Sequence record: OQ411014.1
Reading direction: 5' to 3' (one strand)
DNA length: 64,000 bases
From: Escherichia phage EJP2
The notes beneath the pieces were generated by a model that was not told where the DNA came from, made no database searches, and saw only the letters and a list, made by a program, of their open reading frames with translations. Both the position numbers and the translations under genes were made by a program. The number at the start of each line of letters is the position of its first letter. Positions within the stretch are counted from its first letter, which is position 1. Positions 1 through 64,000 of this stretch are shown in pieces.

Positions 1-2157
1 ACGTGAAGCAGGTGGCTCATTGGTTGCATTACTAGTTGAGCGTCGTTTCGCTGTTGTTCTTCGTGGGATACGTTTAGAACCACGTTGTGCATATCCAGTA
101 CCGATACCACTTACCTTGCGAATGACAACCAAATCAGTACTGTCAACCGAACTTTGACTATCTGTAATTGGTGGAGCGTTCTTATTCGATACTTCACCCT
201 TAGTTAGTGACTTGCCAGCGGCATCTTCACCTTGTCCAGTGACTGTTGTGTAGAATAATCCAGGGTCAACTGTACCACTAAAGCCAAATAAGTTTGCAGA
301 ACGGGTTCTGACCTCAAAATTGAGCACTCCATTAACTGTACCAATTACTGCACCCTTTTGTACCATATCTTTATTGTACAAATTAGTACTGATACCGTAG
401 AATATACTCTTATAACCACTCTTATGTGTAATTACTAAACCATTCTTACCTACAGTTGTGATTAATCCACCATCAGGGGCAACTACATCACCTTTGGCTT
501 GAATAATCCAACCATTTCTGTTAGTTTGTGTTCCCTTATCAGTAGGTACTTGTTTACCCCAATAACCGAACTCACGAATAACACCACTCACAGGCATTAC
601 CATCTGTAATCCTTCAAATGTTTGTGGATATGTCATTTCTGATGGAGATTGTGTTAAATCTTGTGTCATTACTTCACCAACTTCTTCAGTAGTGTTTATG
701 AACTGAACTGCTTCTGTTTCCTGAACTGGAACAGTTTGAACTTCAACATCATTTGCTGGTTCTGGCTGTACTGGGTCAGTTGTTGAGCTTCTACCACCAC
801 CATTTACTGGAGGATTCATTGCATCACTATGGTTTTCTGCATCAGTGAACTGTGAGTGATAGTGGATGTGGTCATTAAGGCCAACACTAGGAGTTTTGAA
901 GTTTGGAGCCATAAATTCTGCACTTCCGTGGTTACCAGATGAATCAACTGTTAGTGTTTGTCCACCCCCACTAATATTAACTGTGGTTCCACCAATCAAG
1001 TTAGCAGATGTTTCACCTTTAATGGAAACAGTTGTTCCAGCAGTCATGTCCGTATTAGATCCACTCTGCATACGCAAAGATGCAGCAGTAACTAGACGTA
1101 AATCTGCTCCAACGTTAACAACTACCTGACCAGATACTTTAGTATCTAAAGAACCAAGCAATTCTAACTTAGTAGCTCCTGCTACACGCCAGTTCATATC
1201 TTTACCTACATCAAAGTTAACAGAACCTGTTGCATTGAAGTTAATGTCTTGACCAGAACGAATATTCACGTTCTTGTCACAATATAAATCAATATCACCA
1301 TCAGCAGTAAATTTAATACGAGCAGTACCATCGCGGTTAATCAAAAGAACGTCACCACTTGCTTCACTCAATAGTAATTGAGCACCACTACGAGTTCTTA
1401 GTACAATGCCTTCGTTTTTACGACCACCAACGGTTGTATCATTGACTGGGTTACTAAATTGGGTATCCTGATAACCATCTGGGTCATCAGCCCATGTAGG
1501 AGCATTCAATTCAGCATCTGTGTAGCCATCATCCAGAATAAAACTGTTTCCACGAGGTGAAGACATACCATAAACAGTACTGGTAGTTTGTCTAGTGGAA
1601 CTTCTGTTAGCAACACCTGCTTCTTCATCATATAGTAAGTTTTGTTTCTTCAATCCTTCAATCATTGGGACGTTTGGGTACTTTTCTTCACGATTTGTTT
1701 GAATTGTGTTACGATCATAGTCAGTTACTGGTACTGGCATGTCATGACCACTATTAGGCATCACTTCGGTTGCCATACCAGGAACCATTGTGTTCATACG
1801 CTCATCATATAGACATGCAAACCAATAAGCATCGAAAATACGACCTTGCTTAAAGCATACGGCAACTGTACAACCAACATCCGGTGGTACAGCCCAGAAT
1901 CCGTATCCTTTTGGGTACTGTTGATATGAGTTAGCTCCAGGAACACCCGGAGTTCTTCCTGCGAATGGGGCAAGATATCTTGCCTCAATCCATGAATCTT
2001 TAGAATCTCTGTCACTCTGAGAACCTTCAATCCAAACCTTTAGTTTCCCACTATGAGTTGGGTCACGGTTATCCATTACTGTAGCTAATTGGATAAATCT
2101 GGGGTCAAAACGTGCTAGTTGGTTTTCAGCGAACTGTTTACTGTTATTGGTCGCCAT
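1..2157 (-). CDS. Central tail spike / baseplate hub protein (gpV/gp5-like), partial: 3' end runs past window start
   Basis: Hand translation of the minus strand from ATG 2157 is open for 719 codons to position 1; this gene is absent from the ORF track because it has no stop in the window. N-terminal OB-fold-like motif (GYGFWAVPPDVGCTVAVCF), beta-helix-like G/V/I repeats, DHIHYH motif near 856-870, then a domain resembling an M23 peptidase fold around 300-560. Confidence 0.6.
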   Translation of the reverse strand, partial: MATNNSKQFAENQLARFDPRFIQLATVMDNRDPTHSGKLKVWIEGSQSDRDSKDSWIEARYLAPFAGRTPGVPGANSYQQYPKGYGFWAVPPDVGCTVAVCFKQGRIFDAYWFACLYDERMNTMVPGMATEVMPNSGHDMPVPVTDYDRNTIQTNREEKYPNVPMIEGLKKQNLLYDEEAGVANRSSTRQTTSTVYGMSSPRGNSFILDDGYTDAELNAPTWADDPDGYQDTQFSNPVNDTTVGGRKNEGIVLRTRSGAQLLLSEASGDVLLINRDGTARIKFTADGDIDLYCDKNVNIRSGQDINFNATGSVNFDVGKDMNWRVAGATKLELLGSLDTKVSGQVVVNVGADLRLVTAASLRMQSGSNTDMTAGTTVSIKGETSANLIGGTTVNISGGGQTLTVDSSGNHGSAEFMAPNFKTPSVGLNDHIHYHSQFTDAENHSDAMNPPVNGGGRSSTTDPVQPEPANDVEVQTVPVQETEAVQFINTTEEVGEVMTQDLTQSPSEMTYPQTFEGLQMVMPVSGVIREFGYWGKQVPTDKGTQTNRNGWIIQAKGDVVAPDGGLITTVGKNGLVITHKSGYKSIFYGISTNLYNKDMVQKGAVIGTVNGVLNFEVRTRSANLFGFSGTVDPGLFYTTVTGQGEDAAGKSLTKGEVSNKNAPPITDSQSSVDSTDLVVIRKVSGIGTGYAQRGSKRIPRRTTAKRRSTSNATNEPPASR

Positions 2158-4489
2158 TGCTTGCTGTTCCTTCATCATAATCAGTAGTTTGGTCACGACG
2201 ACGTAGTGAACGGATCACTAATCCACCAGTTAATTGCTGGGTGAACTTACCAGAACCATCAAATTCACTCACAACACTGTTTACACGGTAAATTGTTTGC
2301 GTGAAGATGGTTGGTGTGTCGATTTCCAAAATACCTGTGTTGTTACTAATAGCAACAACGGGTTTAATATTCAATAGTAGATATGCTTCACTGTCAATGT
2401 AGTTTGCGAAGTGAATATCGTCATCACCGACAGCCATTTCTTGGTCATTTACAACTCTATCAAGGTATTGTAGGTAAGAGTAGTCACTCCATCCCAACCA
2501 GTACGGATCACCAATAACCTTCATGTCCAATTTACCTAAGAATGCACGGTTATAGTAGTTGTCACGCATCAAACGACGATCCATTTCGTATTCAGTACTG
2601 TTATCGTTTACAGAACCACTGGTTGCTGTTACGATGTTTGTTGGTTCCAACGGAATTGACTTAACTTGTCCATTATCAGAGCCAATACCTTCAGTACCTG
2701 CATAAGTTAGGTCATATTCATCACGATAGTCTTCAATATATTCATTTACACGAGCGTGAACGTCCAAACGTGTCTCAAGTTGTTCCTTGACACCTTCAAT
2801 TGATAAACCTAGTTTATCAGAAGCGGCTGCGGTTGCATCACGTATGAATTGTTGCTCTTCATCTGATAGTGCACGACCTTCACGCTCATCTTTCTCCAAC
2901 TGAACCTTCTTTGACCACATTGCAGTTACGTTTGTGGTTACTGACGTATCATATCGAACATCATCGAGTACTAATATTTCAGCATTGTGAGTACCTAAAC
3001 GGTTGTCGAAGTCGATTTGTGTTGTTGGGTTACGTGTTACTGCTAAGTTGAATCCTTGGTCGAATTTAATATCCAGATTAAGAATTTCTTGGTTAAGACC
3101 TGTAAACTGATAGTCATAACGTTTAATATTCAATTTAGGAGTATTGTCATTTGGGTCTGCGAATTTATCTGCATTCTCAAAGAAGTATTCAATGTTGAAT
3201 TTGTCTTGCTTTAAGTCATCTTCACTAGTTACATCACCAATTTTATATTTTACAATATAGAAATCGTTTTTATAGACTGATGTATTACGAATATTATCAA
3301 ATCCGACATAACGACGAACTGGAATGATATTCACGAACTGACGTTTGCGGTCAGTACTTTCATGTAGAGGAACACAACAGTCCAGTACATCATCTATTGC
3401 ACGAGAGAATGGCACGTTAGCAGCCCAAGAGAAGTTCTTAGCACCTTGTTGACCATTCTTAGTATTACCAACTTCAGTACTTTGTTTAGCATCATAGTTG
3501 ATAGTCATAGTTGCTAGTTCAGAAGGAACATGAATAGTAAAGAATTCATTGTTTGCAAATTCTGGATATTTAAATGTTAAATAACCATACTGTTCTTCTG
3601 CTTGTTCATTTAGTTTATCCTGAATGCTTTGAAGAAAGTCACCAAAGGTTGCTGATGTGCATGTATATGGTTCTAGCATTGTCCAGTCTTTGTTATCAAC
3701 CAATGCAGTACGGTTTGCCACTAAATTCATGTCGTACTTAACAGTACCACCAGATTCAGTTGCACGACCTTTAATATCGTTAATCCTCACACACCATTTA
3801 CGGTTCAATCCAGTTATAGTTTCTGGTTTACCAGTATTTTGGTCATATCCAACGAAGTTCAATTCTAATACCATTGGCACGTCCATGAATTTTTGATATC
3901 CAAGACGGTTAGACATTACAACTATCTCATCCCATAAACTCATACCTGAGTCTTCTGAAATTTCAATAGTACATTCGTTGAATGAGAAGTTTGAAGTACT
4001 GGCTGGTGTCGCTGGTGCTACACTTTTGATTTTTACGTTAGTAATTGAATATCTTCCAGTTACCCCAGATTGTGCTATAATATATTTTGTAATTTGTTGG
4101 TTCGGTGATGACCAAAACAACGCATATTCTTCGGGTTCCATACTGTACAAAGAAAAGTTCCAAGTTACATTATGATACTTCAAAAGAATATTTTCATATG
4201 GTAGTACTATGTCGTTTAGGTTCCAGTCATTCTTAACTGACAAGTCATCAGTACTTCTAGCGTTAGTATTCTTTGGTCTTTCATCATTCGGTTTAGCACT
4301 AAATGGGTTAGAAATATTTGGCATTGCACCTTTAACCACATTAGTGACTTCTCCTTTGACAGTACTTTTTACTTTATCGATTGAAGGAATCTTACCTTTA
4401 ATTTCGGCAACTTTCTCTTGAGCAACTTCAACTGGTCTGTTGAGTTGGTCAACTGTAGCTGTAACGATTCCTTGTACATTATTTGCCAT
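2144..4489 (-). CDS. Large baseplate/tail structural protein (781 aa), function unassigned
   Basis: Long ORF directly upstream of the spike gene with a 14 nt overlap; beta-rich composition; no catalytic motif recognised. Confidence 0.5.
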   Translation of the reverse strand: MANNVQGIVTATVDQLNRPVEVAQEKVAEIKGKIPSIDKVKSTVKGEVTNVVKGAMPNISNPFSAKPNDERPKNTNARSTDDLSVKNDWNLNDIVLPYENILLKYHNVTWNFSLYSMEPEEYALFWSSPNQQITKYIIAQSGVTGRYSITNVKIKSVAPATPASTSNFSFNECTIEISEDSGMSLWDEIVVMSNRLGYQKFMDVPMVLELNFVGYDQNTGKPETITGLNRKWCVRINDIKGRATESGGTVKYDMNLVANRTALVDNKDWTMLEPYTCTSATFGDFLQSIQDKLNEQAEEQYGYLTFKYPEFANNEFFTIHVPSELATMTINYDAKQSTEVGNTKNGQQGAKNFSWAANVPFSRAIDDVLDCCVPLHESTDRKRQFVNIIPVRRYVGFDNIRNTSVYKNDFYIVKYKIGDVTSEDDLKQDKFNIEYFFENADKFADPNDNTPKLNIKRYDYQFTGLNQEILNLDIKFDQGFNLAVTRNPTTQIDFDNRLGTHNAEILVLDDVRYDTSVTTNVTAMWSKKVQLEKDEREGRALSDEEQQFIRDATAAASDKLGLSIEGVKEQLETRLDVHARVNEYIEDYRDEYDLTYAGTEGIGSDNGQVKSIPLEPTNIVTATSGSVNDNSTEYEMDRRLMRDNYYNRAFLGKLDMKVIGDPYWLGWSDYSYLQYLDRVVNDQEMAVGDDDIHFANYIDSEAYLLLNIKPVVAISNNTGILEIDTPTIFTQTIYRVNSVVSEFDGSGKFTQQLTGGLVIRSLRRRDQTTDYDEGTASNGDQ

Positions 4490-4503
4490 GTTGATTTATC
4501 CTT

Positions 4504-4815
4504 TTATTTTACGTTACGTGATCCACTCAAGTAGCTTTGGACTCGCTGGACTGTAGGTATACGAATTGTCTTTCCAGCTTGAAAATCATAGATTGGGTCT
4601 TCTAGTGATGGATTTAATAATGAAAAGATGTATAATAGTCTTTCATTACCATATAGTTCAGCAGCAAGTCTCCACGGCTGACAGTCATACTTCGATGGGA
4701 TGACATAATCTACATCAGAGTCTGCTGGTAGCAGACCGCGTGGAAGATTGTAATCCAGATACCACGTTTGTTTAACTTTTGAGTACGGTGAGTACTGGCT
4801 ATATTTAGAGGCCAT
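4504..4815 (-). CDS. Small LysM-like tail/baseplate protein (resembles P2 gpX-type)
   Basis: 103 aa; motif YVIPSKYD...LAAELYGN...GKTIRIP matches the LysM-like pattern; sits in the baseplate cluster. Confidence 0.4.
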   Translation of the reverse strand: MASKYSQYSPYSKVKQTWYLDYNLPRGLLPADSDVDYVIPSKYDCQPWRLAAELYGNERLLYIFSLLNPSLEDPIYDFQAGKTIRIPTVQRVQSYLSGSRNVK

Positions 4816-5570
4816 TAGATGAACCCTCCTTTGCGTAATAGTTTACCTGTTTTATAGTCATTTAGGTTGAACTTCTTTGTCATAAAATCAGATGTTGGTT
4901 GTTCTTCCATCTGAAGAGTTACAGATACTTTCTGTGGAACCCAGACTTCATTCTCTGCGTTCATGAATCCAGTACTTCTAAGTTGTTGGAAGAAAGCACG
5001 AGTACCTTTATCGGTAAAATCGTACGTATCAGAGCTTGTATTCACTGGCACTTGTATGTATGATACGTCATTAGCTAAGTTAATGGTGTAGCTTTTAAGT
5101 ATCACAGGAATATCATTGTACATGTACCGACCATAACCACTTAGTAATAGGATTGGTGGTGGTGCACCAACGACTGCACGGTTTTCAACTTGGTTAGCTG
5201 CTGCTTTTCGACCGAAGTCCATCAACGAGACGGAACGAATGAAATGTAAGCAACTCAACAAGTACATACCTTCTGCTGCTGTATTGGCATAGAAGTCACC
5301 TTGGATGGTGAAGTTCGTGTTGGAAGTACATTTATAGTTGTTGTATGAACTATTAGAATGAACTGGTTGTTCTGTTTCATAGTTCACTTGTCTACTTTCT
5401 GAGATAATAGGGGTATAGTTCCATACCATACCGTTAGTTGAACGTAGAAACGATAGTATTGTAGGATTCTTTGTGTCACCCAAGTCTCCGTACACGTAAT
5501 CACGTGCGGCATCCTTCGGGCGTAAACGGATTCTGCGGTCAATCATTTTTATTCTCCAAAAATTTGTCAT
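4815..5570 (-). CDS. Hypothetical protein, probable tail/baseplate module member
   Basis: 251 aa ORF, first gene of the minus-strand structural cluster; start may be the internal Met near 5547. Confidence 0.45.
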   Translation of the reverse strand: MTNFWRIKMIDRRIRLRPKDAARDYVYGDLGDTKNPTILSFLRSTNGMVWNYTPIISESRQVNYETEQPVHSNSSYNNYKCTSNTNFTIQGDFYANTAAEGMYLLSCLHFIRSVSLMDFGRKAAANQVENRAVVGAPPPILLLSGYGRYMYNDIPVILKSYTINLANDVSYIQVPVNTSSDTYDFTDKGTRAFFQQLRSTGFMNAENEVWVPQKVSVTLQMEEQPTSDFMTKKFNLNDYKTGKLLRKGGFI

Positions 5571-5604
5571 TTGATGTATTTATGATTGAGACAACCAGAA
5601 AAAA

Positions 5605-5615
5605 TGTGATATAAT
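5605..5615 (+). promoter_or_regulatory. Early-type promoter, extended -10 box TGTGATATAAT
   Basis: Exact TGTGATATAAT with TTGAGA about 18 nt upstream; about 50 nt before the 5669 start. Confidence 0.6.
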
Positions 5616-5668
5616 AGAGTGGTAGGACACGGATAGTCCTCTGAGATGTAAAACATGGAGACAATATA

Positions 5669-6532
5669 ATGATAAACACTAAGCCGAAGCGTAAGAAGTA
5701 TTTGAATAACGCTGACTTACTAAGAGAGATACACATAAGTAAAATGTCGTATTGCTATCTGCTAGATCGTGCTTATAGTATGTATGACTACATAGTTTTT
5801 GATGAATCCGAAATCACTGAAGAAATCTTAGAAAAGGCTTCAGCGGCTCGAATCAAACGACTAAACAATGAAGCGATTGACAAGATTCGCGTAAAAGATG
5901 GACTATCAGCTAAGAAAGCGAAAGAACAAGCTGAAAGTTTAGGTGTAGTATTGAGTACTGTACCACAAGATGAAGTAGTGATTCGTGTAATCACCGATGA
6001 ACATATCCCTTTCGATGCTTCCAACAAGAAAGGTGAGAAGTTCCGAGTAAACTTTGAACCATTCAAACACTACATCGTTGATGATTGTGGAGAGATAGTT
6101 GAAGTTGGTCGGTCACATTGGCGTGGTGATTTAGAAAACGGTGAGTTCTCAATGGACCACGGTCGAATTACAAATGAACTCGGTAAAATGTTTATCAAAC
6201 TTGCTGAACAGATTTCACACAAGACTAACTATAGACGTTATACGTACTTGGATGAAATGATGGGCGATGCTCGTGTTCAACTAGTCAAGAATGCTCTTCT
6301 CTTCAAAGAAAGTATTCTGTACAAAAAAGTGAAACCTGCTGTGCAGTTGAATCCCTTTTCATATTATACATCGTTTGTTAACAACGCGTTTCGTTCAGTA
6401 CTGAATGCTGAAAAGAATGTACGTAACATCCGTGATGATTTGTTGGAATTGAATGGCTTTAACCCAAGTCATACTCGTCAACTAGAAATCGAAATTCAAA
6501 TGCAAGAAAGGAAAAACAATGGCACTATTTGA
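5669..6532 (+). CDS. Putative late-transcription sigma factor (gp55-like), extended form
   Basis: N-terminus KPKRKKYLNNADLLREI resembles the T4 gp55 N-terminus as recalled; sits directly upstream of the gp47/gp46-like pair as in T4; 287 aa is longer than T4 gp55. Confidence 0.4.
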   Translation: MINTKPKRKKYLNNADLLREIHISKMSYCYLLDRAYSMYDYIVFDESEITEEILEKASAARIKRLNNEAIDKIRVKDGLSAKKAKEQAESLGVVLSTVPQDEVVIRVITDEHIPFDASNKKGEKFRVNFEPFKHYIVDDCGEIVEVGRSHWRGDLENGEFSMDHGRITNELGKMFIKLAEQISHKTNYRRYTYLDEMMGDARVQLVKNALLFKESILYKKVKPAVQLNPFSYYTSFVNNAFRSVLNAEKNVRNIRDDLLELNGFNPSHTRQLEIEIQMQERKNNGTI

Positions 6533-7553
6533 TAAAGCAGTTACTTTTACAGATATTCATCTTGGTCTAAAGAACAACAGTAAAGAACACAACGAAGATT
6601 GTTTGAACTTCGTGAAGTTCATGATTGCTGAAGCGAAGAAACAAAATATACGTACTTGCATCTTTATGGGAGATTTCTTCCATAATAGAAGCAACGTAAA
6701 CATAAGTACTTTGAACTATGGTTTGGAAGTTATGAAACTTCTAAACGAGAACTTCGATAAAGTATATTTTCTTGTCGGGAACCACGATATGTACCACAAG
6801 AACAAACGTGACATTACCAGTATCAATATGGCACAGGCGTTCGAGAACATACATTTCGTGAATGAGATGGAAACTATTGATGATTGCACTTTCATTCCTT
6901 TTATGATTGATGACGAATACACAAAGTTACCATCTCTACGAAGCAAATACGTTTTTGGTCACTTAGAATTACCTGGATACCTCTTGAATAAAATGGTCGA
7001 AATGCCTAACCACGGTAAAGAGACTCAAGAGTCATTCAATGGTTGTGAATACGTCTTTAGTGGACACTTCCATAAACGACAATCTAAAATTACACCAAGC
7101 GGTACTAAGGTACTGTACACTGGAAACTGTTTTCCACATGACTTTTCTGATACATGGGATGATGCACGTGGTATTATGATTCTTGAACACGGTAAAGACC
7201 CATATTTTGTTGCTTGGGATAAAGCACCGAAGTATAGAACCTTTACTTTGTCTGAACTTCTGTCTGACCCATCATATTACGTCCAAGATGATGTAATTGC
7301 TAAAGTTCAAATTGATATTCCTGTTACTATGGATGAGATTAGTTACATTCGTGAACTATTCAGTACTATTCATAATATCAGAGAGTTCAACGTAGTAACG
7401 AACAAGAAAGCAGTGATGGATGATGTTGAGAAGATGGTGGATTCATCTGAAGGGACTGAAACAGTCGATGAGATTGTACTACGTCAAATCAGTGAAATTG
7501 ATTCACCAATATTCGACAAGAATCTACTAATGCAAATTTACACATCACTATAA
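6519..7553 (+). CDS. Mre11/SbcD-like recombination nuclease (T4 gp47-like)
   Basis: N-terminal FTDIHLG phosphoesterase motif, GDFFH, GNHD; 344 aa; followed by the Rad50-like partner. Confidence 0.8.
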   Translation: MALFDKAVTFTDIHLGLKNNSKEHNEDCLNFVKFMIAEAKKQNIRTCIFMGDFFHNRSNVNISTLNYGLEVMKLLNENFDKVYFLVGNHDMYHKNKRDITSINMAQAFENIHFVNEMETIDDCTFIPFMIDDEYTKLPSLRSKYVFGHLELPGYLLNKMVEMPNHGKETQESFNGCEYVFSGHFHKRQSKITPSGTKVLYTGNCFPHDFSDTWDDARGIMILEHGKDPYFVAWDKAPKYRTFTLSELLSDPSYYVQDDVIAKVQIDIPVTMDEISYIRELFSTIHNIREFNVVTNKKAVMDDVEKMVDSSEGTETVDEIVLRQISEIDSPIFDKNLLMQIYTSL

Positions 7554-7568
7554 TCAAGGAGAGCACGG

Positions 7569-9713
7569 ATGCTTACAATCAAGAATATTACAATGAGAAA
7601 CTTTTTCTCCTTTGGGAATGCACCACAGACTGTAGTACTGGATAGTACTGATATATCCTTAGTTCTGGGTCAGAACAATGATGTACTTCTCGATGGAGCA
7701 GACAATTCCGGTCGTCGTAATGGGGTGGGTAAATCTGCCCTCATTCAAGGCATCGTATATGGTCTGTATGGTAAAAGTATCGGTAATGATATCAAGATTT
7801 CTAACTTGGTGAATAAAATCAACACTAAGAACTGTGAAGTATTCTTAGAGTTCAGTAAAGATGGTGTTGATTATCGAGTTGAGCGTGGGCGTAGCCCAAC
7901 GTATTTCAACTTCATCACCATGAATCAGGATAAAGCTGATGATGAATCTCGTGGTGAGAAGAAAGATACCCAAGAAGATCTAATTGAAGTTCTTGGTATC
8001 TCGCAACAATTGTTTGAACACATTGTAGTACTGAATGCTAACGTTGAGCCGTTCTTGTCATTGCCTGTTATCAAACAGCGTGATATGATTGAAGAACTTC
8101 TTGGTATTACTCAACTAACCGAGAAAGCTGAACTACTAAAGGACATGCATAAAGAATCGAAACGTCAAGCTGAACAAGAAAAGTTCAAGATTGAAACTAT
8201 TACTGCTTCGAACGAGCGTATCCAGCAGAGTATTTCTATTCTCCAGGATCAAGCCGCTGCGTTTGAGAAAGCTAAGTCTGAAAAGATTGATAGTATCCAA
8301 TCTAAGCTGGTGGATTTTGAGGGAGTTGATTTTGCTAACTTATTTGAAGTTGCGACTAAGAATGAGATGGCTAAACAATGTAATGCAGACAGAGCAGTTC
8401 TTGAAGGTCGAGTGAATACACTTGCTCAGAAATATCAAGACTACGATGCACAGTTAGTTGCAAATAAAGAGTTGATTCAACAAAGCATCCAAGAATTGAA
8501 CACTATTGACATTGTTCAGGAATTGAGTAACCACAATGAATTATCTTCGTGGTTAGAATTGGAGAAGATTCTAAAAGAATCATTGAGTACTAAGAAATTC
8601 AAGGAACAACAGATCAGTACTGCTGAACGTAACTTGAATATGCTAAAAAGTACTTTAGCAAAAGAAGAAAGTTCACTCCAAGATGTTCTTGATAACAAAT
8701 GTTCTCTATGTAAGGGTAATCTAGACCATGATGAAAATCATAAAACTCTAAAAGAGAAAGTACTAAGTTCGATTCAATCACTAAAGGAAGAGATTTCAGT
8801 TGTGGAATTGCAGATTAGTGCAACCGTAGCAGAAATTGATGCTTTGGAGATATTTGACTTGCCAGCTAAACCAGTTACAGTGTATCCTACATTGTCTGGT
8901 GCACAACTTCATGAACATAAACTAGCTGAATTAGTAAAACAGTTAGATGAAGTACAGGTCAATATCTATGAAGAAGAGTTACAGAATTCATATGCTAAGT
9001 TAGCAGAGACACCAGTACTGGAAGTACTAGATTGGTATAGTGTTCAAGAAGTTACTGAATTGAATTTCATGTTCGATGGACTAAAGTCTGATTTAGAACG
9101 AGAAATGAAGTCTGAGAATCACTTCGTATCTCAAATTGAGACACTAAAAACTACATCTCTACAAGCTGTATCGTATGATGAGTTCAATGAGTTCGATAAG
9201 TTGGCTAATCACCAAGAATTCTTGGCTAAATTGCTAATCAATAAGGACTCTTATGTTCGTAAACGTATCATTGAACAGAATATCTCGTTCTTGAATACAC
9301 GTTTACAGTACTATATCGATGCTGTTGGTTCATCTCATCAGGTAGTATTCATGAATGACCTAAGTGTTGATATTACATTGAATGACCAGACCTATGACTT
9401 CAAACAATTGTCTCGTGGTGAGCGTACTAGGGTTAACATTGCGTTATCCTTAGCATTCCGTGATACCTATGAGTCTCTATACCAAGCAATTAACCTCATT
9501 TGTATTGATGAGATGATTGATGTTGGTCTTGATAGTTCTGGTGTAATGAAAACGTGGACAATATTCCAAGATCTTGCAGCTATTCGTAACAAGAACGTAT
9601 TTGTCATCTCTCATAGAGAGGAATTACTCAGTAAAACTGACAAGATACTCAAGATTACGAAAGAAGCTGGATTTAGTTCAGTTGCTTATACAACATTGGA
9701 TGATTTTTTCTAA
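7569..9713 (+). CDS. Rad50/SbcC-like ATPase (T4 gp46-like)
   Basis: Walker A NGVGKSALIQ at N-terminus, long coiled-coil middle, C-terminal signature/Walker B region (LSRGERTRVNIALSLA ... LICIDEMID). Confidence 0.8.
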   Translation: MLTIKNITMRNFFSFGNAPQTVVLDSTDISLVLGQNNDVLLDGADNSGRRNGVGKSALIQGIVYGLYGKSIGNDIKISNLVNKINTKNCEVFLEFSKDGVDYRVERGRSPTYFNFITMNQDKADDESRGEKKDTQEDLIEVLGISQQLFEHIVVLNANVEPFLSLPVIKQRDMIEELLGITQLTEKAELLKDMHKESKRQAEQEKFKIETITASNERIQQSISILQDQAAAFEKAKSEKIDSIQSKLVDFEGVDFANLFEVATKNEMAKQCNADRAVLEGRVNTLAQKYQDYDAQLVANKELIQQSIQELNTIDIVQELSNHNELSSWLELEKILKESLSTKKFKEQQISTAERNLNMLKSTLAKEESSLQDVLDNKCSLCKGNLDHDENHKTLKEKVLSSIQSLKEEISVVELQISATVAEIDALEIFDLPAKPVTVYPTLSGAQLHEHKLAELVKQLDEVQVNIYEEELQNSYAKLAETPVLEVLDWYSVQEVTELNFMFDGLKSDLEREMKSENHFVSQIETLKTTSLQAVSYDEFNEFDKLANHQEFLAKLLINKDSYVRKRIIEQNISFLNTRLQYYIDAVGSSHQVVFMNDLSVDITLNDQTYDFKQLSRGERTRVNIALSLAFRDTYESLYQAINLICIDEMIDVGLDSSGVMKTWTIFQDLAAIRNKNVFVISHREELLSKTDKILKITKEAGFSSVAYTTLDDFF

Positions 9714-9718
9714 CAGAA

Positions 9719-9746
9719 AGGGAGCTTTATGCTCCCTTTTTTATTA
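9719..9746. terminator. Bidirectional hairpin terminator between convergent genes
   Basis: GGGAGCTTTATGCTCCC hairpin followed by TTTTTTATT; A-rich on the other side. Confidence 0.6.
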
Positions 9747-10218
9747 ATCTCATATCTAACTTACCTTCCTTGATGAGTGTCCTCGCTTGGTTGGCTCTTT
9801 TCTTAACATTAGTCTCTGGTTCAGTACCTAATGAACTCAGTACTTCACATTGCTGCTTTGCTGGTAGTGCTTTAAACTTCTTCACATCCACTGTAAGAGC
9901 CGTATGGTGAATAACTTGCTCTTCTGGTGGTATATTGTTATGATGCTCTAGATAGTCTGCTAGATTGCGTAGAACTTCGTATAATGGCTTATCAGTCAAG
10001 TGCCTTACACACCTATTAAATGAGTTCTGTACGCGTCCCTCCCAGCCGTTAACCTCATTCTGTAGTACTCCCCTACAGTGCTGGTTATCTTGGTGGTAGT
10101 GGTCTAATACGGGCTTTGTGATGGGTATTTGAAGGATAGGATCAATACCACCTTGTGCCTTTAGTAGTTCCTTACGATATTTTGCTGCATCGTCAGGGTT
10201 TTTAAGTCTTCTTTTCAT
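9727..10218 (-). CDS. Endonuclease VII-like Holliday junction resolvase (T4 gp49-like)
   Basis: 163 aa; LDHYHQDNQHCRGVLQNEVNGWEG matches the endo VII H-N-H core (T4: HLDHDHELNGPKAGKVRGLLCNLCN); similar length and basic C-terminus. Confidence 0.6.
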   Translation of the reverse strand: MKRRLKNPDDAAKYRKELLKAQGGIDPILQIPITKPVLDHYHQDNQHCRGVLQNEVNGWEGRVQNSFNRCVRHLTDKPLYEVLRNLADYLEHHNNIPPEEQVIHHTALTVDVKKFKALPAKQQCEVLSSLGTEPETNVKKRANQARTLIKEGKLDMRLIKKGA

Positions 10219-10263
10219 ATCTACACCTTTTGGACAATGATTCTAGTTACTTTATTTAGTTTA

Positions 10264-10464
10264 AGTACTATCATTGTCATCCACCAGCATTCAGTACTTC
10301 TATTATGCATGTTCTGTGTATACAGGAATCACAAAAGTACTAATGACCTTTCTGAAATCCTTGCAGTACTAAGGATGTCCAAAACTCTTGGAGAATGTAC
10401 TTAGTTGCAGTACATAGAGAAGAGTACTATGCTCACGTAATGAAATTATTTTCGAAAAAGTACT
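10264..10464. repeat. Array of six exact AGTACT boxes (five as AGTACTA, same orientation) in non-coding DNA
   Basis: AGTACT at 10264, 10293, 10336, 10365, 10423 and 10459, plus near-copies TGTACT at 10396 and AGTACA at 10409; spacings 29-58 bp; lies between the endo VII start and an early promoter. Confidence 0.6.
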
Positions 10465-10489
10465 AGAAAAATGAGATGCAAACATAAAA

Positions 10490-10500
10490 TGTGATATAAT
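10490..10500 (+). promoter_or_regulatory. Early-type promoter TGTGATATAAT reading into a roughly 700 nt ORF-poor region
   Basis: Exact box; no convincing protein-coding gene downstream until the terminator at about 11189. Confidence 0.55.
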
Positions 10501-11041
10501 ATAAGTACAAGTTCATAAGGTCAGTTTTTACTGATACAGATTAAACCCAATTCACTCGAAAATGTAGAGGATGGATGAGTAGACTTATGACTACGTAGTG
10601 CAAAAGAAACCCGTTAGGAGATGGCATAGTTTGTACCACCCACGGCAATGTGGCACTTTAAATGAACGCGATAAGCAGACAGACGTTCACTAGATAGACA
10701 TATAAGGCTACCTTACCACACTTGCTAAGGGAGTTCAGTTCAGAACTTGTTTTGAGCTTGAACAGCATTAAGATTCGATTGTATGGATTTTAATGTATGC
10801 GTACTAAGACTACGACCGTTGCACATGACCGTGATAGAGAGAAACAGAGCAACCCGCTTTCGTTCTGACTTGTTCAGAAATTCACGATACAATAATTCCG
10901 ATGCTATCAGCGTCAAGCAATATTTCAGATCCTTAATTGGGTCTTTTTTATTGTCTTCATTCCCCTGCGGGGGGATGAAATTGCCTCAACAAATCTCGTC
11001 AAGTATTAAAGTATTAATTAGTTCTTAATAATTAAATTATT

Positions 11042-11104
11042 AAATGAATTGAGATTCATTAGAGTGAAACGAAGTGAACGATAAATGAATTGAAGATTCT
11101 TAGA
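11042..11104. repeat. Imperfect direct repeat (about 23 nt x2) in AT-rich non-coding DNA
   Basis: AAATGAATTGAGATTCATTAGAG at 11042 and AAATGAATTGAAGATTCTTAGAC at 11082; the surrounding sequence is rich in TTAATTA/AATTAAATTATT. Confidence 0.5.
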
Positions 11105-11180
11105 CAATCGAAGATTGGCTAATCAAATACTTTCTCCTAAAGAATGATTCAATAATAATTCTTAATGAATTTTAAATACA

Positions 11181-11206
11181 AAAAAAACCAGCAACAATGT
11201 GCTGGC
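11181..11206 (-). terminator. Hairpin terminator downstream of the minus-strand gene ending at 11206
   Basis: CCAGCACAATGTGCTGG-type hairpin (CCAGCA / TGCTGG) flanked by an A8 run on the plus strand, which is a U-run on the minus strand. Confidence 0.55.
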
Positions 11207-11457
11207 TATTGATTCATTTTCTTCATTCTTTTGTTATACGACTTCACCATTAAATCCCTTGTCTGTACTGGCATATTCAGTAATGACTCATAGGAAGTGT
11301 TCTCTATAGCAACAGCAGCATCCATCAATGACACCTGAATGTCATTGACATTAAACTCCATATCACTTAGAATCTCTTTTATTTCTTCCGGTTCACTAAT
11401 GAGAAGTCTAGTCCGAAAAAATGGGATGGGTCGTATTTTAGTCCAGTCAATTCCCAC
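11206..11457 (-). CDS. Small hypothetical protein (83 aa); start uncertain
   Basis: ORF overlaps the 3' end of the upstream gene in another frame; could start at the internal Met near 11361. Confidence 0.3.
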   Translation of the reverse strand: MGIDWTKIRPIPFFRTRLLISEPEEIKEILSDMEFNVNDIQVSLMDAAVAIENTSYESLLNMPVQTRDLMVKSYNKRMKKMNQ

Positions 11458-12245
11458 TGATGATTACAGTTACTACATTCAACATCCATAGTATGACTGA
11501 TACCTACATCAAATACACTATCAGACTTTTCACTAATGATTTTGAGATCATTCTTGTTCAAAGTACCAAGCCATTCAGAAATAAATTCTGGTTCAGTTAC
11601 TTCTTCATCATTAGGAGTGACTATCTTCGCAATACTACTGCAAATCATATCATAGTTCAGTTGAGTCATTTTCTCAAAAATGTCACTGAAAATTTCCATT
11701 CTTTCTTTCTCTTCCAAATCAGCACTCATATCAATAACACGAGAACGACTTTGTTGAGCAAACATACGCTCACCAAAAGCAGAATGCTCTTCCCATGTAT
11801 GTGGTCTAAAGTATACTGTTAGTCCATTTTCCATTAGTACTACAGGCTCTTCAGTAAATGAAGTAGTAGTATTGAGTAGATAGTTCAAATCACGACTAAA
11901 TCCACCCACATGTTCACACTCTGGACATGTAACATTGATATCATATGATTCATCTTTAGTAGCTAATTTAATAGCAATAAGTAGTTGCTCTACGTCGTTT
12001 ACATAGAGTTTAGAAGCATCAAGTACTGAAGGGACACAGTTCTCAATTACTTTAGCAATGGCATCACCACCAATTAGTGCATCAGCAGTATTAAGTAGAA
12101 TTTCATCACGTGCAGAACGAGCACATACACCACACTTAGTATTACTTACTACACCTTCAGGGTACTTGATTACATCGTTTGAAACTAGTTTAGTGAACAG
12201 TACTTCAATTTTACTGTACTGTGACAAAGGGTTCATCTTGCTCAT
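11379..12245 (-). CDS. Hypothetical protein with three Cys clusters (possible zinc-binding structural/assembly protein)
   Basis: 288 aa; CGVCARSA, CPECEH and CSNCNH motifs; transcribed divergently from the tape-measure-like gene. Confidence 0.55.
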   Translation of the reverse strand: MSKMNPLSQYSKIEVLFTKLVSNDVIKYPEGVVSNTKCGVCARSARDEILLNTADALIGGDAIAKVIENCVPSVLDASKLYVNDVEQLLIAIKLATKDESYDINVTCPECEHVGGFSRDLNYLLNTTTSFTEEPVVLMENGLTVYFRPHTWEEHSAFGERMFAQQSRSRVIDMSADLEEKERMEIFSDIFEKMTQLNYDMICSSIAKIVTPNDEEVTEPEFISEWLGTLNKNDLKIISEKSDSVFDVGISHTMDVECSNCNHQWELTGLKYDPSHFFGLDFSLVNRKK

Positions 12246-12298
12246 ATATACTCCATATCATAAATAGTTTTAATATAATTATTTATTAAGGATAGGAT

Positions 12299-14491
12299 AT
12301 GGCAATTTCACAGAGTGATTACTTATTGCAAGAGATGTTGAATAAATCATCCAGTGCAAATGATAATCTTAGTGCTATGCGTGATTTGCTCATAGAACTG
12401 AATAAAAACGTTAAAAAAGGGTCAAGTAACTCACCTGGGAGTGGTGGTGGCGGTGGTTCTGGTGGTGGCGGCAGCGGCAGTTCTGATAGTAATGGAGCAG
12501 ATCCGAAGAAGTACTCAAACATGTTTAAACAGATGTTCGGTAATATGAGAGGGGCCGGAAACACCATACTTGGAAACAACGGAAATGCTGCTAACGTAAT
12601 GGGTTCACTAGGAACTACAGCAACTGGCCTTGCATCGTCATTAGGTAGGGCAATTCCAGTAGTTGGTGGGGTAACTCAAGCATTTACATTATTAGTAGAC
12701 GCTGGAATGGCAGTTTACAACTATATGAATGCTCAGTTGGAGATGTATAATGAGTTAAACAGTTCAGGTTTGACACTTGCAACTGGTATGAGTACGCTAG
12801 AACGTGCTTCTGCTAAGAGTTTGATGAGTAATGCAGAATTTGGTGAAGCATTGAAACGAAACTCTGACGTTTTAGCAGCTATGGAAGGTCAATATGGTCA
12901 TGGTGTTGAAGGTTTTGGTAATTTATTGAATACAGTTCAGAAATTGCAATCAGTTAACGGTCTATATGGTGTTTCTCAACAACAATTAGCTGATATGGCA
13001 GCAAGAAACTTCAAATATCAGAAATTATATGGCACACAAGAGTCATTACGCTCTGCTGCACAGGCTCAAAGTACTGATCTCTTTGTTCGTCAGATGACTT
13101 CATTGAGTAAGAGTGTTGGTAAGAGTGTTGACCAACTATTAGGTAATTTTGAGAACCTAACTGACAGTTTTGACAGTCAAACAAACGCCCGTTCATTGGA
13201 ACGTTTCTGGGGTCTATCAACAGACCAAGCGGCTGATGTAAACAAGGCAATGAACACTGTTTATGCTAGTTTAGGTGAAGTTGGTGTTAAGTTGCAAGCA
13301 GCAAACACTATGAAAATGTCCCAACAGCCATTGACTGAAGAATTTAATAACTTTTTTACACAAATGTTAACCGATAGAATGCGTGAAATACAACGTGCTG
13401 GTGTAAAAGATCCGAAACAAATACAGAAATATCTATCTGACTATATAAAATCTCATCAAAAGCAATTGCAGCTTGAAATTGATGCACAATATGATGCAAA
13501 AAATATACCAGCAGCAAAATTCCTTGAAGATTTGCGTAATTCAATGCAAATGTTGAACGAAAATACTTCTGATGTTAGTCCAGTAATGGAAGAATTTACA
13601 AATAGATTCAATACATGGCTACAAGACTCAGTAACTGGACCATTTAAAACTATGTGGGCTGATACACGTGATAGTGCATTGCGTTATTTGATGGATACAT
13701 ATGATTCAGTTGACAGTATATTCATGATGCCAGCACAAATGATGAAAGATTTGTTATCATATATAACTGAAGGTATGGGAGGAATGGGAACTCTGTTCTT
13801 AGGACTACCAGGACAACTGATGGATATAATTACAACAAACTTTGGTCCTGTTAAGGAAGCATTTGGTAAATTCATGGGTGATTTGATGGATATCCCAGGT
13901 CGATTGGGTGAATTCCTATGGGGAATGCTCACTGGTGATGGTTTATCTAAGAGTGCTGAGGGTCTTCAGAAGACAATTAATAGTCTATTTGGTCATATTA
14001 CTGAGATGTTTGACGGTATTATGGATTTAGAATTCAATTATGATGACATGAAAGAGAAAGTACTGGGTGTTTTCCAATCAATGAAGGATAAATTATCTGG
14101 AATTTGGGATAGTGCTAAGTCATGGATTATGGGTGACGACAAAAAAACACCAGAACCTAGTAAAAAATCCAAAACTGAAAAACTTTCAGAGAAAAATAAG
14201 ACAGAAACTAAAGCACCAACGCCTCCACCTACTAGTGTTGAGAAGAAACATCAAACAGCACAGGTAACGGAACCTCCACAATATACAAAACCTGAGAAAA
14301 TTGAGAAGGTAGAGAAGGAAGTAGCACCAGTAATGGATGTTGCTAACAATCAAGCGACGCTAGAAGAGAGCATTTTAAAAACACTAAATAATCTCATGAG
14401 TGTTGCAGAACAAACTAACCAAATCAATAATAACGCTGGCATGTATCTACGTCAAATCGCAGAAAACACCGCTGGTGCACAGAATGTATAA
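12299..14491 (+). CDS. Putative tape-measure / internal virion protein
   Basis: 730 aa, Gly-rich N-terminal tract (GSGGGGGSGGGGSGS), long helical Q/L/M-rich core, K/E/P-rich C-terminus; immediately upstream of portal. Function inferred from composition only. Confidence 0.45.
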   Translation: MAISQSDYLLQEMLNKSSSANDNLSAMRDLLIELNKNVKKGSSNSPGSGGGGGSGGGGSGSSDSNGADPKKYSNMFKQMFGNMRGAGNTILGNNGNAANVMGSLGTTATGLASSLGRAIPVVGGVTQAFTLLVDAGMAVYNYMNAQLEMYNELNSSGLTLATGMSTLERASAKSLMSNAEFGEALKRNSDVLAAMEGQYGHGVEGFGNLLNTVQKLQSVNGLYGVSQQQLADMAARNFKYQKLYGTQESLRSAAQAQSTDLFVRQMTSLSKSVGKSVDQLLGNFENLTDSFDSQTNARSLERFWGLSTDQAADVNKAMNTVYASLGEVGVKLQAANTMKMSQQPLTEEFNNFFTQMLTDRMREIQRAGVKDPKQIQKYLSDYIKSHQKQLQLEIDAQYDAKNIPAAKFLEDLRNSMQMLNENTSDVSPVMEEFTNRFNTWLQDSVTGPFKTMWADTRDSALRYLMDTYDSVDSIFMMPAQMMKDLLSYITEGMGGMGTLFLGLPGQLMDIITTNFGPVKEAFGKFMGDLMDIPGRLGEFLWGMLTGDGLSKSAEGLQKTINSLFGHITEMFDGIMDLEFNYDDMKEKVLGVFQSMKDKLSGIWDSAKSWIMGDDKKTPEPSKKSKTEKLSEKNKTETKAPTPPPTSVEKKHQTAQVTEPPQYTKPEKIEKVEKEVAPVMDVANNQATLEESILKTLNNLMSVAEQTNQINNNAGMYLRQIAENTAGAQNV

Positions 14492-14506
14492 TAATGGAGA
14501 TCTCCG

Positions 14507-16261
14507 ATGAGTAGTTGGAAACGACATATGACCACCGCCCGTTCTAAAGTTTCAACAACCAAACAGGAACAGGCAAAAAACAAATCAGGATTGGAAACAT
14601 CAGGTTCTAAATCTAACTTTGCTTCATATCTCCCAGTGGTATACACTGGGTTACCAAACCGTACTGATAGATATCGTCAGTACGATCAAATGGACCAAGA
14701 CCCTGAAATCCGAACCGCATTAAACATCATTGCTGACTTTTGTACTCAAAGTACTGAAGATTTTGGCCTACCATTTAAGATTAAGTATAGAGATAACATT
14801 GGTGATACTGAAGTTACTACTCTTGAAGACCGTCTTGAATCATGGGCTGACCAGAATGATTTTAAAACCAGAATGTATGAAATTGTTCGTGGTCTATTAA
14901 AGTATGGCGACCAATTCTTTATCCGTGACCCAGAAACATTTGACTGGTACTGGGTAAACCCAATGAACGTAGAGCAGGTATTCGTAAACGAAGCTACTGG
15001 TAAGAACCCAGTTGTTTATTATATCCGTGACGTATCATTGAACCTACATGATAAAGTATTTTCTAACTTACAAATTGGTTTTGACCGTATGACATATCCT
15101 GGTGCAGTACCGAACGGTATGAACACTAACAGTAATATGTTTAGTAACAGTTCTGGTGGTGGATATGGTAACAGTGCAAACAGTGCTGACCCATTCAACA
15201 CAAATGGACGTATGGATATTATCCCAGTTGCCGCAGAACACGTTATTCACTTAACATTAAATACTGGACAAGATGGTGTATGGCCTTTCGGTACTAGTAT
15301 CTTAGAAGATGTGTTTAAAGTTTATAAACAAAAAGAACTTCTTGAAGATAGTATCATTATCTATCGTGTACAACGTGCTCCAGAACGTCGTGTATTTAAA
15401 ATTGACGTTGGTGATATGCAAATACCACAAGCAATGGCACACGTAGAGCGTATCAAGAATGAAATCCACCAGCGTCGTATACCTTCCAATAAAGGTGGCA
15501 GTACTTCATTAATGGATGCAGCGTATAACCCACTTAGTATTCTAGAAGACTACTTCTTCCCACAAACATCTGAAGGTCGTGGTTCATCTGTTGAAACTCT
15601 TCCTGGTGGTGATAACCTAGGTCAGATTGATGACTTGCGTTACTTCAATGATAAATTGATTCGTGGCTTACAGATTCCATCTTCTTATCTACCAATGGGG
15701 CCAAGTTCTGATGGTGGCGTTTCCTTATTTGGTGACGGTGCTACTCAAGCTATGGCAAGTGAATTACGCTTTAACAACCAATGTATGCGTTATCAACGTT
15801 TGGTTGCACGTGTATTTGATAAAGAATTCAAACGTTATATGATTTACAATGGTTATACTATTAGTGATTCTTCGTTTGAAGTGATTTTCAATCCACCAAT
15901 CAACCTAGCGTCTTATCGTCGTGCTGAACTTGATGCTCGTCTAATTAACACTTATCTACCACTAAATGACATTCCATACATTGCGAAACAAACCATTCTT
16001 AATAAGATGGGCTTTGACCAAGGTGAAATTGTCAAGAACGAACAGCTATGGATTCAAGAAAATCCAGATGCATTTGACGGTACTGGTGCTAATCCAGATG
16101 GTGAAGAAGAAGCAGGTCTTGCGTCAGTAGGTATTAATGCACCAAACGATGCTGGTACTGATTTAGGTATTGATGATGATGGAAATCTAGAAAGTGCCGA
16201 TGCGAAGTTCCAGGACATGCAAGCGGATTTTAACCCTAATACATTAGGCGATTCTTTCTAA
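14507..16261 (+). CDS. Portal protein (T4 gp20-like)
   Basis: IIYRVQRAPERRVFKIDVGDM and ETLPGGDNLGQIDDLRYF match recalled gp20 blocks ([39 protein letters not shown]); 584 aa. Confidence 0.85.
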   Translation: MSSWKRHMTTARSKVSTTKQEQAKNKSGLETSGSKSNFASYLPVVYTGLPNRTDRYRQYDQMDQDPEIRTALNIIADFCTQSTEDFGLPFKIKYRDNIGDTEVTTLEDRLESWADQNDFKTRMYEIVRGLLKYGDQFFIRDPETFDWYWVNPMNVEQVFVNEATGKNPVVYYIRDVSLNLHDKVFSNLQIGFDRMTYPGAVPNGMNTNSNMFSNSSGGGYGNSANSADPFNTNGRMDIIPVAAEHVIHLTLNTGQDGVWPFGTSILEDVFKVYKQKELLEDSIIIYRVQRAPERRVFKIDVGDMQIPQAMAHVERIKNEIHQRRIPSNKGGSTSLMDAAYNPLSILEDYFFPQTSEGRGSSVETLPGGDNLGQIDDLRYFNDKLIRGLQIPSSYLPMGPSSDGGVSLFGDGATQAMASELRFNNQCMRYQRLVARVFDKEFKRYMIYNGYTISDSSFEVIFNPPINLASYRRAELDARLINTYLPLNDIPYIAKQTILNKMGFDQGEIVKNEQLWIQENPDAFDGTGANPDGEEEAGLASVGINAPNDAGTDLGIDDDGNLESADAKFQDMQADFNPNTLGDSF

Positions 16262-16326
16262 GAATAAATAACTATGATTAGATAATTCACCCCTTCAGTG
16301 GGGTGAATAACATTTAGGAGTGAACA

Positions 16327-16557
16327 ATGTTAGATGAAATCTTTGAATCAAGAGACGATTCTATGTACGACCCTGAAGATGATCAGACTGTTTATAAACT
16401 AACTGATACCAGAAAACCTAAATTGACGCTTCAGATTTTAAATAATCTAAGAAAATATCGTGAATTTAAGAAGAATGAAGAGGCACGTCGTGCTTCTGTT
16501 GTATCTGTTGTGTATGCAACACCATCTGAACCATCCGGTGGAAGTGGAATGATGTAA
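16327..16557 (+). CDS. Small hypothetical protein (76 aa)
   Basis: ORF with upstream GGAG; lies between the portal and prohead-core genes. Confidence 0.4.
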   Translation: MLDEIFESRDDSMYDPEDDQTVYKLTDTRKPKLTLQILNNLRKYREFKKNEEARRASVVSVVYATPSEPSGGSGMM

Positions 16558-16560
16558 AAG

Positions 16561-16597
16561 AGCGATTTTAAACCCCTTTTAAAAATCGCTTTTTTTA
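16561..16597 (+). terminator. Rho-independent terminator
   Basis: AGCGATTTTAAA CCCC TTTTAAAAATCGCT inverted repeat followed by T7. Confidence 0.65.
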
Positions 16598-16603
16598 AAA
16601 AGT

Positions 16604-16623
16604 ATAAATAATCACATACTGAA
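16604..16623 (+). promoter_or_regulatory. Late-type promoter box TATAAATAAT with conserved downstream ACATACTGAAA element
   Basis: TATAAATAATCACATACTGAAAT; nearly the same 20-mer recurs at 19400 upstream of the capsid gene. Confidence 0.5.
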
Positions 16624-16655
16624 ATATAAAATTTTGTATATCTTTGGAGGATATC

Positions 16656-17525
16656 ATGGCAAACAAAAAATTACTACAAGAAGCTATTCAGGCTTTTGCA
16701 AATGGTGAACACGCTGTTGCTGATAAAAAACTACGTAAATATTTTATCGAAACCGCTCAAGAAATTAACAAGAAACTAGAAGAAGAAATGGAAGCGGAAG
16801 AGTGTGAAGAAATCTCTGAAGCGGAAGAAGTAGAAGACTGTGAAGAAGTCGTTGCTGAAGACATTCATTCTGGTCAATCAGAAGATCTAACTGGTGAAAT
16901 TCAATATGCACTAGGTGAAGCTGAAGACGAAGAAGTTGAAGCTGGCGAAGAAGAAATTGGTATCGACGGTGACGAAGAAGTTGCTGGCGAAGAAGAAGTT
17001 GAAGTTGAGTCTGGTGACCTACCAACTCAAGACCAATGGGCTTCCATTAAAGATGCAATTGATTCTCTAAGCAAGCGTTTCGATGAAATCGAAGGCGAAG
17101 GCGACATTGACCTAGATGTTGAAGGTGATGATGTTGGTGATGAAGAAGAAATTTCCGATTTCGAAATTGACGATGCAGGTGAAGAAGAATTTGGTGATGT
17201 ACAGTTCGGTGATGAGAAATTTGGCGAATCTTACAAAATGAAACCAGTTTCTAAACCAGGTAACGATGCAGCTAAATCTAAATCTCCAGTTGCACCAAAC
17301 GCTAAATCTCCAGTAGACGGCGTTGACCCAGTTAAGATCAAAGATGGTAACGTTGTTACTAACGATGGCGAACTTCTAAAAAATAAAGATGCTGACACTG
17401 CTAAAGTGGAAGACATGAACAACGTTATGGATAATGCTAAAGGTCTAATGAAAGACGTTAAGAAACCAGCTAATAAAGCTGACAAATCTAAGTCTGTAGT
17501 TCCATCAAAAGCACCAAAGTTCTAA
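16656..17525 (+). CDS. Highly acidic prohead core / scaffold-like protein
   Basis: D/E-rich with strong GGAGG site before ATG 16656 (track start 16644 is TTG); position between portal and protease matches the T4 gp67/gp68 region. Confidence 0.5.
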   Translation: MANKKLLQEAIQAFANGEHAVADKKLRKYFIETAQEINKKLEEEMEAEECEEISEAEEVEDCEEVVAEDIHSGQSEDLTGEIQYALGEAEDEEVEAGEEEIGIDGDEEVAGEEEVEVESGDLPTQDQWASIKDAIDSLSKRFDEIEGEGDIDLDVEGDDVGDEEEISDFEIDDAGEEEFGDVQFGDEKFGESYKMKPVSKPGNDAAKSKSPVAPNAKSPVDGVDPVKIKDGNVVTNDGELLKNKDADTAKVEDMNNVMDNAKGLMKDVKKPANKADKSKSVVPSKAPKF

Positions 17526-17559
17526 TCATAAATAATATAAAGAAAGGAGATCATTAATT

Positions 17560-18183
17560 ATGAACATGATAAGAGAGTGGTCTTCATTCAGTGATTCGAA
17601 CATTGTACTTGAATATCAAGAAAACAAATTAGGCGGTAAGGATTGCTACCTTCGTGGTATTGCAATCCAAGCCGATAAACGAAACCTGAACGAACGTATC
17701 TACCCACTAAATGAAATTGCTCATGCTGTTGAAGTTATGCAACAACGTCTGCAACGTGGTGAGAGCATTCTTGTTGAATGTGACCACCCAGAAACACTAA
17801 CTATTAACTTAGACCGAGTTGCAGCCAAAATTACGAAAGTATGGATGGAAGGTCACAATGGTATGGCAGAAATTAAACTTCTACCAACCTCACATGGCAA
17901 AAACATTCGGGCTATGCTCGAAGCAGGTGTAAAATTGGGTGTAAGCTCACGTGGTTCTGGTAACGTTGACCATAACGGTATCGTATCAGATTTCGAAATT
18001 GTTACTATTGATATTGTTGCTCAACCAAGTGCTCCAGATGCTTATCCAGAAGCAGTATTTGAGTCTCTAAACTATAAGTACGGTTCACCTGCTAACGGAA
18101 GAAAATCTATCGTTGAAAACAAGAAAGTTCCTACTTCAGTAGAAAACGAAATTCACGATTTTTTCAAGAAATTAAAAGGTTAA
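17560..18183 (+). CDS. Prohead protease (T4 gp21-like)
   Basis: 207 aa, same size and position (portal-protease-scaffold-capsid) as T4 gp21; strong AGGAGA RBS. Synteny-based. Confidence 0.55.
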   Translation: MNMIREWSSFSDSNIVLEYQENKLGGKDCYLRGIAIQADKRNLNERIYPLNEIAHAVEVMQQRLQRGESILVECDHPETLTINLDRVAAKITKVWMEGHNGMAEIKLLPTSHGKNIRAMLEAGVKLGVSSRGSGNVDHNGIVSDFEIVTIDIVAQPSAPDAYPEAVFESLNYKYGSPANGRKSIVENKKVPTSVENEIHDFFKKLKG

Positions 18184-18255
18184 AAAAAATTTTTTATAAA
18201 TATTTGTACATCAAAAGTGCTAATATTTAAAAAGTACTTTAAAGGAGAACAAACA

Positions 18256-19371
18256 ATGTCGAAATTAGATAAGTTTCTAAACGAATCTAGTCTTTCTGAT
18301 GAGGCTAAAGCACTTATCCAGGAAGCATGGAATGAAGAAAAAGCTATTGTAGCTGCCGAAATGCGTGAAGAAATGAAAGGACGTTACCAAGAAGATTTAG
18401 GTCGCTTAACTGAAGGTCTAAATACAATGATGACTGGTGTCATCAACGAAGAAATGAAAACCGTATATGATGAACGTAAACGTCTATCAGAAGATCGTGT
18501 TACTCTTCGTAAAACCCTTGGCAACTTTTCACAATTTGCAAACGGTGTGCTAGCTGAAGAAGTTAAAGGTATGCGTACTGAACGTATCCAAGTTCAAGAA
18601 AGTCTAGACAAGTTCATCGGTTTTAGTAATAAAATCCTAGCTGAAGAACTAAAAGACTTCCATACAGAAAAAACCCAACTAGTTGAAGCACGCGTTAAAC
18701 TAATCGCTGAAGGTCATAAGCAAATTGCTGAAGCCCGTCAGAACTTTGTAAAACGTGCCGCTGAATCCGCTGCTGTTTATATCGCAGAAACCACTCACAA
18801 AAATCTATCGTCTCTTAAAGATGATCTTCGTGAAGCTAAACAAAATATGTTTGGTCGTAAAATTTTCGAAGCGTTTGCGAATGAGTTCCACAATAAACAA
18901 TATAGCGAAAATTCAATTCTACGTCAGTTGACCGAATCTGTGAAACAACATGAAAGCGAAGTGATGGATATGAAGGTCGCTCTTCAAGAATCCAAACAAG
19001 TAGCTGCTGATGCACAACGTAAGATGCGTATCATGGAAGATACTCAAGCTCGTGCAGCAATCATGTCTGAACTGGTTAAGCCTCTTAACCCACAGCAAAA
19101 ACAAATTATGGAATCACTACTTCAAACTTCCCCTACTGCGAAGCTAAAAGACGATTTCAACAAGTATCATAAATCTGTACTGAAAGGTACACTAAATGAG
19201 TCTGCTGCAAAAGGCCGCCCAGCAGTTGATAATAAGGCAAACAAACAAACTCTAGCTGAAGGTAAAGTTATTACCGGAAATCGAGCAGCGATTGTTGAAA
19301 ATGAAATGGACAGTACTGATATGGCGTTCCTCAAAGAAATCGAACACCTTGCAGGAATGACCAAAAAATAA
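18256..19371 (+). CDS. Prohead scaffolding protein (T4 gp22-like)
   Basis: Helical, charged, E/K/Q-rich; AAAGGAGA RBS before ATG 18256; immediately upstream of the major capsid gene. Confidence 0.55.
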   Translation: MSKLDKFLNESSLSDEAKALIQEAWNEEKAIVAAEMREEMKGRYQEDLGRLTEGLNTMMTGVINEEMKTVYDERKRLSEDRVTLRKTLGNFSQFANGVLAEEVKGMRTERIQVQESLDKFIGFSNKILAEELKDFHTEKTQLVEARVKLIAEGHKQIAEARQNFVKRAAESAAVYIAETTHKNLSSLKDDLREAKQNMFGRKIFEAFANEFHNKQYSENSILRQLTESVKQHESEVMDMKVALQESKQVAADAQRKMRIMEDTQARAAIMSELVKPLNPQQKQIMESLLQTSPTAKLKDDFNKYHKSVLKGTLNESAAKGRPAVDNKANKQTLAEGKVITGNRAAIVENEMDSTDMAFLKEIEHLAGMTKK

Positions 19372-19399
19372 TTATTTTATAAAGCTAATCTTTTTCAGT

Positions 19400-19420
19400 G
19401 ATAAATAATAACATACTGAA
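19400..19420 (+). promoter_or_regulatory. Late-type promoter box GATAAATAAT with ACATACTGAAA element
   Basis: GATAAATAATAACATACTGAAAAG about 35 nt upstream of the capsid gene start. Confidence 0.5.
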
Positions 19421-19454
19421 AAGCGAAATAAACCATCTTTTAAGGAGATATAAA

Positions 19455-20630
19455 ATGTCACAACTATTAACTGAATCTAAATGGGCACAAGTTAAGAGCA
19501 AACTAACCGAAGGTCTAAAAGACAACCGTAAACTAGTAATGGAATCTGTTCTAGAAAACCATCGTAAAGTAATGCTAAACGAAAACGCTTCTGGCGGTGC
19601 AACTTCTGCTGGTAACATTGCTACCCTAAACAAAGTAATTCTACCAATCATGCGTCGTGTAATGCCAACCGTTATCGCTAACGAAATCATCGGTGTTCAA
19701 CCAATGTCTGGCCCAGTTGGTCAAATCCATACCCTACGTGTTCAATATGCTGATAACGCACCAGGCGTTGTAGCTGGTGAAGAAATGCTATCCCCATACA
19801 AAATCGCTAAGTCCTATACTGGTGATGTGAATGGCGATAACGAAAATCCACGTGCTGCTCCTACTAGTCAACTAGAAGGTACTATGGGTCGTCGCGTTAA
19901 CATCCGTATCCTACGTGAAACCGTTGAAGCGAAATCTCGTCGTCTATCCGCTCGTTGGACTGTTGAATCTGCACAAGATGCACAATCTCAACACGGTATC
20001 GATATCGAAGCTGAACTAATGGCTGCTATCGCTCAAGAAGTTACTACTGAAATCGACCAAGAGCTACTACACAAACTACGTGCTCTACCTGGTGCTGCTG
20101 CTGTAACTTATGACCAATCCAAAGTTACTGGTGTTGCTACTTTCGTTGGTGATGAACATGCTGCTCTAGCTACTCTAATCAACCGTCAAGCGAACGAAGT
20201 TGCTCGTCGTACCAAACGTGGTGCTGCAAACTGGGCTGTTGTTTCCCCAACCGCACTAACCATTCTACAGTCTGCAACTACTTCTAGCTTTGCTCGTACC
20301 ACCGAAGGTACTTTCGAAGCACCAACTAACGTTAAGTTTGTTGGCGTACTAAACAGTACTATGCGTATCTATGTTGATACCTATGCAGATGACAGTACTG
20401 ATGTACTAATCGGTTACAAAGGTAATGCTGAAACTGATGCTGGCGTGTTCTACTGCCCGTACATCCCACTAATGGCTTCCGGTACTGTAATGGACCCTAA
20501 CACTGGGGAACTCGTAACAACATTCTTAACCAGATATGGCTACGTACAGTTGACCGACAGTACCAGTTCTCTTGGTAACGCGGCTGACTACTACAGCAAA
20601 ATTGCTATCCGCAACGTAACCTTCATGTAA
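19455..20630 (+). CDS. Major capsid protein, T4 gp23/gp24 family
   Basis: IANEIIGVQPMSGPVGQ and ETDAGVFYCPYIPL match recalled gp23 blocks (IAFDICGVQPMNSPTGQ; EMDAGIYYAPYVAL); strongly biased codon usage; TAAGGAGA RBS. Confidence 0.9.
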   Translation: MSQLLTESKWAQVKSKLTEGLKDNRKLVMESVLENHRKVMLNENASGGATSAGNIATLNKVILPIMRRVMPTVIANEIIGVQPMSGPVGQIHTLRVQYADNAPGVVAGEEMLSPYKIAKSYTGDVNGDNENPRAAPTSQLEGTMGRRVNIRILRETVEAKSRRLSARWTVESAQDAQSQHGIDIEAELMAAIAQEVTTEIDQELLHKLRALPGAAAVTYDQSKVTGVATFVGDEHAALATLINRQANEVARRTKRGAANWAVVSPTALTILQSATTSSFARTTEGTFEAPTNVKFVGVLNSTMRIYVDTYADDSTDVLIGYKGNAETDAGVFYCPYIPLMASGTVMDPNTGELVTTFLTRYGYVQLTDSTSSLGNAADYYSKIAIRNVTFM

Positions 20631-20650
20631 TATGTTTTAAAACCTTAAAA

Positions 20651-20678
20651 GGGACTCTTGACGAGTCCCTTTTCTTTT
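20651..20678 (+). terminator. Rho-independent terminator after capsid gene
   Basis: GGGACTC TTGA CGAGTCCC hairpin followed by TTTTCTTTT. Confidence 0.7.
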
Positions 20679-20728
20679 ATTATAATCACACGTATACAAA
20701 GAAACCCCAACTGAAGAGAATTAAAAAA

Positions 20729-21823
20729 ATGCCTAAATCATCAATGACTCAACAAGAATTCGAAACTAAAATGACCGAGAAGTATGGTAAAGTAGATTTC
20801 AGTACTATGACGTTTAAGTTGAGTAAAACTACAATCAATTGTCCTAAGTGTGGAAACGCAAATACCAAATCTGCAATCCGACACATTGAATGTACTTGTG
20901 CAAACTGTTTTTCCAATATGTCACAACGTTCTAGTAATGAAATTTTCATCGAAAAAGTAGAAAACAAATTCGGAGCAGGTAAGTTCAAATTCGACAAACT
21001 AAATTATCATAACGCCAAAACTCCGGTTGAATTGTTCTGCACTGAACATAATGCATATTTCACCATTGTCCCAAATAAAATGCTCACTGGACATGGTTGT
21101 AATGTATGTAATAAAAATGAAGCACATACTACTGAAAGTTTCATTACAATTGCGAAAAAGAATTATGGCACTACCACGTTTGACTTCACTAATACAGTGT
21201 ATGTTAACCGCCAAACTAAAGTATCAATCCATTGTAACGAAGGTAATCACGAATGGTTAGTTAACCCAGCAACTATAATCGCCGGAATAAACCAATGTGG
21301 TGTCTGTAAACGCAAATCTGGTATGACAACGGAACGTTTTATTAGTGATGCAAACTCTGTACATGATAATGCATACACATATGAGAACACTGTTTATAAA
21401 AGAAGTGAATGTGTCGTAGATATCACATGTCCAAAGCATGGAAACTTTACACAATCACCAAAGTCACACCTTCGTGGTCGTGGATGTCCAAAGTGTGGTA
21501 AGTATGGTTATCAACAAACACAGCCAGGTTACTTCTATATTCAGAAGTTGACGAATGAGAACAAAACTGTGTATAAGTACGGAATCACTGGTGACATGAA
21601 ACGTCGCGTCCAAGAACAATCCCGTGATTCTGTATTTGAACACGAAGTGCTTGTTGAAATGTACTTTGAAGACGGAAAGAAACCAATGGCATTAGAATCA
21701 CTGTTGAAGAACTATATTGAGAGTGGAGTCACCAGTACTGAAGAATTGCCATCAGGATTTTCGGAAACCTTTGATGAGAAGTACTTAGATGAAGTACTAT
21801 CCATAGTAAATAACTTTAGGTAA
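20729..21823 (+). CDS. Zinc-ribbon-repeat protein with C-terminal GIY-YIG-like (T5orf172-type) domain; candidate homing/mobile nuclease
   Basis: Four repeats of a C..HG.F...P...G.GC..C unit (e.g. CPKHGNFTQSPKSHLRGRGCPKCG); C-terminus GYFYIQKL...YKYGITGDMKRRVQEQ. Confidence 0.5.
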   Translation: MPKSSMTQQEFETKMTEKYGKVDFSTMTFKLSKTTINCPKCGNANTKSAIRHIECTCANCFSNMSQRSSNEIFIEKVENKFGAGKFKFDKLNYHNAKTPVELFCTEHNAYFTIVPNKMLTGHGCNVCNKNEAHTTESFITIAKKNYGTTTFDFTNTVYVNRQTKVSIHCNEGNHEWLVNPATIIAGINQCGVCKRKSGMTTERFISDANSVHDNAYTYENTVYKRSECVVDITCPKHGNFTQSPKSHLRGRGCPKCGKYGYQQTQPGYFYIQKLTNENKTVYKYGITGDMKRRVQEQSRDSVFEHEVLVEMYFEDGKKPMALESLLKNYIESGVTSTEELPSGFSETFDEKYLDEVLSIVNNFR

Positions 21824-21843
21824 TAACAGAAGGACAAGAATTC

Positions 21844-22236
21844 ATGGATGAAAACACAATAGTAACGGTATATCGATTCGGAAAGGAAGTTTACCTAAAG
21901 AACAGTACTGGAAACTTTGAATCTCTCATTGAAGGATACCCATTAGTAGCATATAATGCAGATACAGAAGAGCTATACCAGTATCAGGATGCACATAGAT
22001 ACAGTAAAGGTAGTTTTGTGCAGGATATGCTACAGATTGACGGCACTGAGATGAGTTATAAGATGTACTTAGACGTCTACAAGGCTGAAATGAACAAGAA
22101 ACACATCTCTGCACCAGTACTGGCAGAGATTTACGAAAATCAACACCAAAATCCGCACTTAACTGATGATTTGAAGCCAGTTAATGCGTTTGACAAGCTA
22201 AGTAAGCTCGGATTGAACTTCAAAATCAGTAGATAA
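21844..22236 (+). CDS. Hypothetical protein (130 aa)
   Basis: ORF between the two T5orf172-like genes. Confidence 0.45.
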   Translation: MDENTIVTVYRFGKEVYLKNSTGNFESLIEGYPLVAYNADTEELYQYQDAHRYSKGSFVQDMLQIDGTEMSYKMYLDVYKAEMNKKHISAPVLAEIYENQHQNPHLTDDLKPVNAFDKLSKLGLNFKISR

Positions 22237-22276
22237 ATAATCCCAGAGTACAATTCAGTACTATGGGAGAGATTAA

Positions 22277-22582
22277 ATGCAAATATGTTACGTAATCACC
22301 AATAAAGCATGGCCTGAGTGGGTAAAAATTGGATTCACATCTAAATCAGAGATGAAATCCAGACTAAGTACATACCAGACGGGTTCACCATTTAGAGATT
22401 ATGAAGTATATCATGAAGTACTATTTGATGATGCGAAATCCGCTGAAAAAGAAGTACATAAGCGTTTAAAACAAATGAATGCAACTAGATCACCAGGGAC
22501 TGAGTGGTTTAAAATGAGTAAAAAAATAGCAGCCAATATGATTGATTCAGTTCTAGATGATATAGAGAACGACTTGCTATAA
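22277..22582 (+). CDS. Stand-alone T5orf172/GIY-YIG-like domain protein
   Basis: ICYVITNKAWPEWVKIGFTSK...RLSTYQTGSP matches the T5orf172 core pattern; ATAAATAAT box upstream at 22232. Confidence 0.45.
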   Translation: MQICYVITNKAWPEWVKIGFTSKSEMKSRLSTYQTGSPFRDYEVYHEVLFDDAKSAEKEVHKRLKQMNATRSPGTEWFKMSKKIAANMIDSVLDDIENDLL

Positions 22583-22587
22583 ATATC
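22578..22587 (+). promoter_or_regulatory. Late-type promoter box CTATAAATAT upstream of tail fibre gene
   Basis: TATAAATA-type box about 35 nt before the 22623 start. Confidence 0.4.
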
Positions 22588-22622
22588 AATATATTGACAT
22601 ACGATAAAAAGGATTTTATAAT

Positions 22623-24332
22623 ATGAGTATTAGTTTTAACCATCCTTCCAACATTGTAACGAGTACGAGTACTCTTGAGATTACAGCATTGGGTGGAACA
22701 GCTAGTAATCCTAAACCAATACGTTTGAATGCATCATCGTTGATTGTTCCGGTTAAACCTCTTCCAGCAGGTGAAATGGGTGCATTAGTATTCGACAATT
22801 CAACCCATACTATGAAGTATCATGACGGTACTAGTTGGGTAGAACTATTGGCTAAAGATGTAATACTACAACCAATCATTAATGATATTGCAACCATTAA
22901 TACTAAATTAGGAACTAAAGTAGATAGTGTTACTTACTCATCTAGTGCCATCCCAAGTGCATCTGTGAGTGGTACAACATTAAACATTATCTTCCCAACT
23001 GGTAGTACTGGCGGTACTGGCCCAACAGGGTTGTATACTTCCCTTAAACCTGGTACAATAACCCACTATGCATTAACATCAGGTCAAAACGCAGCATCTA
23101 TTCGTGAACAGATGTCTGGTGTTTCCGGTGGTCAATCAGGCCGCAACGGAACTTCAGGATCTCCATACAAAACTTCCGATGGTTGGTGTTTCGCTGATGG
23201 ATTATACTGGACATGGGCTGGTGAAAATGGTACAGTAACAAAACAGGTTCCGAACTTAAACCAAGATGCTTATTTGAAACCAATGACTGTTTCTGGTGTA
23301 ACACAAATCGCATCTGTTATTGCTGGTTCAGCACAAATTGGTCAAACTGCATTATCTATTGCTCAATTGCCACCACACAGCTTCACTGTGAGTGGACAAA
23401 CAAGCACAGCGGGTGAGCACATCCACTCCCAACAACTTAGAGGTAATGACCGTTCAGGACACACTGCAATCACTTCTTCTGCTGATGCAGGTATCCCAAC
23501 AGTAATTACTAACGTTAACGCTGCTGGTAATCACATCCATACATTCTCTGGTTCATCCAATACTATTGGTTCTGGTCAGGGTCATGGACATACAATTTCA
23601 AATATTGATGTTAACCACTTTACTGTTGCTGTTTTATATAACATCGCAGAAGGTTCAGTTGCATTGAGTGAGAAAGTTGCAAGTACTAAGTACGTACTGA
23701 AAGCTGGAGACGTAATGACTGGTTCACTTACTATTGCCAACGCATCAATTCTTCGTGGTGATGACGCTTCTCTAGTCCAGTACTTCAGATATGCAAACAA
23801 CACAGAACGTGCAGCAATTTATCATTCATCTTCTAACAACACATTACGTTTACGTAGTAGTGGTGGCACAGAAGTAACGATTGCCAATAACGGTACTTTG
23901 TTCGCTAGTGCATTAACAGGTTCGTCTGGTAACATCAGCGGTACTTTAACAGCTAGTACTATTAGTGCAACTAACGGTACTTTCAGCGGTACTTTAACTG
24001 TTAACTATACCAATACATCTTCATTGAACGTAACAAGTCAATCTGCTGTAGTTGGTGGTAAGAACATTGTTCGCTCCATTAACGGTACTGGTGCTGATGG
24101 AAACGGTAACGTAACACTAACTCTAGGTGCTATCCAAAATATTAAACTTGGGCCACGCCGCCAAACTCCAAAAATGAAAGATGCTTCTTGGACGCATGTC
24201 GAAGCAGGTGGTTTATTGGATGGTGCTTGGATTTCTGTCAACGGTAGTTCAGGAACACACTTAGAAAGATTGAGTTATAGAATGGTTTCTGTTATGGTTA
24301 ACGGCGTATGGAAAACAATTGACGTTGAATAA
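22623..24332 (+). CDS. Tail fibre / receptor-binding protein with HxH metal-binding-type repeats
   Basis: N-terminal GALVFDNSTHTMKYHDGTSWVEL fibre motif; repeated GEHIHS, GNHIHT and GHGHT units; Gly/Ser/Thr-rich C-terminal half. Confidence 0.65.
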   Translation: MSISFNHPSNIVTSTSTLEITALGGTASNPKPIRLNASSLIVPVKPLPAGEMGALVFDNSTHTMKYHDGTSWVELLAKDVILQPIINDIATINTKLGTKVDSVTYSSSAIPSASVSGTTLNIIFPTGSTGGTGPTGLYTSLKPGTITHYALTSGQNAASIREQMSGVSGGQSGRNGTSGSPYKTSDGWCFADGLYWTWAGENGTVTKQVPNLNQDAYLKPMTVSGVTQIASVIAGSAQIGQTALSIAQLPPHSFTVSGQTSTAGEHIHSQQLRGNDRSGHTAITSSADAGIPTVITNVNAAGNHIHTFSGSSNTIGSGQGHGHTISNIDVNHFTVAVLYNIAEGSVALSEKVASTKYVLKAGDVMTGSLTIANASILRGDDASLVQYFRYANNTERAAIYHSSSNNTLRLRSSGGTEVTIANNGTLFASALTGSSGNISGTLTASTISATNGTFSGTLTVNYTNTSSLNVTSQSAVVGGKNIVRSINGTGADGNGNVTLTLGAIQNIKLGPRRQTPKMKDASWTHVEAGGLLDGAWISVNGSSGTHLERLSYRMVSVMVNGVWKTIDVE

Positions 24333-24347
24333 TAATAGGAATATAGT

Positions 24348-24860
24348 ATGCTTAATCTGAAAAATTTCAAAAAGTACAAACCGGAAGGTATCATTGACGG
24401 TTTTATGTATCTTATATCAGAAGATGGGTTAGATTGGTATGAGGCACGTGAAATGTTCCAAGAAGATACAGTGAAGATTTTGTATGAGAATGACGGCACT
24501 ATTGTATGTGCCGACTACACGGCACTATTCATGCCCCCATTAGATTGTAGTATTGCTGAAATATACTATGACGGAAACTTGAATGATTTGTATGGGATGG
24601 TTTTCGATGGTGAAAAAGTAGTACCATACGATGAACCAAACTCTGAACGGATTGAGCGTTTAAAATCTGAGCAAAAGAATCTTAAAGTATCTGCAATCAA
24701 CGAACTGAATAACTTAAAAATGGCAATCGACCTTGATGTAGCAACCGAAGATGAAAAGAAACTCTTCCCAGTACTGAAGAGTTACATCATGAAACTATCC
24801 ACTTTCACTGATGATGATTTCACTGATAAACTGTTTGAATTTCCAGTTAAACCAGTTTAA
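24348..24860 (+). CDS. Tail fibre assembly chaperone (Tfa-like)
   Basis: C-terminal block AIDLDVATEDEKKLFPVLKSYIMKL matches the tail-fibre-assembly pattern; immediately downstream of the fibre gene. Confidence 0.6.
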   Translation: MLNLKNFKKYKPEGIIDGFMYLISEDGLDWYEAREMFQEDTVKILYENDGTIVCADYTALFMPPLDCSIAEIYYDGNLNDLYGMVFDGEKVVPYDEPNSERIERLKSEQKNLKVSAINELNNLKMAIDLDVATEDEKKLFPVLKSYIMKLSTFTDDDFTDKLFEFPVKPV

Positions 24861-24956
24861 CAAAAAAATATGAGACAAATCGAAAACGTCTGATATAATA
24901 GAGTCATCTGACATGGTGTTAGATGACTTTTCTAAAATCCAAATGGAGAAAACATA

Positions 24957-25256
24957 ATGGCTAAGAAACTCGAAAACAAAGTTGAACTACACGATCTAAA
25001 CGATGAACAACGTAAACGTCTAGGTGACGGCTTGACAAATGCTGTAGTTCAGCTAACATACCATAAGAGTGTAAAAGAGTCTTACAAAGAGTTTATCAAC
25101 AGCCTAGCTGATGAACTTGGTATTGATGCTGGAACTATTCGTGCAGCAGCAGCCCGTATGGAAAAAGGTGATTTCTTCGAGAAGGTTCGTAAGCAAGATG
25201 AAATCGAAACTATGCTACAAATCACTGGTAATCTACCAGCAGAAGATGACGAGTAA
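24957..25256 (+). CDS. Small hypothetical protein (99 aa)
   Basis: ORF with RBS; downstream of a TCTGATATAAT variant box at 24889. Confidence 0.45.
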   Translation: MAKKLENKVELHDLNDEQRKRLGDGLTNAVVQLTYHKSVKESYKEFINSLADELGIDAGTIRAAAARMEKGDFFEKVRKQDEIETMLQITGNLPAEDDE

Positions 25257-25270
25257 TAACAAGTAACTAT

Positions 25271-25300
25271 AAGCCTCCAAATGATTGGGGGCTTTTATTT
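25271..25300 (+). terminator. Terminator-like hairpin
   Basis: AAGCCTCC...GGGGGCTT stem followed by TTATTTTG. Confidence 0.45.
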
Positions 25301-25338
25301 TGCATTAAGTTTATCGTTTATTTTATAAGGAGATAAGT

Positions 25339-28300
25339 ATGTACGTAGATGGATATATGGAACGTAAGCGTGGTTCAGAAGTTCTTCACGTAGCTGAACG
25401 TGTCAATGGTAAACGTGTACTACGAGAACTAGATCCAGTGTACGAGTACTATGTTGAGTCACCGTACGGTACACAAAAGACAATTCACGGAACTATGGCT
25501 GAGAAGTTTGAGTTCAGTACATATCGTGATATGAAAGCATCCCTAGAGCGTCACGCCGGATGCAAAATCTTTGAATCTGACTGTAACGTCACCTTCAAAA
25601 CACTAGCTAAACGTTATATGGGTAAAGCATCACCAGACCTGAACGTATTGTTCTTCGATATCGAGACAGACTTTCATGAAAAGTTTGGTTATGCACCAAC
25701 ACATGATCCATTCAACCGTGTAACTGCAATTTCTCTGTATCAAAGTTGGACTGGTTGTGATTATGTTCTAACACTACCACCTGCAAGTATGAGTCTTATC
25801 CAGGCACAAGAAATTGTGAATGAACTCAACGCAGAGACTAATGATGAAAACAGTAAAGTAATTCTTTACACTGACGAAAAAGAGATGTTCATCGAATTCT
25901 TCTCTCTAATGCAGGACGCAGATGTATTGTCCGGCTGGAACAGTGAGTTCTATGATATTCCTTACATGATCAACCGTACTAAGAAGCTATTCAATGAAGC
26001 AATGTTGGCTCATTGGTGTCTTTGGAACAAAAAACCTGTTTCCCGTGAAGCTGATAACTTTGGTAAAGTTGTTGTTACATATGACCTAGTAGGTCGTGTA
26101 CACCTTGACTACTTAGCACTTTACAAGAAACACGCCGGACAAGTTGAACAGTCCTATCGTCTAGATGATATTGCTGAGAAAGTAACTGGCGAAAACAAAG
26201 TTGCATACGATGGTTCTTTGAACAAACTATACAACGAAGATTACAAAATGTTCTTACGATATTCTAAGCAGGATAGTATCCTACTGAAGAAAATTGATGA
26301 GAAGATGGACTTCATCAGTCTACATAACCGACTAGCTCATAAAGAATGTGTACTAATCAGTACTACAATGGGTTCGGTAGCACTAATCGACACATCTATC
26401 ATCAACAAAGCACACAAACGTGGTGAAGTAGTTTTTGATAAGAAGAATCAGGACGAAGTTGAAGTTGATGATCGTTATGATTTTATGGGTGACGATAATG
26501 ATGATGGTGAAGAAGAGAAAGTAGCAGCAAAAGCAGCGGGTGCATGGGTACAAGATCCAGTACTGGGTTTAGTTGACTTCTTAGGATGTACTGACTTTAA
26601 CAGTCTATATCCAACAGTTCTTCGTTCACTAGGTATGAGTACTGAATGTATTATCGGGCAATTGCGTCATGATTATACTGAAGCACACCTTGAGAAACGT
26701 GTTGCAGACCAACGTGCTAAATCTAAATCCAAAGCATTTGAACCGGATTGGACAGCAGCATGGCATGGTTTGTTTGCTAGTATTGAGTTCACAATGGTTC
26801 GTGAGAAATCACAAAGCCTAATCAATGTTGATTTGGAAGATGGTAGTACTTTCCAAGCAACTGGTGAACAACTATATGAACTAATCTTTGCTGAAGATAG
26901 TACTATTGTTCTTTCCGCTAACGGAACACTATTTGATAAAACCAAAAATGGTGTAATCCCAGAGATCCTTACTGAATGGTACTCTGAGCGTAAATGTCAG
27001 CAGAAGATGGTCATCGATTATAAACACATGTACAGTGACGGTTGGGAATTGCCTTCATCTTCTCTTGACAAGATTGAAGCTGCTATGCAAAACTACACAG
27101 CAGGTACAGAATTTTACCGTACTAACTTACATGATGATGACCCAGTATATCTCCTACGTATTGCACTAACTAATGCAAACTATGAAGATGTAGCTAAACT
27201 TGTGGTTGAGAACGGTCTAGTACTGAAAGATGGTCGTCTATTCTGTAAGAAAGAAGATAAAGACTACTTCAAGAAACAAAGTGCGTTCTGGAAACAGAAC
27301 CAGCAGATTCGTAAGATTCTTCTGAACTCCCTCTATGGTGCACTACTAAACAAAGGTTCTCGTTTCTTTGATAAGCGTCTAGGTCAGTCTGTAACCCTAA
27401 CAGGTCGTAGTATGACTAAACACATGGCATCTCGTATCAATGAGATTGTTACTGGTGAATACAACCACGAAGGTGGATGTGTAATCTATGGTGATACCGA
27501 CTCCGTATATTTCAGTGTTGCTCACTATATGAAAGAACAAGGTTTTGAATTCAACCTAAACCGTACTGAAGTAGTTGATTTGTATGTCAAGATTGGTGAT
27601 GAAATGGGTGAAAACTTCTATGAATTCATGAATGATAGCTTCAACACTGGTATTGAGAAAGGTAAATTGGTTGGTGCAGATCTTGAGATGGTTGGTTCAC
27701 GCGGACTATTCCTGAAGAAGAAGCGTTATGCTATTCTGAAGTACTGGGAAGATGGTTTCCGTAAAGATGAAAATGGTGAAGTTGGTGAAATCAAAGCGAT
27801 GGGATTGGAAATCAAACGTTCCGATACACCTAAGTACATCCAGAACTTCCTACAAAGTACTTTGATTGCACTACTTGTTGGTGAATCCGAAGATGAACTT
27901 CGTGCTCGTGTTCGTGAATTCAAATGTACATTCAAGGATAAACCATCACATGAGAAAGGTGCTCCACGTACAGTGAAGAAGTACACTCATCACGAGGAAG
28001 AGTATCAGAAAACTGGTAAATGTTCCGTATCACACGTTCTAGCTGCAATTCAGTGGAACAAACTATGTGGAATTTACGAAGATAAAACTGTACCAGAAGC
28101 AACTGACGGTACTAAAGTAATCGTCTGTGATCTAAAGCCAAACCCTACAGGTATTCTGAAAATTGGTTATCCAATTGACTGTGTTGAATATCTACCTGAA
28201 TGGTTCCTTGACTTACCATTTGATGATGATAAAATGGAACAATCAATTCTAACCAAGAAACTAAACAACATCTTTGGTATTCTTGATATGGATATTGGTA

Positions 28301-28350
28301 TCAATGAGAAGAGTACACTAGCACTTGACAGTGGTTTCTTCGAGTGGTAA
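25339..28350 (+). CDS. DNA polymerase, family B (T4 gp43-like)
   Basis: Exo I FFDIETD; KILLNSLYGALLNK (motif A region); CVIYGDTDSVYF (motif C); 1003 aa. Confidence 0.9.
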   Translation: MYVDGYMERKRGSEVLHVAERVNGKRVLRELDPVYEYYVESPYGTQKTIHGTMAEKFEFSTYRDMKASLERHAGCKIFESDCNVTFKTLAKRYMGKASPDLNVLFFDIETDFHEKFGYAPTHDPFNRVTAISLYQSWTGCDYVLTLPPASMSLIQAQEIVNELNAETNDENSKVILYTDEKEMFIEFFSLMQDADVLSGWNSEFYDIPYMINRTKKLFNEAMLAHWCLWNKKPVSREADNFGKVVVTYDLVGRVHLDYLALYKKHAGQVEQSYRLDDIAEKVTGENKVAYDGSLNKLYNEDYKMFLRYSKQDSILLKKIDEKMDFISLHNRLAHKECVLISTTMGSVALIDTSIINKAHKRGEVVFDKKNQDEVEVDDRYDFMGDDNDDGEEEKVAAKAAGAWVQDPVLGLVDFLGCTDFNSLYPTVLRSLGMSTECIIGQLRHDYTEAHLEKRVADQRAKSKSKAFEPDWTAAWHGLFASIEFTMVREKSQSLINVDLEDGSTFQATGEQLYELIFAEDSTIVLSANGTLFDKTKNGVIPEILTEWYSERKCQQKMVIDYKHMYSDGWELPSSSLDKIEAAMQNYTAGTEFYRTNLHDDDPVYLLRIALTNANYEDVAKLVVENGLVLKDGRLFCKKEDKDYFKKQSAFWKQNQQIRKILLNSLYGALLNKGSRFFDKRLGQSVTLTGRSMTKHMASRINEIVTGEYNHEGGCVIYGDTDSVYFSVAHYMKEQGFEFNLNRTEVVDLYVKIGDEMGENFYEFMNDSFNTGIEKGKLVGADLEMVGSRGLFLKKKRYAILKYWEDGFRKDENGEVGEIKAMGLEIKRSDTPKYIQNFLQSTLIALLVGESEDELRARVREFKCTFKDKPSHEKGAPRTVKKYTHHEEEYQKTGKCSVSHVLAAIQWNKLCGIYEDKTVPEATDGTKVIVCDLKPNPTGILKIGYPIDCVEYLPEWFLDLPFDDDKMEQSILTKKLNNIFGILDMDIGINEKSTLALDSGFFEW

Positions 28351-28395
28351 TATAAATGAATGAACCCCAGAAATGGGGTTCGATAAGGATAAAAT

Positions 28396-28812
28396 ATGAA
28401 AAATATTTATGAACGTATTGGTGAAGCAATTCTACAAGGTACTAACAGCCTGTTCTTGGTATGTGACAGTACTGAAGTAGCGTTAGTCAAACGCAAATAC
28501 AATTCCATTGGTACAACCAATCTAAACGGTATTGTATACACCGTATTTGACTTACAGGACGAAGTATCTAATACAGACTCTGACGATTTATCAGAAATGT
28601 ACCGTATTCTTCCTGTATCGCCTTCTACGCAGCCAAACATTACACCTAGTCACAATCATTGGTATAGTCCAAATAACCCGTGGAACGACCCGTGGAATGA
28701 TTGGAATCGAATGAACCCTCTCACTACACCAGTAACACATCCATTCTGGGACAAATTTGGTACATGGTCTAGTACTACTGACTATGATGTGACTTACAAA
28801 GTAAAGAAATAA
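28396..28812 (+). CDS. Hypothetical protein with Trp/Pro/Asn-rich C-terminus
   Basis: 138 aa; C-terminal HWYSPNNPWNDPWNDWNRMNP repeat-like tract. Confidence 0.4.
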   Translation: MKNIYERIGEAILQGTNSLFLVCDSTEVALVKRKYNSIGTTNLNGIVYTVFDLQDEVSNTDSDDLSEMYRILPVSPSTQPNITPSHNHWYSPNNPWNDPWNDWNRMNPLTTPVTHPFWDKFGTWSSTTDYDVTYKVKK

Positions 28813-28843
28813 AAGTTCAAAAAAATGAGACGTATCTATTTTC

Positions 28844-28854
28844 TGTGATATAAT
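28844..28854 (+). promoter_or_regulatory. Early-type promoter TGTGATATAAT
   Basis: Exact box about 50 nt before the 28907 start. Confidence 0.55.
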
Positions 28855-28906
28855 AGATACGTAAATTGATGATGTTACCATAAACAAATATTTTGGAGAT
28901 ATAATA

Positions 28907-29638
28907 ATGGATCTACGCAATGTACTACGTGACCTAGTAAACACCACTTCCGGTATCGATTTCACCTGTATCGCAGTTTCTAATGAAGACCGTGGTGAAG
29001 GTCAACGTGTGTATATGGAATCTTATACAGAAGACAAAACCCTAGTAATGCGTGCTTTCACTAAAGAGAACGTACCAGACTTCGAAGGTCGTTTTGGTCT
29101 AACCAACCTCGGAACTCTTCAAGGTCTAATGAACCTCAAAACCTTCAGTACTGAAGGAACTACTATCACAGTAAACCAGAAAGCTGGTAAGGTTCAAAGT
29201 CTAGGTTTTGCTTCTGAAGATGCAAGTACTGTATTCGTTGTACAGTCCGAGAAATTCATTCCAGCACAACCACGCTTCACTGAGAAAGATTATGCAGTAA
29301 CAGTTGTCCCAACTGCTGCTAAAGTTCAAGAACTAAAGAGCTTCTCTGGTGTGTTCAAGGCAATCAGTGCACTAGCTACTCCATACACTGAAGACGGCAA
29401 TATGTTCTTCCACGTTGGTGAAAAGAACAAGAATAACCACACTGGTGCGATTCAGTTCTCTAAAGCTGAAGGTGATTTGAAACTACAATACGGTTATGCA
29501 ATTGACCGCATTCTTCAAACCCTAGGTCGTGTATCCAATGCAGAATCTGCTTCACTGTCTGTAAGTGCAACTGGTATTCTGAAAGTTACAATTGATACTG
29601 GTCTTGTTGTTTATCAGTTCTTTGTACACGGTTGCTAA
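28907..29638 (+). CDS. Hypothetical protein (243 aa); possibly a sliding-clamp-like replication factor
   Basis: Size and position after the polymerase resemble T4 gp45 (228 aa); no motif confirmed. The ORF is secure, the function is not. Confidence 0.4.
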   Translation: MDLRNVLRDLVNTTSGIDFTCIAVSNEDRGEGQRVYMESYTEDKTLVMRAFTKENVPDFEGRFGLTNLGTLQGLMNLKTFSTEGTTITVNQKAGKVQSLGFASEDASTVFVVQSEKFIPAQPRFTEKDYAVTVVPTAAKVQELKSFSGVFKAISALATPYTEDGNMFFHVGEKNKNNHTGAIQFSKAEGDLKLQYGYAIDRILQTLGRVSNAESASLSVSATGILKVTIDTGLVVYQFFVHGC

Positions 29639-29650
29639 TATTTGATGGGA

Positions 29651-29680
29651 GATGAATAATCTCCCAATTTTTTATTCAGG
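29651..29680 (+). terminator. Rho-independent terminator
   Basis: GGGAGATGAATAATCTCCC hairpin followed by AATTTTTTATT. Confidence 0.65.
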
Positions 29681-29688
29681 AGAATACA

Positions 29689-30309
29689 ATGGCAGTCCCA
29701 CGTTTTATTGCTGACCCACATTTGGGGCATCGTAACATTCATAAGTACAGAACAGTATTTGAAAGTCAAAAACATAACGATTTGTATTTCATTCGTGTTC
29801 TTCAAGAATGTAGTACTAAACGTGATAGTATGTTCTTTCTAGGTGATGTAGTATTTGATGAGTACTATCTTGGTGCAATCAAAGAACTTCCTGGTAAGAA
29901 AATTCTTATTCCAGGAAACCATTGTACTGAATATATCCCAATGAAGAAGCTGGTGGATGTGTATGATGAAGTACATGCTTTATTGAAATATAAAGAGTTC
30001 TGGCTCTCACATGCCCCACTTCATCCTGACGAATTGCGTGGGAAACGAAACATTCATGGTCATGTACATACTGCATCAGTACCTGACACAAAGTACTTAA
30101 ACGTATCAGTTGATAGTACTTTTATGAATTATCTACCACGTACACTAACAGAAGTACGAACTGCTTTTGGAGAGCAACAAAGTACTTCACAGCATTACCG
30201 AGGAATTGATGATGCAGATGCATTATCAGTTATTACCTCAAATCCAATTTCCAAGAGTGCATACTATTGGGCGTTGGAAGAATCACGGAAGATTACAATT
30301 ATTTTATAA
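29689..30309 (+). CDS. Metallophosphoesterase (calcineurin-like phosphatase)
   Basis: DPHLGH, GDVVFD, GNH and GHVH motifs in canonical order. Confidence 0.65.
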   Translation: MAVPRFIADPHLGHRNIHKYRTVFESQKHNDLYFIRVLQECSTKRDSMFFLGDVVFDEYYLGAIKELPGKKILIPGNHCTEYIPMKKLVDVYDEVHALLKYKEFWLSHAPLHPDELRGKRNIHGHVHTASVPDTKYLNVSVDSTFMNYLPRTLTEVRTAFGEQQSTSQHYRGIDDADALSVITSNPISKSAYYWALEESRKITIIL

Positions 30310-30319
30310 GGAATAAAAA

Positions 30320-30520
30320 ATGCCACTATATACATTTCGCTGCACAGATGAGAAGTGCAACCACTCTGAAGACAAAATTGTAAAGATTGCAGATCGTGAG
30401 AATCCACGGCCTTGTACTAAATGCAATGGTGAAATGCGTCATGAGGCATTTACTGCAGGGGATAAAGGTGCTAACCTATATTTCCGTGGTAACTGGTTCG
30501 CAACAACAGGGAGATACTAA
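30320..30520 (+). CDS. FmdB-type zinc-ribbon small protein
   Basis: MPLYTFRCTDEKCNH...PCTKCNG matches the FmdB pattern (MPxYxYxC...CPxCG). Confidence 0.5.
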   Translation: MPLYTFRCTDEKCNHSEDKIVKIADRENPRPCTKCNGEMRHEAFTAGDKGANLYFRGNWFATTGRY

Positions 30521-30521
30521 T

Positions 30522-30818
30522 ATGACTAAACTACGAGCAAACACGGATTACGTTATCGTTGAACTAGTAGGTACTAAGAGCAACGTTACCGAAGCAGGTA
30601 TTATCATGTCCAACGTTGAACAACCAACTCTAGGTCGAGTCATCAGTGTTGGAGCAGGTAAATACTTACCTAATGGTGAACGTCAAGAACATAACATCAT
30701 CGATGGTGATATTGTTATTTTCGGTAAGTCATCACTCAACCAACCAATCCAGATTGATGAAGATAATGTATACTACGTCATGAAGGTTGATGAAGTATTT
30801 GGAACCTATAATGTCTAA
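30522..30818 (+). CDS. GroES-like co-chaperonin (T4 gp31 analogue)
   Basis: DYVIVELVGTKSNVTEAGIIM...GRVISVGAG...GDIVIFGK matches the Hsp10 pattern; ATG 30522 with GGGAGA RBS. The track ORF 30387 is an artefactual N-terminal extension. Confidence 0.6.
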   Translation: MTKLRANTDYVIVELVGTKSNVTEAGIIMSNVEQPTLGRVISVGAGKYLPNGERQEHNIIDGDIVIFGKSSLNQPIQIDEDNVYYVMKVDEVFGTYNV

Positions 30819-31530
30819 AAAACTACCATTTTGGATAATCCCCGCTCACTGGGGGTTGTCCGGTAAAGCAAAGAAAATTGCTCAAATCAACTATTACAGT
30901 ACTGATCAGTACCAAGCAGATTATGAATGTGCAGAACATATCTATTTGACTGAATATGAAATTGATTCAGCACGTAATGATATTGCGTTGCGTCATAGTA
31001 AGATTCAGAATCTGGAATACAGACTAAACAAACTATCCATTGATGAAAAGCACGGTCGAATCACTGAAAACGAACAAAAGAACAAAGCACTTGACATTCG
31101 TTTGGAAGAGAAAGATATTAGTGAAAAGGATTATGACCGTGAAAAACTTGAACTCCTTCCTGATGGTGAAGAGAAGAGTATTGGAACTATTGAGTACTTG
31201 TTCAAGTACCATGAAATTACTGAACGTGAATATAGCAAAGAACTATATACGTTGCGTAAAGAGCCGTGGATGGATTTCGATTTAGAATTGAATCAAGAAA
31301 CGAATGAGATTGAGTTATCATTTGACTATAATGAATTCTTCTGGAAGAAGTTGAAACATGATGGTCATCCAGGTAATGATGAATATGAAATCATCGAAAA
31401 CTTCATTCGTGATTGGGGACGTAAGATGGCATCAGATGAATACGTAGATGATTACGATTCTAAACTGATGAATGAGAATACTGAACCAGATCTTACTGGA
31501 CTACCGGAAGGTTATCGAGTTTATAAATGA
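30811..31530 (+). CDS. Hypothetical protein (about 239 aa)
   Basis: ATG overlaps the GroES-like stop (translational coupling); helical and charged. Confidence 0.5.
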   Translation: MSKKLPFWIIPAHWGLSGKAKKIAQINYYSTDQYQADYECAEHIYLTEYEIDSARNDIALRHSKIQNLEYRLNKLSIDEKHGRITENEQKNKALDIRLEEKDISEKDYDREKLELLPDGEEKSIGTIEYLFKYHEITEREYSKELYTLRKEPWMDFDLELNQETNEIELSFDYNEFFWKKLKHDGHPGNDEYEIIENFIRDWGRKMASDEYVDDYDSKLMNENTEPDLTGLPEGYRVYK

Positions 31531-31542
31531 CAAGAAAAAAGG

Positions 31543-31571
31543 AGAACATTGCGTTCTCCTTTTTTTTATAC
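31543..31571. terminator. Bidirectional terminator between convergent genes
   Basis: AGGAGAAC ATTGC GTTCTCCT hairpin with A-run upstream and T8 downstream. Confidence 0.65.
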
Positions 31572-31583
31572 TATACTGAAAAA

Positions 31584-32240
31584 TTAATCAAGAATAGCAG
31601 GAATCTGCTTGTGAATCTTGATTGCGAAGTTACCTGCTTGAGCAGGAGTCGCAGATGATTCCAATTTAACTTCACCACCAGTACTGGTCATGAATGGAAC
31701 ACCTGTTAGGTCATCAATTAGTAGACGGCCTTGGTCGATTGCAGTAGTTGGTACGCCTTGGAAAGTAGTAGCGTCACGGTCAAATACGTCAGCACGTTCG
31801 ATTAGGAAAGTGAGAGCACTTGCACCAGTAACGGAAGCAGCACCAGAGATACCATTTGGAGCGTTTTTCCAACCAACAACATCAGCAGCTTGTGCAATGA
31901 GGGAGGTGGATAGAATTACCGCACGTTGTTGAACAACGTCGATAACACGCTTCATATTTGTTTGAGCAGCGAAAGCAGCAGTGTAGTCAACTTCTACGGT
32001 AGCTTCTACGAAAGGAGTGCCGTCAACACGAACTACACCTTTATCGTTTAGGAAAGCAGTGATTTCATCACGCTCAACTGTGTTTAGAAAATGTTGAACA
32101 CCCGCATATGAACATGGAGCACCAGTCACAGCGATAACAACATCACCAGCATTTGCAACAGCGATGGAAACTAGGGCGTTTTTACCATAGAAATAACCAA
32201 GAACGCCACTCTCGGAGAAACCATTAATACGTTCTAACAT
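31584..32240 (-). CDS. Abundant virion-type protein, paralogue A (function unassigned)
   Basis: 218 aa, Ala/Val/Thr-rich; capsid-like codon bias; AAAGGAGA RBS; shares blocks with its neighbour (QQRAVILSTSLIAQAADV; LTFLIERADVFDRDATTFQG). Confidence 0.55.
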   Translation of the reverse strand: MLERINGFSESGVLGYFYGKNALVSIAVANAGDVVIAVTGAPCSYAGVQHFLNTVERDEITAFLNDKGVVRVDGTPFVEATVEVDYTAAFAAQTNMKRVIDVVQQRAVILSTSLIAQAADVVGWKNAPNGISGAASVTGASALTFLIERADVFDRDATTFQGVPTTAIDQGRLLIDDLTGVPFMTSTGGEVKLESSATPAQAGNFAIKIHKQIPAILD

Positions 32241-32257
32241 GTTAATTCTCCTTTAAA

Positions 32258-32821
32258 TTATTTAAGTACAGGTAGTGCAGCAAACACTTTAATAGCAACT
32301 GGAACAGCGTCAGCAGCAGAACCGTCTTGTTTGCGGAATACACCAGCTTGACCTAGGTCAGCAACGAATTCAGCACATGGATCAACTGGAACTGGGTATG
32401 CAGCACCTGGACGAACAGCTTGTGCGTTAAACACATCTTGACGTTCGATGATGTAAGTGATACCGAAAGAAGTAGCAGTTAGAACGCCAGTAGAACCGTA
32501 AGCGATTACGTTACCGTCAACTTTACCGAAATCAGCAACAGTTGCATCTACTTCGCCTTTAGCTAGTAGAGAGGTAGTAACTAGTACTGCACGTTGGGAA
32601 AGTAGTTGTGCAACCATAAATTGGTTGTAGTTTGCAGCAGATAGAGCGGTCTGAGCAGCGTTATCGCCAATTTCAGTACCGTCAGGTTGAATAGCGGTTT
32701 CGCCAATTTCAACGTCAGCAGGTAGAGATAGAACTACAGTTACAAAACCGTTATCACCACCCCAGAATTCACGACCATGTGCACTCATGCCATAGTTACG
32801 ATCAAAAGTATTAAGACTCAT
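32258..32821 (-). CDS. Abundant virion-type protein, paralogue B (function unassigned)
   Basis: 187 aa; SQRAVLVTTSLLAKGEVD and ITYIIERQDVFNAQAVRPG align with paralogue A; same codon bias. Confidence 0.55.
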   Translation of the reverse strand: MSLNTFDRNYGMSAHGREFWGGDNGFVTVVLSLPADVEIGETAIQPDGTEIGDNAAQTALSAANYNQFMVAQLLSQRAVLVTTSLLAKGEVDATVADFGKVDGNVIAYGSTGVLTATSFGITYIIERQDVFNAQAVRPGAAYPVPVDPCAEFVADLGQAGVFRKQDGSAADAVPVAIKVFAALPVLK

Positions 32822-32865
32822 AAAAATCTCCTTGTCTAATTTGTTGCAGATTAATCCTGCTTAAA

Positions 32866-32877
32866 GTTATTTATCAA
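32866..32877 (-). promoter_or_regulatory. Late-type promoter box (GATAAATAAC on minus strand) for the paralogue pair
   Basis: Reverse complement of TTATTTATCA about 45 nt upstream of the 32821 start. Confidence 0.4.
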
Positions 32878-32963
32878 TTGTGTATTTGCATAACACGGAA
32901 AAGGATGAAATAACATCGTTTTATATGAATTTATTTATCAAATTTTGAGACACACAGATTTTA

Positions 32964-32974
32964 TGTGCTATAAT
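32964..32974 (+). promoter_or_regulatory. Early-type promoter variant TGTGCTATAAT
   Basis: One mismatch from the consensus; about 30 nt before the 33007 start. Confidence 0.5.
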
Positions 32975-32982
32975 ACTACTGA

Positions 32983-33993
<1,011 letters not shown>

Positions 33994-33994
33994 T

Positions 33995-34495
33995 ATGCCA
34001 GTACTAAAAATACTAACGGACTATGCATTCATTGCTGAAACTAACGCAGGTGATAAGATTGGTATTCTAATCAATCACGCAGAAGACAGTACTGAACGGA
34101 ATGGGATTGAATTTATTTGTCCAGACGGAACATTAGAATTCAATACTATTGAAGAACTAGAATCTATTATGGGTGAGAAATTCACCTATAAAGAAGTAGA
34201 AACGAAAGATGCGACAACTTCATCTAAGAGTATTGGTGATTATCCTGTAAATGACACAGATAGTGTTTATGATGTACAGGAAGACCCAACAACTGGTTAC
34301 AGTACTTTCTCTAAGAGTAAGAAGTCTAAGAAGCGTTTCTACCCAGGTTGGTTCTTGGTAAAATCCAGTACTGGAACATATAATCCACGGATGACTATCA
34401 GTACTGACATTTATGATGAACGTATTGATACTGATGAACTTTATGGTCCTTTCAAGACATTTATGGAAGTTACATATAAACTAAAAGGACTATGA
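33995..34495 (+). CDS. Hypothetical protein (166 aa)
   Basis: ORF with RBS, contiguous with the RNase H gene. Confidence 0.45.
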   Translation: MPVLKILTDYAFIAETNAGDKIGILINHAEDSTERNGIEFICPDGTLEFNTIEELESIMGEKFTYKEVETKDATTSSKSIGDYPVNDTDSVYDVQEDPTTGYSTFSKSKKSKKRFYPGWFLVKSSTGTYNPRMTISTDIYDERIDTDELYGPFKTFMEVTYKLKGL

Positions 34496-34496
34496 T

Positions 34497-37800
<3,304 letters not shown>

Positions 37801-37817
37801 ATATAATTATAATATAA

Positions 37818-39146
<1,329 letters not shown>

Positions 39147-39164
39147 GGAGATAAATTCACTTTT

Positions 39165-39175
39165 TGTGATATAAT
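39165..39175 (+). promoter_or_regulatory. Early-type promoter TGTGATATAAT (first of a tandem pair)
   Basis: Exact box. Confidence 0.55.
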
Positions 39176-39260
39176 AGATTTACCAGCTAGTCTGGTGAAG
39201 TAAAAGACTTGAGATTGTCTCTAAAAAATCTTAAAAAATTATTGAGCATTTCGAAAAGAA

Positions 39261-39271
39261 TGTGATATAAT
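39261..39271 (+). promoter_or_regulatory. Early-type promoter TGTGATATAAT (second of a tandem pair)
   Basis: Exact box about 95 nt upstream of the SSB gene. Confidence 0.55.
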
Positions 39272-39364
39272 ATAAACATCAAGATGATACGGAAATAAAA
39301 CAACATCTTGATGGTAACAAAGAAACCTAATATAAACCAAGAAACAACGTAAAGGAATACAAAT

Positions 39365-40426
39365 ATGAAATCTCTAGCTGAAATTCGTGCTCAACTACAA
39401 GCTCAAGAAGAAAAAGCCACCGCAATCAAAAACGGTACTTTTACTGGTGAACGTAAAGCTGACGCTTTCCTAGCTTTCTGGAACATCCCAGAGAACACTC
39501 CACTAAATCTACGTTTTCTACCAGATGCGGATGAGAACAACCCATTCTTCTGGCGTGAACGTGACATGATTACACTTGAGTTCAACGGTATCGTTGGTAT
39601 GCACTCTGATAAAGTACGTGTTCAAGTACCATGTAATGAAATGTGGGTTCCAAAATCCTGTCCTGTAACTAACGAACTACGTAAGTGGTACGAAGTTGCT
39701 AAAGAGACTGGTGATGAAGCTCTAAAACAACAAGCAAGCAAATACTGGAAAAAGAAATCCTATCTACTACAATGCTTTATCGCTCCTGATTCTGTAGCTG
39801 TAAAGGATGATATCGCTCCAGAAAACCCAATCCGTCGCGTTCTAGTGAATAAAGAGATTTTCAGTAAAATCACTTCTATTCTAATGAACCCAGGCATCAA
39901 AGAAATGCCAGTTCACTATGAAGGTGGTCGTGACTTTGGTGTAGTAAAAACTAAAAACGGTGGTGGCTTCAACCAGTACAATATGTCCCAGTTCTCCATG
40001 TCTGAGCGTCCATTGAATACTGCTGAACGTGCTGCAATCGAAACATACGGTCTATTCGACCTAGGCGAATTCATGCCAAAACAACCAACTCCTGAAGAAC
40101 TACAAGCAATTGCTGAAATGTTCGAAGCATCAGTTGATGGCAAACCATATGACCCTGCACGTTGGGCTTTCGCTTACCGTCCAGCAGGTGTTCAAAAACC
40201 AACTAGCGGTGCACCTTTTACTCCAGCACCACAACAAGCTCCTACTACTCCTGCTCCACAAGCACCAGTACAGGAAAGTGTTCAACAACCTGCTCCACAG
40301 GCTCCAGTACAACAACCTGTACAACAGCCAGTACAAACTCCAGTAACTCCTGTTACTCCAGCGGCATCTACCGCTCCAGTATCAGCAGCAGATTTGGTTG
40401 CTCGTCTAAAGATGCAAAACAAATAA
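39365..40426 (+). CDS. Single-stranded DNA-binding protein (T4 gp32-like) with Pro/Gln-rich C-terminal tail
   Basis: LNLRFLPDADENNPFF and CPVTNELRKWY resemble gp32 VIRFLPSKNDEQAPF and CNELRKKY; biased codon usage; C-terminal PAPQAPVQ repeats. Confidence 0.7.
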   Translation: MKSLAEIRAQLQAQEEKATAIKNGTFTGERKADAFLAFWNIPENTPLNLRFLPDADENNPFFWRERDMITLEFNGIVGMHSDKVRVQVPCNEMWVPKSCPVTNELRKWYEVAKETGDEALKQQASKYWKKKSYLLQCFIAPDSVAVKDDIAPENPIRRVLVNKEIFSKITSILMNPGIKEMPVHYEGGRDFGVVKTKNGGGFNQYNMSQFSMSERPLNTAERAAIETYGLFDLGEFMPKQPTPEELQAIAEMFEASVDGKPYDPARWAFAYRPAGVQKPTSGAPFTPAPQQAPTTPAPQAPVQESVQQPAPQAPVQQPVQQPVQTPVTPVTPAASTAPVSAADLVARLKMQNK

Positions 40427-40466
40427 TCTGAAGTTGAAGTAAGTAGTAAAGGTAGTATAATAGATA

Positions 40467-40495
40467 AAGGGGCAAAGGATTTGCCCCAATTTTAT
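40467..40495 (+). terminator. Rho-independent terminator
   Basis: GGGGCAAAGGATTTGCCCC hairpin followed by AATTTTATT. Confidence 0.65.
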
Positions 40496-40511
40496 TCATG
40501 GAGAAGAATAT

Positions 40512-41630
40512 ATGAAAATGACATCTGGTTTCGCTAACATCCTAAAAAGCAGTACTGCATCTGTAAAGAAAAACTCTGGCGTTAGTATGGGCTTCCATGA
40601 TCCTGACACTTGGGTTAGTACTGGTAACTTAGCATTGAACTACCGTATCAGTGGAGACTTTCGTAAAGGTATCCCACTAGGCAAAGTAACTATGTTTGCT
40701 GGTGAATCTGGTTCTGGTAAATCATTTATCGTTAGTGGAAACATTGCTCGTGAAGCACAACAACAAGGTATCTTCGTAGTACTAATTGACTCCGAAAACG
40801 CATTGGATAGTGATTGGCTTCGTGCTCTAGGTGTTGATACTTCTGAAGAAAAACTTCTAAAAATGAACATGGGTATGATTGGCGACGTTGCTAAATTCAC
40901 TTATGACTTCATTGAAGGTTATCGTAAAGAGTATGAAAACGTTCCACGTGAAGAACGTCAAAAAGTACTGTTCATCATTGACTCTATCGGTATGTTGAAT
41001 ACTGAAATTGCTAATGACCAAATGAAAGCTGGTACTATGAAAGGTGACATGGGTCACAAACCAAAACAACTAAAAGCGTACATCACTAACTGTGTGAACT
41101 CTTTAGGTGCATTGAATATGGGTATGGTCTGTGTAAACCACAGTTACGAATCCCAAGACATGTTCAACCCTGACCCAAAAATCAGTGGTGGTTCTGGTCT
41201 AGTATATGCATCCTCAATCGTAGTTGCGATGGGTAAACTAAAATTGAAAGAAGACCAAGATGGTAACAAAACATCTGATGTGAGCGGTATCCGTTCAAAA
41301 TGTAAAGTCATGAAGACTCGTTACAACAAACCATTTGAAGACGTAGAAATCAAAATCCCTTACGAGCGTGGCATGGACCCACTAAGTGGACTATTTGATA
41401 TGTTCCTCAAATACGAACTACTAACCAAATCCGGTAACCGTTATATGTATGTTGATATCGATACTGGTGAACAAATCCTCATGTTTGAAAAAGCATGGCG
41501 TCAAAATACAAACAAATCGCTTGAACTAGTAATGGAACAGTTCAATCGCCATCCTAATATCTCTCCTATCCTAGAAGATGATAAAGGTGATGAATCCTTT
41601 GGTGATGATATCCCAGACACTGAAGAGTAA
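40512..41630 (+). CDS. uvsX: RecA-family recombinase UvsX
   Basis: Walker A FAGESGSGKSF; RecA-like core; 372 aa, close to T4 UvsX (391 aa). Confidence 0.85.
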   Translation: MKMTSGFANILKSSTASVKKNSGVSMGFHDPDTWVSTGNLALNYRISGDFRKGIPLGKVTMFAGESGSGKSFIVSGNIAREAQQQGIFVVLIDSENALDSDWLRALGVDTSEEKLLKMNMGMIGDVAKFTYDFIEGYRKEYENVPREERQKVLFIIDSIGMLNTEIANDQMKAGTMKGDMGHKPKQLKAYITNCVNSLGALNMGMVCVNHSYESQDMFNPDPKISGGSGLVYASSIVVAMGKLKLKEDQDGNKTSDVSGIRSKCKVMKTRYNKPFEDVEIKIPYERGMDPLSGLFDMFLKYELLTKSGNRYMYVDIDTGEQILMFEKAWRQNTNKSLELVMEQFNRHPNISPILEDDKGDESFGDDIPDTEE

Positions 41631-41642
41631 AATAAATTCACA

Positions 41643-41672
41643 TGGCTACTTTACGGTAGCCATTTTTAATGC
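41643..41672 (+). terminator. Rho-independent terminator
   Basis: ATGGCTAC TTTAC GGTAGCCAT hairpin followed by TTTTTAAT. Confidence 0.65.
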
Positions 41673-41698
41673 TAGTATAAAACCAAAGGAGTATAGTG

Positions 41699-42163
41699 AT
41701 GAGCAAACCTTGGCATTGGGTAATAAAAGCTGATAAAACTAAGATTGTTGATATGGTACAGTTCTTTGATGCTGAACTGGAACAAGCTCGTAAAGAGATC
41801 AAACAAGTTGGTGTTATCGAGAATATTGCAGCAAAACTCCCTTCTTACCATGAAGAGCGTTTTGGTCAACTACAACAAATCGAAGCAGTGATGGAAGTTC
41901 TTGAACTAGAAATGCGTAAACTCGAATCCGAAAAGTTTCAGTTCTTTCTAGAACACTATCGCCGTGCTTTGTCGTCTGCTGACTGTAAACGTTATGTTGA
42001 AGGTGACAAAGAAGTAGTAGAACAATCAGAACTAATCAACGAAGTTGCGTACATCCGTAACCAATACGTTGGTATCATCAAATCCCTAGAAATGAAAGCA
42101 TTCCAGATTAACAATATCGTTAAACTGCGTACTGCTGGAATTGAAGACGCTCGTATCGACTAA
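41699..42163 (+). CDS. Hypothetical helical protein, possibly recombination mediator (UvsY-like)
   Basis: 154 aa, adjacent to uvsX; C-terminal region loosely resembles recalled UvsY; AAGGAG RBS before ATG 41699 (track start 41696 is GTG). Weak. Confidence 0.3.
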   Translation: MSKPWHWVIKADKTKIVDMVQFFDAELEQARKEIKQVGVIENIAAKLPSYHEERFGQLQQIEAVMEVLELEMRKLESEKFQFFLEHYRRALSSADCKRYVEGDKEVVEQSELINEVAYIRNQYVGIIKSLEMKAFQINNIVKLRTAGIEDARID

Positions 42164-42169
42164 TACATT

Positions 42170-42200
42170 AGGACGCACATCATTGCGTCCTATTATTTTA
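42170..42200 (+). terminator. Rho-independent terminator
   Basis: AGGACGCACATCATTGCGTCCT hairpin followed by ATTATTTTA. Confidence 0.65.
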
Positions 42201-42213
42201 TATAAGGAATTAT

Positions 42214-43032
42214 ATGTCTAAACTAGAAGAATTCTTGAAGAACGTATCAGTACTGGATACTGAAACCACTGGCGTTGAAAGCGATGATGACATTATCGAA
42301 TTCAGCATTTCCTATCCACATGGTTGTCATGAGAATATTGACACTATCGACAACTACACTCTACGATACAAACCTCTAAAAGATATTCCCCCAGAAGCGA
42401 GTGCAGTCCACTTTATCAGTACTGAAGATGTAGCAAACTGTATCGGTTATGCTGATGATCTAGAAAACATTGATGCTCTTATGGGTTGCCGTAACTACCT
42501 GATTGGTCACAACGTCCAGTTCGACCGTCGTATGATTACTGATAATGAATTCAAACATCGTGGTTCAGTATCCGAATATCTACTTGACGATTCTCGTTGG
42601 ATCTGTACACTACGTCTGGCGAAGAAAATGTTCGCAGAAGATGTTGAATATAAAAACCTAACACTAAGTTATTTGTGGTACAAATTCGGTTGTTATCGTG
42701 ATGTTCATCGTGCAGTCAATGCCCACGCAGCAAAAGATGACGTTTTCATGTGCTACCAAGTACTGGTAAAACTCGTTGAAGTTGCTATTGAGCGTGGTCA
42801 CATTGACCCAACACAAGACATTGGCCCACAAATTACTGAATTCGTAAACACCCCAATCCGTTATACCGTGATGCCATTTGGTAAACACAAGGGTGAACAA
42901 ATGTCTGTAGTACCACTAAACTATATTGAGTGGATGATTCGGAACAGTGACGTTCTAAACGAAGACCAGCCGAACTATGACATGGACTTTGCACACACTC
43001 TAGCAGCAGAATATAGCGAACGTACTAACTAA
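42214..43032 (+). CDS. DnaQ-like DEDDh 3'-5' exonuclease with C-terminal PFGKHKG-motif domain
   Basis: Exo I LDTETTG; HNVQFDRRMI (exo III-like); C-terminal PFGKHKGEQMSVVPLNYIEWM. Confidence 0.65.
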   Translation: MSKLEEFLKNVSVLDTETTGVESDDDIIEFSISYPHGCHENIDTIDNYTLRYKPLKDIPPEASAVHFISTEDVANCIGYADDLENIDALMGCRNYLIGHNVQFDRRMITDNEFKHRGSVSEYLLDDSRWICTLRLAKKMFAEDVEYKNLTLSYLWYKFGCYRDVHRAVNAHAAKDDVFMCYQVLVKLVEVAIERGHIDPTQDIGPQITEFVNTPIRYTVMPFGKHKGEQMSVVPLNYIEWMIRNSDVLNEDQPNYDMDFAHTLAAEYSERTN

Positions 43033-43053
43033 TACACAATAAGGAACTCATGG

Positions 43054-44538
43054 ATGAGTAATATTTGTAAGCTAACGCTTCAGGATGAAGTGAATTGTAA
43101 ATTTGAAGAGTTACCTATACAAGTTCGTAATGAGATGGTGAAAGCCGTCTCATACGTGCTACCGTATGCTAAATTCACCCCAGCAGGTCGTTTAGGACGT
43201 TGGGATGGTAAAGTAAACTTTATGAACTTAGGTGGTAGTACTTATTACCATATGCTTGATAAGTTACTACCAATCCTTGAGAAACATAACATTAGTATTG
43301 ACTTGGAAGATCAACGTATCCAACACAACTTCGAGTTCGACGAAATTGATGAGAATCTTTTCAGTTATGTTGAATTTGGTGCAGGTCACCACATGGAAGG
43401 TAAAAGTGTTGTTCTTCGTGAACACCAAGTGAACGCAATCAATGAATGTCTACGCAATCCGCATGGTCTATTGTTAGCTAGTACATCTTCTGGTAAGACA
43501 CTTATTACTGCTGGGCTATCGAAGTGCGTAGAAAAGTATGGACGTAGTATCATCATCGTTCCAAGTACTGACCTAGTACAGCAAACGTATAATGACTATG
43601 AAATGGTTGGATTAGATGCTGGTGTATTCTATGGTGATAAGAAAGAGTTGGGACACCAACACACTATCACAACATGGCAATCATTGAACTCTCTTTGGAA
43701 ACAAACCAAAAAGAATGAAATCCAACTGTCTGAACAAGACATTCATGACTTTATTGATGGTGTCGTATGTGTAATGGTCGATGAAGCCCACACAGCAGCA
43801 GCAGAAGCTCTACAATCAGTACTGGGACAAGTAATGAAGGATATCCCACTACGTTGGGGTCTAACTGGTACTATCCCTAAAGACCCAGTAGTAGCGGCTA
43901 AGATACGTTGTAATGTTGGTGATGTAATCTATACTATTACTGCAAAAGAACTACAAGATAAGAAAATTCTTAGTACTTGTAATGTAAACTGTATCAAACT
44001 AAAAAGTACTTTGAAGTTCGCAACATATCCAGAAGAGATGAAATATCTTGTAACTGACCGTGAGCGAATGGCGTACATTGCACAACTCATTTCTGCAATA
44101 TCCAGTTCAGGTAATACCTTGGTGCTGGTGGATAGACTTGAGGCAGGTGAACTACTTTGTGAGTTCTTGGGGATTCCCAAATCAGAATTCGTTCGAGGAC
44201 AAACTAAGAAGAAAGACCGCGAAGCATCGTATGGTGAGATTCGCTGGGCTGATAACCAAATACTGATTGCAACGTATGGTGTAGCGAGTACAGGTATTAG
44301 TATTTCACGTTTATACAATGTAGTACTGATTGAGCCAGGAAAGAGTTTCGTTCGTACCATCCAGTCCATTGGGCGTGGTTTGCGTCGTGCTGAAGATAAA
44401 GACCACGTAGAGATTTACGATATCAGTGGGTCTAACAAATACTCTGCTAAACACTCCAGAGAACGCATCGCGTACTATGAAGAAGTTCAGTACCCGTATA
44501 CAAAATTGGATGTAAAAGATTGGCAACAAAAAATGTGA
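43054..44538 (+). CDS. Superfamily 2 DEAH-box DNA helicase (UvsW-like)
   Basis: Motif I ASTSSGKT, motif II MVDEAHTAAA, C-terminal helicase motifs GRGLRR. Confidence 0.65.
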   Translation: MSNICKLTLQDEVNCKFEELPIQVRNEMVKAVSYVLPYAKFTPAGRLGRWDGKVNFMNLGGSTYYHMLDKLLPILEKHNISIDLEDQRIQHNFEFDEIDENLFSYVEFGAGHHMEGKSVVLREHQVNAINECLRNPHGLLLASTSSGKTLITAGLSKCVEKYGRSIIIVPSTDLVQQTYNDYEMVGLDAGVFYGDKKELGHQHTITTWQSLNSLWKQTKKNEIQLSEQDIHDFIDGVVCVMVDEAHTAAAEALQSVLGQVMKDIPLRWGLTGTIPKDPVVAAKIRCNVGDVIYTITAKELQDKKILSTCNVNCIKLKSTLKFATYPEEMKYLVTDRERMAYIAQLISAISSSGNTLVLVDRLEAGELLCEFLGIPKSEFVRGQTKKKDREASYGEIRWADNQILIATYGVASTGISISRLYNVVLIEPGKSFVRTIQSIGRGLRRAEDKDHVEIYDISGSNKYSAKHSRERIAYYEEVQYPYTKLDVKDWQQKM

Positions 44539-44551
44539 TAAAACGTATTTT

Positions 44552-44562
44552 TGTGATATAAT
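44552..44562 (+). promoter_or_regulatory. Early-type promoter TGTGATATAAT
   Basis: Exact box about 40 nt before the 44601 start. Confidence 0.55.
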
Positions 44563-44600
44563 CAGATGTGTTGATAAACAAAATAAAAGGAATTATATAA

Positions 44601-45038
44601 ATGGAACTTAGATCTAGCATTGCATTCATCGCTGACCAGAAGACACTAGACGTATTAGATGTGTTTTTGAATGACGATTCTATTATGGATGATATGGTAT
44701 CCTCAATTGATTACATTCAAGAGTTAGAACGTGCAGACACTAACGTCTGGCGTTGTAACACCAACGGTGATGAATGGGTCAACATCTATGAATTACAAGA
44801 GCGTATTGCAGCTAAGGATGAATCTCTAAAGTTTGATATCATCTATGCCAGTACTGATGCTAAGACGTTCATTGACGTGATTAGTATTAGTGGCAACTTC
44901 GATTCGTATGTAGATACTGATTTAGACAAAGTACAAGAACTATGTGAAACCTATGGTTTGGAGTTTTACGGTGCAGACGAAGTAGAAGATTACTACTACG
45001 ATGATGAAGAAGAATCTGAAGATGATGAGTACTACTAA
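44601..45038 (+). CDS. Highly acidic small protein (145 aa), early-expressed
   Basis: Strongly D/E-rich, C-terminus YYYDDEEESEDDEYY; first gene after an early promoter. Confidence 0.5.
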   Translation: MELRSSIAFIADQKTLDVLDVFLNDDSIMDDMVSSIDYIQELERADTNVWRCNTNGDEWVNIYELQERIAAKDESLKFDIIYASTDAKTFIDVISISGNFDSYVDTDLDKVQELCETYGLEFYGADEVEDYYYDDEEESEDDEYY

Positions 45039-45049
45039 GGAGAAATGAG

Positions 45050-45553
45050 ATGAAAGTATTGACACCAGAAAATAAAACATTCGATATTGATATGGTTACT
45101 GACTGTATTCCAGAAGAGATGTTCTGTGTATTGGATTTGAGTGAGTATGGGGATTCAGATTTCTATTTCAAACATATCCTACACACTGTATCATTCAACA
45201 GTATCAGTGTGGATTTACAAATTGGTGATCGAGTGGTTCAAATCCCACTAGGTTGGCAGATTCTTCTAGGTGATGAAGAAACTGGTATGATTGAGATGTG
45301 CACTATCGAGAACCTTTTGAATATGAAAGATCCACTCGCTTATGTATACAATCCGATTCGTTCTATGTATGCTAAGTTTGAACCAATCAAAGTACTGCAA
45401 GTATATACTCTAACGCAGAAATGGCAGATTCCGTACCTACAGAAAAAGAACCTACTGTGTGTACCACTGCAATCAGGCTCTAATCCTCCGTGTGCATTCT
45501 TTGCGGATGAGAACGAGAAAATTCAAGATTTATATTTAGGAATTGGTGAGTAA
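45050..45553 (+). CDS. Hypothetical protein (167 aa)
   Basis: ORF with GGAGA RBS. Confidence 0.5.
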   Translation: MKVLTPENKTFDIDMVTDCIPEEMFCVLDLSEYGDSDFYFKHILHTVSFNSISVDLQIGDRVVQIPLGWQILLGDEETGMIEMCTIENLLNMKDPLAYVYNPIRSMYAKFEPIKVLQVYTLTQKWQIPYLQKKNLLCVPLQSGSNPPCAFFADENEKIQDLYLGIGE

Positions 45554-45554
45554 C

Positions 45555-46403
45555 ATGTTTGATTTCAGTACAACTAAAAAATCTTCAGAAGAAATAGAAC
45601 TGACCAAAGAAAGTAATATCAAACTGGACATGAACAATCTGTTAGCTAAGATTGATACAGCAGATTACAAATATTATGATTCACTCACTGATAAGGAGAA
45701 GAAGCACTTCACGCCTTATACAGTACTAAGGTGGGTGAGTTCACTTGATGACAGTATGCTCGTAACCTATGGTGCGAAGCGTGTTGAGGATATTTTTGGT
45801 AAGTGGAGTGCTGGTGGTAAAGAAGCACTAAACGAGCTACGTACTGAACTTCAATCTGCTGGCATCAATATCATCAGCATTGCAAAATATGAACACGGGA
45901 AATATGACTGGCGAATTAAGTTCGCCGTCCCGAACAAAGAAACTGCTGATAATCTAATGGAAGCTATGAAAGAGTTCACAATCACTGGCGGTGAAATCAT
46001 CTCTTTGATTGATAGTCTAACTGCTAAGTATCATTTGATTATGTTGAATGACATGGTGAATGATGGTTTCTGGAGTCTCAAGGAACACCCTGAGTTGGTA
46101 TATCAGTTATTATGTTCAGTATCTGATATGGTTGGGGCAGAGAAGCGAGCACACACATGGCTTCCTTTCCCAAAAGGTCTAAAAAACGTTGACAAAACCA
46201 TCTTTGAGATTATAAAATCTACACAAACTGGATTGACAGCAAACCAACTCACCGAAGAAGAGTATAAGATTTTGTTGTCAGGTTACAATAAGAGTTCTTT
46301 TACAGAGTTGCTTGATGAGATGGGATATCAAGAATCTGAGAAGAAAAGTACATTGAAACAATTCAAATCGGAATGTGAGAAATATGACCAGAGCTACAAG
46401 TAA
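45555..46403 (+). CDS. Hypothetical protein (about 282 aa)
   Basis: ATG 45555 preceded by GGTGAG; the track start 45543 is TTG. Confidence 0.5.
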   Translation: MFDFSTTKKSSEEIELTKESNIKLDMNNLLAKIDTADYKYYDSLTDKEKKHFTPYTVLRWVSSLDDSMLVTYGAKRVEDIFGKWSAGGKEALNELRTELQSAGINIISIAKYEHGKYDWRIKFAVPNKETADNLMEAMKEFTITGGEIISLIDSLTAKYHLIMLNDMVNDGFWSLKEHPELVYQLLCSVSDMVGAEKRAHTWLPFPKGLKNVDKTIFEIIKSTQTGLTANQLTEEEYKILLSGYNKSSFTELLDEMGYQESEKKSTLKQFKSECEKYDQSYK

Positions 46404-47094
46404 GAGCACAGATTTTCAATGTTGTTTCTGTGATAAGAAATTCAAACGTGAAGAAACAATTCTTACTCATAAATGCACTAAACGCGACCGATACAATGAC
46501 CGAGACTCCCGCCAAATGCGGGAGGCTTTTCGTATCTATATGCATTTTATGACTTTCAACCGTATGAGCATTAAAAAAGGCGTAGAGCCTTTAATGCATT
46601 TCATCAAGTCCAAGTACTTCAATGAGTTCTATGATCTTGCGGGGTATGTACTACAAACTGACATACTAAACAAAGAAGATTTCATAACTAATATTATAAG
46701 TACTGGAAAAAAGGTATATGAATGGACTACCACAAAAACTCTAACAGAGTGGACTATTCAATGTATCAAGAATGAACACCCTACATATGCTGTAGAAAGA
46801 TCCATCCCTGCCTTAGTTGAATGGGGAGCATTGAATGAATGTGAATGGAACACTTTCTTTGCAAATGTTAGTACTGAACGTGCGATTCGTTGGCTTGAGA
46901 CAGGAAAGATCTCACCTTGGTTGATCTATACTGCTGCCCCTGAGAGTGGGAATAAACTATTATCGCGTTTTTCGGACACTGAATTGGATTACATTTACCA
47001 GTATATTGAACCTACGTTCTTCACTCGTAAGATGATCAAATACGATGCCGAGTGTAAACGTATTCGTGAATTACTGACAGGAGCCGGATTATGA
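46375..47094 (+). CDS. Hypothetical protein with N-terminal Cys/His zinc-finger-like motif
   Basis: FQCCFCDKKFKREETILTHKCT; start uncertain (46375 or 46384); overlaps the upstream gene. Confidence 0.45.
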   Translation: MRNMTRATSKSTDFQCCFCDKKFKREETILTHKCTKRDRYNDRDSRQMREAFRIYMHFMTFNRMSIKKGVEPLMHFIKSKYFNEFYDLAGYVLQTDILNKEDFITNIISTGKKVYEWTTTKTLTEWTIQCIKNEHPTYAVERSIPALVEWGALNECEWNTFFANVSTERAIRWLETGKISPWLIYTAAPESGNKLLSRFSDTELDYIYQYIEPTFFTRKMIKYDAECKRIRELLTGAGL

Positions 47095-47462
47095 CGAATA
47101 TCTATAACAAAACACCAAGCAATAAAAACCTTGATGCAGAAGCAGAACAGATGTATGATACAATGAACAATGTGAAGAAAGAAAAATCACAATCACCAAT
47201 TGTAAAGAGTGTTGGTCGCGTAACTGAGATAACTTTAGGTGATTCGAAGTTTTCAGTGCATGATCCAGTACGGATTGAAAATATCATCAAGTTAGCAGAG
47301 AAGCACGAATCCAGCATTACGCAAATTCGTCAATCTATTCGGTCAACGAATCTGGTTATAAAACAACTTCAACAGAGAGTTGGTTCGTTGGAATCTGAAC
47401 TGAAAGCTATAAAGGACAAATTGAACAATGGATATCAAAACGGATACGGCAGTTCATTATAA
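47091..47462 (+). CDS. Hypothetical coiled-coil protein (123 aa)
   Basis: Heptad-like C-terminal region (KQLQQRVGSLESELKAIKDKL). Confidence 0.45.
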   Translation: MTNIYNKTPSNKNLDAEAEQMYDTMNNVKKEKSQSPIVKSVGRVTEITLGDSKFSVHDPVRIENIIKLAEKHESSITQIRQSIRSTNLVIKQLQQRVGSLESELKAIKDKLNNGYQNGYGSSL

Positions 47463-48072
47463 GAAAGCACGAACAGATATTGACATTGACTTTAAAGATG
47501 CTAAGTCTGTTATCGCACAATTGCCGTGTATTAGAAGTACTGAAAAGATTACTGAAGATGGATTGATGGTTCATAATAGTGGTGTTCATTTTGATAACAT
47601 ACCATTTGATCCTGTGAGTGGGTTAGCTAGTATTCAATACAAAGAAGCAGAAAGGTTAGGATATCAAAAGGTCGATATTCTATCACAATCTGCTTATGTA
47701 CACGTTCGAGACAGAGAACATTTGAAAGAGCTAATGGCACGCGAGCCTGATTGGGGGTTATTACTTGAACCTGAGATTGTAAACGAACTCTCACAAATCA
47801 AGAAGCACCTCACATTGCTAACCGTATGGAAACCTTCTTCCATTGATGAATTAGCTATGTTCCTTGCAATGATTCGCCCTGGTAAAAGGAAGTGTCAAAG
47901 TATGAATAGTTGGGATGAAGTAAAAGGGACTGTTTGGGATTATAGTACAATTGAGTTGAACGGTGAAGGTAAGAAACTACCATACTTCAAGAAGCCCCAT
48001 GCTTATGCATACAGCTTGATGATTGTAGTCCAACTAAATGCTCTAGTTGAGCATCTTATTTCTTCTTCTTGA
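47428..48072 (+). CDS. Hypothetical protein (214 aa)
   Basis: ORF overlapping its upstream neighbour; no motif recognised. Confidence 0.45.
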   Translation: MDIKTDTAVHYKKARTDIDIDFKDAKSVIAQLPCIRSTEKITEDGLMVHNSGVHFDNIPFDPVSGLASIQYKEAERLGYQKVDILSQSAYVHVRDREHLKELMAREPDWGLLLEPEIVNELSQIKKHLTLLTVWKPSSIDELAMFLAMIRPGKRKCQSMNSWDEVKGTVWDYSTIELNGEGKKLPYFKKPHAYAYSLMIVVQLNALVEHLISSS

Positions 48073-48409
48073 GAGCAACATTCCGACGCTTGATACGTTT
48101 TGTAGGGATATTACTGAGAGAGATAACTGGTCCAGAAACAAAGTTTATGGTATCGGTATTAAATCTCTTAGTGTATCCTTCAAAAATTTCCATTTCTTCA
48201 CGTAAGAAAATACATACTGGAATAGAACGATTGCTTTGTTCCCACCAGTATTTTGCAAGACTAAGAAGTTCTTCTTGCTGAGACTCATCCATCATCTGGA
48301 AACAATACATAGTACTGTACTGTTTGCTTTTGATTTTGATGATTCCGTAGTAAGTGATACCGTCATGCTCAAGTACGGTCACGTAAGGGTAAGTTTTGTG
48401 ATTGTTCAT
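48056..48409 (-). CDS. Hypothetical protein (117 aa), isolated minus-strand gene with basic C-terminus
   Basis: Only minus-strand ORF in a long plus-strand block; C-terminus RIKRRNVALKKKK; 3' ends overlap convergently. Confidence 0.4.
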   Translation of the reverse strand: MNNHKTYPYVTVLEHDGITYYGIIKIKSKQYSTMYCFQMMDESQQEELLSLAKYWWEQSNRSIPVCIFLREEMEIFEGYTKRFNTDTINFVSGPVISLSNIPTKRIKRRNVALKKKK

Positions 48410-48462
48410 AGCACTTCCATAAATATTATATAATTAATACAAAGTATTTATAGGGAAAAATA

Positions 48463-49434
48463 ATGGCACATCATGGCTTATATATGTATCCGTGGAACAA
48501 CGAAGTATCATTAGGCAACTTCAACATGCCTTACAATAATGAGAATATCGTAATTTATCGCGGTGCTAACAACACATTGTCCTTCACTGTACATAACGCT
48601 GATGGAAAATACACCTTACTTAAAGATAACCAGTACTTAGTGTTCAGTATCTTTGATGCAAGAAATAACACTAAAATATTTGATACTACTTTGGAAAAAG
48701 TACAACCATCTTGGGTTTCTGAATCTGGACAAGCCAGACAAACTCTAGGTAATAAGAAAAAAGTTTACTACGGATGTTTAGTACCAGCAGGTGTCATACA
48801 AGATTTGAGTCCTGGTTCGAAGTACCGCTGGAGTATCATCAAAGTAACTATGGATGGATCTTTAATTGAACCAACTGAATACTTGTACACTGGTTTGGAT
48901 TATGAAGCTAGTGCTGAGTTGATTGTAAAAGACACTGCATCCCCTGCATTTGTTCCATCACAAGAGATTAGTGACAAACATAATTCCAGTTGGCTACCAA
49001 TCAAACACCCAGAGCGTGAACCTATTGCGAATGGTATCAAAGGTGATTTTGAAGTTCTTCATTCATCATCTATTCGTGCAGGTTGCCAATATGGTCTAGT
49101 TGAAGGATTGAGTACTATTGCCTTTTACTTTAAAAATTTCGTAGGTAGAATCCAGCTACAAGGTTGCTTGGCTAACAATAGCCCAATGGATTCTGAAAAC
49201 TACAAATGGTTCATCATTAAGTTAGATGACAAAGAGTACATTGAAAGTGGATTCGATGAGAATGGAATACCAAAAACAATTGATGGAATTCAACCATTTA
49301 ACTTCCGTGGTAACTTCATGTGGTTGCGGGTTGTGTGTGTCATACCACCAGTAGTTAGAAACTATCCACCTAATGAAGTAGTGAAGTTGTACGAACCACT
49401 GTTAACCGTTCCTAAAATTTTAATTCGACGATAA
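48463..49434 (+). CDS. Hypothetical protein (323 aa), possibly structural
   Basis: Beta-rich composition; AGGGAAAAATA upstream of ATG. Confidence 0.45.
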   Translation: MAHHGLYMYPWNNEVSLGNFNMPYNNENIVIYRGANNTLSFTVHNADGKYTLLKDNQYLVFSIFDARNNTKIFDTTLEKVQPSWVSESGQARQTLGNKKKVYYGCLVPAGVIQDLSPGSKYRWSIIKVTMDGSLIEPTEYLYTGLDYEASAELIVKDTASPAFVPSQEISDKHNSSWLPIKHPEREPIANGIKGDFEVLHSSSIRAGCQYGLVEGLSTIAFYFKNFVGRIQLQGCLANNSPMDSENYKWFIIKLDDKEYIESGFDENGIPKTIDGIQPFNFRGNFMWLRVVCVIPPVVRNYPPNEVVKLYEPLLTVPKILIRR

Positions 49435-49453
49435 TTGAGACATAATGGAAAAG

Positions 49454-49464
49454 TGTGATATAAT
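49454..49464 (+). promoter_or_regulatory. Early-type promoter TGTGATATAAT
   Basis: Exact box overlapping the track ORF start at 49445, which argues that the primase starts further downstream. Confidence 0.5.
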
Positions 49465-49492
49465 CGTTGATACGAAACATGAGGATAGCACA

Positions 49493-50539
49493 ATGAATCC
49501 AGTACAAATTATTATGGCGACAGTCATGAATGATCCAGTACCAGCATTAGGGGTCTGGAAGTCATACAACTGTCCAGCATGTGTTTATCGTGGTCAGTCC
49601 AGACCGGATGTTCGTCATCGCGGTAATCACATGTTTACGAACGAAGGTTCTGTAATCTACAACTGTTATAACTGTCACTTAAAGACAGGTTGGAGTCCTG
49701 GAAAATATATGAGCAAAGATATGGCATCTTTGCTCTCTTATTTTGGGATATCCCAGAAATCACAAACCGAACTTGACTTTTATATAAAAGAGATGGTTGA
49801 AAGTGGTGATTTCAATCAACAAGAAGAAACAGCAGCACAACGCTTATATCAGCGTATAACGAAACGAGAGTTTCCAAAAGGTACTAAGTCTTTCTTAGAT
49901 TGGGTGAATGAAGAAACAATCCCAAATGAGTTTCTTAGTGTCTTGAATGAAGTAAATGGAAGAAACCCGTACTTACTCGATTTGGATTTATATTGGAGTC
50001 CGTCGAAAGAGAACCGGATGTATGACAGATTTATTATTCCATATTACATGAACGGTCAGCTTGTCGGCTATACTGCTCGACATAAAGATTTGTCCAGTTC
50101 AATGAGATATGTGAACCATGTTAGTACTTCATTGTTGTATAACTTTGATTTACTGAACGATCCAAATATCAAAACAGTACTAGTAGCTGAAGGGCCAATA
50201 GATGCAGCATTGATGGGAGGTGTTTCAGCTAACAACTACTATCTTGGTGCAGCCCAAATTGAAGTACTATTGGCAGCGAAAGAACGAGGAAAACGTATTG
50301 TAATAGTTCCAGACCGAGATAAGGATGGTCTAGTTACAATAGAACAAGCGATAGAGTTAGGATTCTCTGTATCATTCCCTGATTATGGAACAGTACGAGA
50401 TTCTAAAGGTATCAGATATATAAAAGATTTCGATGAAGCATGTGCAAAGTACGGACGATTATTTTGCATTCAAATGATTCACTCCAGTATCGTGGATGAA
50501 GCATTCTATATTCGAGCACAGTCAGACAAATGGATTTGA
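49493..50539 (+). CDS. DNA primase (T4 gp61-like; zinc ribbon plus TOPRIM)
   Basis: CPAC...C..C zinc-binding region, then TOPRIM-like LVAEGPIDAAL and VIVPDRDKDG; GAGGA RBS before ATG 49493. Confidence 0.7.
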   Translation: MNPVQIIMATVMNDPVPALGVWKSYNCPACVYRGQSRPDVRHRGNHMFTNEGSVIYNCYNCHLKTGWSPGKYMSKDMASLLSYFGISQKSQTELDFYIKEMVESGDFNQQEETAAQRLYQRITKREFPKGTKSFLDWVNEETIPNEFLSVLNEVNGRNPYLLDLDLYWSPSKENRMYDRFIIPYYMNGQLVGYTARHKDLSSSMRYVNHVSTSLLYNFDLLNDPNIKTVLVAEGPIDAALMGGVSANNYYLGAAQIEVLLAAKERGKRIVIVPDRDKDGLVTIEQAIELGFSVSFPDYGTVRDSKGIRYIKDFDEACAKYGRLFCIQMIHSSIVDEAFYIRAQSDKWI

Positions 50540-50550
50540 GGAAATAATAA

Positions 50551-52092
50551 ATGGTAAACACGGATGTAACCCAGTACAGTATTCAAGCACAAGAACGCCT
50601 ACTAGCAAAGATTCTTAGTAACCCAGAGTTGTATGTTCGTTGTAAAAACATTCTTCGTCCTGAGTACTTTGATAACGTATTCCGTAATAGTATTGAGTTC
50701 GTGAATGAATACGCAGTAAAATATAGTGAACTACCACCACTTGACGATATCAACTTCAAAGGTGGTATGGAATACAAACAAACTCCAGTATCAGATTTGC
50801 ACCAACAATCAGTACTGGACGATATCTCTGCATTCTGTCGTCATAAAGCACTAGCTTTGGCTGTACAGAAAGGAATGGAATTAGTACACCAAAAGAAATA
50901 TGGTGGTATTGAAGAACTAATTCGTGAAGCAATGCTAGTATCAGTACAGAACGAGTTAGGTCTGGACATTTACGAAGACCCAACATCTGTAATCAAATCA
51001 CTAGCTGATATGCAAGGTTCTTTCAAGAGTGGTTGGGATACTCTTGACTATAAATTATTTGGTGGCTTCGGTCGTCAAGAACTTGAAATCTTTGCAGCAG
51101 CATCTGGTGGTGGTAAGTCTGTAGTACTACAAAACTTAGCTGTGAACTTCTCCAAGTCAGGACTAAATGGTGCGTACATTTCTCTTGAACTTGCAAAAGA
51201 ACTTGTCGCTGTACGTATCTATGGTATGCTTATTGACAAGAAACAGCAGGAAGTAAAAACTGATATTGATAACACAGCACTACAGGTAAAGATTGAAGAG
51301 AAGACTAACGGTATGTTACGTATCCACCGTCTTCCAGAATCTGTCAGTACTACAAACGATATTGAAAGTTATCTACGTGAACTCCAGATCAAAACTGGTG
51401 TAAAACTAGATTACGTATGTGTGGACTACCTTGATCTACTAACATCTGACCGTTGTACTGCTCAAGATAAATCTAACGCATTCGTGAAAGATAAGTTCGT
51501 ATCGGAAGAACTACGTGCATTAGCAATGAAAATGGACATTACTGTTTTCACCGCTTGTCAGTTCAACCGTGATGGTGTAAAAGGTGAAGACAAGAAATCT
51601 TCTTCACAAATCGCTGGTGGTATTTCCAAAATCTATACTGCGGATAACGTAATCTTTATTGATGGTCGTAAAGACGTAGGTGAAATGTGGTTTGACTTCC
51701 AAAAAACTCGTAACAGTTCAGCAGTAGGTTCCCGTCTACGTATGTCTTATAACATGGATTCACTTCGTGTTCTTGACCATGCAATGACCGTTGAACAAAT
51801 GCAACAAGAAACATCATTCCAGCATAGTGGTAAAGTACGTATTGGTGGTGGTAATGTTTTATCTTCTCCATCTGCCCCGACTGCAATCCAACAATTGCAT
51901 AATTCTATGAAGAATGTAGTTCGTCCTCTTCAAGCACCTACCAGTACTGAAGAAGTTGTAGAAAGTACCGTTTCAGAAAGTACTACCGGTACTAATGAAC
52001 CTGCATATGCAAATACTGCACTAAATACTTCAAATACACCTTCCAATGGTCGTGTTGATAATATGAGGAAATTCTTACAGAATAGGAAATAA
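50551..52092 (+). CDS. Replicative DnaB-family helicase (T4 gp41-like)
   Basis: Walker A AAASGGGKSVVLQNLA; DnaB-like C-terminal RecA fold; adjacent to the primase. Confidence 0.8.
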   Translation: MVNTDVTQYSIQAQERLLAKILSNPELYVRCKNILRPEYFDNVFRNSIEFVNEYAVKYSELPPLDDINFKGGMEYKQTPVSDLHQQSVLDDISAFCRHKALALAVQKGMELVHQKKYGGIEELIREAMLVSVQNELGLDIYEDPTSVIKSLADMQGSFKSGWDTLDYKLFGGFGRQELEIFAAASGGGKSVVLQNLAVNFSKSGLNGAYISLELAKELVAVRIYGMLIDKKQQEVKTDIDNTALQVKIEEKTNGMLRIHRLPESVSTTNDIESYLRELQIKTGVKLDYVCVDYLDLLTSDRCTAQDKSNAFVKDKFVSEELRALAMKMDITVFTACQFNRDGVKGEDKKSSSQIAGGISKIYTADNVIFIDGRKDVGEMWFDFQKTRNSSAVGSRLRMSYNMDSLRVLDHAMTVEQMQQETSFQHSGKVRIGGGNVLSSPSAPTAIQQLHNSMKNVVRPLQAPTSTEEVVESTVSESTTGTNEPAYANTALNTSNTPSNGRVDNMRKFLQNRK

Positions 52093-52095
52093 AAG

Positions 52096-52362
52096 ATGTC
52101 CGGTAAACATAACCTACTTGATAGTATTATAAATTATGCTCCCGTAAAGGAAGATTTATATACTTTTAGTAATAGAGCCGATCACGCAATCAATGCTGTG
52201 ATAAATCTAATGGAAAGTATCGAATCAGATTTCAGTCCTGACGAAGCTGAAGATTTGAAAAAGCGTCTTTTCCTTAGTATCAAAAACCGCGACTATCGGA
52301 AGTTTCAACGTGGGCTAGAGAATATAGCCCTCAATGAAAAACGAAATTCAAGGGGCGAATAA
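52096..52362 (+). CDS. Small hypothetical protein (88 aa)
   Basis: ORF with RBS. Confidence 0.4.
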   Translation: MSGKHNLLDSIINYAPVKEDLYTFSNRADHAINAVINLMESIESDFSPDEAEDLKKRLFLSIKNRDYRKFQRGLENIALNEKRNSRGE

Positions 52363-52544
52363 TGTCAAAGAAAACTAAAAAATTGAAAGAGAATGCTTCT
52401 GCTGGTGCAACATCAGCAGGTGCAATCGCATCGGTTCCTACTGGTCTACATTACTCAATTCTAATGCGTATCCCAAAGAGTGATTTCTTCGGGTATTCTG
52501 AAGTTGATGAAACAGGTAAGAAAAAGACTAAAAAAGGAAAGTAA
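52362..52544 (+). CDS. Small basic hypothetical protein (60 aa)
   Basis: Lys-rich termini; start overlaps the upstream stop. Confidence 0.35.
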   Translation: MSKKTKKLKENASAGATSAGAIASVPTGLHYSILMRIPKSDFFGYSEVDETGKKKTKKGK

Positions 52545-52943
52545 ATGAAAGCCTACACATTCTATACAATACATACAGTTGTAGATATTGGTGATGGTAG
52601 TACTGCTACAATTGTGGACGGTAAGTTTACTGGTGCTATGAATTTGTCACGAATAGTTGAAGCCGTAATGGTTTACGACTATCCGATGATGGTAAGTGTT
52701 GTTCGGGATGAAGTTGATCTATCCAAAAGCAATAATAGTGAATTTTATGATTTACCTTCCTCATGGGGTAAATGTATTGTCAGTACTTTCAAATTCACTA
52801 TTCCAATGAACGTCACCATCAATCTAACTGGGATACCATTAGTATTACCATCAATAGTAAATGGTACACGTATTACTAAATTCAACGCAGCGTTGAGTAC
52901 GCGTAATATTAGTATTAGTAAACAGACACTTTGGTCTGCCTGA
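52545..52943 (+). CDS. Hypothetical protein (132 aa)
   Basis: ORF in an operon-like run. Confidence 0.45.
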   Translation: MKAYTFYTIHTVVDIGDGSTATIVDGKFTGAMNLSRIVEAVMVYDYPMMVSVVRDEVDLSKSNNSEFYDLPSSWGKCIVSTFKFTIPMNVTINLTGIPLVLPSIVNGTRITKFNAALSTRNISISKQTLWSA

Positions 52944-52986
52944 TAAATAATCAGGAATAAGAACACAGATTTCTTTTGGAGAGAAT

Positions 52987-53958
52987 ATGGACATACAACA
53001 AACTGCCGAACAACTGCAAAAATTCGCAGATGCACATGGCCTGAACATGGATTGTTCAGTACTACTAGATCAGATGGACTCTGGTGATTTCATTGAACTC
53101 AATGGGGCAATTGACAACTCTGATAACCATTCTATTATGCAGATTCTGCAAAAATACAAAGCACGCTTGAGTGAGAGCTATGGTTACTTTACTGGGAATA
53201 TCCTAGTTGAATCTTATGGCTTGAATTTCATCAACTCATTGAGCTATAATTCTCTTGAGAAATTTTTCAAAGAGAACGTATCTTTTGCAATGCATGATAA
53301 TAGTCATTTGACGATTGCAGAAATGAAAACAATTGCATATGATCATGCAAACATTGATAACGTTTCTGTGTTTATGGAAGATAATAACCCACAAGCACAA
53401 CTTACTGCTAACATTATTGCTAATGCAAACACTCGCCAACAACAAACGCAAGTGAACCCACAAACGCAAGCAAAAATGAAACAAGCTGAGTTACAACGTA
53501 ACTCCGGTAACAACGCAATGAAAGTTACTGTACCAGGTAATCAGTCTGGTACTAACAACGTAGCAACTCTTGTTGGTGTTGATCCAGGACCAACTGAACA
53601 GCAGACGTTGGTGGTAACTAAAGATCCTCAAAAACAAAACCAAGTAAATGTTTATGGTTTGGATGACGTGAATCCTGTAGACCAACAAGGTCAAATCAAC
53701 ATGACTGAAGAGTATTCTCCACAAGAGATCAATCAAGATGTTATGGCTCCAAGCGGTGCACACCCTGAGAGTGGTGGGCCATCCCCACTAACAGTTACTG
53801 AACCTGGTATTGGTGGTATCATTCAAGCTATTGCACATATCGAGTCCGAAGATAATATTCATGGTGATGAAAGCCCAATGGGTAATCAATCAATGAATGA
53901 TGAGAACGATATTATTGCACAAATCATTGATAACTGTTCTAAGATGCGAGGCCGCTAA
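52987..53958 (+). CDS. Hypothetical Gln/Asn-rich protein (323 aa)
   Basis: ORF with GGAGAG RBS; low-complexity Q/N/P tracts. Confidence 0.45.
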   Translation: MDIQQTAEQLQKFADAHGLNMDCSVLLDQMDSGDFIELNGAIDNSDNHSIMQILQKYKARLSESYGYFTGNILVESYGLNFINSLSYNSLEKFFKENVSFAMHDNSHLTIAEMKTIAYDHANIDNVSVFMEDNNPQAQLTANIIANANTRQQQTQVNPQTQAKMKQAELQRNSGNNAMKVTVPGNQSGTNNVATLVGVDPGPTEQQTLVVTKDPQKQNQVNVYGLDDVNPVDQQGQINMTEEYSPQEINQDVMAPSGAHPESGGPSPLTVTEPGIGGIIQAIAHIESEDNIHGDESPMGNQSMNDENDIIAQIIDNCSKMRGR

Positions 53959-54188
53959 TGAGAATGACCACGAATATCTATGGTCACTCAGTAATGGTAT
54001 CAAATGAAGAATATTCAGTATTGAAAAAAATCAAAGAGCGTGGTAAGATCCCCGCTCTCAAGATTCAAGAATATTACAGAACTGTAGCAGACAAATTGGT
54101 TTCTCGTGGAGTACTAAATAAAGTTCACGAGGATGGAAAGGATTTCTATGAACCAATAGGGAGTGAAGATGAAAGACAGCACAAGTGA
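53958..54188 (+). CDS. Small hypothetical protein (76 aa)
   Basis: ORF; its start overlaps the upstream stop. Confidence 0.4.
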   Translation: MRMTTNIYGHSVMVSNEEYSVLKKIKERGKIPALKIQEYYRTVADKLVSRGVLNKVHEDGKDFYEPIGSEDERQHK

Positions 54189-54891
54189 TTTTATGGAAGG
54201 AATGCTATCGTCTTTGAATGATATTGAAGATGGTATCCAACCACAATCTCGACCACAACAAAATTACAATCACAATCAGAACCCAAATCAAGGTTTTGAT
54301 GTATATGCGGCACAAGCCGAATCTGCTGCTCGTGCACTCAATGAAACTAAAAACCTCTTAGAAGGTCTAACTGACATTGGGTTTGAATATGGAAATATCA
54401 ACAATCCAGACGCAGAAGCACAATCACAGCGTGCACCAACATATTCTGAATCACCAAGTACTTATGCACAACCAGTGTATAATGAACCAAAAATCCAGAA
54501 GCCATCGCGTCACTGGAGCTTAGTTGAGAATATTTTACAAGGTACTAAGAGTACTAAAGTATACAGTATAAAATGTAATTACAGTAACGAAGTACTAATG
54601 GATGGCATGTTGATGTTTGAATCATCCCAAACGTTAGTAAACTTACTCAATGAAGGACGTAATCTTTCGGACATAAAAGTACTAGGGATTATAAGTTCTG
54701 GTATACAGTACAGTACTGTTGTTATGGAAACACTTCGCAATGTGAAGAAACGCCAAAAAGTACTAAACGAATCACAGTATGATGTAGCCAAAGATCTTGA
54801 TGTGGTTATTTCAGAGAAGAAGAATGAAGCCAAACAACTAAGAAATCGTGTAATCAAATTTTTAGTTGACGAAGGATACATAACTAAATAA
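54169..54891 (+). CDS. Hypothetical protein (about 240 aa)
   Basis: ATG 54169 preceded by GGGAG; the track start 54163 is GTG. Confidence 0.45.
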   Translation: MKDSTSDFMEGMLSSLNDIEDGIQPQSRPQQNYNHNQNPNQGFDVYAAQAESAARALNETKNLLEGLTDIGFEYGNINNPDAEAQSQRAPTYSESPSTYAQPVYNEPKIQKPSRHWSLVENILQGTKSTKVYSIKCNYSNEVLMDGMLMFESSQTLVNLLNEGRNLSDIKVLGIISSGIQYSTVVMETLRNVKKRQKVLNESQYDVAKDLDVVISEKKNEAKQLRNRVIKFLVDEGYITK

Positions 54892-54924
54892 AATAGGAAT
54901 TGACTATTATAAGGAAATATACAA

Positions 54925-55554
54925 ATGTCTAAGAATTTTTCTAAATTGATGGAAACTGCTAACAAAGGTGAAGCAATGTCTTACATTCGTCTAAACGAAT
55001 CTAACATTGAGAAAGCTGAAATTGTTCTAGCAGTCAAAGGCGAGATTGTTGACAAGCTACAACGTCAAGCTGAAGTAATCAACAACATGGGCGTGGACGT
55101 ATTAGGCCCACTACTAGATCGTATCAAAGCTGAACATGGTCTTGAATCTGCTGAAAGTTTCCGTAACAACATCAGCGGCCTATTAGAGCACGCAGTAAAA
55201 ACTCTAATGGATGTAAAAGATAAGATCAGTACTGAAACTCTAAAACTAACTGGTGATATTACCAATGAACCTAGTATCAGTGAACTAGGTGCAGGTGCAG
55301 ATGAAATGTCTCTTGACATGCAAACTCCAGAGTTTGACTTTGAAGCAGATGCAGATTTTGAAGATATTGATGTTGAACCAACTCCAGCAGAACGTGAAAT
55401 GAAAGAATCCGTTCAACCTAAACGTATCGGTATTGAGATTGAAAGTAAGTCCGGTGTTGTAGGTCGCAAGTTCTTCGAGAGCAAGCAATCTATGAAAACT
55501 TGGCTAACTGAAAACGAACACAAAATCAAACGCGTTATTGGTATGGTAAAATAA
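54925..55554 (+). CDS. Hypothetical acidic protein (209 aa) with high-expression codon bias
   Basis: AAGGAAA RBS; codon usage resembles the capsid gene. Confidence 0.5.
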   Translation: MSKNFSKLMETANKGEAMSYIRLNESNIEKAEIVLAVKGEIVDKLQRQAEVINNMGVDVLGPLLDRIKAEHGLESAESFRNNISGLLEHAVKTLMDVKDKISTETLKLTGDITNEPSISELGAGADEMSLDMQTPEFDFEADADFEDIDVEPTPAEREMKESVQPKRIGIEIESKSGVVGRKFFESKQSMKTWLTENEHKIKRVIGMVK

Positions 55555-55563
55555 GGATACAGG

Positions 55564-55890
55564 ATGAAATTCAGTGAACTAACTGAAGTCGCTCCTGAGA
55601 AGAATATCCAAAGTATGATCATGACCACTGCACTATCTTTAGTTGCAACTGGTCGTGAAGAAGTGAAACTACAATCACTAATTGGTGAAATCAAAAAGCG
55701 TACTAACATTGATGTTCCATACAACGTTATGGTTGACATTCTTAGTAACCTACCTTTTGTAACTGATGTAAATAGTGATGTAGTTACCTTCGGTGGTGAG
55801 GATACCAGTACTGATGCCCCTGAAGAGGATTCAGCAGATATCGTTGCTGATATGGCATCAAAAGCGGCGTCAAGTAATTTGAAGCAATAA
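55564..55890 (+). CDS. Hypothetical acidic protein (108 aa)
   Basis: ORF directly following the previous gene. Confidence 0.45.
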   Translation: MKFSELTEVAPEKNIQSMIMTTALSLVATGREEVKLQSLIGEIKKRTNIDVPYNVMVDILSNLPFVTDVNSDVVTFGGEDTSTDAPEEDSADIVADMASKAASSNLKQ

Positions 55891-55910
55891 ATTGAGACAG
55901 ATTTACATAA

Positions 55911-55921
55911 TGTGATATAAT
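55911..55921 (+). promoter_or_regulatory. Early-type promoter TGTGATATAAT
   Basis: Exact box immediately upstream of the AGGAG RBS of the nuclease gene. Confidence 0.55.
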
Positions 55922-55933
55922 AGGAGTACAAGG

Positions 55934-56647
55934 ATGTACATACCACCAATCGTAGAACGATTCACTTATGCAGGTTACGAGAGAATAGAAGGCGGCCCAG
56001 AAGGTCGCCTTTATTCAACTCCAAGTGGTAATCTTCCTTCAGTAACTACAATATTATCTGCAACTGATAATAATGAAGGATTGAAGCAGTGGCGGGAATT
56101 CGTTGGAAACGAAAAAGCAGATGCAATCTGTTTGGAAGCAACAACAATTGGTACGTTTATGCACGAAAATCTGGAGAACCGATTGATTGGTAAACCTGAT
56201 CATGAAGGTGGAATGCCAGTACGAGTACTAGCTCGTAGAATGGCAGATGTTATTCAGAATGAAGCATGGCCTCATATAAATGAGGTATGGGGACAAGAAG
56301 TACCGTTGTACTATGAAGGATTATGGGCTGGCACTACTGACTTGGTAGGAGTTCACAATGGACTACCTACAATTATGGATTACAAAAATTCACGTAAAGA
56401 AAAGAAATGGAAACAGATTGAGAACTATCGTATGCAGCTTGCAGCTTATGCTCTTGCTCATAACTATCAGTTCGGTACGGATATAAATAGAGGCGTGATT
56501 TTTATTTGTGTTCGAAAAGATCCAAACAATCCAACATATCAAGAGTTCGTTGTTGAAGGAGATGACTTCAAAGAGGCTTGTAATATGTGGATTGAACGAG
56601 TTGAACAATATTATACTTTACGCGGAGAAATACAACATGGGAACTAG
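55934..56647 (+). CDS. PD-(D/E)xK-family nuclease (possible recombination exonuclease)
   Basis: GTTDLVGVHNGLPTIMDYKNSRK and YRMQLAAYALA fit the D...(D/E)xK...QxxxY arrangement of RecB/lambda-exo-like nucleases. Confidence 0.5.
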   Translation: MYIPPIVERFTYAGYERIEGGPEGRLYSTPSGNLPSVTTILSATDNNEGLKQWREFVGNEKADAICLEATTIGTFMHENLENRLIGKPDHEGGMPVRVLARRMADVIQNEAWPHINEVWGQEVPLYYEGLWAGTTDLVGVHNGLPTIMDYKNSRKEKKWKQIENYRMQLAAYALAHNYQFGTDINRGVIFICVRKDPNNPTYQEFVVEGDDFKEACNMWIERVEQYYTLRGEIQHGN

Positions 56648-57230
56648 AACTATGAAACAAGACATTTTTACTATCAAAGCAATCGAATCTAAAGGTTATG
56701 AACTAGAAGAACTAATCACTCGTTCCGATGAAGAGATCGAGAAACTCCCACTAAGTGCTAAACTAATCACTTTCATTCAAGAGCTAAAAACTCGTGGTGG
56801 TAAAACTGCTGACCAACTAGCAGAACAAATCGCAGACCTAATGATGCGTGAAGAAAATGAACCAGCACCTGCTGTAGTTGAAGCATATGCAGATGTTAGC
56901 GAAGAAGTAGAAGAACTACCAACTATTACAATGTTAGTTGATGATGAAACTGAAATTGTAGTACAAGGTGACGAAGTTACTATCGAAGCTGAAACTATTG
57001 TCGTAGAAACTAAAGAAGTCCCAGTAGAACGCACTGAAGCTGCTCCTGATGATATTGCAGTCATCCGTGAAGCACTAGCAGCGAAAGAAGCAAAATCTTT
57101 CCAACCTTTCATCAAACACTTGAAAGCAGCAGTTCCAGCATCTATCCTAGACGCAGTAGACAGTACTGTAGTATCTGATCTAATCGATGCTCGTATTGCT
57201 GAAGTCAAGGCAGCAGCAGAAAAGAAATAA
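56637..57230 (+). CDS. Highly acidic protein (about 197 aa) with high-expression codon bias
   Basis: GGAGA RBS before ATG 56637; E/D/V/T-rich repeats (EEVEELPTITMLVDDETEIVVQGDEVTIEAETIVVETKEV). Confidence 0.5.
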   Translation: MGTRTMKQDIFTIKAIESKGYELEELITRSDEEIEKLPLSAKLITFIQELKTRGGKTADQLAEQIADLMMREENEPAPAVVEAYADVSEEVEELPTITMLVDDETEIVVQGDEVTIEAETIVVETKEVPVERTEAAPDDIAVIREALAAKEAKSFQPFIKHLKAAVPASILDAVDSTVVSDLIDARIAEVKAAAEKK

Positions 57231-57260
57231 ATAATCCTATAATATTATAGGAGATAATAT

Positions 57261-57827
57261 ATGGCACAACAACAAGTCGCTCTACAGCAAGTACGTTCCG
57301 GTAAACAGCGTGATTTACCGGACGCTTTAGAGAAAGGTCAAATAGGTTTCAGTACTGACGTTGGTCGTTTGTTCATTGGTTTACCATCCGCATCAGAACC
57401 ATCCTCTTTGGTCGCGGGTCGTAATTGGACAAATGCACCTAACTCTGGTAAAGAAAACGTAGAAATACTAACAGAATTTACACCGTGGGAAATCATAAAT
57501 GATTTGGTAAGTAAGCCAAACGTTATTGAAGTCCCTCCGTCAACAACACTAACATCCACTATTCGAAGTAAATCACGTGCATTCATAAATTATGTTGCAT
57601 ATGATGACACAACTGTGTTAGAATCTGGATCAGTACAAATTGTAGTAGATGGTACACGTACTCTTCTATCACAACAAAACAACACGAATCAGGATGATGG
57701 TATCTTTATGATTACTTTCTTGGAACCTTCATATGATTCAACGTCTCAACGAATGACTATGCCAGTACAGAATAGTAGTACTCGCAAATTCACAGTTGAA
57801 TTCCTTATAAGTGGGTGGGATAAGTAA
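57261..57827 (+). CDS. Hypothetical protein (188 aa), possibly virion-associated
   Basis: Late-type box AATAAATAATCC at 57226 and an 8 bp palindrome abutting the RBS; motif QIGFSTDVGRLFIG. Confidence 0.45.
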   Translation: MAQQQVALQQVRSGKQRDLPDALEKGQIGFSTDVGRLFIGLPSASEPSSLVAGRNWTNAPNSGKENVEILTEFTPWEIINDLVSKPNVIEVPPSTTLTSTIRSKSRAFINYVAYDDTTVLESGSVQIVVDGTRTLLSQQNNTNQDDGIFMITFLEPSYDSTSQRMTMPVQNSSTRKFTVEFLISGWDK

Positions 57828-57830
57828 AAA

Positions 57831-57851
57831 AAGGCTTTCCCGCCTTTTTAT
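57831..57851 (+). terminator. Weak terminator hairpin
   Basis: AAGGC TTTCCC GCCTT stem-loop followed by TTTTA. Confidence 0.4.
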
Positions 57852-57891
57852 TCCCCTATATAAAATTACAGTAAACAAACAAGGATGTATA

Positions 57892-60213
57892 ATGATCAAC
57901 GTTACAAAACGTAATGGTGCGTTAGAAGCACTAGACTTAGAAAAAATTCACCAAATTCTTTTCTTCGCAGCAGATAAACTTAGTGGTGTTTCCGTATCTG
58001 AAATTGAGTTACGTGCTCAACTACAGTTCCATGAGGGCATCAAAACAAGTGAAATCCATGATATCCTTATCAAAGCTGCATCCGAATTGATTAGTGCTGA
58101 AACTCCTAATTACCAATACGTTGCTGGTCGTCTAATCAACTACTCTCTACGGAAAGTCGTTTACGGTACTTATGAACCAATCAAGTTCTCAACTCATGTA
58201 CAAGACCTAGTAGACCGTGGGATTTATGATCCTGAAGTACTGGAAAAGTATTCGATGCTTGAGATTGAAGAACTCGGCAAATACATCAAACATAAGCGAG
58301 ATGATAAATTCACTTATGCAGCGATGGAACAATGGCTCGGTAAGTATCTATGTAAGAACCGTGTTACTAAAGAAATTTATGAAACCCCACAGATGGCTTA
58401 CATGCTAATGTCTGCTATTATTTTTATGGAATACGACCCAAGTACTCGTATGTCCTATGTGAAACGCTTCTACGATTCCATTAGTAACTTTGATATTAGC
58501 CTACCAACACCAATCATGGCTGGTCTACGTACTAACACTCGCCAGTTTAGCTCTTGTGTAGTACTGAACATTGGTGATAGCCTTGATAGTATTGGTTCTT
58601 CTAACCATGCAATTCTACGTTACATCTCCCGTAAAGCTGGTCTAGGTATCAACTTTGGTCGTGTACGTGCAATTGACTCTGCTATTCGTGGTGGTGATGC
58701 AGTCCATACTGGCGTTATCCCATTCATCGCAGCAGCAGCAAAAACTGTAAAATCCTGTTCTCAGGGTGGCGTTCGTGGTGGTGCAGCAACTATCCACTTC
58801 CCACTATGGCACTATGAGTTTGAAAGTCTTGTAGTACTGAAGAATAACAAAGGAACCGAATTCAACCGTGTACGTCAAATGGACTACTGCTTCCAATTGA
58901 ACGAAACACTATATGAGCGTTTATGTACTCGCGGTGATATCTCTTTCTTCTCCCCAAGTGACGTTCCAGGGCTATATGAAGCATTCTGTGTTGATAATGC
59001 AACATTCGAAAAGCTATACGTACAATACGAAAACGACCCAAGCATTCGTCGCAAGACTATGCCAGCGGTAGAAGTGTTTACTATTCTAATGAACGAACGT
59101 TCCAGTACTGGTCGTATCTACATTCAGAATATTGACAGTACTAACGAACACTCACCATTTGACCCAACTGTTGCACCGATTGAACAGAGTAACTTGTGTC
59201 AAGAAATCGCACTACCTTCAGTTCCATTTGAAGATGTGAATGGTGATGATGGTCTAATCAGTCTATGTACACTAGCAGCAATCAACTGGGGTAACTTCGA
59301 AAACCCAAGTGATATGGAAAACGCGTGTGATCTATCTGTTCGTGCATTAGATTCACTACTAGCATACCAAGACTACCCAGTAGGCCACGCTAAACGTGCT
59401 ACAGACTTGTATCGTCCACTAGGTGTTGGTATCATCAACCTAGCTTACTTCCTAGCTAAACGTGGTCTACGCTACGATGAAGGTGCATTAGAGACAGTGA
59501 ACGAGTGGGCTGAAGCATGGTCTTACTACTTACTGAAATCTTCGGTAGAACTTGCAAAAGAGAAAGGACGTTGTGAAGGATTTGAAAATCTCCGGTATGC
59601 TCAAGGTATTCTCCCAGTAGATACTTATAAGCGAACTGTTGATGAACTAGTAAGTCCTGAACTAAAAATGGATTGGGATTCTCTCCGTGCTGATATCGCT
59701 GAATATGGCATTCGTAACGCAACTACAATGGCACTAATGCCAGCGGAAACAAGTGCACAAATCAGTAACAGTACTAACGGTATTGAACCACCACGTAGTC
59801 TAGTAAGTATCAAGGCATCCAAAGATGGTATCTTGAAACAAGTAGTACCAGAAATTGGTAAACTCAAAAACAACTACACCCTACTATGGGATATGAAAGA
59901 CAACAGTGGTTATCTGAAAATTGTTGCAGTACTGCAAAAATACATAGACCAGAGTATTAGTGCTAATACTAGCTACAACCCAGCTAACTATCCAGATGGT
60001 AAACTATCAATGAAACTTCTTCTTGGTGAATTACTACTCGCATATAAGTACGGCGTGAAGAACCTGTACTATATGAACACCAACGACCAAGCAGGAGAAG
60101 TTGATGTATCTAAAACCGCAACCGATGGGAATAAAGTCCCTGAATTGAAAGGATTTATCCTTTCAAATATTCCGCTCGATGATGAAGGTGGATGCGATTC
60201 CTGTACTATCTAA
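57892..60213 (+). CDS. nrdA: Ribonucleotide reductase large subunit, class Ia (NrdA)
   Basis: N-terminal ATP-cone start MINVTKRNGALEALDLEKIH; AAGGA RBS before ATG 57892; 773 aa; active-site Cys-containing blocks present. Confidence 0.85.
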   Translation: MINVTKRNGALEALDLEKIHQILFFAADKLSGVSVSEIELRAQLQFHEGIKTSEIHDILIKAASELISAETPNYQYVAGRLINYSLRKVVYGTYEPIKFSTHVQDLVDRGIYDPEVLEKYSMLEIEELGKYIKHKRDDKFTYAAMEQWLGKYLCKNRVTKEIYETPQMAYMLMSAIIFMEYDPSTRMSYVKRFYDSISNFDISLPTPIMAGLRTNTRQFSSCVVLNIGDSLDSIGSSNHAILRYISRKAGLGINFGRVRAIDSAIRGGDAVHTGVIPFIAAAAKTVKSCSQGGVRGGAATIHFPLWHYEFESLVVLKNNKGTEFNRVRQMDYCFQLNETLYERLCTRGDISFFSPSDVPGLYEAFCVDNATFEKLYVQYENDPSIRRKTMPAVEVFTILMNERSSTGRIYIQNIDSTNEHSPFDPTVAPIEQSNLCQEIALPSVPFEDVNGDDGLISLCTLAAINWGNFENPSDMENACDLSVRALDSLLAYQDYPVGHAKRATDLYRPLGVGIINLAYFLAKRGLRYDEGALETVNEWAEAWSYYLLKSSVELAKEKGRCEGFENLRYAQGILPVDTYKRTVDELVSPELKMDWDSLRADIAEYGIRNATTMALMPAETSAQISNSTNGIEPPRSLVSIKASKDGILKQVVPEIGKLKNNYTLLWDMKDNSGYLKIVAVLQKYIDQSISANTSYNPANYPDGKLSMKLLLGELLLAYKYGVKNLYYMNTNDQAGEVDVSKTATDGNKVPELKGFILSNIPLDDEGGCDSCTI

Positions 60214-60221
60214 TAACAATC

Positions 60222-60255
60222 AACTACCCAATGCTATGTTGGGTAGTTTTTTAAT
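60222..60255 (+). terminator. Rho-independent terminator
   Basis: AACTACCCAA TGCTATG TTGGGTAGTT hairpin followed by TTTTAAT. Confidence 0.65.
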
Positions 60256-60276
60256 AAAAAACGAGGTAAAGTAAAA

Positions 60277-61041
60277 ATGAAAGTTGATTATTACAAACCA
60301 ATGTCACTTGATTTTATTGAAGAATTTTGGGAAGACCTTGATATGAATCTTGTGATTCAGAAACAAAATCTACCAGAGGACTTCATTTCTAAACATATCA
60401 ATAAGCTAGACACTAACGCACTCGCACGGTATCAGAAACTATCTGTTGATTTCATCAAAGAGAAATGGGAATGGTTTGATAAGAATATTGTTATGCAATA
60501 TATTGTTATGCCGATGGAATGGATTGCAGAGAAGTGGGATGAACTAAAAAACACTGCTGCTGACACCATTGCGAAGTATCAGAAGCTAACAGTTGACTTC
60601 ATCAAAGAGAAGTGGGATACTTGGAGCACTGCTGCTACTGAGTTCATTTCGAAGTATCAGAAGCTAACAGTTGACTTCATCAAAGAGAAGTGGGATTATT
60701 TGGATAAGAACTATATTTCTCAATTCCAAACACTAACAACCGACTTTATCAAAGATAGTCTTTCAACATTGAATGCTAAAGCTGTTGCTGTATTCCAAAT
60801 CATAGAAGATAGTGTTCGTACTCTATTAGGACTACCAGCACCTGCCGCTACAATCACTGGTAATCAAATCCTTGCATTTGATCCATGTTCTGATGGTATG
60901 GCACGTTTCAACGCACACACACCAGACAACAATACAGTACTAACATGGAATGAACTACTACGTCTCCATGGTGGTACACAAGAAGGTAATCGTGATATTC
61001 ACTGGTTATCATGGAAATTAGGAAAATCTATAAACACATAA
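60277..61041 (+). CDS. Tandem-repeat protein (VDFIKEKW units) between nrdA and nrdB
   Basis: Four copies of an approximately 26-residue unit (YQKL[ST]VDFIKEKW...); 254 aa. Confidence 0.5.
   Translation: MKVDYYKPMSLDFIEEFWEDLDMNLVIQKQNLPEDFISKHINKLDTNALARYQKLSVDFIKEKWEWFDKNIVMQYIVMPMEWIAEKWDELKNTAADTIAKYQKLTVDFIKEKWDTWSTAATEFISKYQKLTVDFIKEKWDYLDKNYISQFQTLTTDFIKDSLSTLNAKAVAVFQIIEDSVRTLLGLPAPAATITGNQILAFDPCSDGMARFNAHTPDNNTVLTWNELLRLHGGTQEGNRDIHWLSWKLGKSINT
60573..60695 (+). repeat. Perfect 45 nt direct repeat (two copies, 78 nt period) inside the repeat-protein gene
   Basis: GAAGTATCAGAAGCTAACAGTTGACTTCATCAAAGAGAAGTGGGA at 60573-60617 and 60651-60695; a diverged third copy lies near 60430. Confidence 0.8.
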
Positions 61042-61051
61042 GGAAATGAGA

Positions 61052-62188
61052 ATGTCTGTATTTGCAAAAAATGAAAAATCCCATTTGGAAAAGAAAATGT
61101 TTTTTGACGAAGCAGTTGATATTCAACGTTTTGAACACGTAAAATATTCTGCTATTGATCGTCTATCTGAAACACAATTGGGGTTCTTCTGGCTTCCACA
61201 GGAAGTTGACGTAACTCGTGACAAGATTGACTTTGAAATGCTATCTCCAGTAGAGAAACACATCTTCACTTCTAACTTGAAACGTCAAATTCTACTTGAC
61301 TCTGTTCAAGGTCGTGGTCCAAGCCTAACACTACTTCCTTATACTTCTCTTCCAGAGATTGAAGGTTTCATTAGTATTTGGGATTTCGTGGAAGGTGCTA
61401 TTCATAGTCGTTCCTATACGCACATTATCCGTAACGTATATCCGAACCCATCTGAAGTATTTGACACTATGTTGGATATTCCAGAGATTACTTCATGTGC
61501 AGCGGACGTATCAAAGTACTATGACCGTCTTGATGAGTTGGGTTTACAGTACCGTATGCTTGGTGAAGGTACACATGTTGTAAATGGCGAAACTGTAGTA
61601 GTTGACATGCGTGAACTGAAGAAAGCACTATGGTTATGTTTGAACAGTATCAACGTACTGGAAGGTATTCGTTTTTATGTTTCCTTTGCTTGTTCGTGGG
61701 CTTTTGCACAGAATAAGAAAATGGAAGGTAACGCTAAAATCATCAAACTAATTTGTCGTGATGAGAACCTTCACCTTGCAGCAACACAAATGTGGTTACG
61801 TCTACTCAAGAAAGATGATCCAGATTTCGTGAGTATCGCTGAAGAATGTCAAGAAGAAGTTCAACAAATGTTCCTTGATGCAATTCGTCAAGAAGAAGAG
61901 TGGGCTGACTTCCTATTCAAAGACGGTTCTATGATTGGTGTGAACGCACAAATTCTGAAAGAATACATTCGTTTCATCGGCTCCAAACGTATGCAAGCGG
62001 TTGGTGTGAAATGTCCTTTCCGCGTAAGTAAAACTAACCCACTACCGTGGACTGAGTTCTGGATTAGCGGTTCTGAAATCCAGGTAGCTCCACAAGAAAC
62101 TGAACTAAGTTCATATATCACAGGTGGTATCGTGAACGATCTAGATGATGACTTCTTTGCTGAATTCAAATCTGTAACTACATTATAA
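61052..62188 (+). CDS. nrdB: Ribonucleotide reductase small subunit, class Ia (NrdB)
   Basis: Di-iron ligand pattern incl. FVEGAIHSRSY; 378 aa; ATG 61052 preferred over 61046 on RBS spacing. Confidence 0.85.
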   Translation: MSVFAKNEKSHLEKKMFFDEAVDIQRFEHVKYSAIDRLSETQLGFFWLPQEVDVTRDKIDFEMLSPVEKHIFTSNLKRQILLDSVQGRGPSLTLLPYTSLPEIEGFISIWDFVEGAIHSRSYTHIIRNVYPNPSEVFDTMLDIPEITSCAADVSKYYDRLDELGLQYRMLGEGTHVVNGETVVVDMRELKKALWLCLNSINVLEGIRFYVSFACSWAFAQNKKMEGNAKIIKLICRDENLHLAATQMWLRLLKKDDPDFVSIAEECQEEVQQMFLDAIRQEEEWADFLFKDGSMIGVNAQILKEYIRFIGSKRMQAVGVKCPFRVSKTNPLPWTEFWISGSEIQVAPQETELSSYITGGIVNDLDDDFFAEFKSVTTL

Positions 62189-62193
62189 AAGTA

Positions 62194-62226
62194 AATGGAG
62201 AGCATAATATGTTCTCCATCTTTTTG
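62194..62226 (+). terminator. Rho-independent terminator after nrdB
   Basis: ATGGAGAGCATAATATGTTCTCCAT hairpin followed by CTTTTTG. Confidence 0.65.
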
Positions 62227-62236
62227 AGGGTATATA

Positions 62237-62407
62237 ATGAATAGTTCTGTGTTTAGCTTTCTACCAGATACTGTCTATCGATTTCATTTGGTTGACGGAA
62301 ACCAAATAACTGGTATCATCACTCAAGTGTTTGATGATGGAATCGAGGTTTCTAATCGACGAATCGTTCAAGACAAAATTGTTTTTTGGTACGAAGTTGA
62401 AGAATAA
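62237..62407 (+). CDS. Small hypothetical protein (56 aa), below the ORF-track length cut-off
   Basis: Hand translation MNSSVFSFLPDTVYRFHLVDGNQITGIITQVFDDGIEVSNRRIVQDKIVFWYEVEE; GAGGG upstream. The opposite-strand track ORF 62261-62455 lacks signals. Confidence 0.35.
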   Translation: MNSSVFSFLPDTVYRFHLVDGNQITGIITQVFDDGIEVSNRRIVQDKIVFWYEVEE

Positions 62408-62426
62408 TTGAGATAAAAGATTTTTT

Positions 62427-62700
<274 letters not shown>

Positions 62701-62717
62701 GAACAGGAGCAATACTA

Positions 62718-63443
62718 ATGGCTAAAACTACTCTAGACCTGAATGCACAACTTCAGCAAGTAATCGAATTCATGACTGTTGTTGGTCAAACTGTGAATAC
62801 TCATGAAACTTACGCAACACCAAAAGTTGCAGACTTCCGTACTCGTCTCATCGAAGAAGAAGTTTTCGGTAAGAAAGAATTAGTTGATTCGATGAATAAT
62901 GATGATGTTGTGGGTGTTCTTGATGGTCTATGTGACGTTCTATATGTAACCTATGGTGCTCTAGCAACCTATGGTCTAGAACTAGACACTTCAGTATCTC
63001 ATCCGGTAGAAATCGCGGATGGTGGTTCTAAGCAGATTTTCAAACACACTGCATTTGAACTAATTCGCTCTATCTCTGGTGCAGTAGAGCAATACAAACG
63101 CGGCGTTGAACTAGGTGACTTCCGCACAATGATTCGTGGTCTTGGTAATGTCATTTTTCAAGTAACTCGCATTGCTGAAGAATACAATATCTCTCTTCAA
63201 GCACCATTCGCTGAAGTTCATGCGTCCAACATGAGTAAGCTATGTACAACCGAGCAGCAAGCAATTGATAGTATTGCTGAACGTGTAGAAGCTAATAACG
63301 ACAAGAGTGCTGATTATATTGGTGCTACTATTGCTCGCGTTGAAGTGAATGGTAAAGAGTACTTTGTTATTCGCCGTGCCTCCGACAATAAAGTACTGAA
63401 AGGTAATGGCTTCTTTGAACCTAACCTAGCTAAGTACGTGTAA
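62718..63443 (+). CDS. MazG-like nucleoside triphosphate pyrophosphohydrolase (possible dCTPase/dUTPase-type enzyme)
   Basis: LIEEEVFGKKELVDSMNNDDVVGVLDGLCDVLYVTYGALATYGLEL fits the MazG EExxE...D...DVL core. Confidence 0.45.
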   Translation: MAKTTLDLNAQLQQVIEFMTVVGQTVNTHETYATPKVADFRTRLIEEEVFGKKELVDSMNNDDVVGVLDGLCDVLYVTYGALATYGLELDTSVSHPVEIADGGSKQIFKHTAFELIRSISGAVEQYKRGVELGDFRTMIRGLGNVIFQVTRIAEEYNISLQAPFAEVHASNMSKLCTTEQQAIDSIAERVEANNDKSADYIGATIARVEVNGKEYFVIRRASDNKVLKGNGFFEPNLAKYV

Positions 63444-63451
63444 TAAAAAAA

Positions 63452-63485
63452 AGGGACATATAAAAAAATATGTCCCTTTTGGGTT
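63452..63485. terminator. Bidirectional terminator between convergent genes
   Basis: GGGACATAT AAAAAAA TATGTCCC hairpin flanked by an A-run and TTTTGGGTTTT. Confidence 0.65.
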
Positions 63486-64000
63486 TTAAAATTTCCACAT
63501 AGATTTTTGAACATCTGAAATAATCGGACTAATATCTGTAACAACTTGTGTTATTTGGTTATTGTCATACTCTCTATTGAGAGTTAGCATAATGTATCCA
63601 ATAACCGAATAACCATCATTGGCAGAAATAGGGATGGTTACTACAGTTTTATATGCAATATGAACATTGGCATTTTGATTACAAGTAAACTCACTACCAG
63701 CTTCAAAAATGTCTTCACATTCTGAACGAATAGCTGTGATGTTTTCATAATGCACTTTGTTCAACAGTATTTCTTGAAAAATACGTTTATTGATGATAGT
63801 ACTGTGTATCTTATCTTCGATTGGTTCTAAACCATTCCGATTTACCGACGCAACACCAATTTGGCCTTTAAACATATCCGATGTTTCGGAATCTTTACCT
63901 TCTGGTACGAATTTGTATAAAACCACGTTGACAACCTCTTCTTGTTGAGCTAGAATATCCGCAAAACGTGAATTGATTATTGCTGTTTCAGCACTTTCAC
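63486..64000 (-). CDS. Hypothetical protein, partial: 5' end lies beyond the window end
   Basis: Minus-strand frame is open from 63486 to the window edge by hand translation; the track start at 63926 is a GTG. Confidence 0.45.
   Translation of the reverse strand, partial: ESAETAIINSRFADILAQQEEVVNVVLYKFVPEGKDSETSDMFKGQIGVASVNRNGLEPIEDKIHSTIINKRIFQEILLNKVHYENITAIRSECEDIFEAGSEFTCNQNANVHIAYKTVVTIPISANDGYSVIGYIMLTLNREYDNNQITQVVTDISPIISDVQKSMWKF

What the first reader, a model, noticed from the sequence alone, without database searches (positions are those of the whole stretch)
44552..45038. Early-promoter-driven, extremely acidic small protein: candidate DNA-mimic or anti-defence factor
The first gene after the TGTGATATAAT box at 44552 encodes a 145 aa protein densely packed with Asp/Glu and ending in YYYDDEEESEDDEYY. 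Early-expressed, highly acidic small proteins are the typical form of DNA-mimic anti-restriction proteins. Another acidic protein with strong codon bias (56637-57230) follows the PD-(D/E)xK nuclease gene.
Basis: inference. Interest (0 to 1): 0.5.

Follow-up and report, generated by a model that had tools for sequence, protein, structure and literature searches.

The report
Acidic partner protein beside phage helicase
A real, extremely acidic 145-residue protein of a giant E. coli phage is always encoded right after the phage's UvsW-type recombination helicase, so it is more likely a helper of the phage's own DNA recombination and replication machinery than a dedicated anti-restriction DNA mimic, though its function is untested.

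Summary
ORF 44601-45038 encodes a 145-aa protein with 28% Asp/Glu, net charge -32 and pI about 4.05, the most acidic ORF in the window. It ends in YYYDDEEESEDDEYY and follows a recurrent sigma-70-like extended -10 box.

Both the core charge (-14 to -24) and the tail are conserved down to about 25% identity. In every locus with enough flank, the gene sits directly 3' of the UvsW-type helicase, inside the gp32-SSB/UvsX/UvsY/exonuclease/helicase ... primase/DnaB module.

T4 has an unrelated small acidic protein, UvsW.1, at the same position. It also ends in an acidic run plus a terminal aromatic residue. The best reading is therefore a non-homologous analogue of UvsW.1, an acidic accessory factor of the recombination machinery. 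An anti-defence DNA mimic remains possible but less likely. All functional claims are inference.

The parts
44533..44562 (+). Sigma-70-like promoter. A weak -35-like element (ATGTGA/GTGATA) overlaps the helicase stop codon. It is followed by the extended -10 box TGTGATATAAT at 44552-44562.
   Evidence: Sequence. The promoter scan gives 10 of 12 matches with TG before the -10. The box recurs 9 times exactly, all on the + strand, far above the shuffle expectation. Aligned contexts show a shared TTGAGA-N18-TATAAT architecture. The box is conserved upstream of the Hallingskeid orthologue but not in distant relatives.
44586..44590 (+). Ribosome-binding site AAGGA, 10 nt upstream of the ATG.
   Evidence: Read directly from the sequence.
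44601..45038 (+). Gene for the 145-aa hyper-acidic protein (family phrog_16541). In this window it is the first cistron of a six-gene operon that runs to about 48072.
   Evidence: ORF listing. Composition. PHROG match with E = 6e-66. 59 homologue clusters. Downstream genes abut or overlap it.
44601..44972 (+). Folded core, residues 1-124. It has a ferredoxin-like alpha/beta fold (beta-alpha-beta-beta-alpha-beta-beta-beta-alpha) and net charge -19.
44973..45035 (+). Disordered acidic tail with aromatic residues, residues 125-145: ADEVEDYYYDDEEESEDDEYY (net -13, 5 Tyr).
   Evidence: pLDDT is below 50 for residues 126-145. The tail sequence is not conserved, but its composition is: net -11 to -16, no Lys/Arg, 2-5 aromatic residues, and an aromatic residue within the last 6 positions in 23 of 24 family members.
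43054..44538 (+). UvsW-type SF2 helicase. It is the invariant upstream neighbour and the most likely partner.
   Evidence: Pfam ResIII/DEAD/Helicase_C domains. The best PDB match is T4 UvsW 2oca, E = 1e-23. BLASTP to T4 UvsW gives 25% identity over 480 aa, E = 1e-30.
45050..45553 (+). Downstream cistron: a free-standing protein with a Hint (intein-like) fold, 167 aa. It is context, not part of the acidic protein.
39365..40426 (+). gp32-like SSB of the same module. It lacks the acidic C-terminal domain of T4 gp32 (context for the alternative partner hypothesis).
   Evidence: The translation ends in a P/Q/A-rich linker followed by SAADLVARLKMQNK. The same architecture is found in every related locus examined.

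Best explanation
The protein is a conserved accessory factor of the phage's own UvsW-type helicase and recombination-dependent replication module. It is a non-homologous positional and compositional analogue of T4 UvsW.1.

Shown: it has a small, strongly anionic ferredoxin-like core and a disordered C-terminal tail rich in acidic and aromatic residues.

Inferred mechanism: the tail, and possibly the anionic core, docks on a basic nucleic-acid-binding or tail-binding surface of a phage-encoded partner. The UvsW-like helicase is the most likely partner, and the gp32-like SSB is the alternative. The docking would resemble the way acidic C-terminal tails of T4 gp32, T7 gp2.5 and bacterial SSB bind their partners or compete with ssDNA. 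The effect would be to tune loading, hand-off or DNA binding during recombination and fork processing.

In this phage the gene is transcribed from a sigma-70-like early/middle promoter, as the first gene of a six-gene replication-module operon.
For: Synteny. In all 9 loci with an intact 5' flank the gene lies immediately 3' of the UvsW-type helicase, within SSB/UvsX/UvsY/RNase T-like exonuclease/helicase/TARGET/Hint-fold protein/.../primase/DnaB. These loci are the window, Hallingskeid, RaK2, XaC1, Vibrio phage 2.275.O and four metagenomic lineages of 25-40% identity.

Transcription. In L002, L006, L003 and L007 the gene abuts the helicase gene (13-32 nt), and the TGnTATAAT box lies after it. 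Its linkage there is to the helicase, not to a private early promoter.

The helicase. It is a full-length UvsW homologue.

The T4 parallel. T4 and relatives encode UvsW.1 at the same position. UvsW.1 is 76-90 aa with pI 4.2-4.7, and in T4, Aeromonas phage 65, RB16 and JSE it ends in an acidic run plus a terminal Phe. The window has no UvsW.1 homologue.

Selection on charge. Core and tail charge and the near-terminal aromatic residue are conserved although the tail sequence is not.

Distribution. The family is confined to this lineage: 22 clusters at 50% identity among 1.84 billion representatives, 20 of them proteins of 128-156 aa, one a 52-aa fragment, and two spurious repeat proteins.

Precedent from the literature. 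The T4 gp32 C-terminal region recruits Dda, and its acidic end is thought to occupy the ssDNA site (PMC11551737). T4 UvsW is reported to bind the gp32 acidic tail (Perumal et al. 2013, seen only as a citation in PMC5314882). The T7 gp2.5 acidic tail binds partners and competes with ssDNA (PMC10359462).
Against: No interaction was tested.

The function of UvsW.1 is itself unknown (PMC1524935; PMC7824862), so the analogy transfers a context, not a mechanism.

The protein is not homologous to UvsW.1. Its fold is alpha/beta, whereas UvsW.1 is trihelical, and there is no sequence signal.

It evolves faster than the helicase, UvsX and SSB: 30-39% identity against 56-69% in the same genome pairs. Fast evolution is also typical of host-directed proteins.

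A few family members have only 8-11-residue tails, so the long tail is not indispensable.

In the window and in Hallingskeid the gene has its own promoter and heads the downstream operon.
Confidence: 0.45

Rival explanations
1. Anti-defence DNA mimic. The polyanionic protein occupies the DNA-binding site of a host nuclease. The target could be a type I restriction-modification enzyme, as for T7 Ocr or ArdA. It could also be RecBCD, as for lambda Gam and T7 gp5.9, which are themselves encoded among recombination and DNA-metabolism genes.
For: The protein is small, has pI about 4 and 28% Asp/Glu, and has almost no basic residues. This is conserved across the family. gp5.9 is likewise small with pI 4.0, and DNA mimics have no common fold (PMC9836394; PMC3439906). 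In this phage the gene follows a sigma-70-like promoter. It evolves faster than neighbouring core genes. The best fold match, Api92/YubB (DUF1281), is a family encoded in the leading region of plasmid F next to an anti-restriction gene, ssb and psiB. That region is enriched in anti-defence genes according to my own recollection of the literature, which was not checked here.
Against: There is no profile or fold match to any known mimic or anti-restriction family. Position is strictly conserved inside the core replication/recombination module across very divergent phages from enterobacterial, Xanthomonas, Vibrio and metagenomic sources. There is no sign of horizontal spread to other phages or plasmids. 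In distant relatives the gene lacks its own promoter. About 15% of the protein is a disordered tail rather than a rigid DNA-shaped surface. The link to YubB is at fold level only: hhalign gives P = 0.05 and 0.4, and there is no Pfam hit.
Confidence: 0.2
2. Trans-acting acidic domain for a tail-less SSB, similar to eukaryotic DSS1. The gp32-like SSB of this lineage has lost the acidic C-terminal region. The acidic protein supplies it in trans. It would compete with ssDNA on the SSB and promote SSB turnover and hand-off to UvsX/UvsY or to helicases.
For: In all nine target-bearing phages with a readable SSB C-terminus, the SSB ends in a non-acidic P/A/Q/T-rich linker plus a basic amphipathic tip of the form (S/T)xDL(L/V/I)A(R/K)LK. 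It does not end in an acidic domain. In the outgroup PA5oct the gene after the helicase is a non-acidic 83-aa protein with no significant similarity to the family (E = 4). There the SSB linker itself carries an acidic patch with an aromatic residue, EDDNDDLPWED. The acidic end of T4 gp32 is proposed to occupy its own ssDNA site (PMC11551737), and the T7 gp2.5 tail competes with ssDNA.
Against: The comparison rests on a single outgroup. Atu_ph07 also has the basic tip, and whether it has the target family was not resolved. T4 has both an acidic gp32 tail and UvsW.1, so the two features are not mutually exclusive. The gene is linked to the helicase, about 4 kb from the SSB gene. No interaction data exist.
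Confidence: 0.15
3. Another role for an anionic ferredoxin-like domain. It could be a small-ligand or metal-binding regulator (ACT-like), a chaperone or charge-neutralising partner for a basic protein of the same operon, or a weak enzyme.
Against: No catalytic motif or family match was found. Only one column is fully invariant in the broad alignment. This reading does not explain the conserved acidic tail or the strict adjacency to the helicase.
Confidence: 0.08

Closest known systems
T4 UvsW.1 (PDB 2JPN), the small conserved protein encoded immediately 3' of uvsW in T4-like phages
   Same: The gene position is the same, directly after a UvsW-type helicase gene. Both proteins are small and acidic: UvsW.1 has pI 4.2-4.7 and net -6 to -13. 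Both have a C-terminus made of an acidic run ending in an aromatic residue...DSDDEVEESF in T4 against ...ESEDDEYY here. Both are conserved across their lineages, and both have unknown function (PMC1524935).
   Different: No sequence similarity was detected (HMM and tblastn). The folds differ: UvsW.1 is trihelical (PMC7824862), whereas this protein is a ferredoxin-like alpha/beta domain. This protein is twice as long and far more acidic (net -32), and its tail carries several aromatic residues.
Acidic C-terminal tails of ssDNA-binding proteins (T4 gp32 A-domain, T7 gp2.5, E. coli SSB-Ct)
   Same: All are disordered acidic segments with hydrophobic or aromatic residues near the end. They mediate protein recruitment and compete with ssDNA (PMC11551737; PMC10359462).
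   Different: Here the tail is attached to a ferredoxin-like domain, not to an OB-fold SSB. The cognate SSB of this phage lacks such a tail.
Phage DNA-mimic inhibitors (T7 Ocr, T7 gp5.9, lambda Gam, ArdA)
   Same: They share small size, pI about 4 and a dense display of Asp/Glu. gp5.9 and Gam are also encoded among recombination and DNA-metabolism genes (PMC9836394; PMC3439906).
   Different: There is no sequence or fold relationship. The known mimics are compact, mostly helical dimers with rigid charge arrays. This protein is an alpha/beta core with a disordered tail, and it is a strictly syntenic core-module gene.
Api92/YubB, the DUF1281 + DUF1281_C ferredoxin-like family (PDB 2IJR; plasmid F yubA/yubB)
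   Different: Sequence identity is 7%. No family member hits the Pfam models, and profile-profile comparisons are not significant. DUF1281 proteins are about 280 aa, are not hyper-acidic and lack the tail. Their function is also unknown.

Membership tests
UvsW.1 family (T4-like phages) | Detectable sequence homology to UvsW.1 | tested here: not met
   The family HMM against T4 UvsW.1 matches only the low-complexity acidic end (score about 0). tblastn of UvsW.1 against the window gives no hit better than E = 0.98.
UvsW.1 family (T4-like phages) | Small helical (trihelical) fold | tested here: not met
   The AF2 model is a beta-alpha-beta-beta-alpha-beta-type ferredoxin-like domain. UvsW.1 is described as trihelical (PMC7824862).
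UvsW.1 family (T4-like phages) | Gene located immediately 3' of the UvsW helicase gene | tested here: met
   The helicase is a UvsW homologue. Adjacency holds in all 9 loci with an intact flank.
UvsW.1 family (T4-like phages) | Acidic protein with an acidic C-terminus ending in an aromatic residue | tested here: met
   UvsW.1 of T4, Aeromonas phage 65, RB16 and JSE ends in ...EESF...VEDF...EEKF and ...EEDF. In the target family, 23 of 24 members have an aromatic residue within the last 6 positions.
DNA-mimic anti-restriction proteins (Ocr, ArdA, ArdB/KlcA, Arn) and RecBCD mimics (Gam, gp5.9) | Sequence or profile membership in a known family | tested here: not met
   Pfam, PHROGs, NCBIfam and PDB sequence searches give no such hit.
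DNA-mimic anti-restriction proteins (Ocr, ArdA, ArdB/KlcA, Arn) and RecBCD mimics (Gam, gp5.9) | Fold similarity to a solved DNA mimic | tested here: not met
   [not shown]
DNA-mimic anti-restriction proteins (Ocr, ArdA, ArdB/KlcA, Arn) and RecBCD mimics (Gam, gp5.9) | Small, very acidic protein (pI about 3.5-4.5) with surface Asp/Glu | tested here: met
   pI 4.05 and net -32. Core charge of -14 to -24 is conserved across the family.
DNA-mimic anti-restriction proteins (Ocr, ArdA, ArdB/KlcA, Arn) and RecBCD mimics (Gam, gp5.9) | Charge array that superimposes on DNA phosphates; binding and inhibition of a host nuclease | not testable with these tools
Api92/YubB (DUF1281 / DUF1281_C) | Match to Pfam PF06924 or PF18406 | tested here: not met
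   None of 24 family members hits these models, even at E up to 10. Plasmid F YubA/YubB do hit them.
Api92/YubB (DUF1281 / DUF1281_C) | Profile-profile similarity | tested here: inconclusive
   hhalign gives P = 0.049 for a local alignment over the last beta-alpha-beta unit and P = 0.4 against the longer alignment. The DUF1281 alignments had low diversity.
Api92/YubB (DUF1281 / DUF1281_C) | Fold similarity to 2IJR | tested here: met
   [not shown]
SSB-type acidic C-terminal tails (gp32 A-domain, gp2.5, SSB-Ct) | Disordered acidic tail with a terminal hydrophobic or aromatic residue | tested here: met
   pLDDT is below 50 for residues 126-145. Tail composition.
SSB-type acidic C-terminal tails (gp32 A-domain, gp2.5, SSB-Ct) | Tail attached to an OB-fold ssDNA-binding core | tested here: not met
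   The core is ferredoxin-like. The phage's OB-fold SSB is a separate gene without an acidic tail.

The most novel reading that the evidence does not exclude
The family is a new structural class of nucleic-acid mimic: an anionic Api92/YubB-like ferredoxin core with a polyanionic tail carrying aromatic residues. It would serve as an obligatory, vertically inherited regulator of recombination in RaK2-like jumbo phages. It would act like eukaryotic DSS1, competing with ssDNA on a gp32-type SSB that has lost its own acidic domain, or gating the DNA site of the UvsW helicase. It would take the role that the unrelated UvsW.1 plays in T4-like phages, and so would finally give that conserved orphan a testable function.
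Probability: 0.15. Interest if true: 0.65.

Novelty: new variant of a known kind. Interest (0 to 1): 0.4.

Why it matters
Small hyper-acidic phage proteins are routinely flagged as anti-restriction DNA mimics from composition alone. This case shows that genomic context can point elsewhere.

Two unrelated protein families occupy the same slot after the UvsW helicase in two large phage groups: UvsW.1 in T4-like phages and phrog_16541 in RaK2-like jumbo phages. They share only acidity and an acidic C-terminus ending in an aromatic residue. This convergence suggests that the feature matters for UvsW-dependent recombination or fork processing, a step of the T4 paradigm that still has an orphan component.

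The case also highlights three features of this lineage's replication module:
- an SSB that has exchanged the acidic domain for a basic amphipathic tip;
- a free-standing Hint-fold protein;
- a C2H2 zinc-finger protein.

If the rival reading is right instead, this would be a DNA mimic with a new fold, related to the uncharacterised YubB family of plasmid leading regions.

Tried and rejected
**Searches that found nothing or nothing significant**
- Sequence searches of the protein and of family profiles against Pfam, PHROGs, NCBIfam and PDB gave only the uncharacterised phrog_16541, plus sub-threshold hits driven by the acidic tail (YihI, CC_PcsB).
- Homology to T4 UvsW.1 was rejected: different fold and no sequence signal.
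- Homology to DUF1281/YubB could not be established. I recovered plasmid F yubA/yubB and collected relatives, but hhalign was not significant. The by-eye similarity at the N-terminal beta1-alpha1 and the C-terminal beta-alpha-beta therefore stays a lead only.
- PA5oct gp216, the 83-aa protein after the helicase, looked by eye like the C-terminal half of the family, but the family HMM gives E = 4.
- Scans of IMG/VR with three distant members, and one with the broad alignment, found nothing or were not possible. The look-up of encoding contigs and the phage collection supplied the contexts instead.

- The afdb50 fold library was unavailable.

**Checks that were uninformative or neutral**
- I looked for compensating acidic tails on the helicase, UvsX or UvsY in the short-tail subgroup. 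There is no such pattern, and UvsX is acidic-tailed everywhere.
- I annotated the neighbouring genes to see whether a missing replisome function, such as a helicase loader or a clamp, could be assigned to the target. The neighbours turned out to be a Hint-fold protein and a zinc-finger protein, which does not settle it.
- No paper on EJP2 or RaK2 mentions the gene.

Full report
**1. The observation**

The ORF at 44601-45038 on the + strand is real and matches the description: ATG start, 145 codons, C-terminus YYYDDEEESEDDEYY. It has 24 Asp and 17 Glu against 9 Lys/Arg, giving net charge -32 and computed pI 4.05. Among 61 plausible ORFs in the window it has the lowest pI and the most negative charge density.

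The TGTGATATAAT box lies at 44552-44562 in the 62-nt gap after the upstream gene. An AAGGA ribosome-binding site sits 10 nt before the ATG. The box belongs to a genuine promoter family. With at most one mismatch it occurs 13 times, against 3.5 +/- 1.7 in shuffles. The nine exact copies are all on the + strand. Most share a TTGAGA-like -35 element 18 nt upstream of TATAAT. The same box precedes the SSB (twice), the primase and a nuclease gene. It therefore marks the DNA-metabolism gene class. 'Early' is plausible but unmeasured.

**2. Where the window comes from**

Megablast finds only RaK2/121Q/GAP32-type jumbo myoviruses. The closest in that collection is Erwinia phage Hallingskeid at 78% nucleotide identity. 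The neighbouring 167-aa protein is 100% identical to EJP02_281 of Escherichia phage EJP2, a 349-kb coliphage (PMC10213699). That paper does not mention the acidic protein, and neither does the RaK2 paper.

**3. The protein family**

PHROGs places the protein in phrog_16541, of unknown function (E = 6e-66). Pfam, NCBIfam and PDB sequence searches give nothing meaningful.

- The word-indexed search of 5.8 billion proteins returns 59 clusters, all 139-146 aa. All those with a source name come from jumbo phages of this type or from E. coli and Salmonella assemblies that carry such phages.
- The exhaustive profile search of 1.84 billion representatives finds 22 clusters. Twenty are standalone proteins of 128-156 aa, one is a 52-aa fragment, and two are spurious repeat proteins.
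- There are no fusions and no members in other kinds of phage or in plasmids.

**4. Architecture**

The AF2 model (pLDDT 79-92 over residues 1-120, pTM 0.72) is a ferredoxin-like alpha/beta domain. Residues 126-145 have pLDDT below 50 and are predicted disordered.

Alignments show a conserved core and a tail whose sequence drifts while its composition is held. Across 24 members down to about 25% identity:
- the core carries net -14 to -24;
- most tails carry net -11 to -16, have no basic residue and contain 2-5 aromatic residues;
- 23 of 24 members have an aromatic residue within the last six positions;
- three of the 24 (P0075, P0079, P0080) keep the anionic core but have tails of only 8-10 residues and net -4 to -5, and the Vibrio phage 2.275.O orthologue likewise has an 11-residue tail.

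Both the anionic core and the acidic, aromatic-bearing tail therefore appear to be selected features.

**5. Fold relatives**

I recovered yubA/yubB from the leading region of plasmid F. They carry DUF1281 and DUF1281_C and match 2IJR. No member of the target family hits those Pfam models, and profile-profile comparison is not significant (P = 0.05 and 0.4). The relationship is therefore at fold level only, and DUF1281 has no known function.

**6. Genomic context, the decisive evidence**

In Hallingskeid the gene order is SSB, UvsX, UvsY, DNA polymerase exonuclease subunit, DNA helicase, the target, three hypothetical proteins, further genes, primase, DnaB-like helicase.

The same order recurs in four very divergent metagenomic lineages whose target proteins are only 30-39% identical to the window's. 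It also recurs in RaK2 (ORF119), Xanthomonas phage XaC1 and Vibrio phage 2.275.O. In all nine loci with an intact 5' flank, the gene directly follows the helicase.

That helicase is a full-length homologue of T4 UvsW. Its best PDB match is 2OCA (E = 1e-23), and BLASTP to T4 UvsW gives 25% identity over 480 residues (E = 1e-30).

The promoter is not a family feature. It is conserved in Hallingskeid. In L002, L006, L003 and L007 the gene abuts the helicase gene, and the TGnTATAAT box lies downstream of it, in front of the next gene. In L004 and L008 a hairpin separates it from the helicase gene. What is conserved is the position next to uvsW, not early-promoter drive.

**7. The T4 parallel**

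T4-like phages encode UvsW.1 immediately after uvsW. It is conserved and its function is unknown (PMC1524935). It has been described as a trihelical potential partner of UvsW (PMC7824862).

I extracted the T4 sequence and confirmed it against PDB 2JPN. It is 76 aa with pI 4.24 and net -12, and it ends ...AELEDSDDEVEESF. Orthologues from Aeromonas phage 65, RB16 and JSE also end in an acidic run with a terminal Phe.

The window has no UvsW.1 homologue, and the target family shows no sequence similarity to UvsW.1. Two unrelated small acidic proteins with acidic C-termini ending in an aromatic residue therefore occupy the same slot after UvsW in two large phage groups. This is the strongest argument that the protein serves the helicase and recombination system. 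It transfers a context, not a known mechanism.

**8. A second contextual clue**

The gp32-like SSB of the window ends in a P/Q/A-rich linker and the basic amphipathic tip SAADLVARLKMQNK. It lacks the acidic domain of T4 gp32. All related loci show the same design.

In T4 gp32 the C-terminal region recruits partners such as Dda, and its acidic end is proposed to occupy the ssDNA site (PMC11551737). UvsW is reported to bind the gp32 acidic tail (Perumal et al. 2013, seen only as a citation).

In the outgroup PA5oct the gene after the helicase encodes a non-acidic 83-aa protein that is not significantly related to the family. Its SSB linker carries an acidic patch with an aromatic residue. This fits the idea that the acidic function is supplied in trans in the RaK2-like lineage. 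However, it rests on one outgroup, and T4 has both features. I keep it as a variant hypothesis.

**9. Weighing the readings**

*For an anti-defence DNA mimic:*
- the composition, which resembles gp5.9 (pI 4.0) and Ocr;
- the sigma-70-like promoter in this phage;
- somewhat faster evolution than the helicase, UvsX and SSB;
- the fold-level link to a family found in a plasmid leading region.

*Against it:*
- strict synteny in the core module across hosts and deep divergence;
- no horizontal spread;
- no match to any known mimic;
- a disordered tail rather than a rigid DNA-shaped body.

A RecBCD-directed mimic encoded in a recombination module, as with lambda gam or T7 5.9, is the most credible form of this rival.

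My estimates are:
- 0.45 for an accessory factor of the phage's own UvsW/recombination machinery;
- 0.20 for a host-directed mimic;
- 0.15 for the SSB-directed variant;
- about 0.08 for other roles;
- the remainder is unassigned.

No step of any mechanism has been shown. What is shown is the composition, the predicted fold, the conservation and the context.

**10. Novelty and interest**

The family is uncharacterised and is not a member of any named family. In kind it resembles known things: acidic tail-bearing accessory proteins and DNA mimics. I therefore rate it a new variant of a known kind, with moderate interest (0.4). The convergent UvsW.1 parallel and the unusual SSB make it a tractable entry point to an old orphan of the T4 recombination system.

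**11. Side observations**

- The next gene encodes a free-standing Hint (intein-fold) protein. It is more conserved than the helicase.
- The 239-aa protein has a C2H2 zinc finger.
- The 293-aa virion protein at 16644-17525 is almost as acidic as the target.

Noticed in passing
[not shown]
   Followed up: partly
window 39365-40426 (+); also L001, L002, L004, L006, L008, L013-L015, L011, L012: The gp32-like SSB lacks the acidic C-terminal domain of T4 gp32. It has a P/Q/A/T-rich linker and a conserved basic amphipathic tip (SAADLVARLKMQNK; consensus xDL(L/V/I)A(R/K)LK). By eye, the tip resembles the protein's own N-terminus (KSLAEIRAQLQAQ) and the T4 gp32 N-terminal cooperativity motif as I recall it, which was not checked here. 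RaK2 has two copies of the tip. PA5oct and Atu_ph07 share the tip.
   Followed up: partly
L016 (T4 112677-114440), L017, L019, L020: T4 UvsW.1 and its orthologues in Aeromonas phage 65, RB16 and JSE are acidic (pI 4.2-4.7). All end in an acidic run with a terminal Phe, a motif like those of SSB C-terminal tails. I did not find this described in the papers searched.
   Followed up: partly
window 46375-47094 (+): This 239-aa protein of the same operon (phrog_11058, unknown function) has an N-terminal C2H2-type zinc finger (FxCxFCDKxFKRxxxLxxHKC). A profile search against the PDB hits eukaryotic-type zinc fingers, with E = 1.5e-4.
   Followed up: partly
It belongs to phrog_15452 (unknown function). 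It overlaps by 11 nt the end of an exonuclease gene (55934-56647, phrog_298), which follows another TGTGATATAAT box at 55911.
   Followed up: partly
window 16644-17525 (+): This 293-aa protein is nearly as acidic as the target (30% Asp/Glu, net -55, pI 4.09). It matches a virion structural protein family (phrog_15696). It shows that extreme acidity in this genome is not specific to candidate DNA mimics.
   Followed up: no
window 35164-37800 (+): The large terminase subunit is 878 aa here, and 889 aa in RaK2. In Hallingskeid the annotated large terminase is 547 aa, and in XaC1 it is annotated as two genes. This suggests an insertion, a fusion or an annotation difference in the N-terminal ATPase region.
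   Followed up: no
window 5605, 10490, 28844, 39165, 39261, 44552, 49454, 55911, 62427 (+): These are nine exact copies of TGTGATATAAT, all on the + strand. Most have a TTGAGA(C/T)A element 18 nt upstream of TATAAT. Two lie in tandem before the SSB gene. Together they form a well-defined promoter class for the DNA-metabolism genes of this phage.
   Followed up: partly
L011 (PA5oct) 20355-20606: In PA5oct the slot after the UvsW-like helicase holds an 83-aa, non-acidic protein (gp216). Its C-terminal half resembles the target family by eye (FLNIISGDFD...IIEKY against FIDVISISGNFD...LCETY). The family HMM gives only E = 4, so the relationship is unresolved.
   Followed up: partly
UvsX genes: window 40512-41630 and orthologues in L001, L002, L004, L006, L008, L013-L015: All UvsX orthologues of this lineage end in acidic tails of about 20-30 residues (for example ...EDDKGDESFGDDIPDTEE). 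Acidic tails therefore occur on more than one protein of the module.
   Followed up: no

Follow-up and report, generated by a model that had tools for sequence, protein, structure and literature searches.

The neighbourhood of nrdA and nrdB in T4-like phages harbours free-standing homing endonuclease genes, namely T4 mobE and Aeh1 mobE (the latter splitting nrdA). A different kind of viral gene, the tryptophan repeat gene (TRG) family, encodes proteins in which units of about 23 aa, sharing the core YQxL(S/T)xDFIxE..W, follow one another in tandem. Apart from the case described here, the family has been met mainly in poxviruses of insects and in giant viruses. One member, AMV254, carries an F-box (PMC7728225).

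Here we describe a gene, called X below, that lies between nrdA and nrdB in a 64,000-nucleotide stretch of Escherichia phage EJP2 (OQ411014.1; the window). A sequence-only reading had likened the locus to the nrdA-nrdB junction of T4-type phages, and had proposed that the gene may be novel cargo at an endonuclease hotspot. The phage is a Rak2-like jumbo myovirus whose kinship with T4 is only distant, but the nrdA/nrdB neighbourhood is a hotspot in this group too. We find that X belongs to the TRG family, that it appears to be an old resident of its site, and that its repeat units recombine with one another.

Results

Layout of the locus

The open reading frame of X exists as first listed, between the end of nrdA and the start of nrdB (Table 1). 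The true start of nrdA is the ATG at 57892 (MINVTKRNG...) and not the upstream GTG at 57811 that a mechanical listing gives; this N-terminus is kept in 16 relatives, and the near-identical nrdA of a metagenomic contig, L007, encodes ATP-cone and Ribonuc_red domains. The terminator-like hairpin that follows nrdA has the same position in all relatives, with or without X. Orthologues of X have a purine-rich stretch 5' of the start (e.g. GGAG, GGAT) comparable to the one in the window, and the distance from X to the nrdB start is 9-19 nt across several genera. Judged from this spacing, X and nrdB are closely packed in one transcription unit. A sigma-70 promoter scan produced fewer matches than shuffled sequence and found no promoter between the nrdA hairpin and X. 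Because this interval has no room for a promoter, X would be transcribed solely together with nrdB, via read-through of the post-nrdA hairpin. The surroundings form a nucleotide-metabolism cluster, with genes for a PD-(D/E)XK nuclease, a MazG-like pyrophosphohydrolase, DHFR and RNase H.

Table 1. Features of the nrdA-X-nrdB locus, in coordinates of the window.
Feature	Coordinates	Strand	Description
nrdA	57892..60213	+	Class Ia ribonucleotide reductase large subunit; from the ORF list
Terminator-like hairpin and T-run	60222..60248	+	Directly 3' of nrdA
X ribosome-binding site	60263..60266	+	GAGG, 10 nt 5' of the ATG; read from the sequence
X	60277..61041	+	ATG start, 254 aa; TRG-family protein; from the ORF list, phrog_3532 (E 3e-38), AF2 pLDDT 94.7
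Repeat units U1-U4	60289..60573	+	aa 5-27, 28-50, 51-73, 74-99; parsed from the sequence against the AF2 helix pattern
47-nt repeat, copy 1	60572..60618	+	Largest possible conversion tract
Repeat unit U5	60574..60651	+	aa 100-125; apparent gene-conversion recipient
Minimum conversion tract	60582..60604	+	Substitutions relative to L007 at 60582, 60585, 60586, 60600, 60603, 60604
47-nt repeat, copy 2	60650..60696	+	Within U6, the apparent donor
Repeat units U6, U7 and degenerate U8	60652..60834	+	aa 126-148, 149-171, 172-186
C-terminal domain CTD-A	60835..61038	+	aa 187-254; motif ..I.A.dPC.DG..R...HTP...TVLTWN.LL..H....DIHWL.KLGK
nrdB ribosome-binding site	61042..61047	+	GGAAAT; adjoins the X stop codon, 10-nt spacer
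nrdB	61052..62188	+	Ribonucleotide reductase small subunit; conserved start MSVF...
Terminator-like hairpin	62195..62219	+	After nrdB; closes the X-nrdB unit

X is a predicted alpha-solenoid of the TRG family

The X protein consists of 7-8 tandem units, each of 23-26 aa, so that the period is 69 or 78 nt; the 78 nt given by the sequence-only reading is the spacing of U5 and U6. The peptide VDFIKEKW does recur, with three exact copies (aa 58-65, 107-114 and 133-140, the first in U3) in place of the four reported. U4 is the least conserved unit. Tandem Repeats Finder reported no array in X, because the DNA of the remaining units has diverged too far.

An AF2 model built from a 42-sequence alignment has short helices throughout (pLDDT 94.7, pTM 0.84); an earlier model from six orthologues alone reached a pLDDT of 57.6. 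As modelled, X is an all-alpha solenoid of helix-turn-helix units (aa 5-186) followed by a small C-terminal domain (aa 187-254), here named CTD-A. In fold, the model comes closest to 'tryptophan repeat gene family' proteins of entomopoxviruses and phage G (gp558-563). Foldseek (3Di+AA) against the BFVD viral models returned AMV029 (E 2.2e-11, 27% identity over about 180 columns), a MySEV TRG protein (E 4e-11), MSV027 (E 7e-11), phage G gp563 (E 6e-10) and MSV205 (E 2e-8). With tblastn, X matched phage G and BpSp genes at E 1e-9 to 2e-9, the BpSp gene (E 2e-9) being annotated as TRG family. Thus both searches link X to named members. X also has the tandem repeats of the family, with tryptophan in U1 and U3-U6, and 1260 cluster representatives yielded the TRG consensus ISxYQxLSEDFIREFxDKVDW. 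TRG genes form multi-copy families in entomopoxviruses, phage G and LPJP1, whereas X is a single copy: it occupies one locus per genome in 18 of 18 Rak2-like records, and no paralogue was found in the window. We do not regard the multi-copy state as essential for TRG homology.

X also shows the stacked antiparallel helix pairs in a superhelix that mark HEAT/LRV-type proteins, and the best PDB fold matches of the model are HEAT-like repeats, but Pfam HEAT, HEAT_2 and LRV did not match X even at E up to 10. A PDB sequence search with X found nothing. Searches of Pfam, NCBIfam and PADLOC with X, its distant homologues and the C-terminal domain gave sub-threshold noise alone (Hda_lid, KRAB, rad10 and others), and cluster look-ups gave no informative names.

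Across 12 orthologues, 36 of the 68 residues of CTD-A are invariant. We found no counterpart of the domain in Pfam, NCBIfam or PDB, and a PDB sequence search with a CTD-A profile was also empty. A word-indexed search with CTD-A alone returned two orthologue fragments and nothing more; its presence in other proteins came to light in an exhaustive search with a profile that joined two repeat units to CTD-A; this profile matched about 1950 proteins from phages and metagenomes. In the high-coverage matches (150-220 aa of the query), CTD-A follows TRG repeats. In TRG-family members the small domain at the end of the repeats is interchangeable (CTD-A, DUF7666 or an 'NSFGLSAW' domain), and proteins sharing CTD-A occur elsewhere in unrelated phage contexts, beside tail-fibre, HNH or phiKZ-like structural genes. 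Cys204, Asp240 and Trp243 of CTD-A are invariant; this Cys and Asp, together with a near-invariant His, could form a small catalytic or metal site missed by profiles. An HNH-like reading of its H-N-N-H pattern was rejected: the spacing is too short, the His is not invariant within the domain family, and the model is helical.

Possible roles of the X protein

Bacteria are not known to have an SCF ubiquitin ligase, so the second partner of X, if it has one, must differ from that of the F-box adaptors. Literature searches found no functional studies of phage TRG proteins. Two things bear on function, the fold class and the F-box precedent from a eukaryotic virus, and they suggest that X probably serves as an adaptor or scaffold for other proteins. 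One partner would bind to the solenoid surface and CTD-A would dock a second, as in viral adaptors that combine repeats with an effector domain. The putative partner may be a host factor, or a phage protein of nucleotide metabolism or replication.

A more far-reaching reading, which we consider rather unlikely, is that TRG solenoids with exchangeable end domains form a widespread class of viral adaptors in jumbo phages, entomopoxviruses and giant viruses. X would then connect a second partner to ribonucleotide reductase, or to a host factor that restricts dNTP supply or replication of the phage, with conversion and crossover retuning the binding surface; such a coupling role would explain its retention in the nrdAB operon.

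That retention would also be explained if X bound NrdA/NrdB as a scaffold or regulator, for instance holding the reductase to a complex for dNTP synthesis or replication. The predicted solenoid suits scaffolding, and X keeps strictly the same position, 9-19 nt from the nrdB start and embedded in the nucleotide-metabolism cluster, across several genera. However, location by itself is weak evidence in phages, proteins with CTD-A occur in unrelated phage contexts, and X is missing altogether from at least 40 related records whose nrdA and nrdB are intact; we judge a reductase-bound role unlikely. X does not have the flavodoxin/thioredoxin fold or motifs of reductase accessory subunits (NrdI, NrdH, glutaredoxin-like): its model is all-alpha, and no such motif was matched in Pfam or NCBIfam.

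X is probably an old but dispensable occupant of an endonuclease-gene hotspot

Orthologues of X (254-258 aa) occupy the same nrdA-nrdB junction in 14 sequenced relatives from at least four genus-level lineages, including CBB, Kaldavass, fEgEco12, fHe-Yen9-03/04, XaC1, XbC2, JNE01 and UE-S1, and in three metagenomic contigs (L007, L008 and L023). The site and its boundaries are invariably the same across carriers. The junction is empty, with nrdA and nrdB intact, in at least 40 related records, and this is the state of the majority of sequenced relatives; tblastn found no copy elsewhere in genomes whose junction is without X. Phages without X are nested among carriers, and the state of the junction differs inside genera and between phages at 94% ANI (fEgEco12 versus vB_Ec-M-J, CBB versus GAP32, fHe-Yen9-04 versus BF).

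A third state of the junction in Rak2-like phages is a homing-endonuclease-like gene. GAP32 has a MUG113/DUF723 gene at the exact junction, and in relatives an HNH gene splits nrdA and DUF723-type or GIY-YIG-like genes split nrdB, as expected of the endonuclease hotspot proposed earlier. We considered GAP32_299 as a diverged X and rejected it, as the two have no similarity.

With genuine endonuclease-type genes at the junction and in both flanking genes, and with X present or absent among close relatives, X could itself be mobile cargo, recently acquired and spreading into the hotspot on its own or carried along by homing endonucleases with cleavage sites in the vicinity. The absence of a nuclease motif, noted from the sequence at the outset, was confirmed: searches of Pfam, PHROGs, NCBIfam and PDB sequences found no GIY-YIG, HNH, LAGLIDADG, His-Cys box, PD-(D/E)XK, EDxHD or MUG113/T5orf172 motif in X, integrase and recombinase domains are absent as well, and the predicted fold is an all-alpha solenoid. 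Nor is X younger than its flanks or incongruent with them, as a mobile insert might be. Distances between X proteins track those between NrdA proteins (Mantel r 0.86, p 0.0002), X is the more diverged of the two in 44 of 45 pairs (median ratio 1.44), and neighbour-joining trees of X and of NrdA/NrdB recover the same major groups. The dN/dS of X is 0.04-0.09, similar to that of nrdA, and points to strong purifying selection. Turkey5 matches the X-bearing JNE01 at 97.9% identity in nrdA and 98.5% in nrdB. Its spacer is a deletion scar in which the ribosome-binding site of X, the start codon, changed from ATG to ATA, and the final 29 nt of the gene are left.

The tracking of NrdA distances, the higher divergence, the low dN/dS and the Turkey5 scar argue together that X is ancestral and repeatedly lost. 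Add to these its constant site and boundaries, and the lack of X elsewhere in junction-empty phages, and the mobile-cargo account is already largely refuted; we hold it very unlikely. The sequence-only reading had allowed that a conserved orthologue of known non-mobile function, at this position in distant relatives, would count against cargo. Comparison across relatives yielded the conserved orthologue at the slot, but not the known function.

On these comparisons, X appears to have been at the junction already in the common ancestor of several genera and to have been lost many times, at least once by near-complete deletion between short homologies; the slot of a lost X appears once to have been occupied by a homing-endonuclease-like gene. 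Since the empty junction is the majority state, the ancestral presence of X hangs on the rooting and on one clear scar, and some absences could reflect recombination with an empty allele instead of fresh deletion. The synonymous divergence of X is 1.2-3 times that of nrdA. This excess, which the mobile-cargo account would read as some recombinational shuffling, could reflect old-allele exchange between phages, in which case the history of X is not strictly vertical.

Repeat units of X recombine

The sequence-only reading had reported a 45-nt identity between positions 60573-60617 and 60651-60695. This holds, and the exact match even reaches 47 nt (Table 1), at a spacing of 78 nt and as part of a 65-nt pair with 92% identity. 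No other exact direct repeat of at least 25 nt occurs in the whole window, so the identity is far beyond chance. Judged against orthologues, it also exceeds what the protein repeat demands: the same two 45-nt cores match at 27-37 of 45 positions in nine orthologues and at 39 of 45 in a 98.8%-identical relative.

That relative, contig L007, differs from the window at seven sites in X, six of them inside 23 nt, and each of these six makes U5 of the window identical to U6. No other substitution cluster is found in the window-L007 comparison, which covers 8.8 kb at 1.2% divergence. Outgroup orthologues share the L007 state, DFIQEKW, which is therefore ancestral and sets the polarity of the change; the polarity draws on one close relative plus outgroups, and for one site of the six, where L007 reads ATA, it is L007 that appears derived. 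From this pattern we infer an intragenic gene conversion in which a 23-47-nt tract of U6 overwrote the homologous part of U5 in the lineage of the window. The same repeat homology underlies a natural 156-aa allele of X in another phage, an in-frame deletion with a U3/U7 hybrid and about 101 codons gone, which we attribute to unequal crossover between repeat units.

The sequence-only reading offered 'recent duplication or ongoing recombination' for the perfect repeat, and of the two it is recombination that holds. Had a 78-nt unit been duplicated in tandem recently, with the population still varying in copy number, this would have left 47 identical nucleotides at 78-nt spacing within a longer similar pair, and an allele with fewer units is indeed known. 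Yet U5 and U6 are ancient, being found in the same order in every orthologue at 60-82% identity, gene length is steady at 254-258 aa, and L007 has both units with six differences within 23 nt, so that sequence was homogenised with unit number unchanged. For the window allele, duplication is already refuted, and we give it hardly any weight. Least credible of all is an assembly or mixed-population consensus artefact: polishing software can homogenise repeats, but the independent L007 assembly has the same architecture, the frame is intact, the converted residues (L, K) are those of the neighbouring unit, and ordinary reads are longer than 47 nt.

Discussion

Our overall explanation, to which we assign a probability of roughly 0.6 as a whole, is that X is a long-resident, dispensable accessory TRG gene, non-enzymatic and not mobile, in which U6 has converted part of U5, and whose product would serve as an adaptor. 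The practical gains are modest but real. The jumbo-phage 'hypothetical proteins' of phrog_3532 can now be named as TRG-family alpha-solenoids with a confident predicted fold, and CTD-A is a newly defined domain without a Pfam model. A non-nuclease occupant of the nrdA-nrdB junction that is an old resident and not an invader warns against calling every hotspot insert mobile. As a phage repeat-protein gene, X also offers a clean natural case of gene conversion over a short tract (23-47 nt) and of unequal crossover. Should TRG proteins turn out to be adaptors that hijack host or phage machinery, a single-copy, dispensable, operon-embedded member in culturable phages would be a handy entry point; suitable carriers would be the E. 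coli phages fEgEco12, JNE01 and UE-S1, with Turkey5 and vB_Ec-M-J among their natural knock-out relatives.

Compared with the homing endonuclease genes at nrdA/nrdB of T4-like phages and with GAP32_299, X shares the slot and the on/off distribution among close relatives, but it is without a GIY-YIG, HNH or MUG113 domain, is older than its flanks, and co-diverges with them. Its repeats behave as in the concerted evolution of other intragenic repeats, in that a short tract equalises two units at synonymous sites and a relative carries an in-frame deletion that left a hybrid unit. In X, however, homogenisation is local and rare, other units and other lineages still being 60-82% identical at the DNA level.

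Among short-helix alpha-solenoids, those closest to X are the leucine-rich repeat variant (1lrv), HEAT/alphaRep and PBS-lyase HEAT-like repeats, although the likeness to HEAT/LRV-type solenoids is architectural alone. The poxvirus repeat-plus-F-box adaptors (chordopoxvirus ankyrin/PRANC proteins and AMV254) resemble X in that a dispensable accessory gene encodes a repeat array with a conserved small domain at one end (PMC7728225), but CTD-A is not an F-box, having no Pfam match. The TRG family is closer. X differs from it in being single-copy in Rak2-like phages where the family is elsewhere multigene, in a tryptophan placed five residues earlier than in the consensus (FIKEKW versus FIREFxDKVDW), in having several 26-aa units and a distinct C-terminal domain, and in its fixed place in the nrdAB operon. 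With AMV029, MSV027, MSV029, MSV205, AMV254, phage G gp556-563 and BpSp it nonetheless shares the same predicted fold, detectable sequence similarity, and the characteristic tandem unit and core.

A repeat gene between nrdA and nrdB

Between nrdA and nrdB lies an ORF, here called X (table). A sequence-only reading had described a repeat ORF with a perfect 45-nt DNA repeat at this position, and that observation is borne out: the two stretches are identical, and the exact match reaches 47 nt (60572-60618 and 60650-60696, spacing 78 nt) within a 65-nt pair of 92% identity. No further exact direct repeat of at least 25 nt is present in the 64-kb window. Four VDFIKEKW units had been counted, but this peptide occurs three times, and parsing the sequence against predicted helices gives seven to eight units of 23 or 26 residues (U1-U8), with the DNA-identical stretch in U5 and U6. 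Tandem Repeats Finder saw no array in X because the other units are too diverged in DNA.

Coordinates of X, its repeat units and the flanking features
Feature	Window position (nt)	Residues of X (aa)	Strand	Remarks
nrdA end	60213
Terminator-like hairpin after nrdA	60222-60248
X ORF	60277-61041		+	ATG start, 254 aa; between nrdA and nrdB
U1		5-27
U2		28-50
U3		51-73
U4		74-99
U5		100-125
U5 differences from contig L007	60582, 60585, 60586, 60600, 60603, 60604			match the window's own U6
U6		126-148
U7		149-171
U8		172-186		degenerate
C-terminal domain (CTD-A)		187-254
nrdB start	61052
Hairpin after nrdB	62195-62219			X and nrdB tightly packed between both hairpins

For the flanking genes, a mechanical ORF call had put the nrdA start at GTG 57811, overlapping the end of the upstream gene and adding 57811-57891; the start conserved in all relatives is the ATG at 57892 (MINVTKRNG). 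Position 61046 was likewise rejected as the nrdB start in favor of the one tabulated (MSVF...).

The junction exists in three states

Searches of GenBank phages with tblastn and blastn place the window in a Rak2-like jumbo myovirus, a group with genomes of ~350 kb to which T4 is only a distant relative (PMC5259590); no GenBank phage relative exceeds ~80% nucleotide identity. An X orthologue of 257 aa (64-68% identity) occupies the same slot, nrdA-X-nrdB, in 18 records representing 14 distinct phages. X-bearing phages include CBB, XbC2, Kaldavass, XaC1, fHe-Yen9-03 and fHe-Yen9-04, and the coliphages fEgEco12, Ecwhy_1, BF17, EC.P1, WPEC3, WPEC5, Turkey3, UE-S1 and JNE01. The arrangement also appears on three metagenomic contigs, L007 (99% protein identity), L023 and L008. 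The junction is empty, with only a 54-94-nt spacer, in at least 40 further related records, among them 121Q, PBECO4, phAPEC6, Munch, 7t3, Serratia BF, the pEa_SNUABM phages, Hallingskeid, Turkey5 and vB_Ec-M-J, and tblastn of GenBank phages found no X elsewhere in the genomes of empty-junction phages.

In Cronobacter phage GAP32, the junction holds GAP32_299 (3959-4696 of its locus), a 245-aa protein unrelated to X that matches MUG113 (T5orf172-type, E 6.5e-5) and DUF723 and is named an endonuclease in RefSeq. This gene probably encodes a free-standing homing endonuclease and took the place of X, which is present in the sister phage CBB. On contig L008 (Logan SRR21707705), a NUMOD4/HNH_3 endonuclease gene splits nrdA (2041-4998) and a DUF723 gene splits nrdB (5520-8020), alongside a short, 156-aa X allele; the split genes could be genes-in-pieces or intron/homing-endonuclease insertions. 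In fHe-Yen9-04, the 245-aa g299 interrupts nrdB (g298-g300, 4672-6839 of its locus), which is uninterrupted in the sister phage fHe-Yen9-03. g299 has no Pfam match; its N-terminus (..KPFYVGKGTG..) resembles a GIY-YIG motif. The nrdA-nrdB junction is a known hotspot for mobile endonuclease genes in T4-type phages, and the neighborhood is one in the Rak2-like group as well, because homing-endonuclease-type genes lie at the junction or inside its flanks.

X is a resident of the junction

X had been proposed as a novel mobile cargo gene, a view that is not supported, given its fixed boundaries, its tree agreement, its divergence and a deletion scar in Turkey5. X-bearing phages share one order: nrdA stop, terminator-like hairpin, RBS, X, 9-19 nt containing the nrdB RBS, and nrdB. 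In empty-site phages, the nrdB RBS comes straight after this same hairpin. Neighbor-joining trees built from X, from NrdA and from NrdB agree in their major groups (coliphages; the window lineage; CBB/Kaldavass/XbC2 with Yen9-04; XaC1), with empty-site phages nested among X-bearing ones. Protein distances of X and NrdA are correlated (Mantel r 0.86, p 0.0002; 10 phages, 45 pairs), and X is the more diverged in 44 of the 45 pairs (median ratio 1.44), the reverse of the pattern expected for cargo that had spread recently. The dN/dS of X, 0.04-0.09, equals that of nrdA, and X is thus a functional, constrained gene.

The nrdA and nrdB genes of Turkey5, which lacks X, match those of JNE01, which has it, at 97.9% and 98.5% identity. 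In the 94-nt spacer of Turkey5, the left-hand sequence corresponds to the JNE01 nrdA-X spacer and the start of X, with ATG changed to ATA, and the right-hand sequence to the last 29 nt of X and the X-nrdB spacer; TATAA/AAATT micro-homology marks the joint. The Turkey5 spacer is thus a deletion scar of X. Weaker evidence of the same kind comes from 121Q and Hallingskeid, whose spacers retain ATAA directly before the nrdB RBS. Turnover has also been recent, as fEgEco12, with X, and vB_Ec-M-J, without it, share 94.4% ANI (PMC13070987). Parsimony favors a single ancient presence of X, at least five losses, and one replacement in GAP32.

This history is qualified by the synonymous divergence of X, which is 1.2-3x that of nrdA in the same phage pairs (2.23 versus 0.75 for fEgEco12/UE-S1) at similar dN/dS. 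Either recombination or codon bias has homogenized nrdA, or the alleles of X predate their flanks; swapping of old alleles, empty ones included, among co-infecting relatives is a probable contributor. Several lines of evidence agree that X is a resident of the junction, and we conclude that the junction of Rak2-like phages has three states, with a non-nuclease gene as its old resident, a modestly new result.

The perfect repeat reflects conversion between old units

The closest comparator of the window is L007, a Logan assembly contig of SRR10874834, which is 98.8% identical over 8.8 kb (106 differences). Seven differences fall within X, six of them inside 23 nt of U5, and at all six the window has the homologous U6 base and L007 does not. 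About 0.26 substitutions are expected per 23 nt, so six that all equal the paralogous unit cannot be independent mutations; the sole other dense cluster over the 8.8 kb is a 6-nt indel. Outgroup U5 reads DFIQEKW or DFISEKW, as in L007, and at four or five of these six sites the outgroup bases are those of L007, making the window state derived. The pattern identifies a gene-conversion tract, no shorter than 23 nt and no longer than 47 nt, that copied U6 into U5 in the window lineage. The alternative first put forward, a recent duplication, is excluded by the presence of both units in all orthologues, with just 27-37 matching positions between the 45-nt cores of the two (39 in L007).

Rearrangement through the repeats is also found in nature, in the L008 orthologue, P0005, which measures 156 aa from the conserved start and is 82% identical in DNA to P0004, its closest full-length relative, yet lacks ~101 codons in frame. 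Both ends of the deletion lie in ..DFIKEKW.. cores, in U3 and U7, leaving a hybrid unit. This base-level record of a short conversion tract and an unequal-crossover allele is modestly new. Thus, of the sequence-only reading, the endonuclease hotspot and recombination at the repeats stand, whereas recent duplication and novel mobile cargo are not supported.

Divergence between the window (55173-64000) and L007 is uneven, at 1.77% in nrdA and 2.47% in ORF 57261-57827 versus 0.26% in nrdB and 0.42% in ORF 55934-56647, which suggests kilobase-scale mosaic recombination. We also observed a tandem GGTGCA duplication in the window relative to L007 (55287-55292), a two-residue, slipped-strand-type insertion in ORF 54925-55554, whose homologue is annotated as a structural protein in relatives.

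X joins the tryptophan repeat gene family

X has no significant match in Pfam, NCBIfam, PADLOC or PDB sequences and belongs to phrog_3532 (E 3e-38), for which PHROGs gives no function. When 1.84 billion cluster representatives were searched exhaustively with a profile, 1260 proteins were retrieved at E<=1e-3 and 165 at E<=1e-10, almost all matching only the repeat region (23-aa consensus ISxYQxLSEDFIREFxDKVDW). Among predicted viral structures, Foldseek gave 38 matches at E<=1e-3, the best being AMV029 of Amsacta moorei entomopoxvirus (E 2e-11, 27% identity, TM 0.61); leading matches include the tryptophan repeat gene (TRG) family proteins MSV027, MSV029 and MSV205 from several entomopoxviruses, Bacillus phage G gp558-563, and Pithovirus, Orpheovirus and Marseillevirus proteins. 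X also has tblastn matches in phage G, in nine places of Listeria phage LPJP1, and in a BpSp gene that carries a TRG-family annotation. These matches make X a new member, with a well-defined structure, of a family that is known but uncharacterized.

No part of X is better conserved than CTD-A, in which 36 of 68 positions are invariant across 12 orthologues. It matches no Pfam or PDB entry and is shared by a few small proteins of 150-200 aa (PFdPCxDGxxRYLxHTxxxExITWNxLLExHxxxxDIxWL); a profile that combined two repeat units with CTD-A matched ~1950 proteins, one from Bacillus phage AgentSmith. Elsewhere in the family the repeats are attached to DUF7666 or to a '..NSFGLSAWT..KIRC..' domain, which makes them a module that combines with interchangeable small end domains. 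DUF7666 stands at the start of its proteins. The NSFGLSAWT domain, a second conserved and unannotated end domain of ~90 aa (..Y.IAYKS.R.....S.FNFQY.Y..G..Y......D...ENSFGLSAWT......Y......L.KV.I...D....V....KIRC.K..V), closes many metagenomic TRG-repeat proteins (P0006, P0008, P0011-P0014, P0016, P0018, P0023). Assigning phrog_3532 to the TRG family and defining CTD-A are each modestly new; X orthologues were already in GenBank as hypothetical proteins, and a specialist would not be greatly surprised.

Proposed expression and role of X

The GC-rich hairpin and T-run directly after nrdA are found in every Rak2-like phage examined (L001-L017), with or without X, and may attenuate transcription or set the nrdA:nrdB ratio. 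The gap between this hairpin and the X RBS has no room for a promoter; X would be expressed by read-through together with nrdB, early or mid infection. X lacks a catalytic domain, has a solenoid fold, is under strong purifying selection and is dispensable, as many natural knock-outs show. From these features we infer that X may bind other proteins as an adaptor or scaffold. A connection specifically with ribonucleotide reductase, the product of its neighbors, is possible but not favored, as most relatives run nrdAB without X and CTD-A is carried by proteins in unrelated phage neighborhoods. The low dN/dS argues against an arms-race surface and suggests a conserved partner, needed only in some hosts or conditions.

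The sole hint to TRG function in the literature is the F-box of the entomopoxvirus protein AMV254, a repeat-plus-F-box arrangement like that of poxvirus ankyrin/F-box adaptors (PMC7728225). Within the family, X is unusual in being single-copy, in having its conserved Trp five residues earlier in the unit, and in bearing CTD-A.
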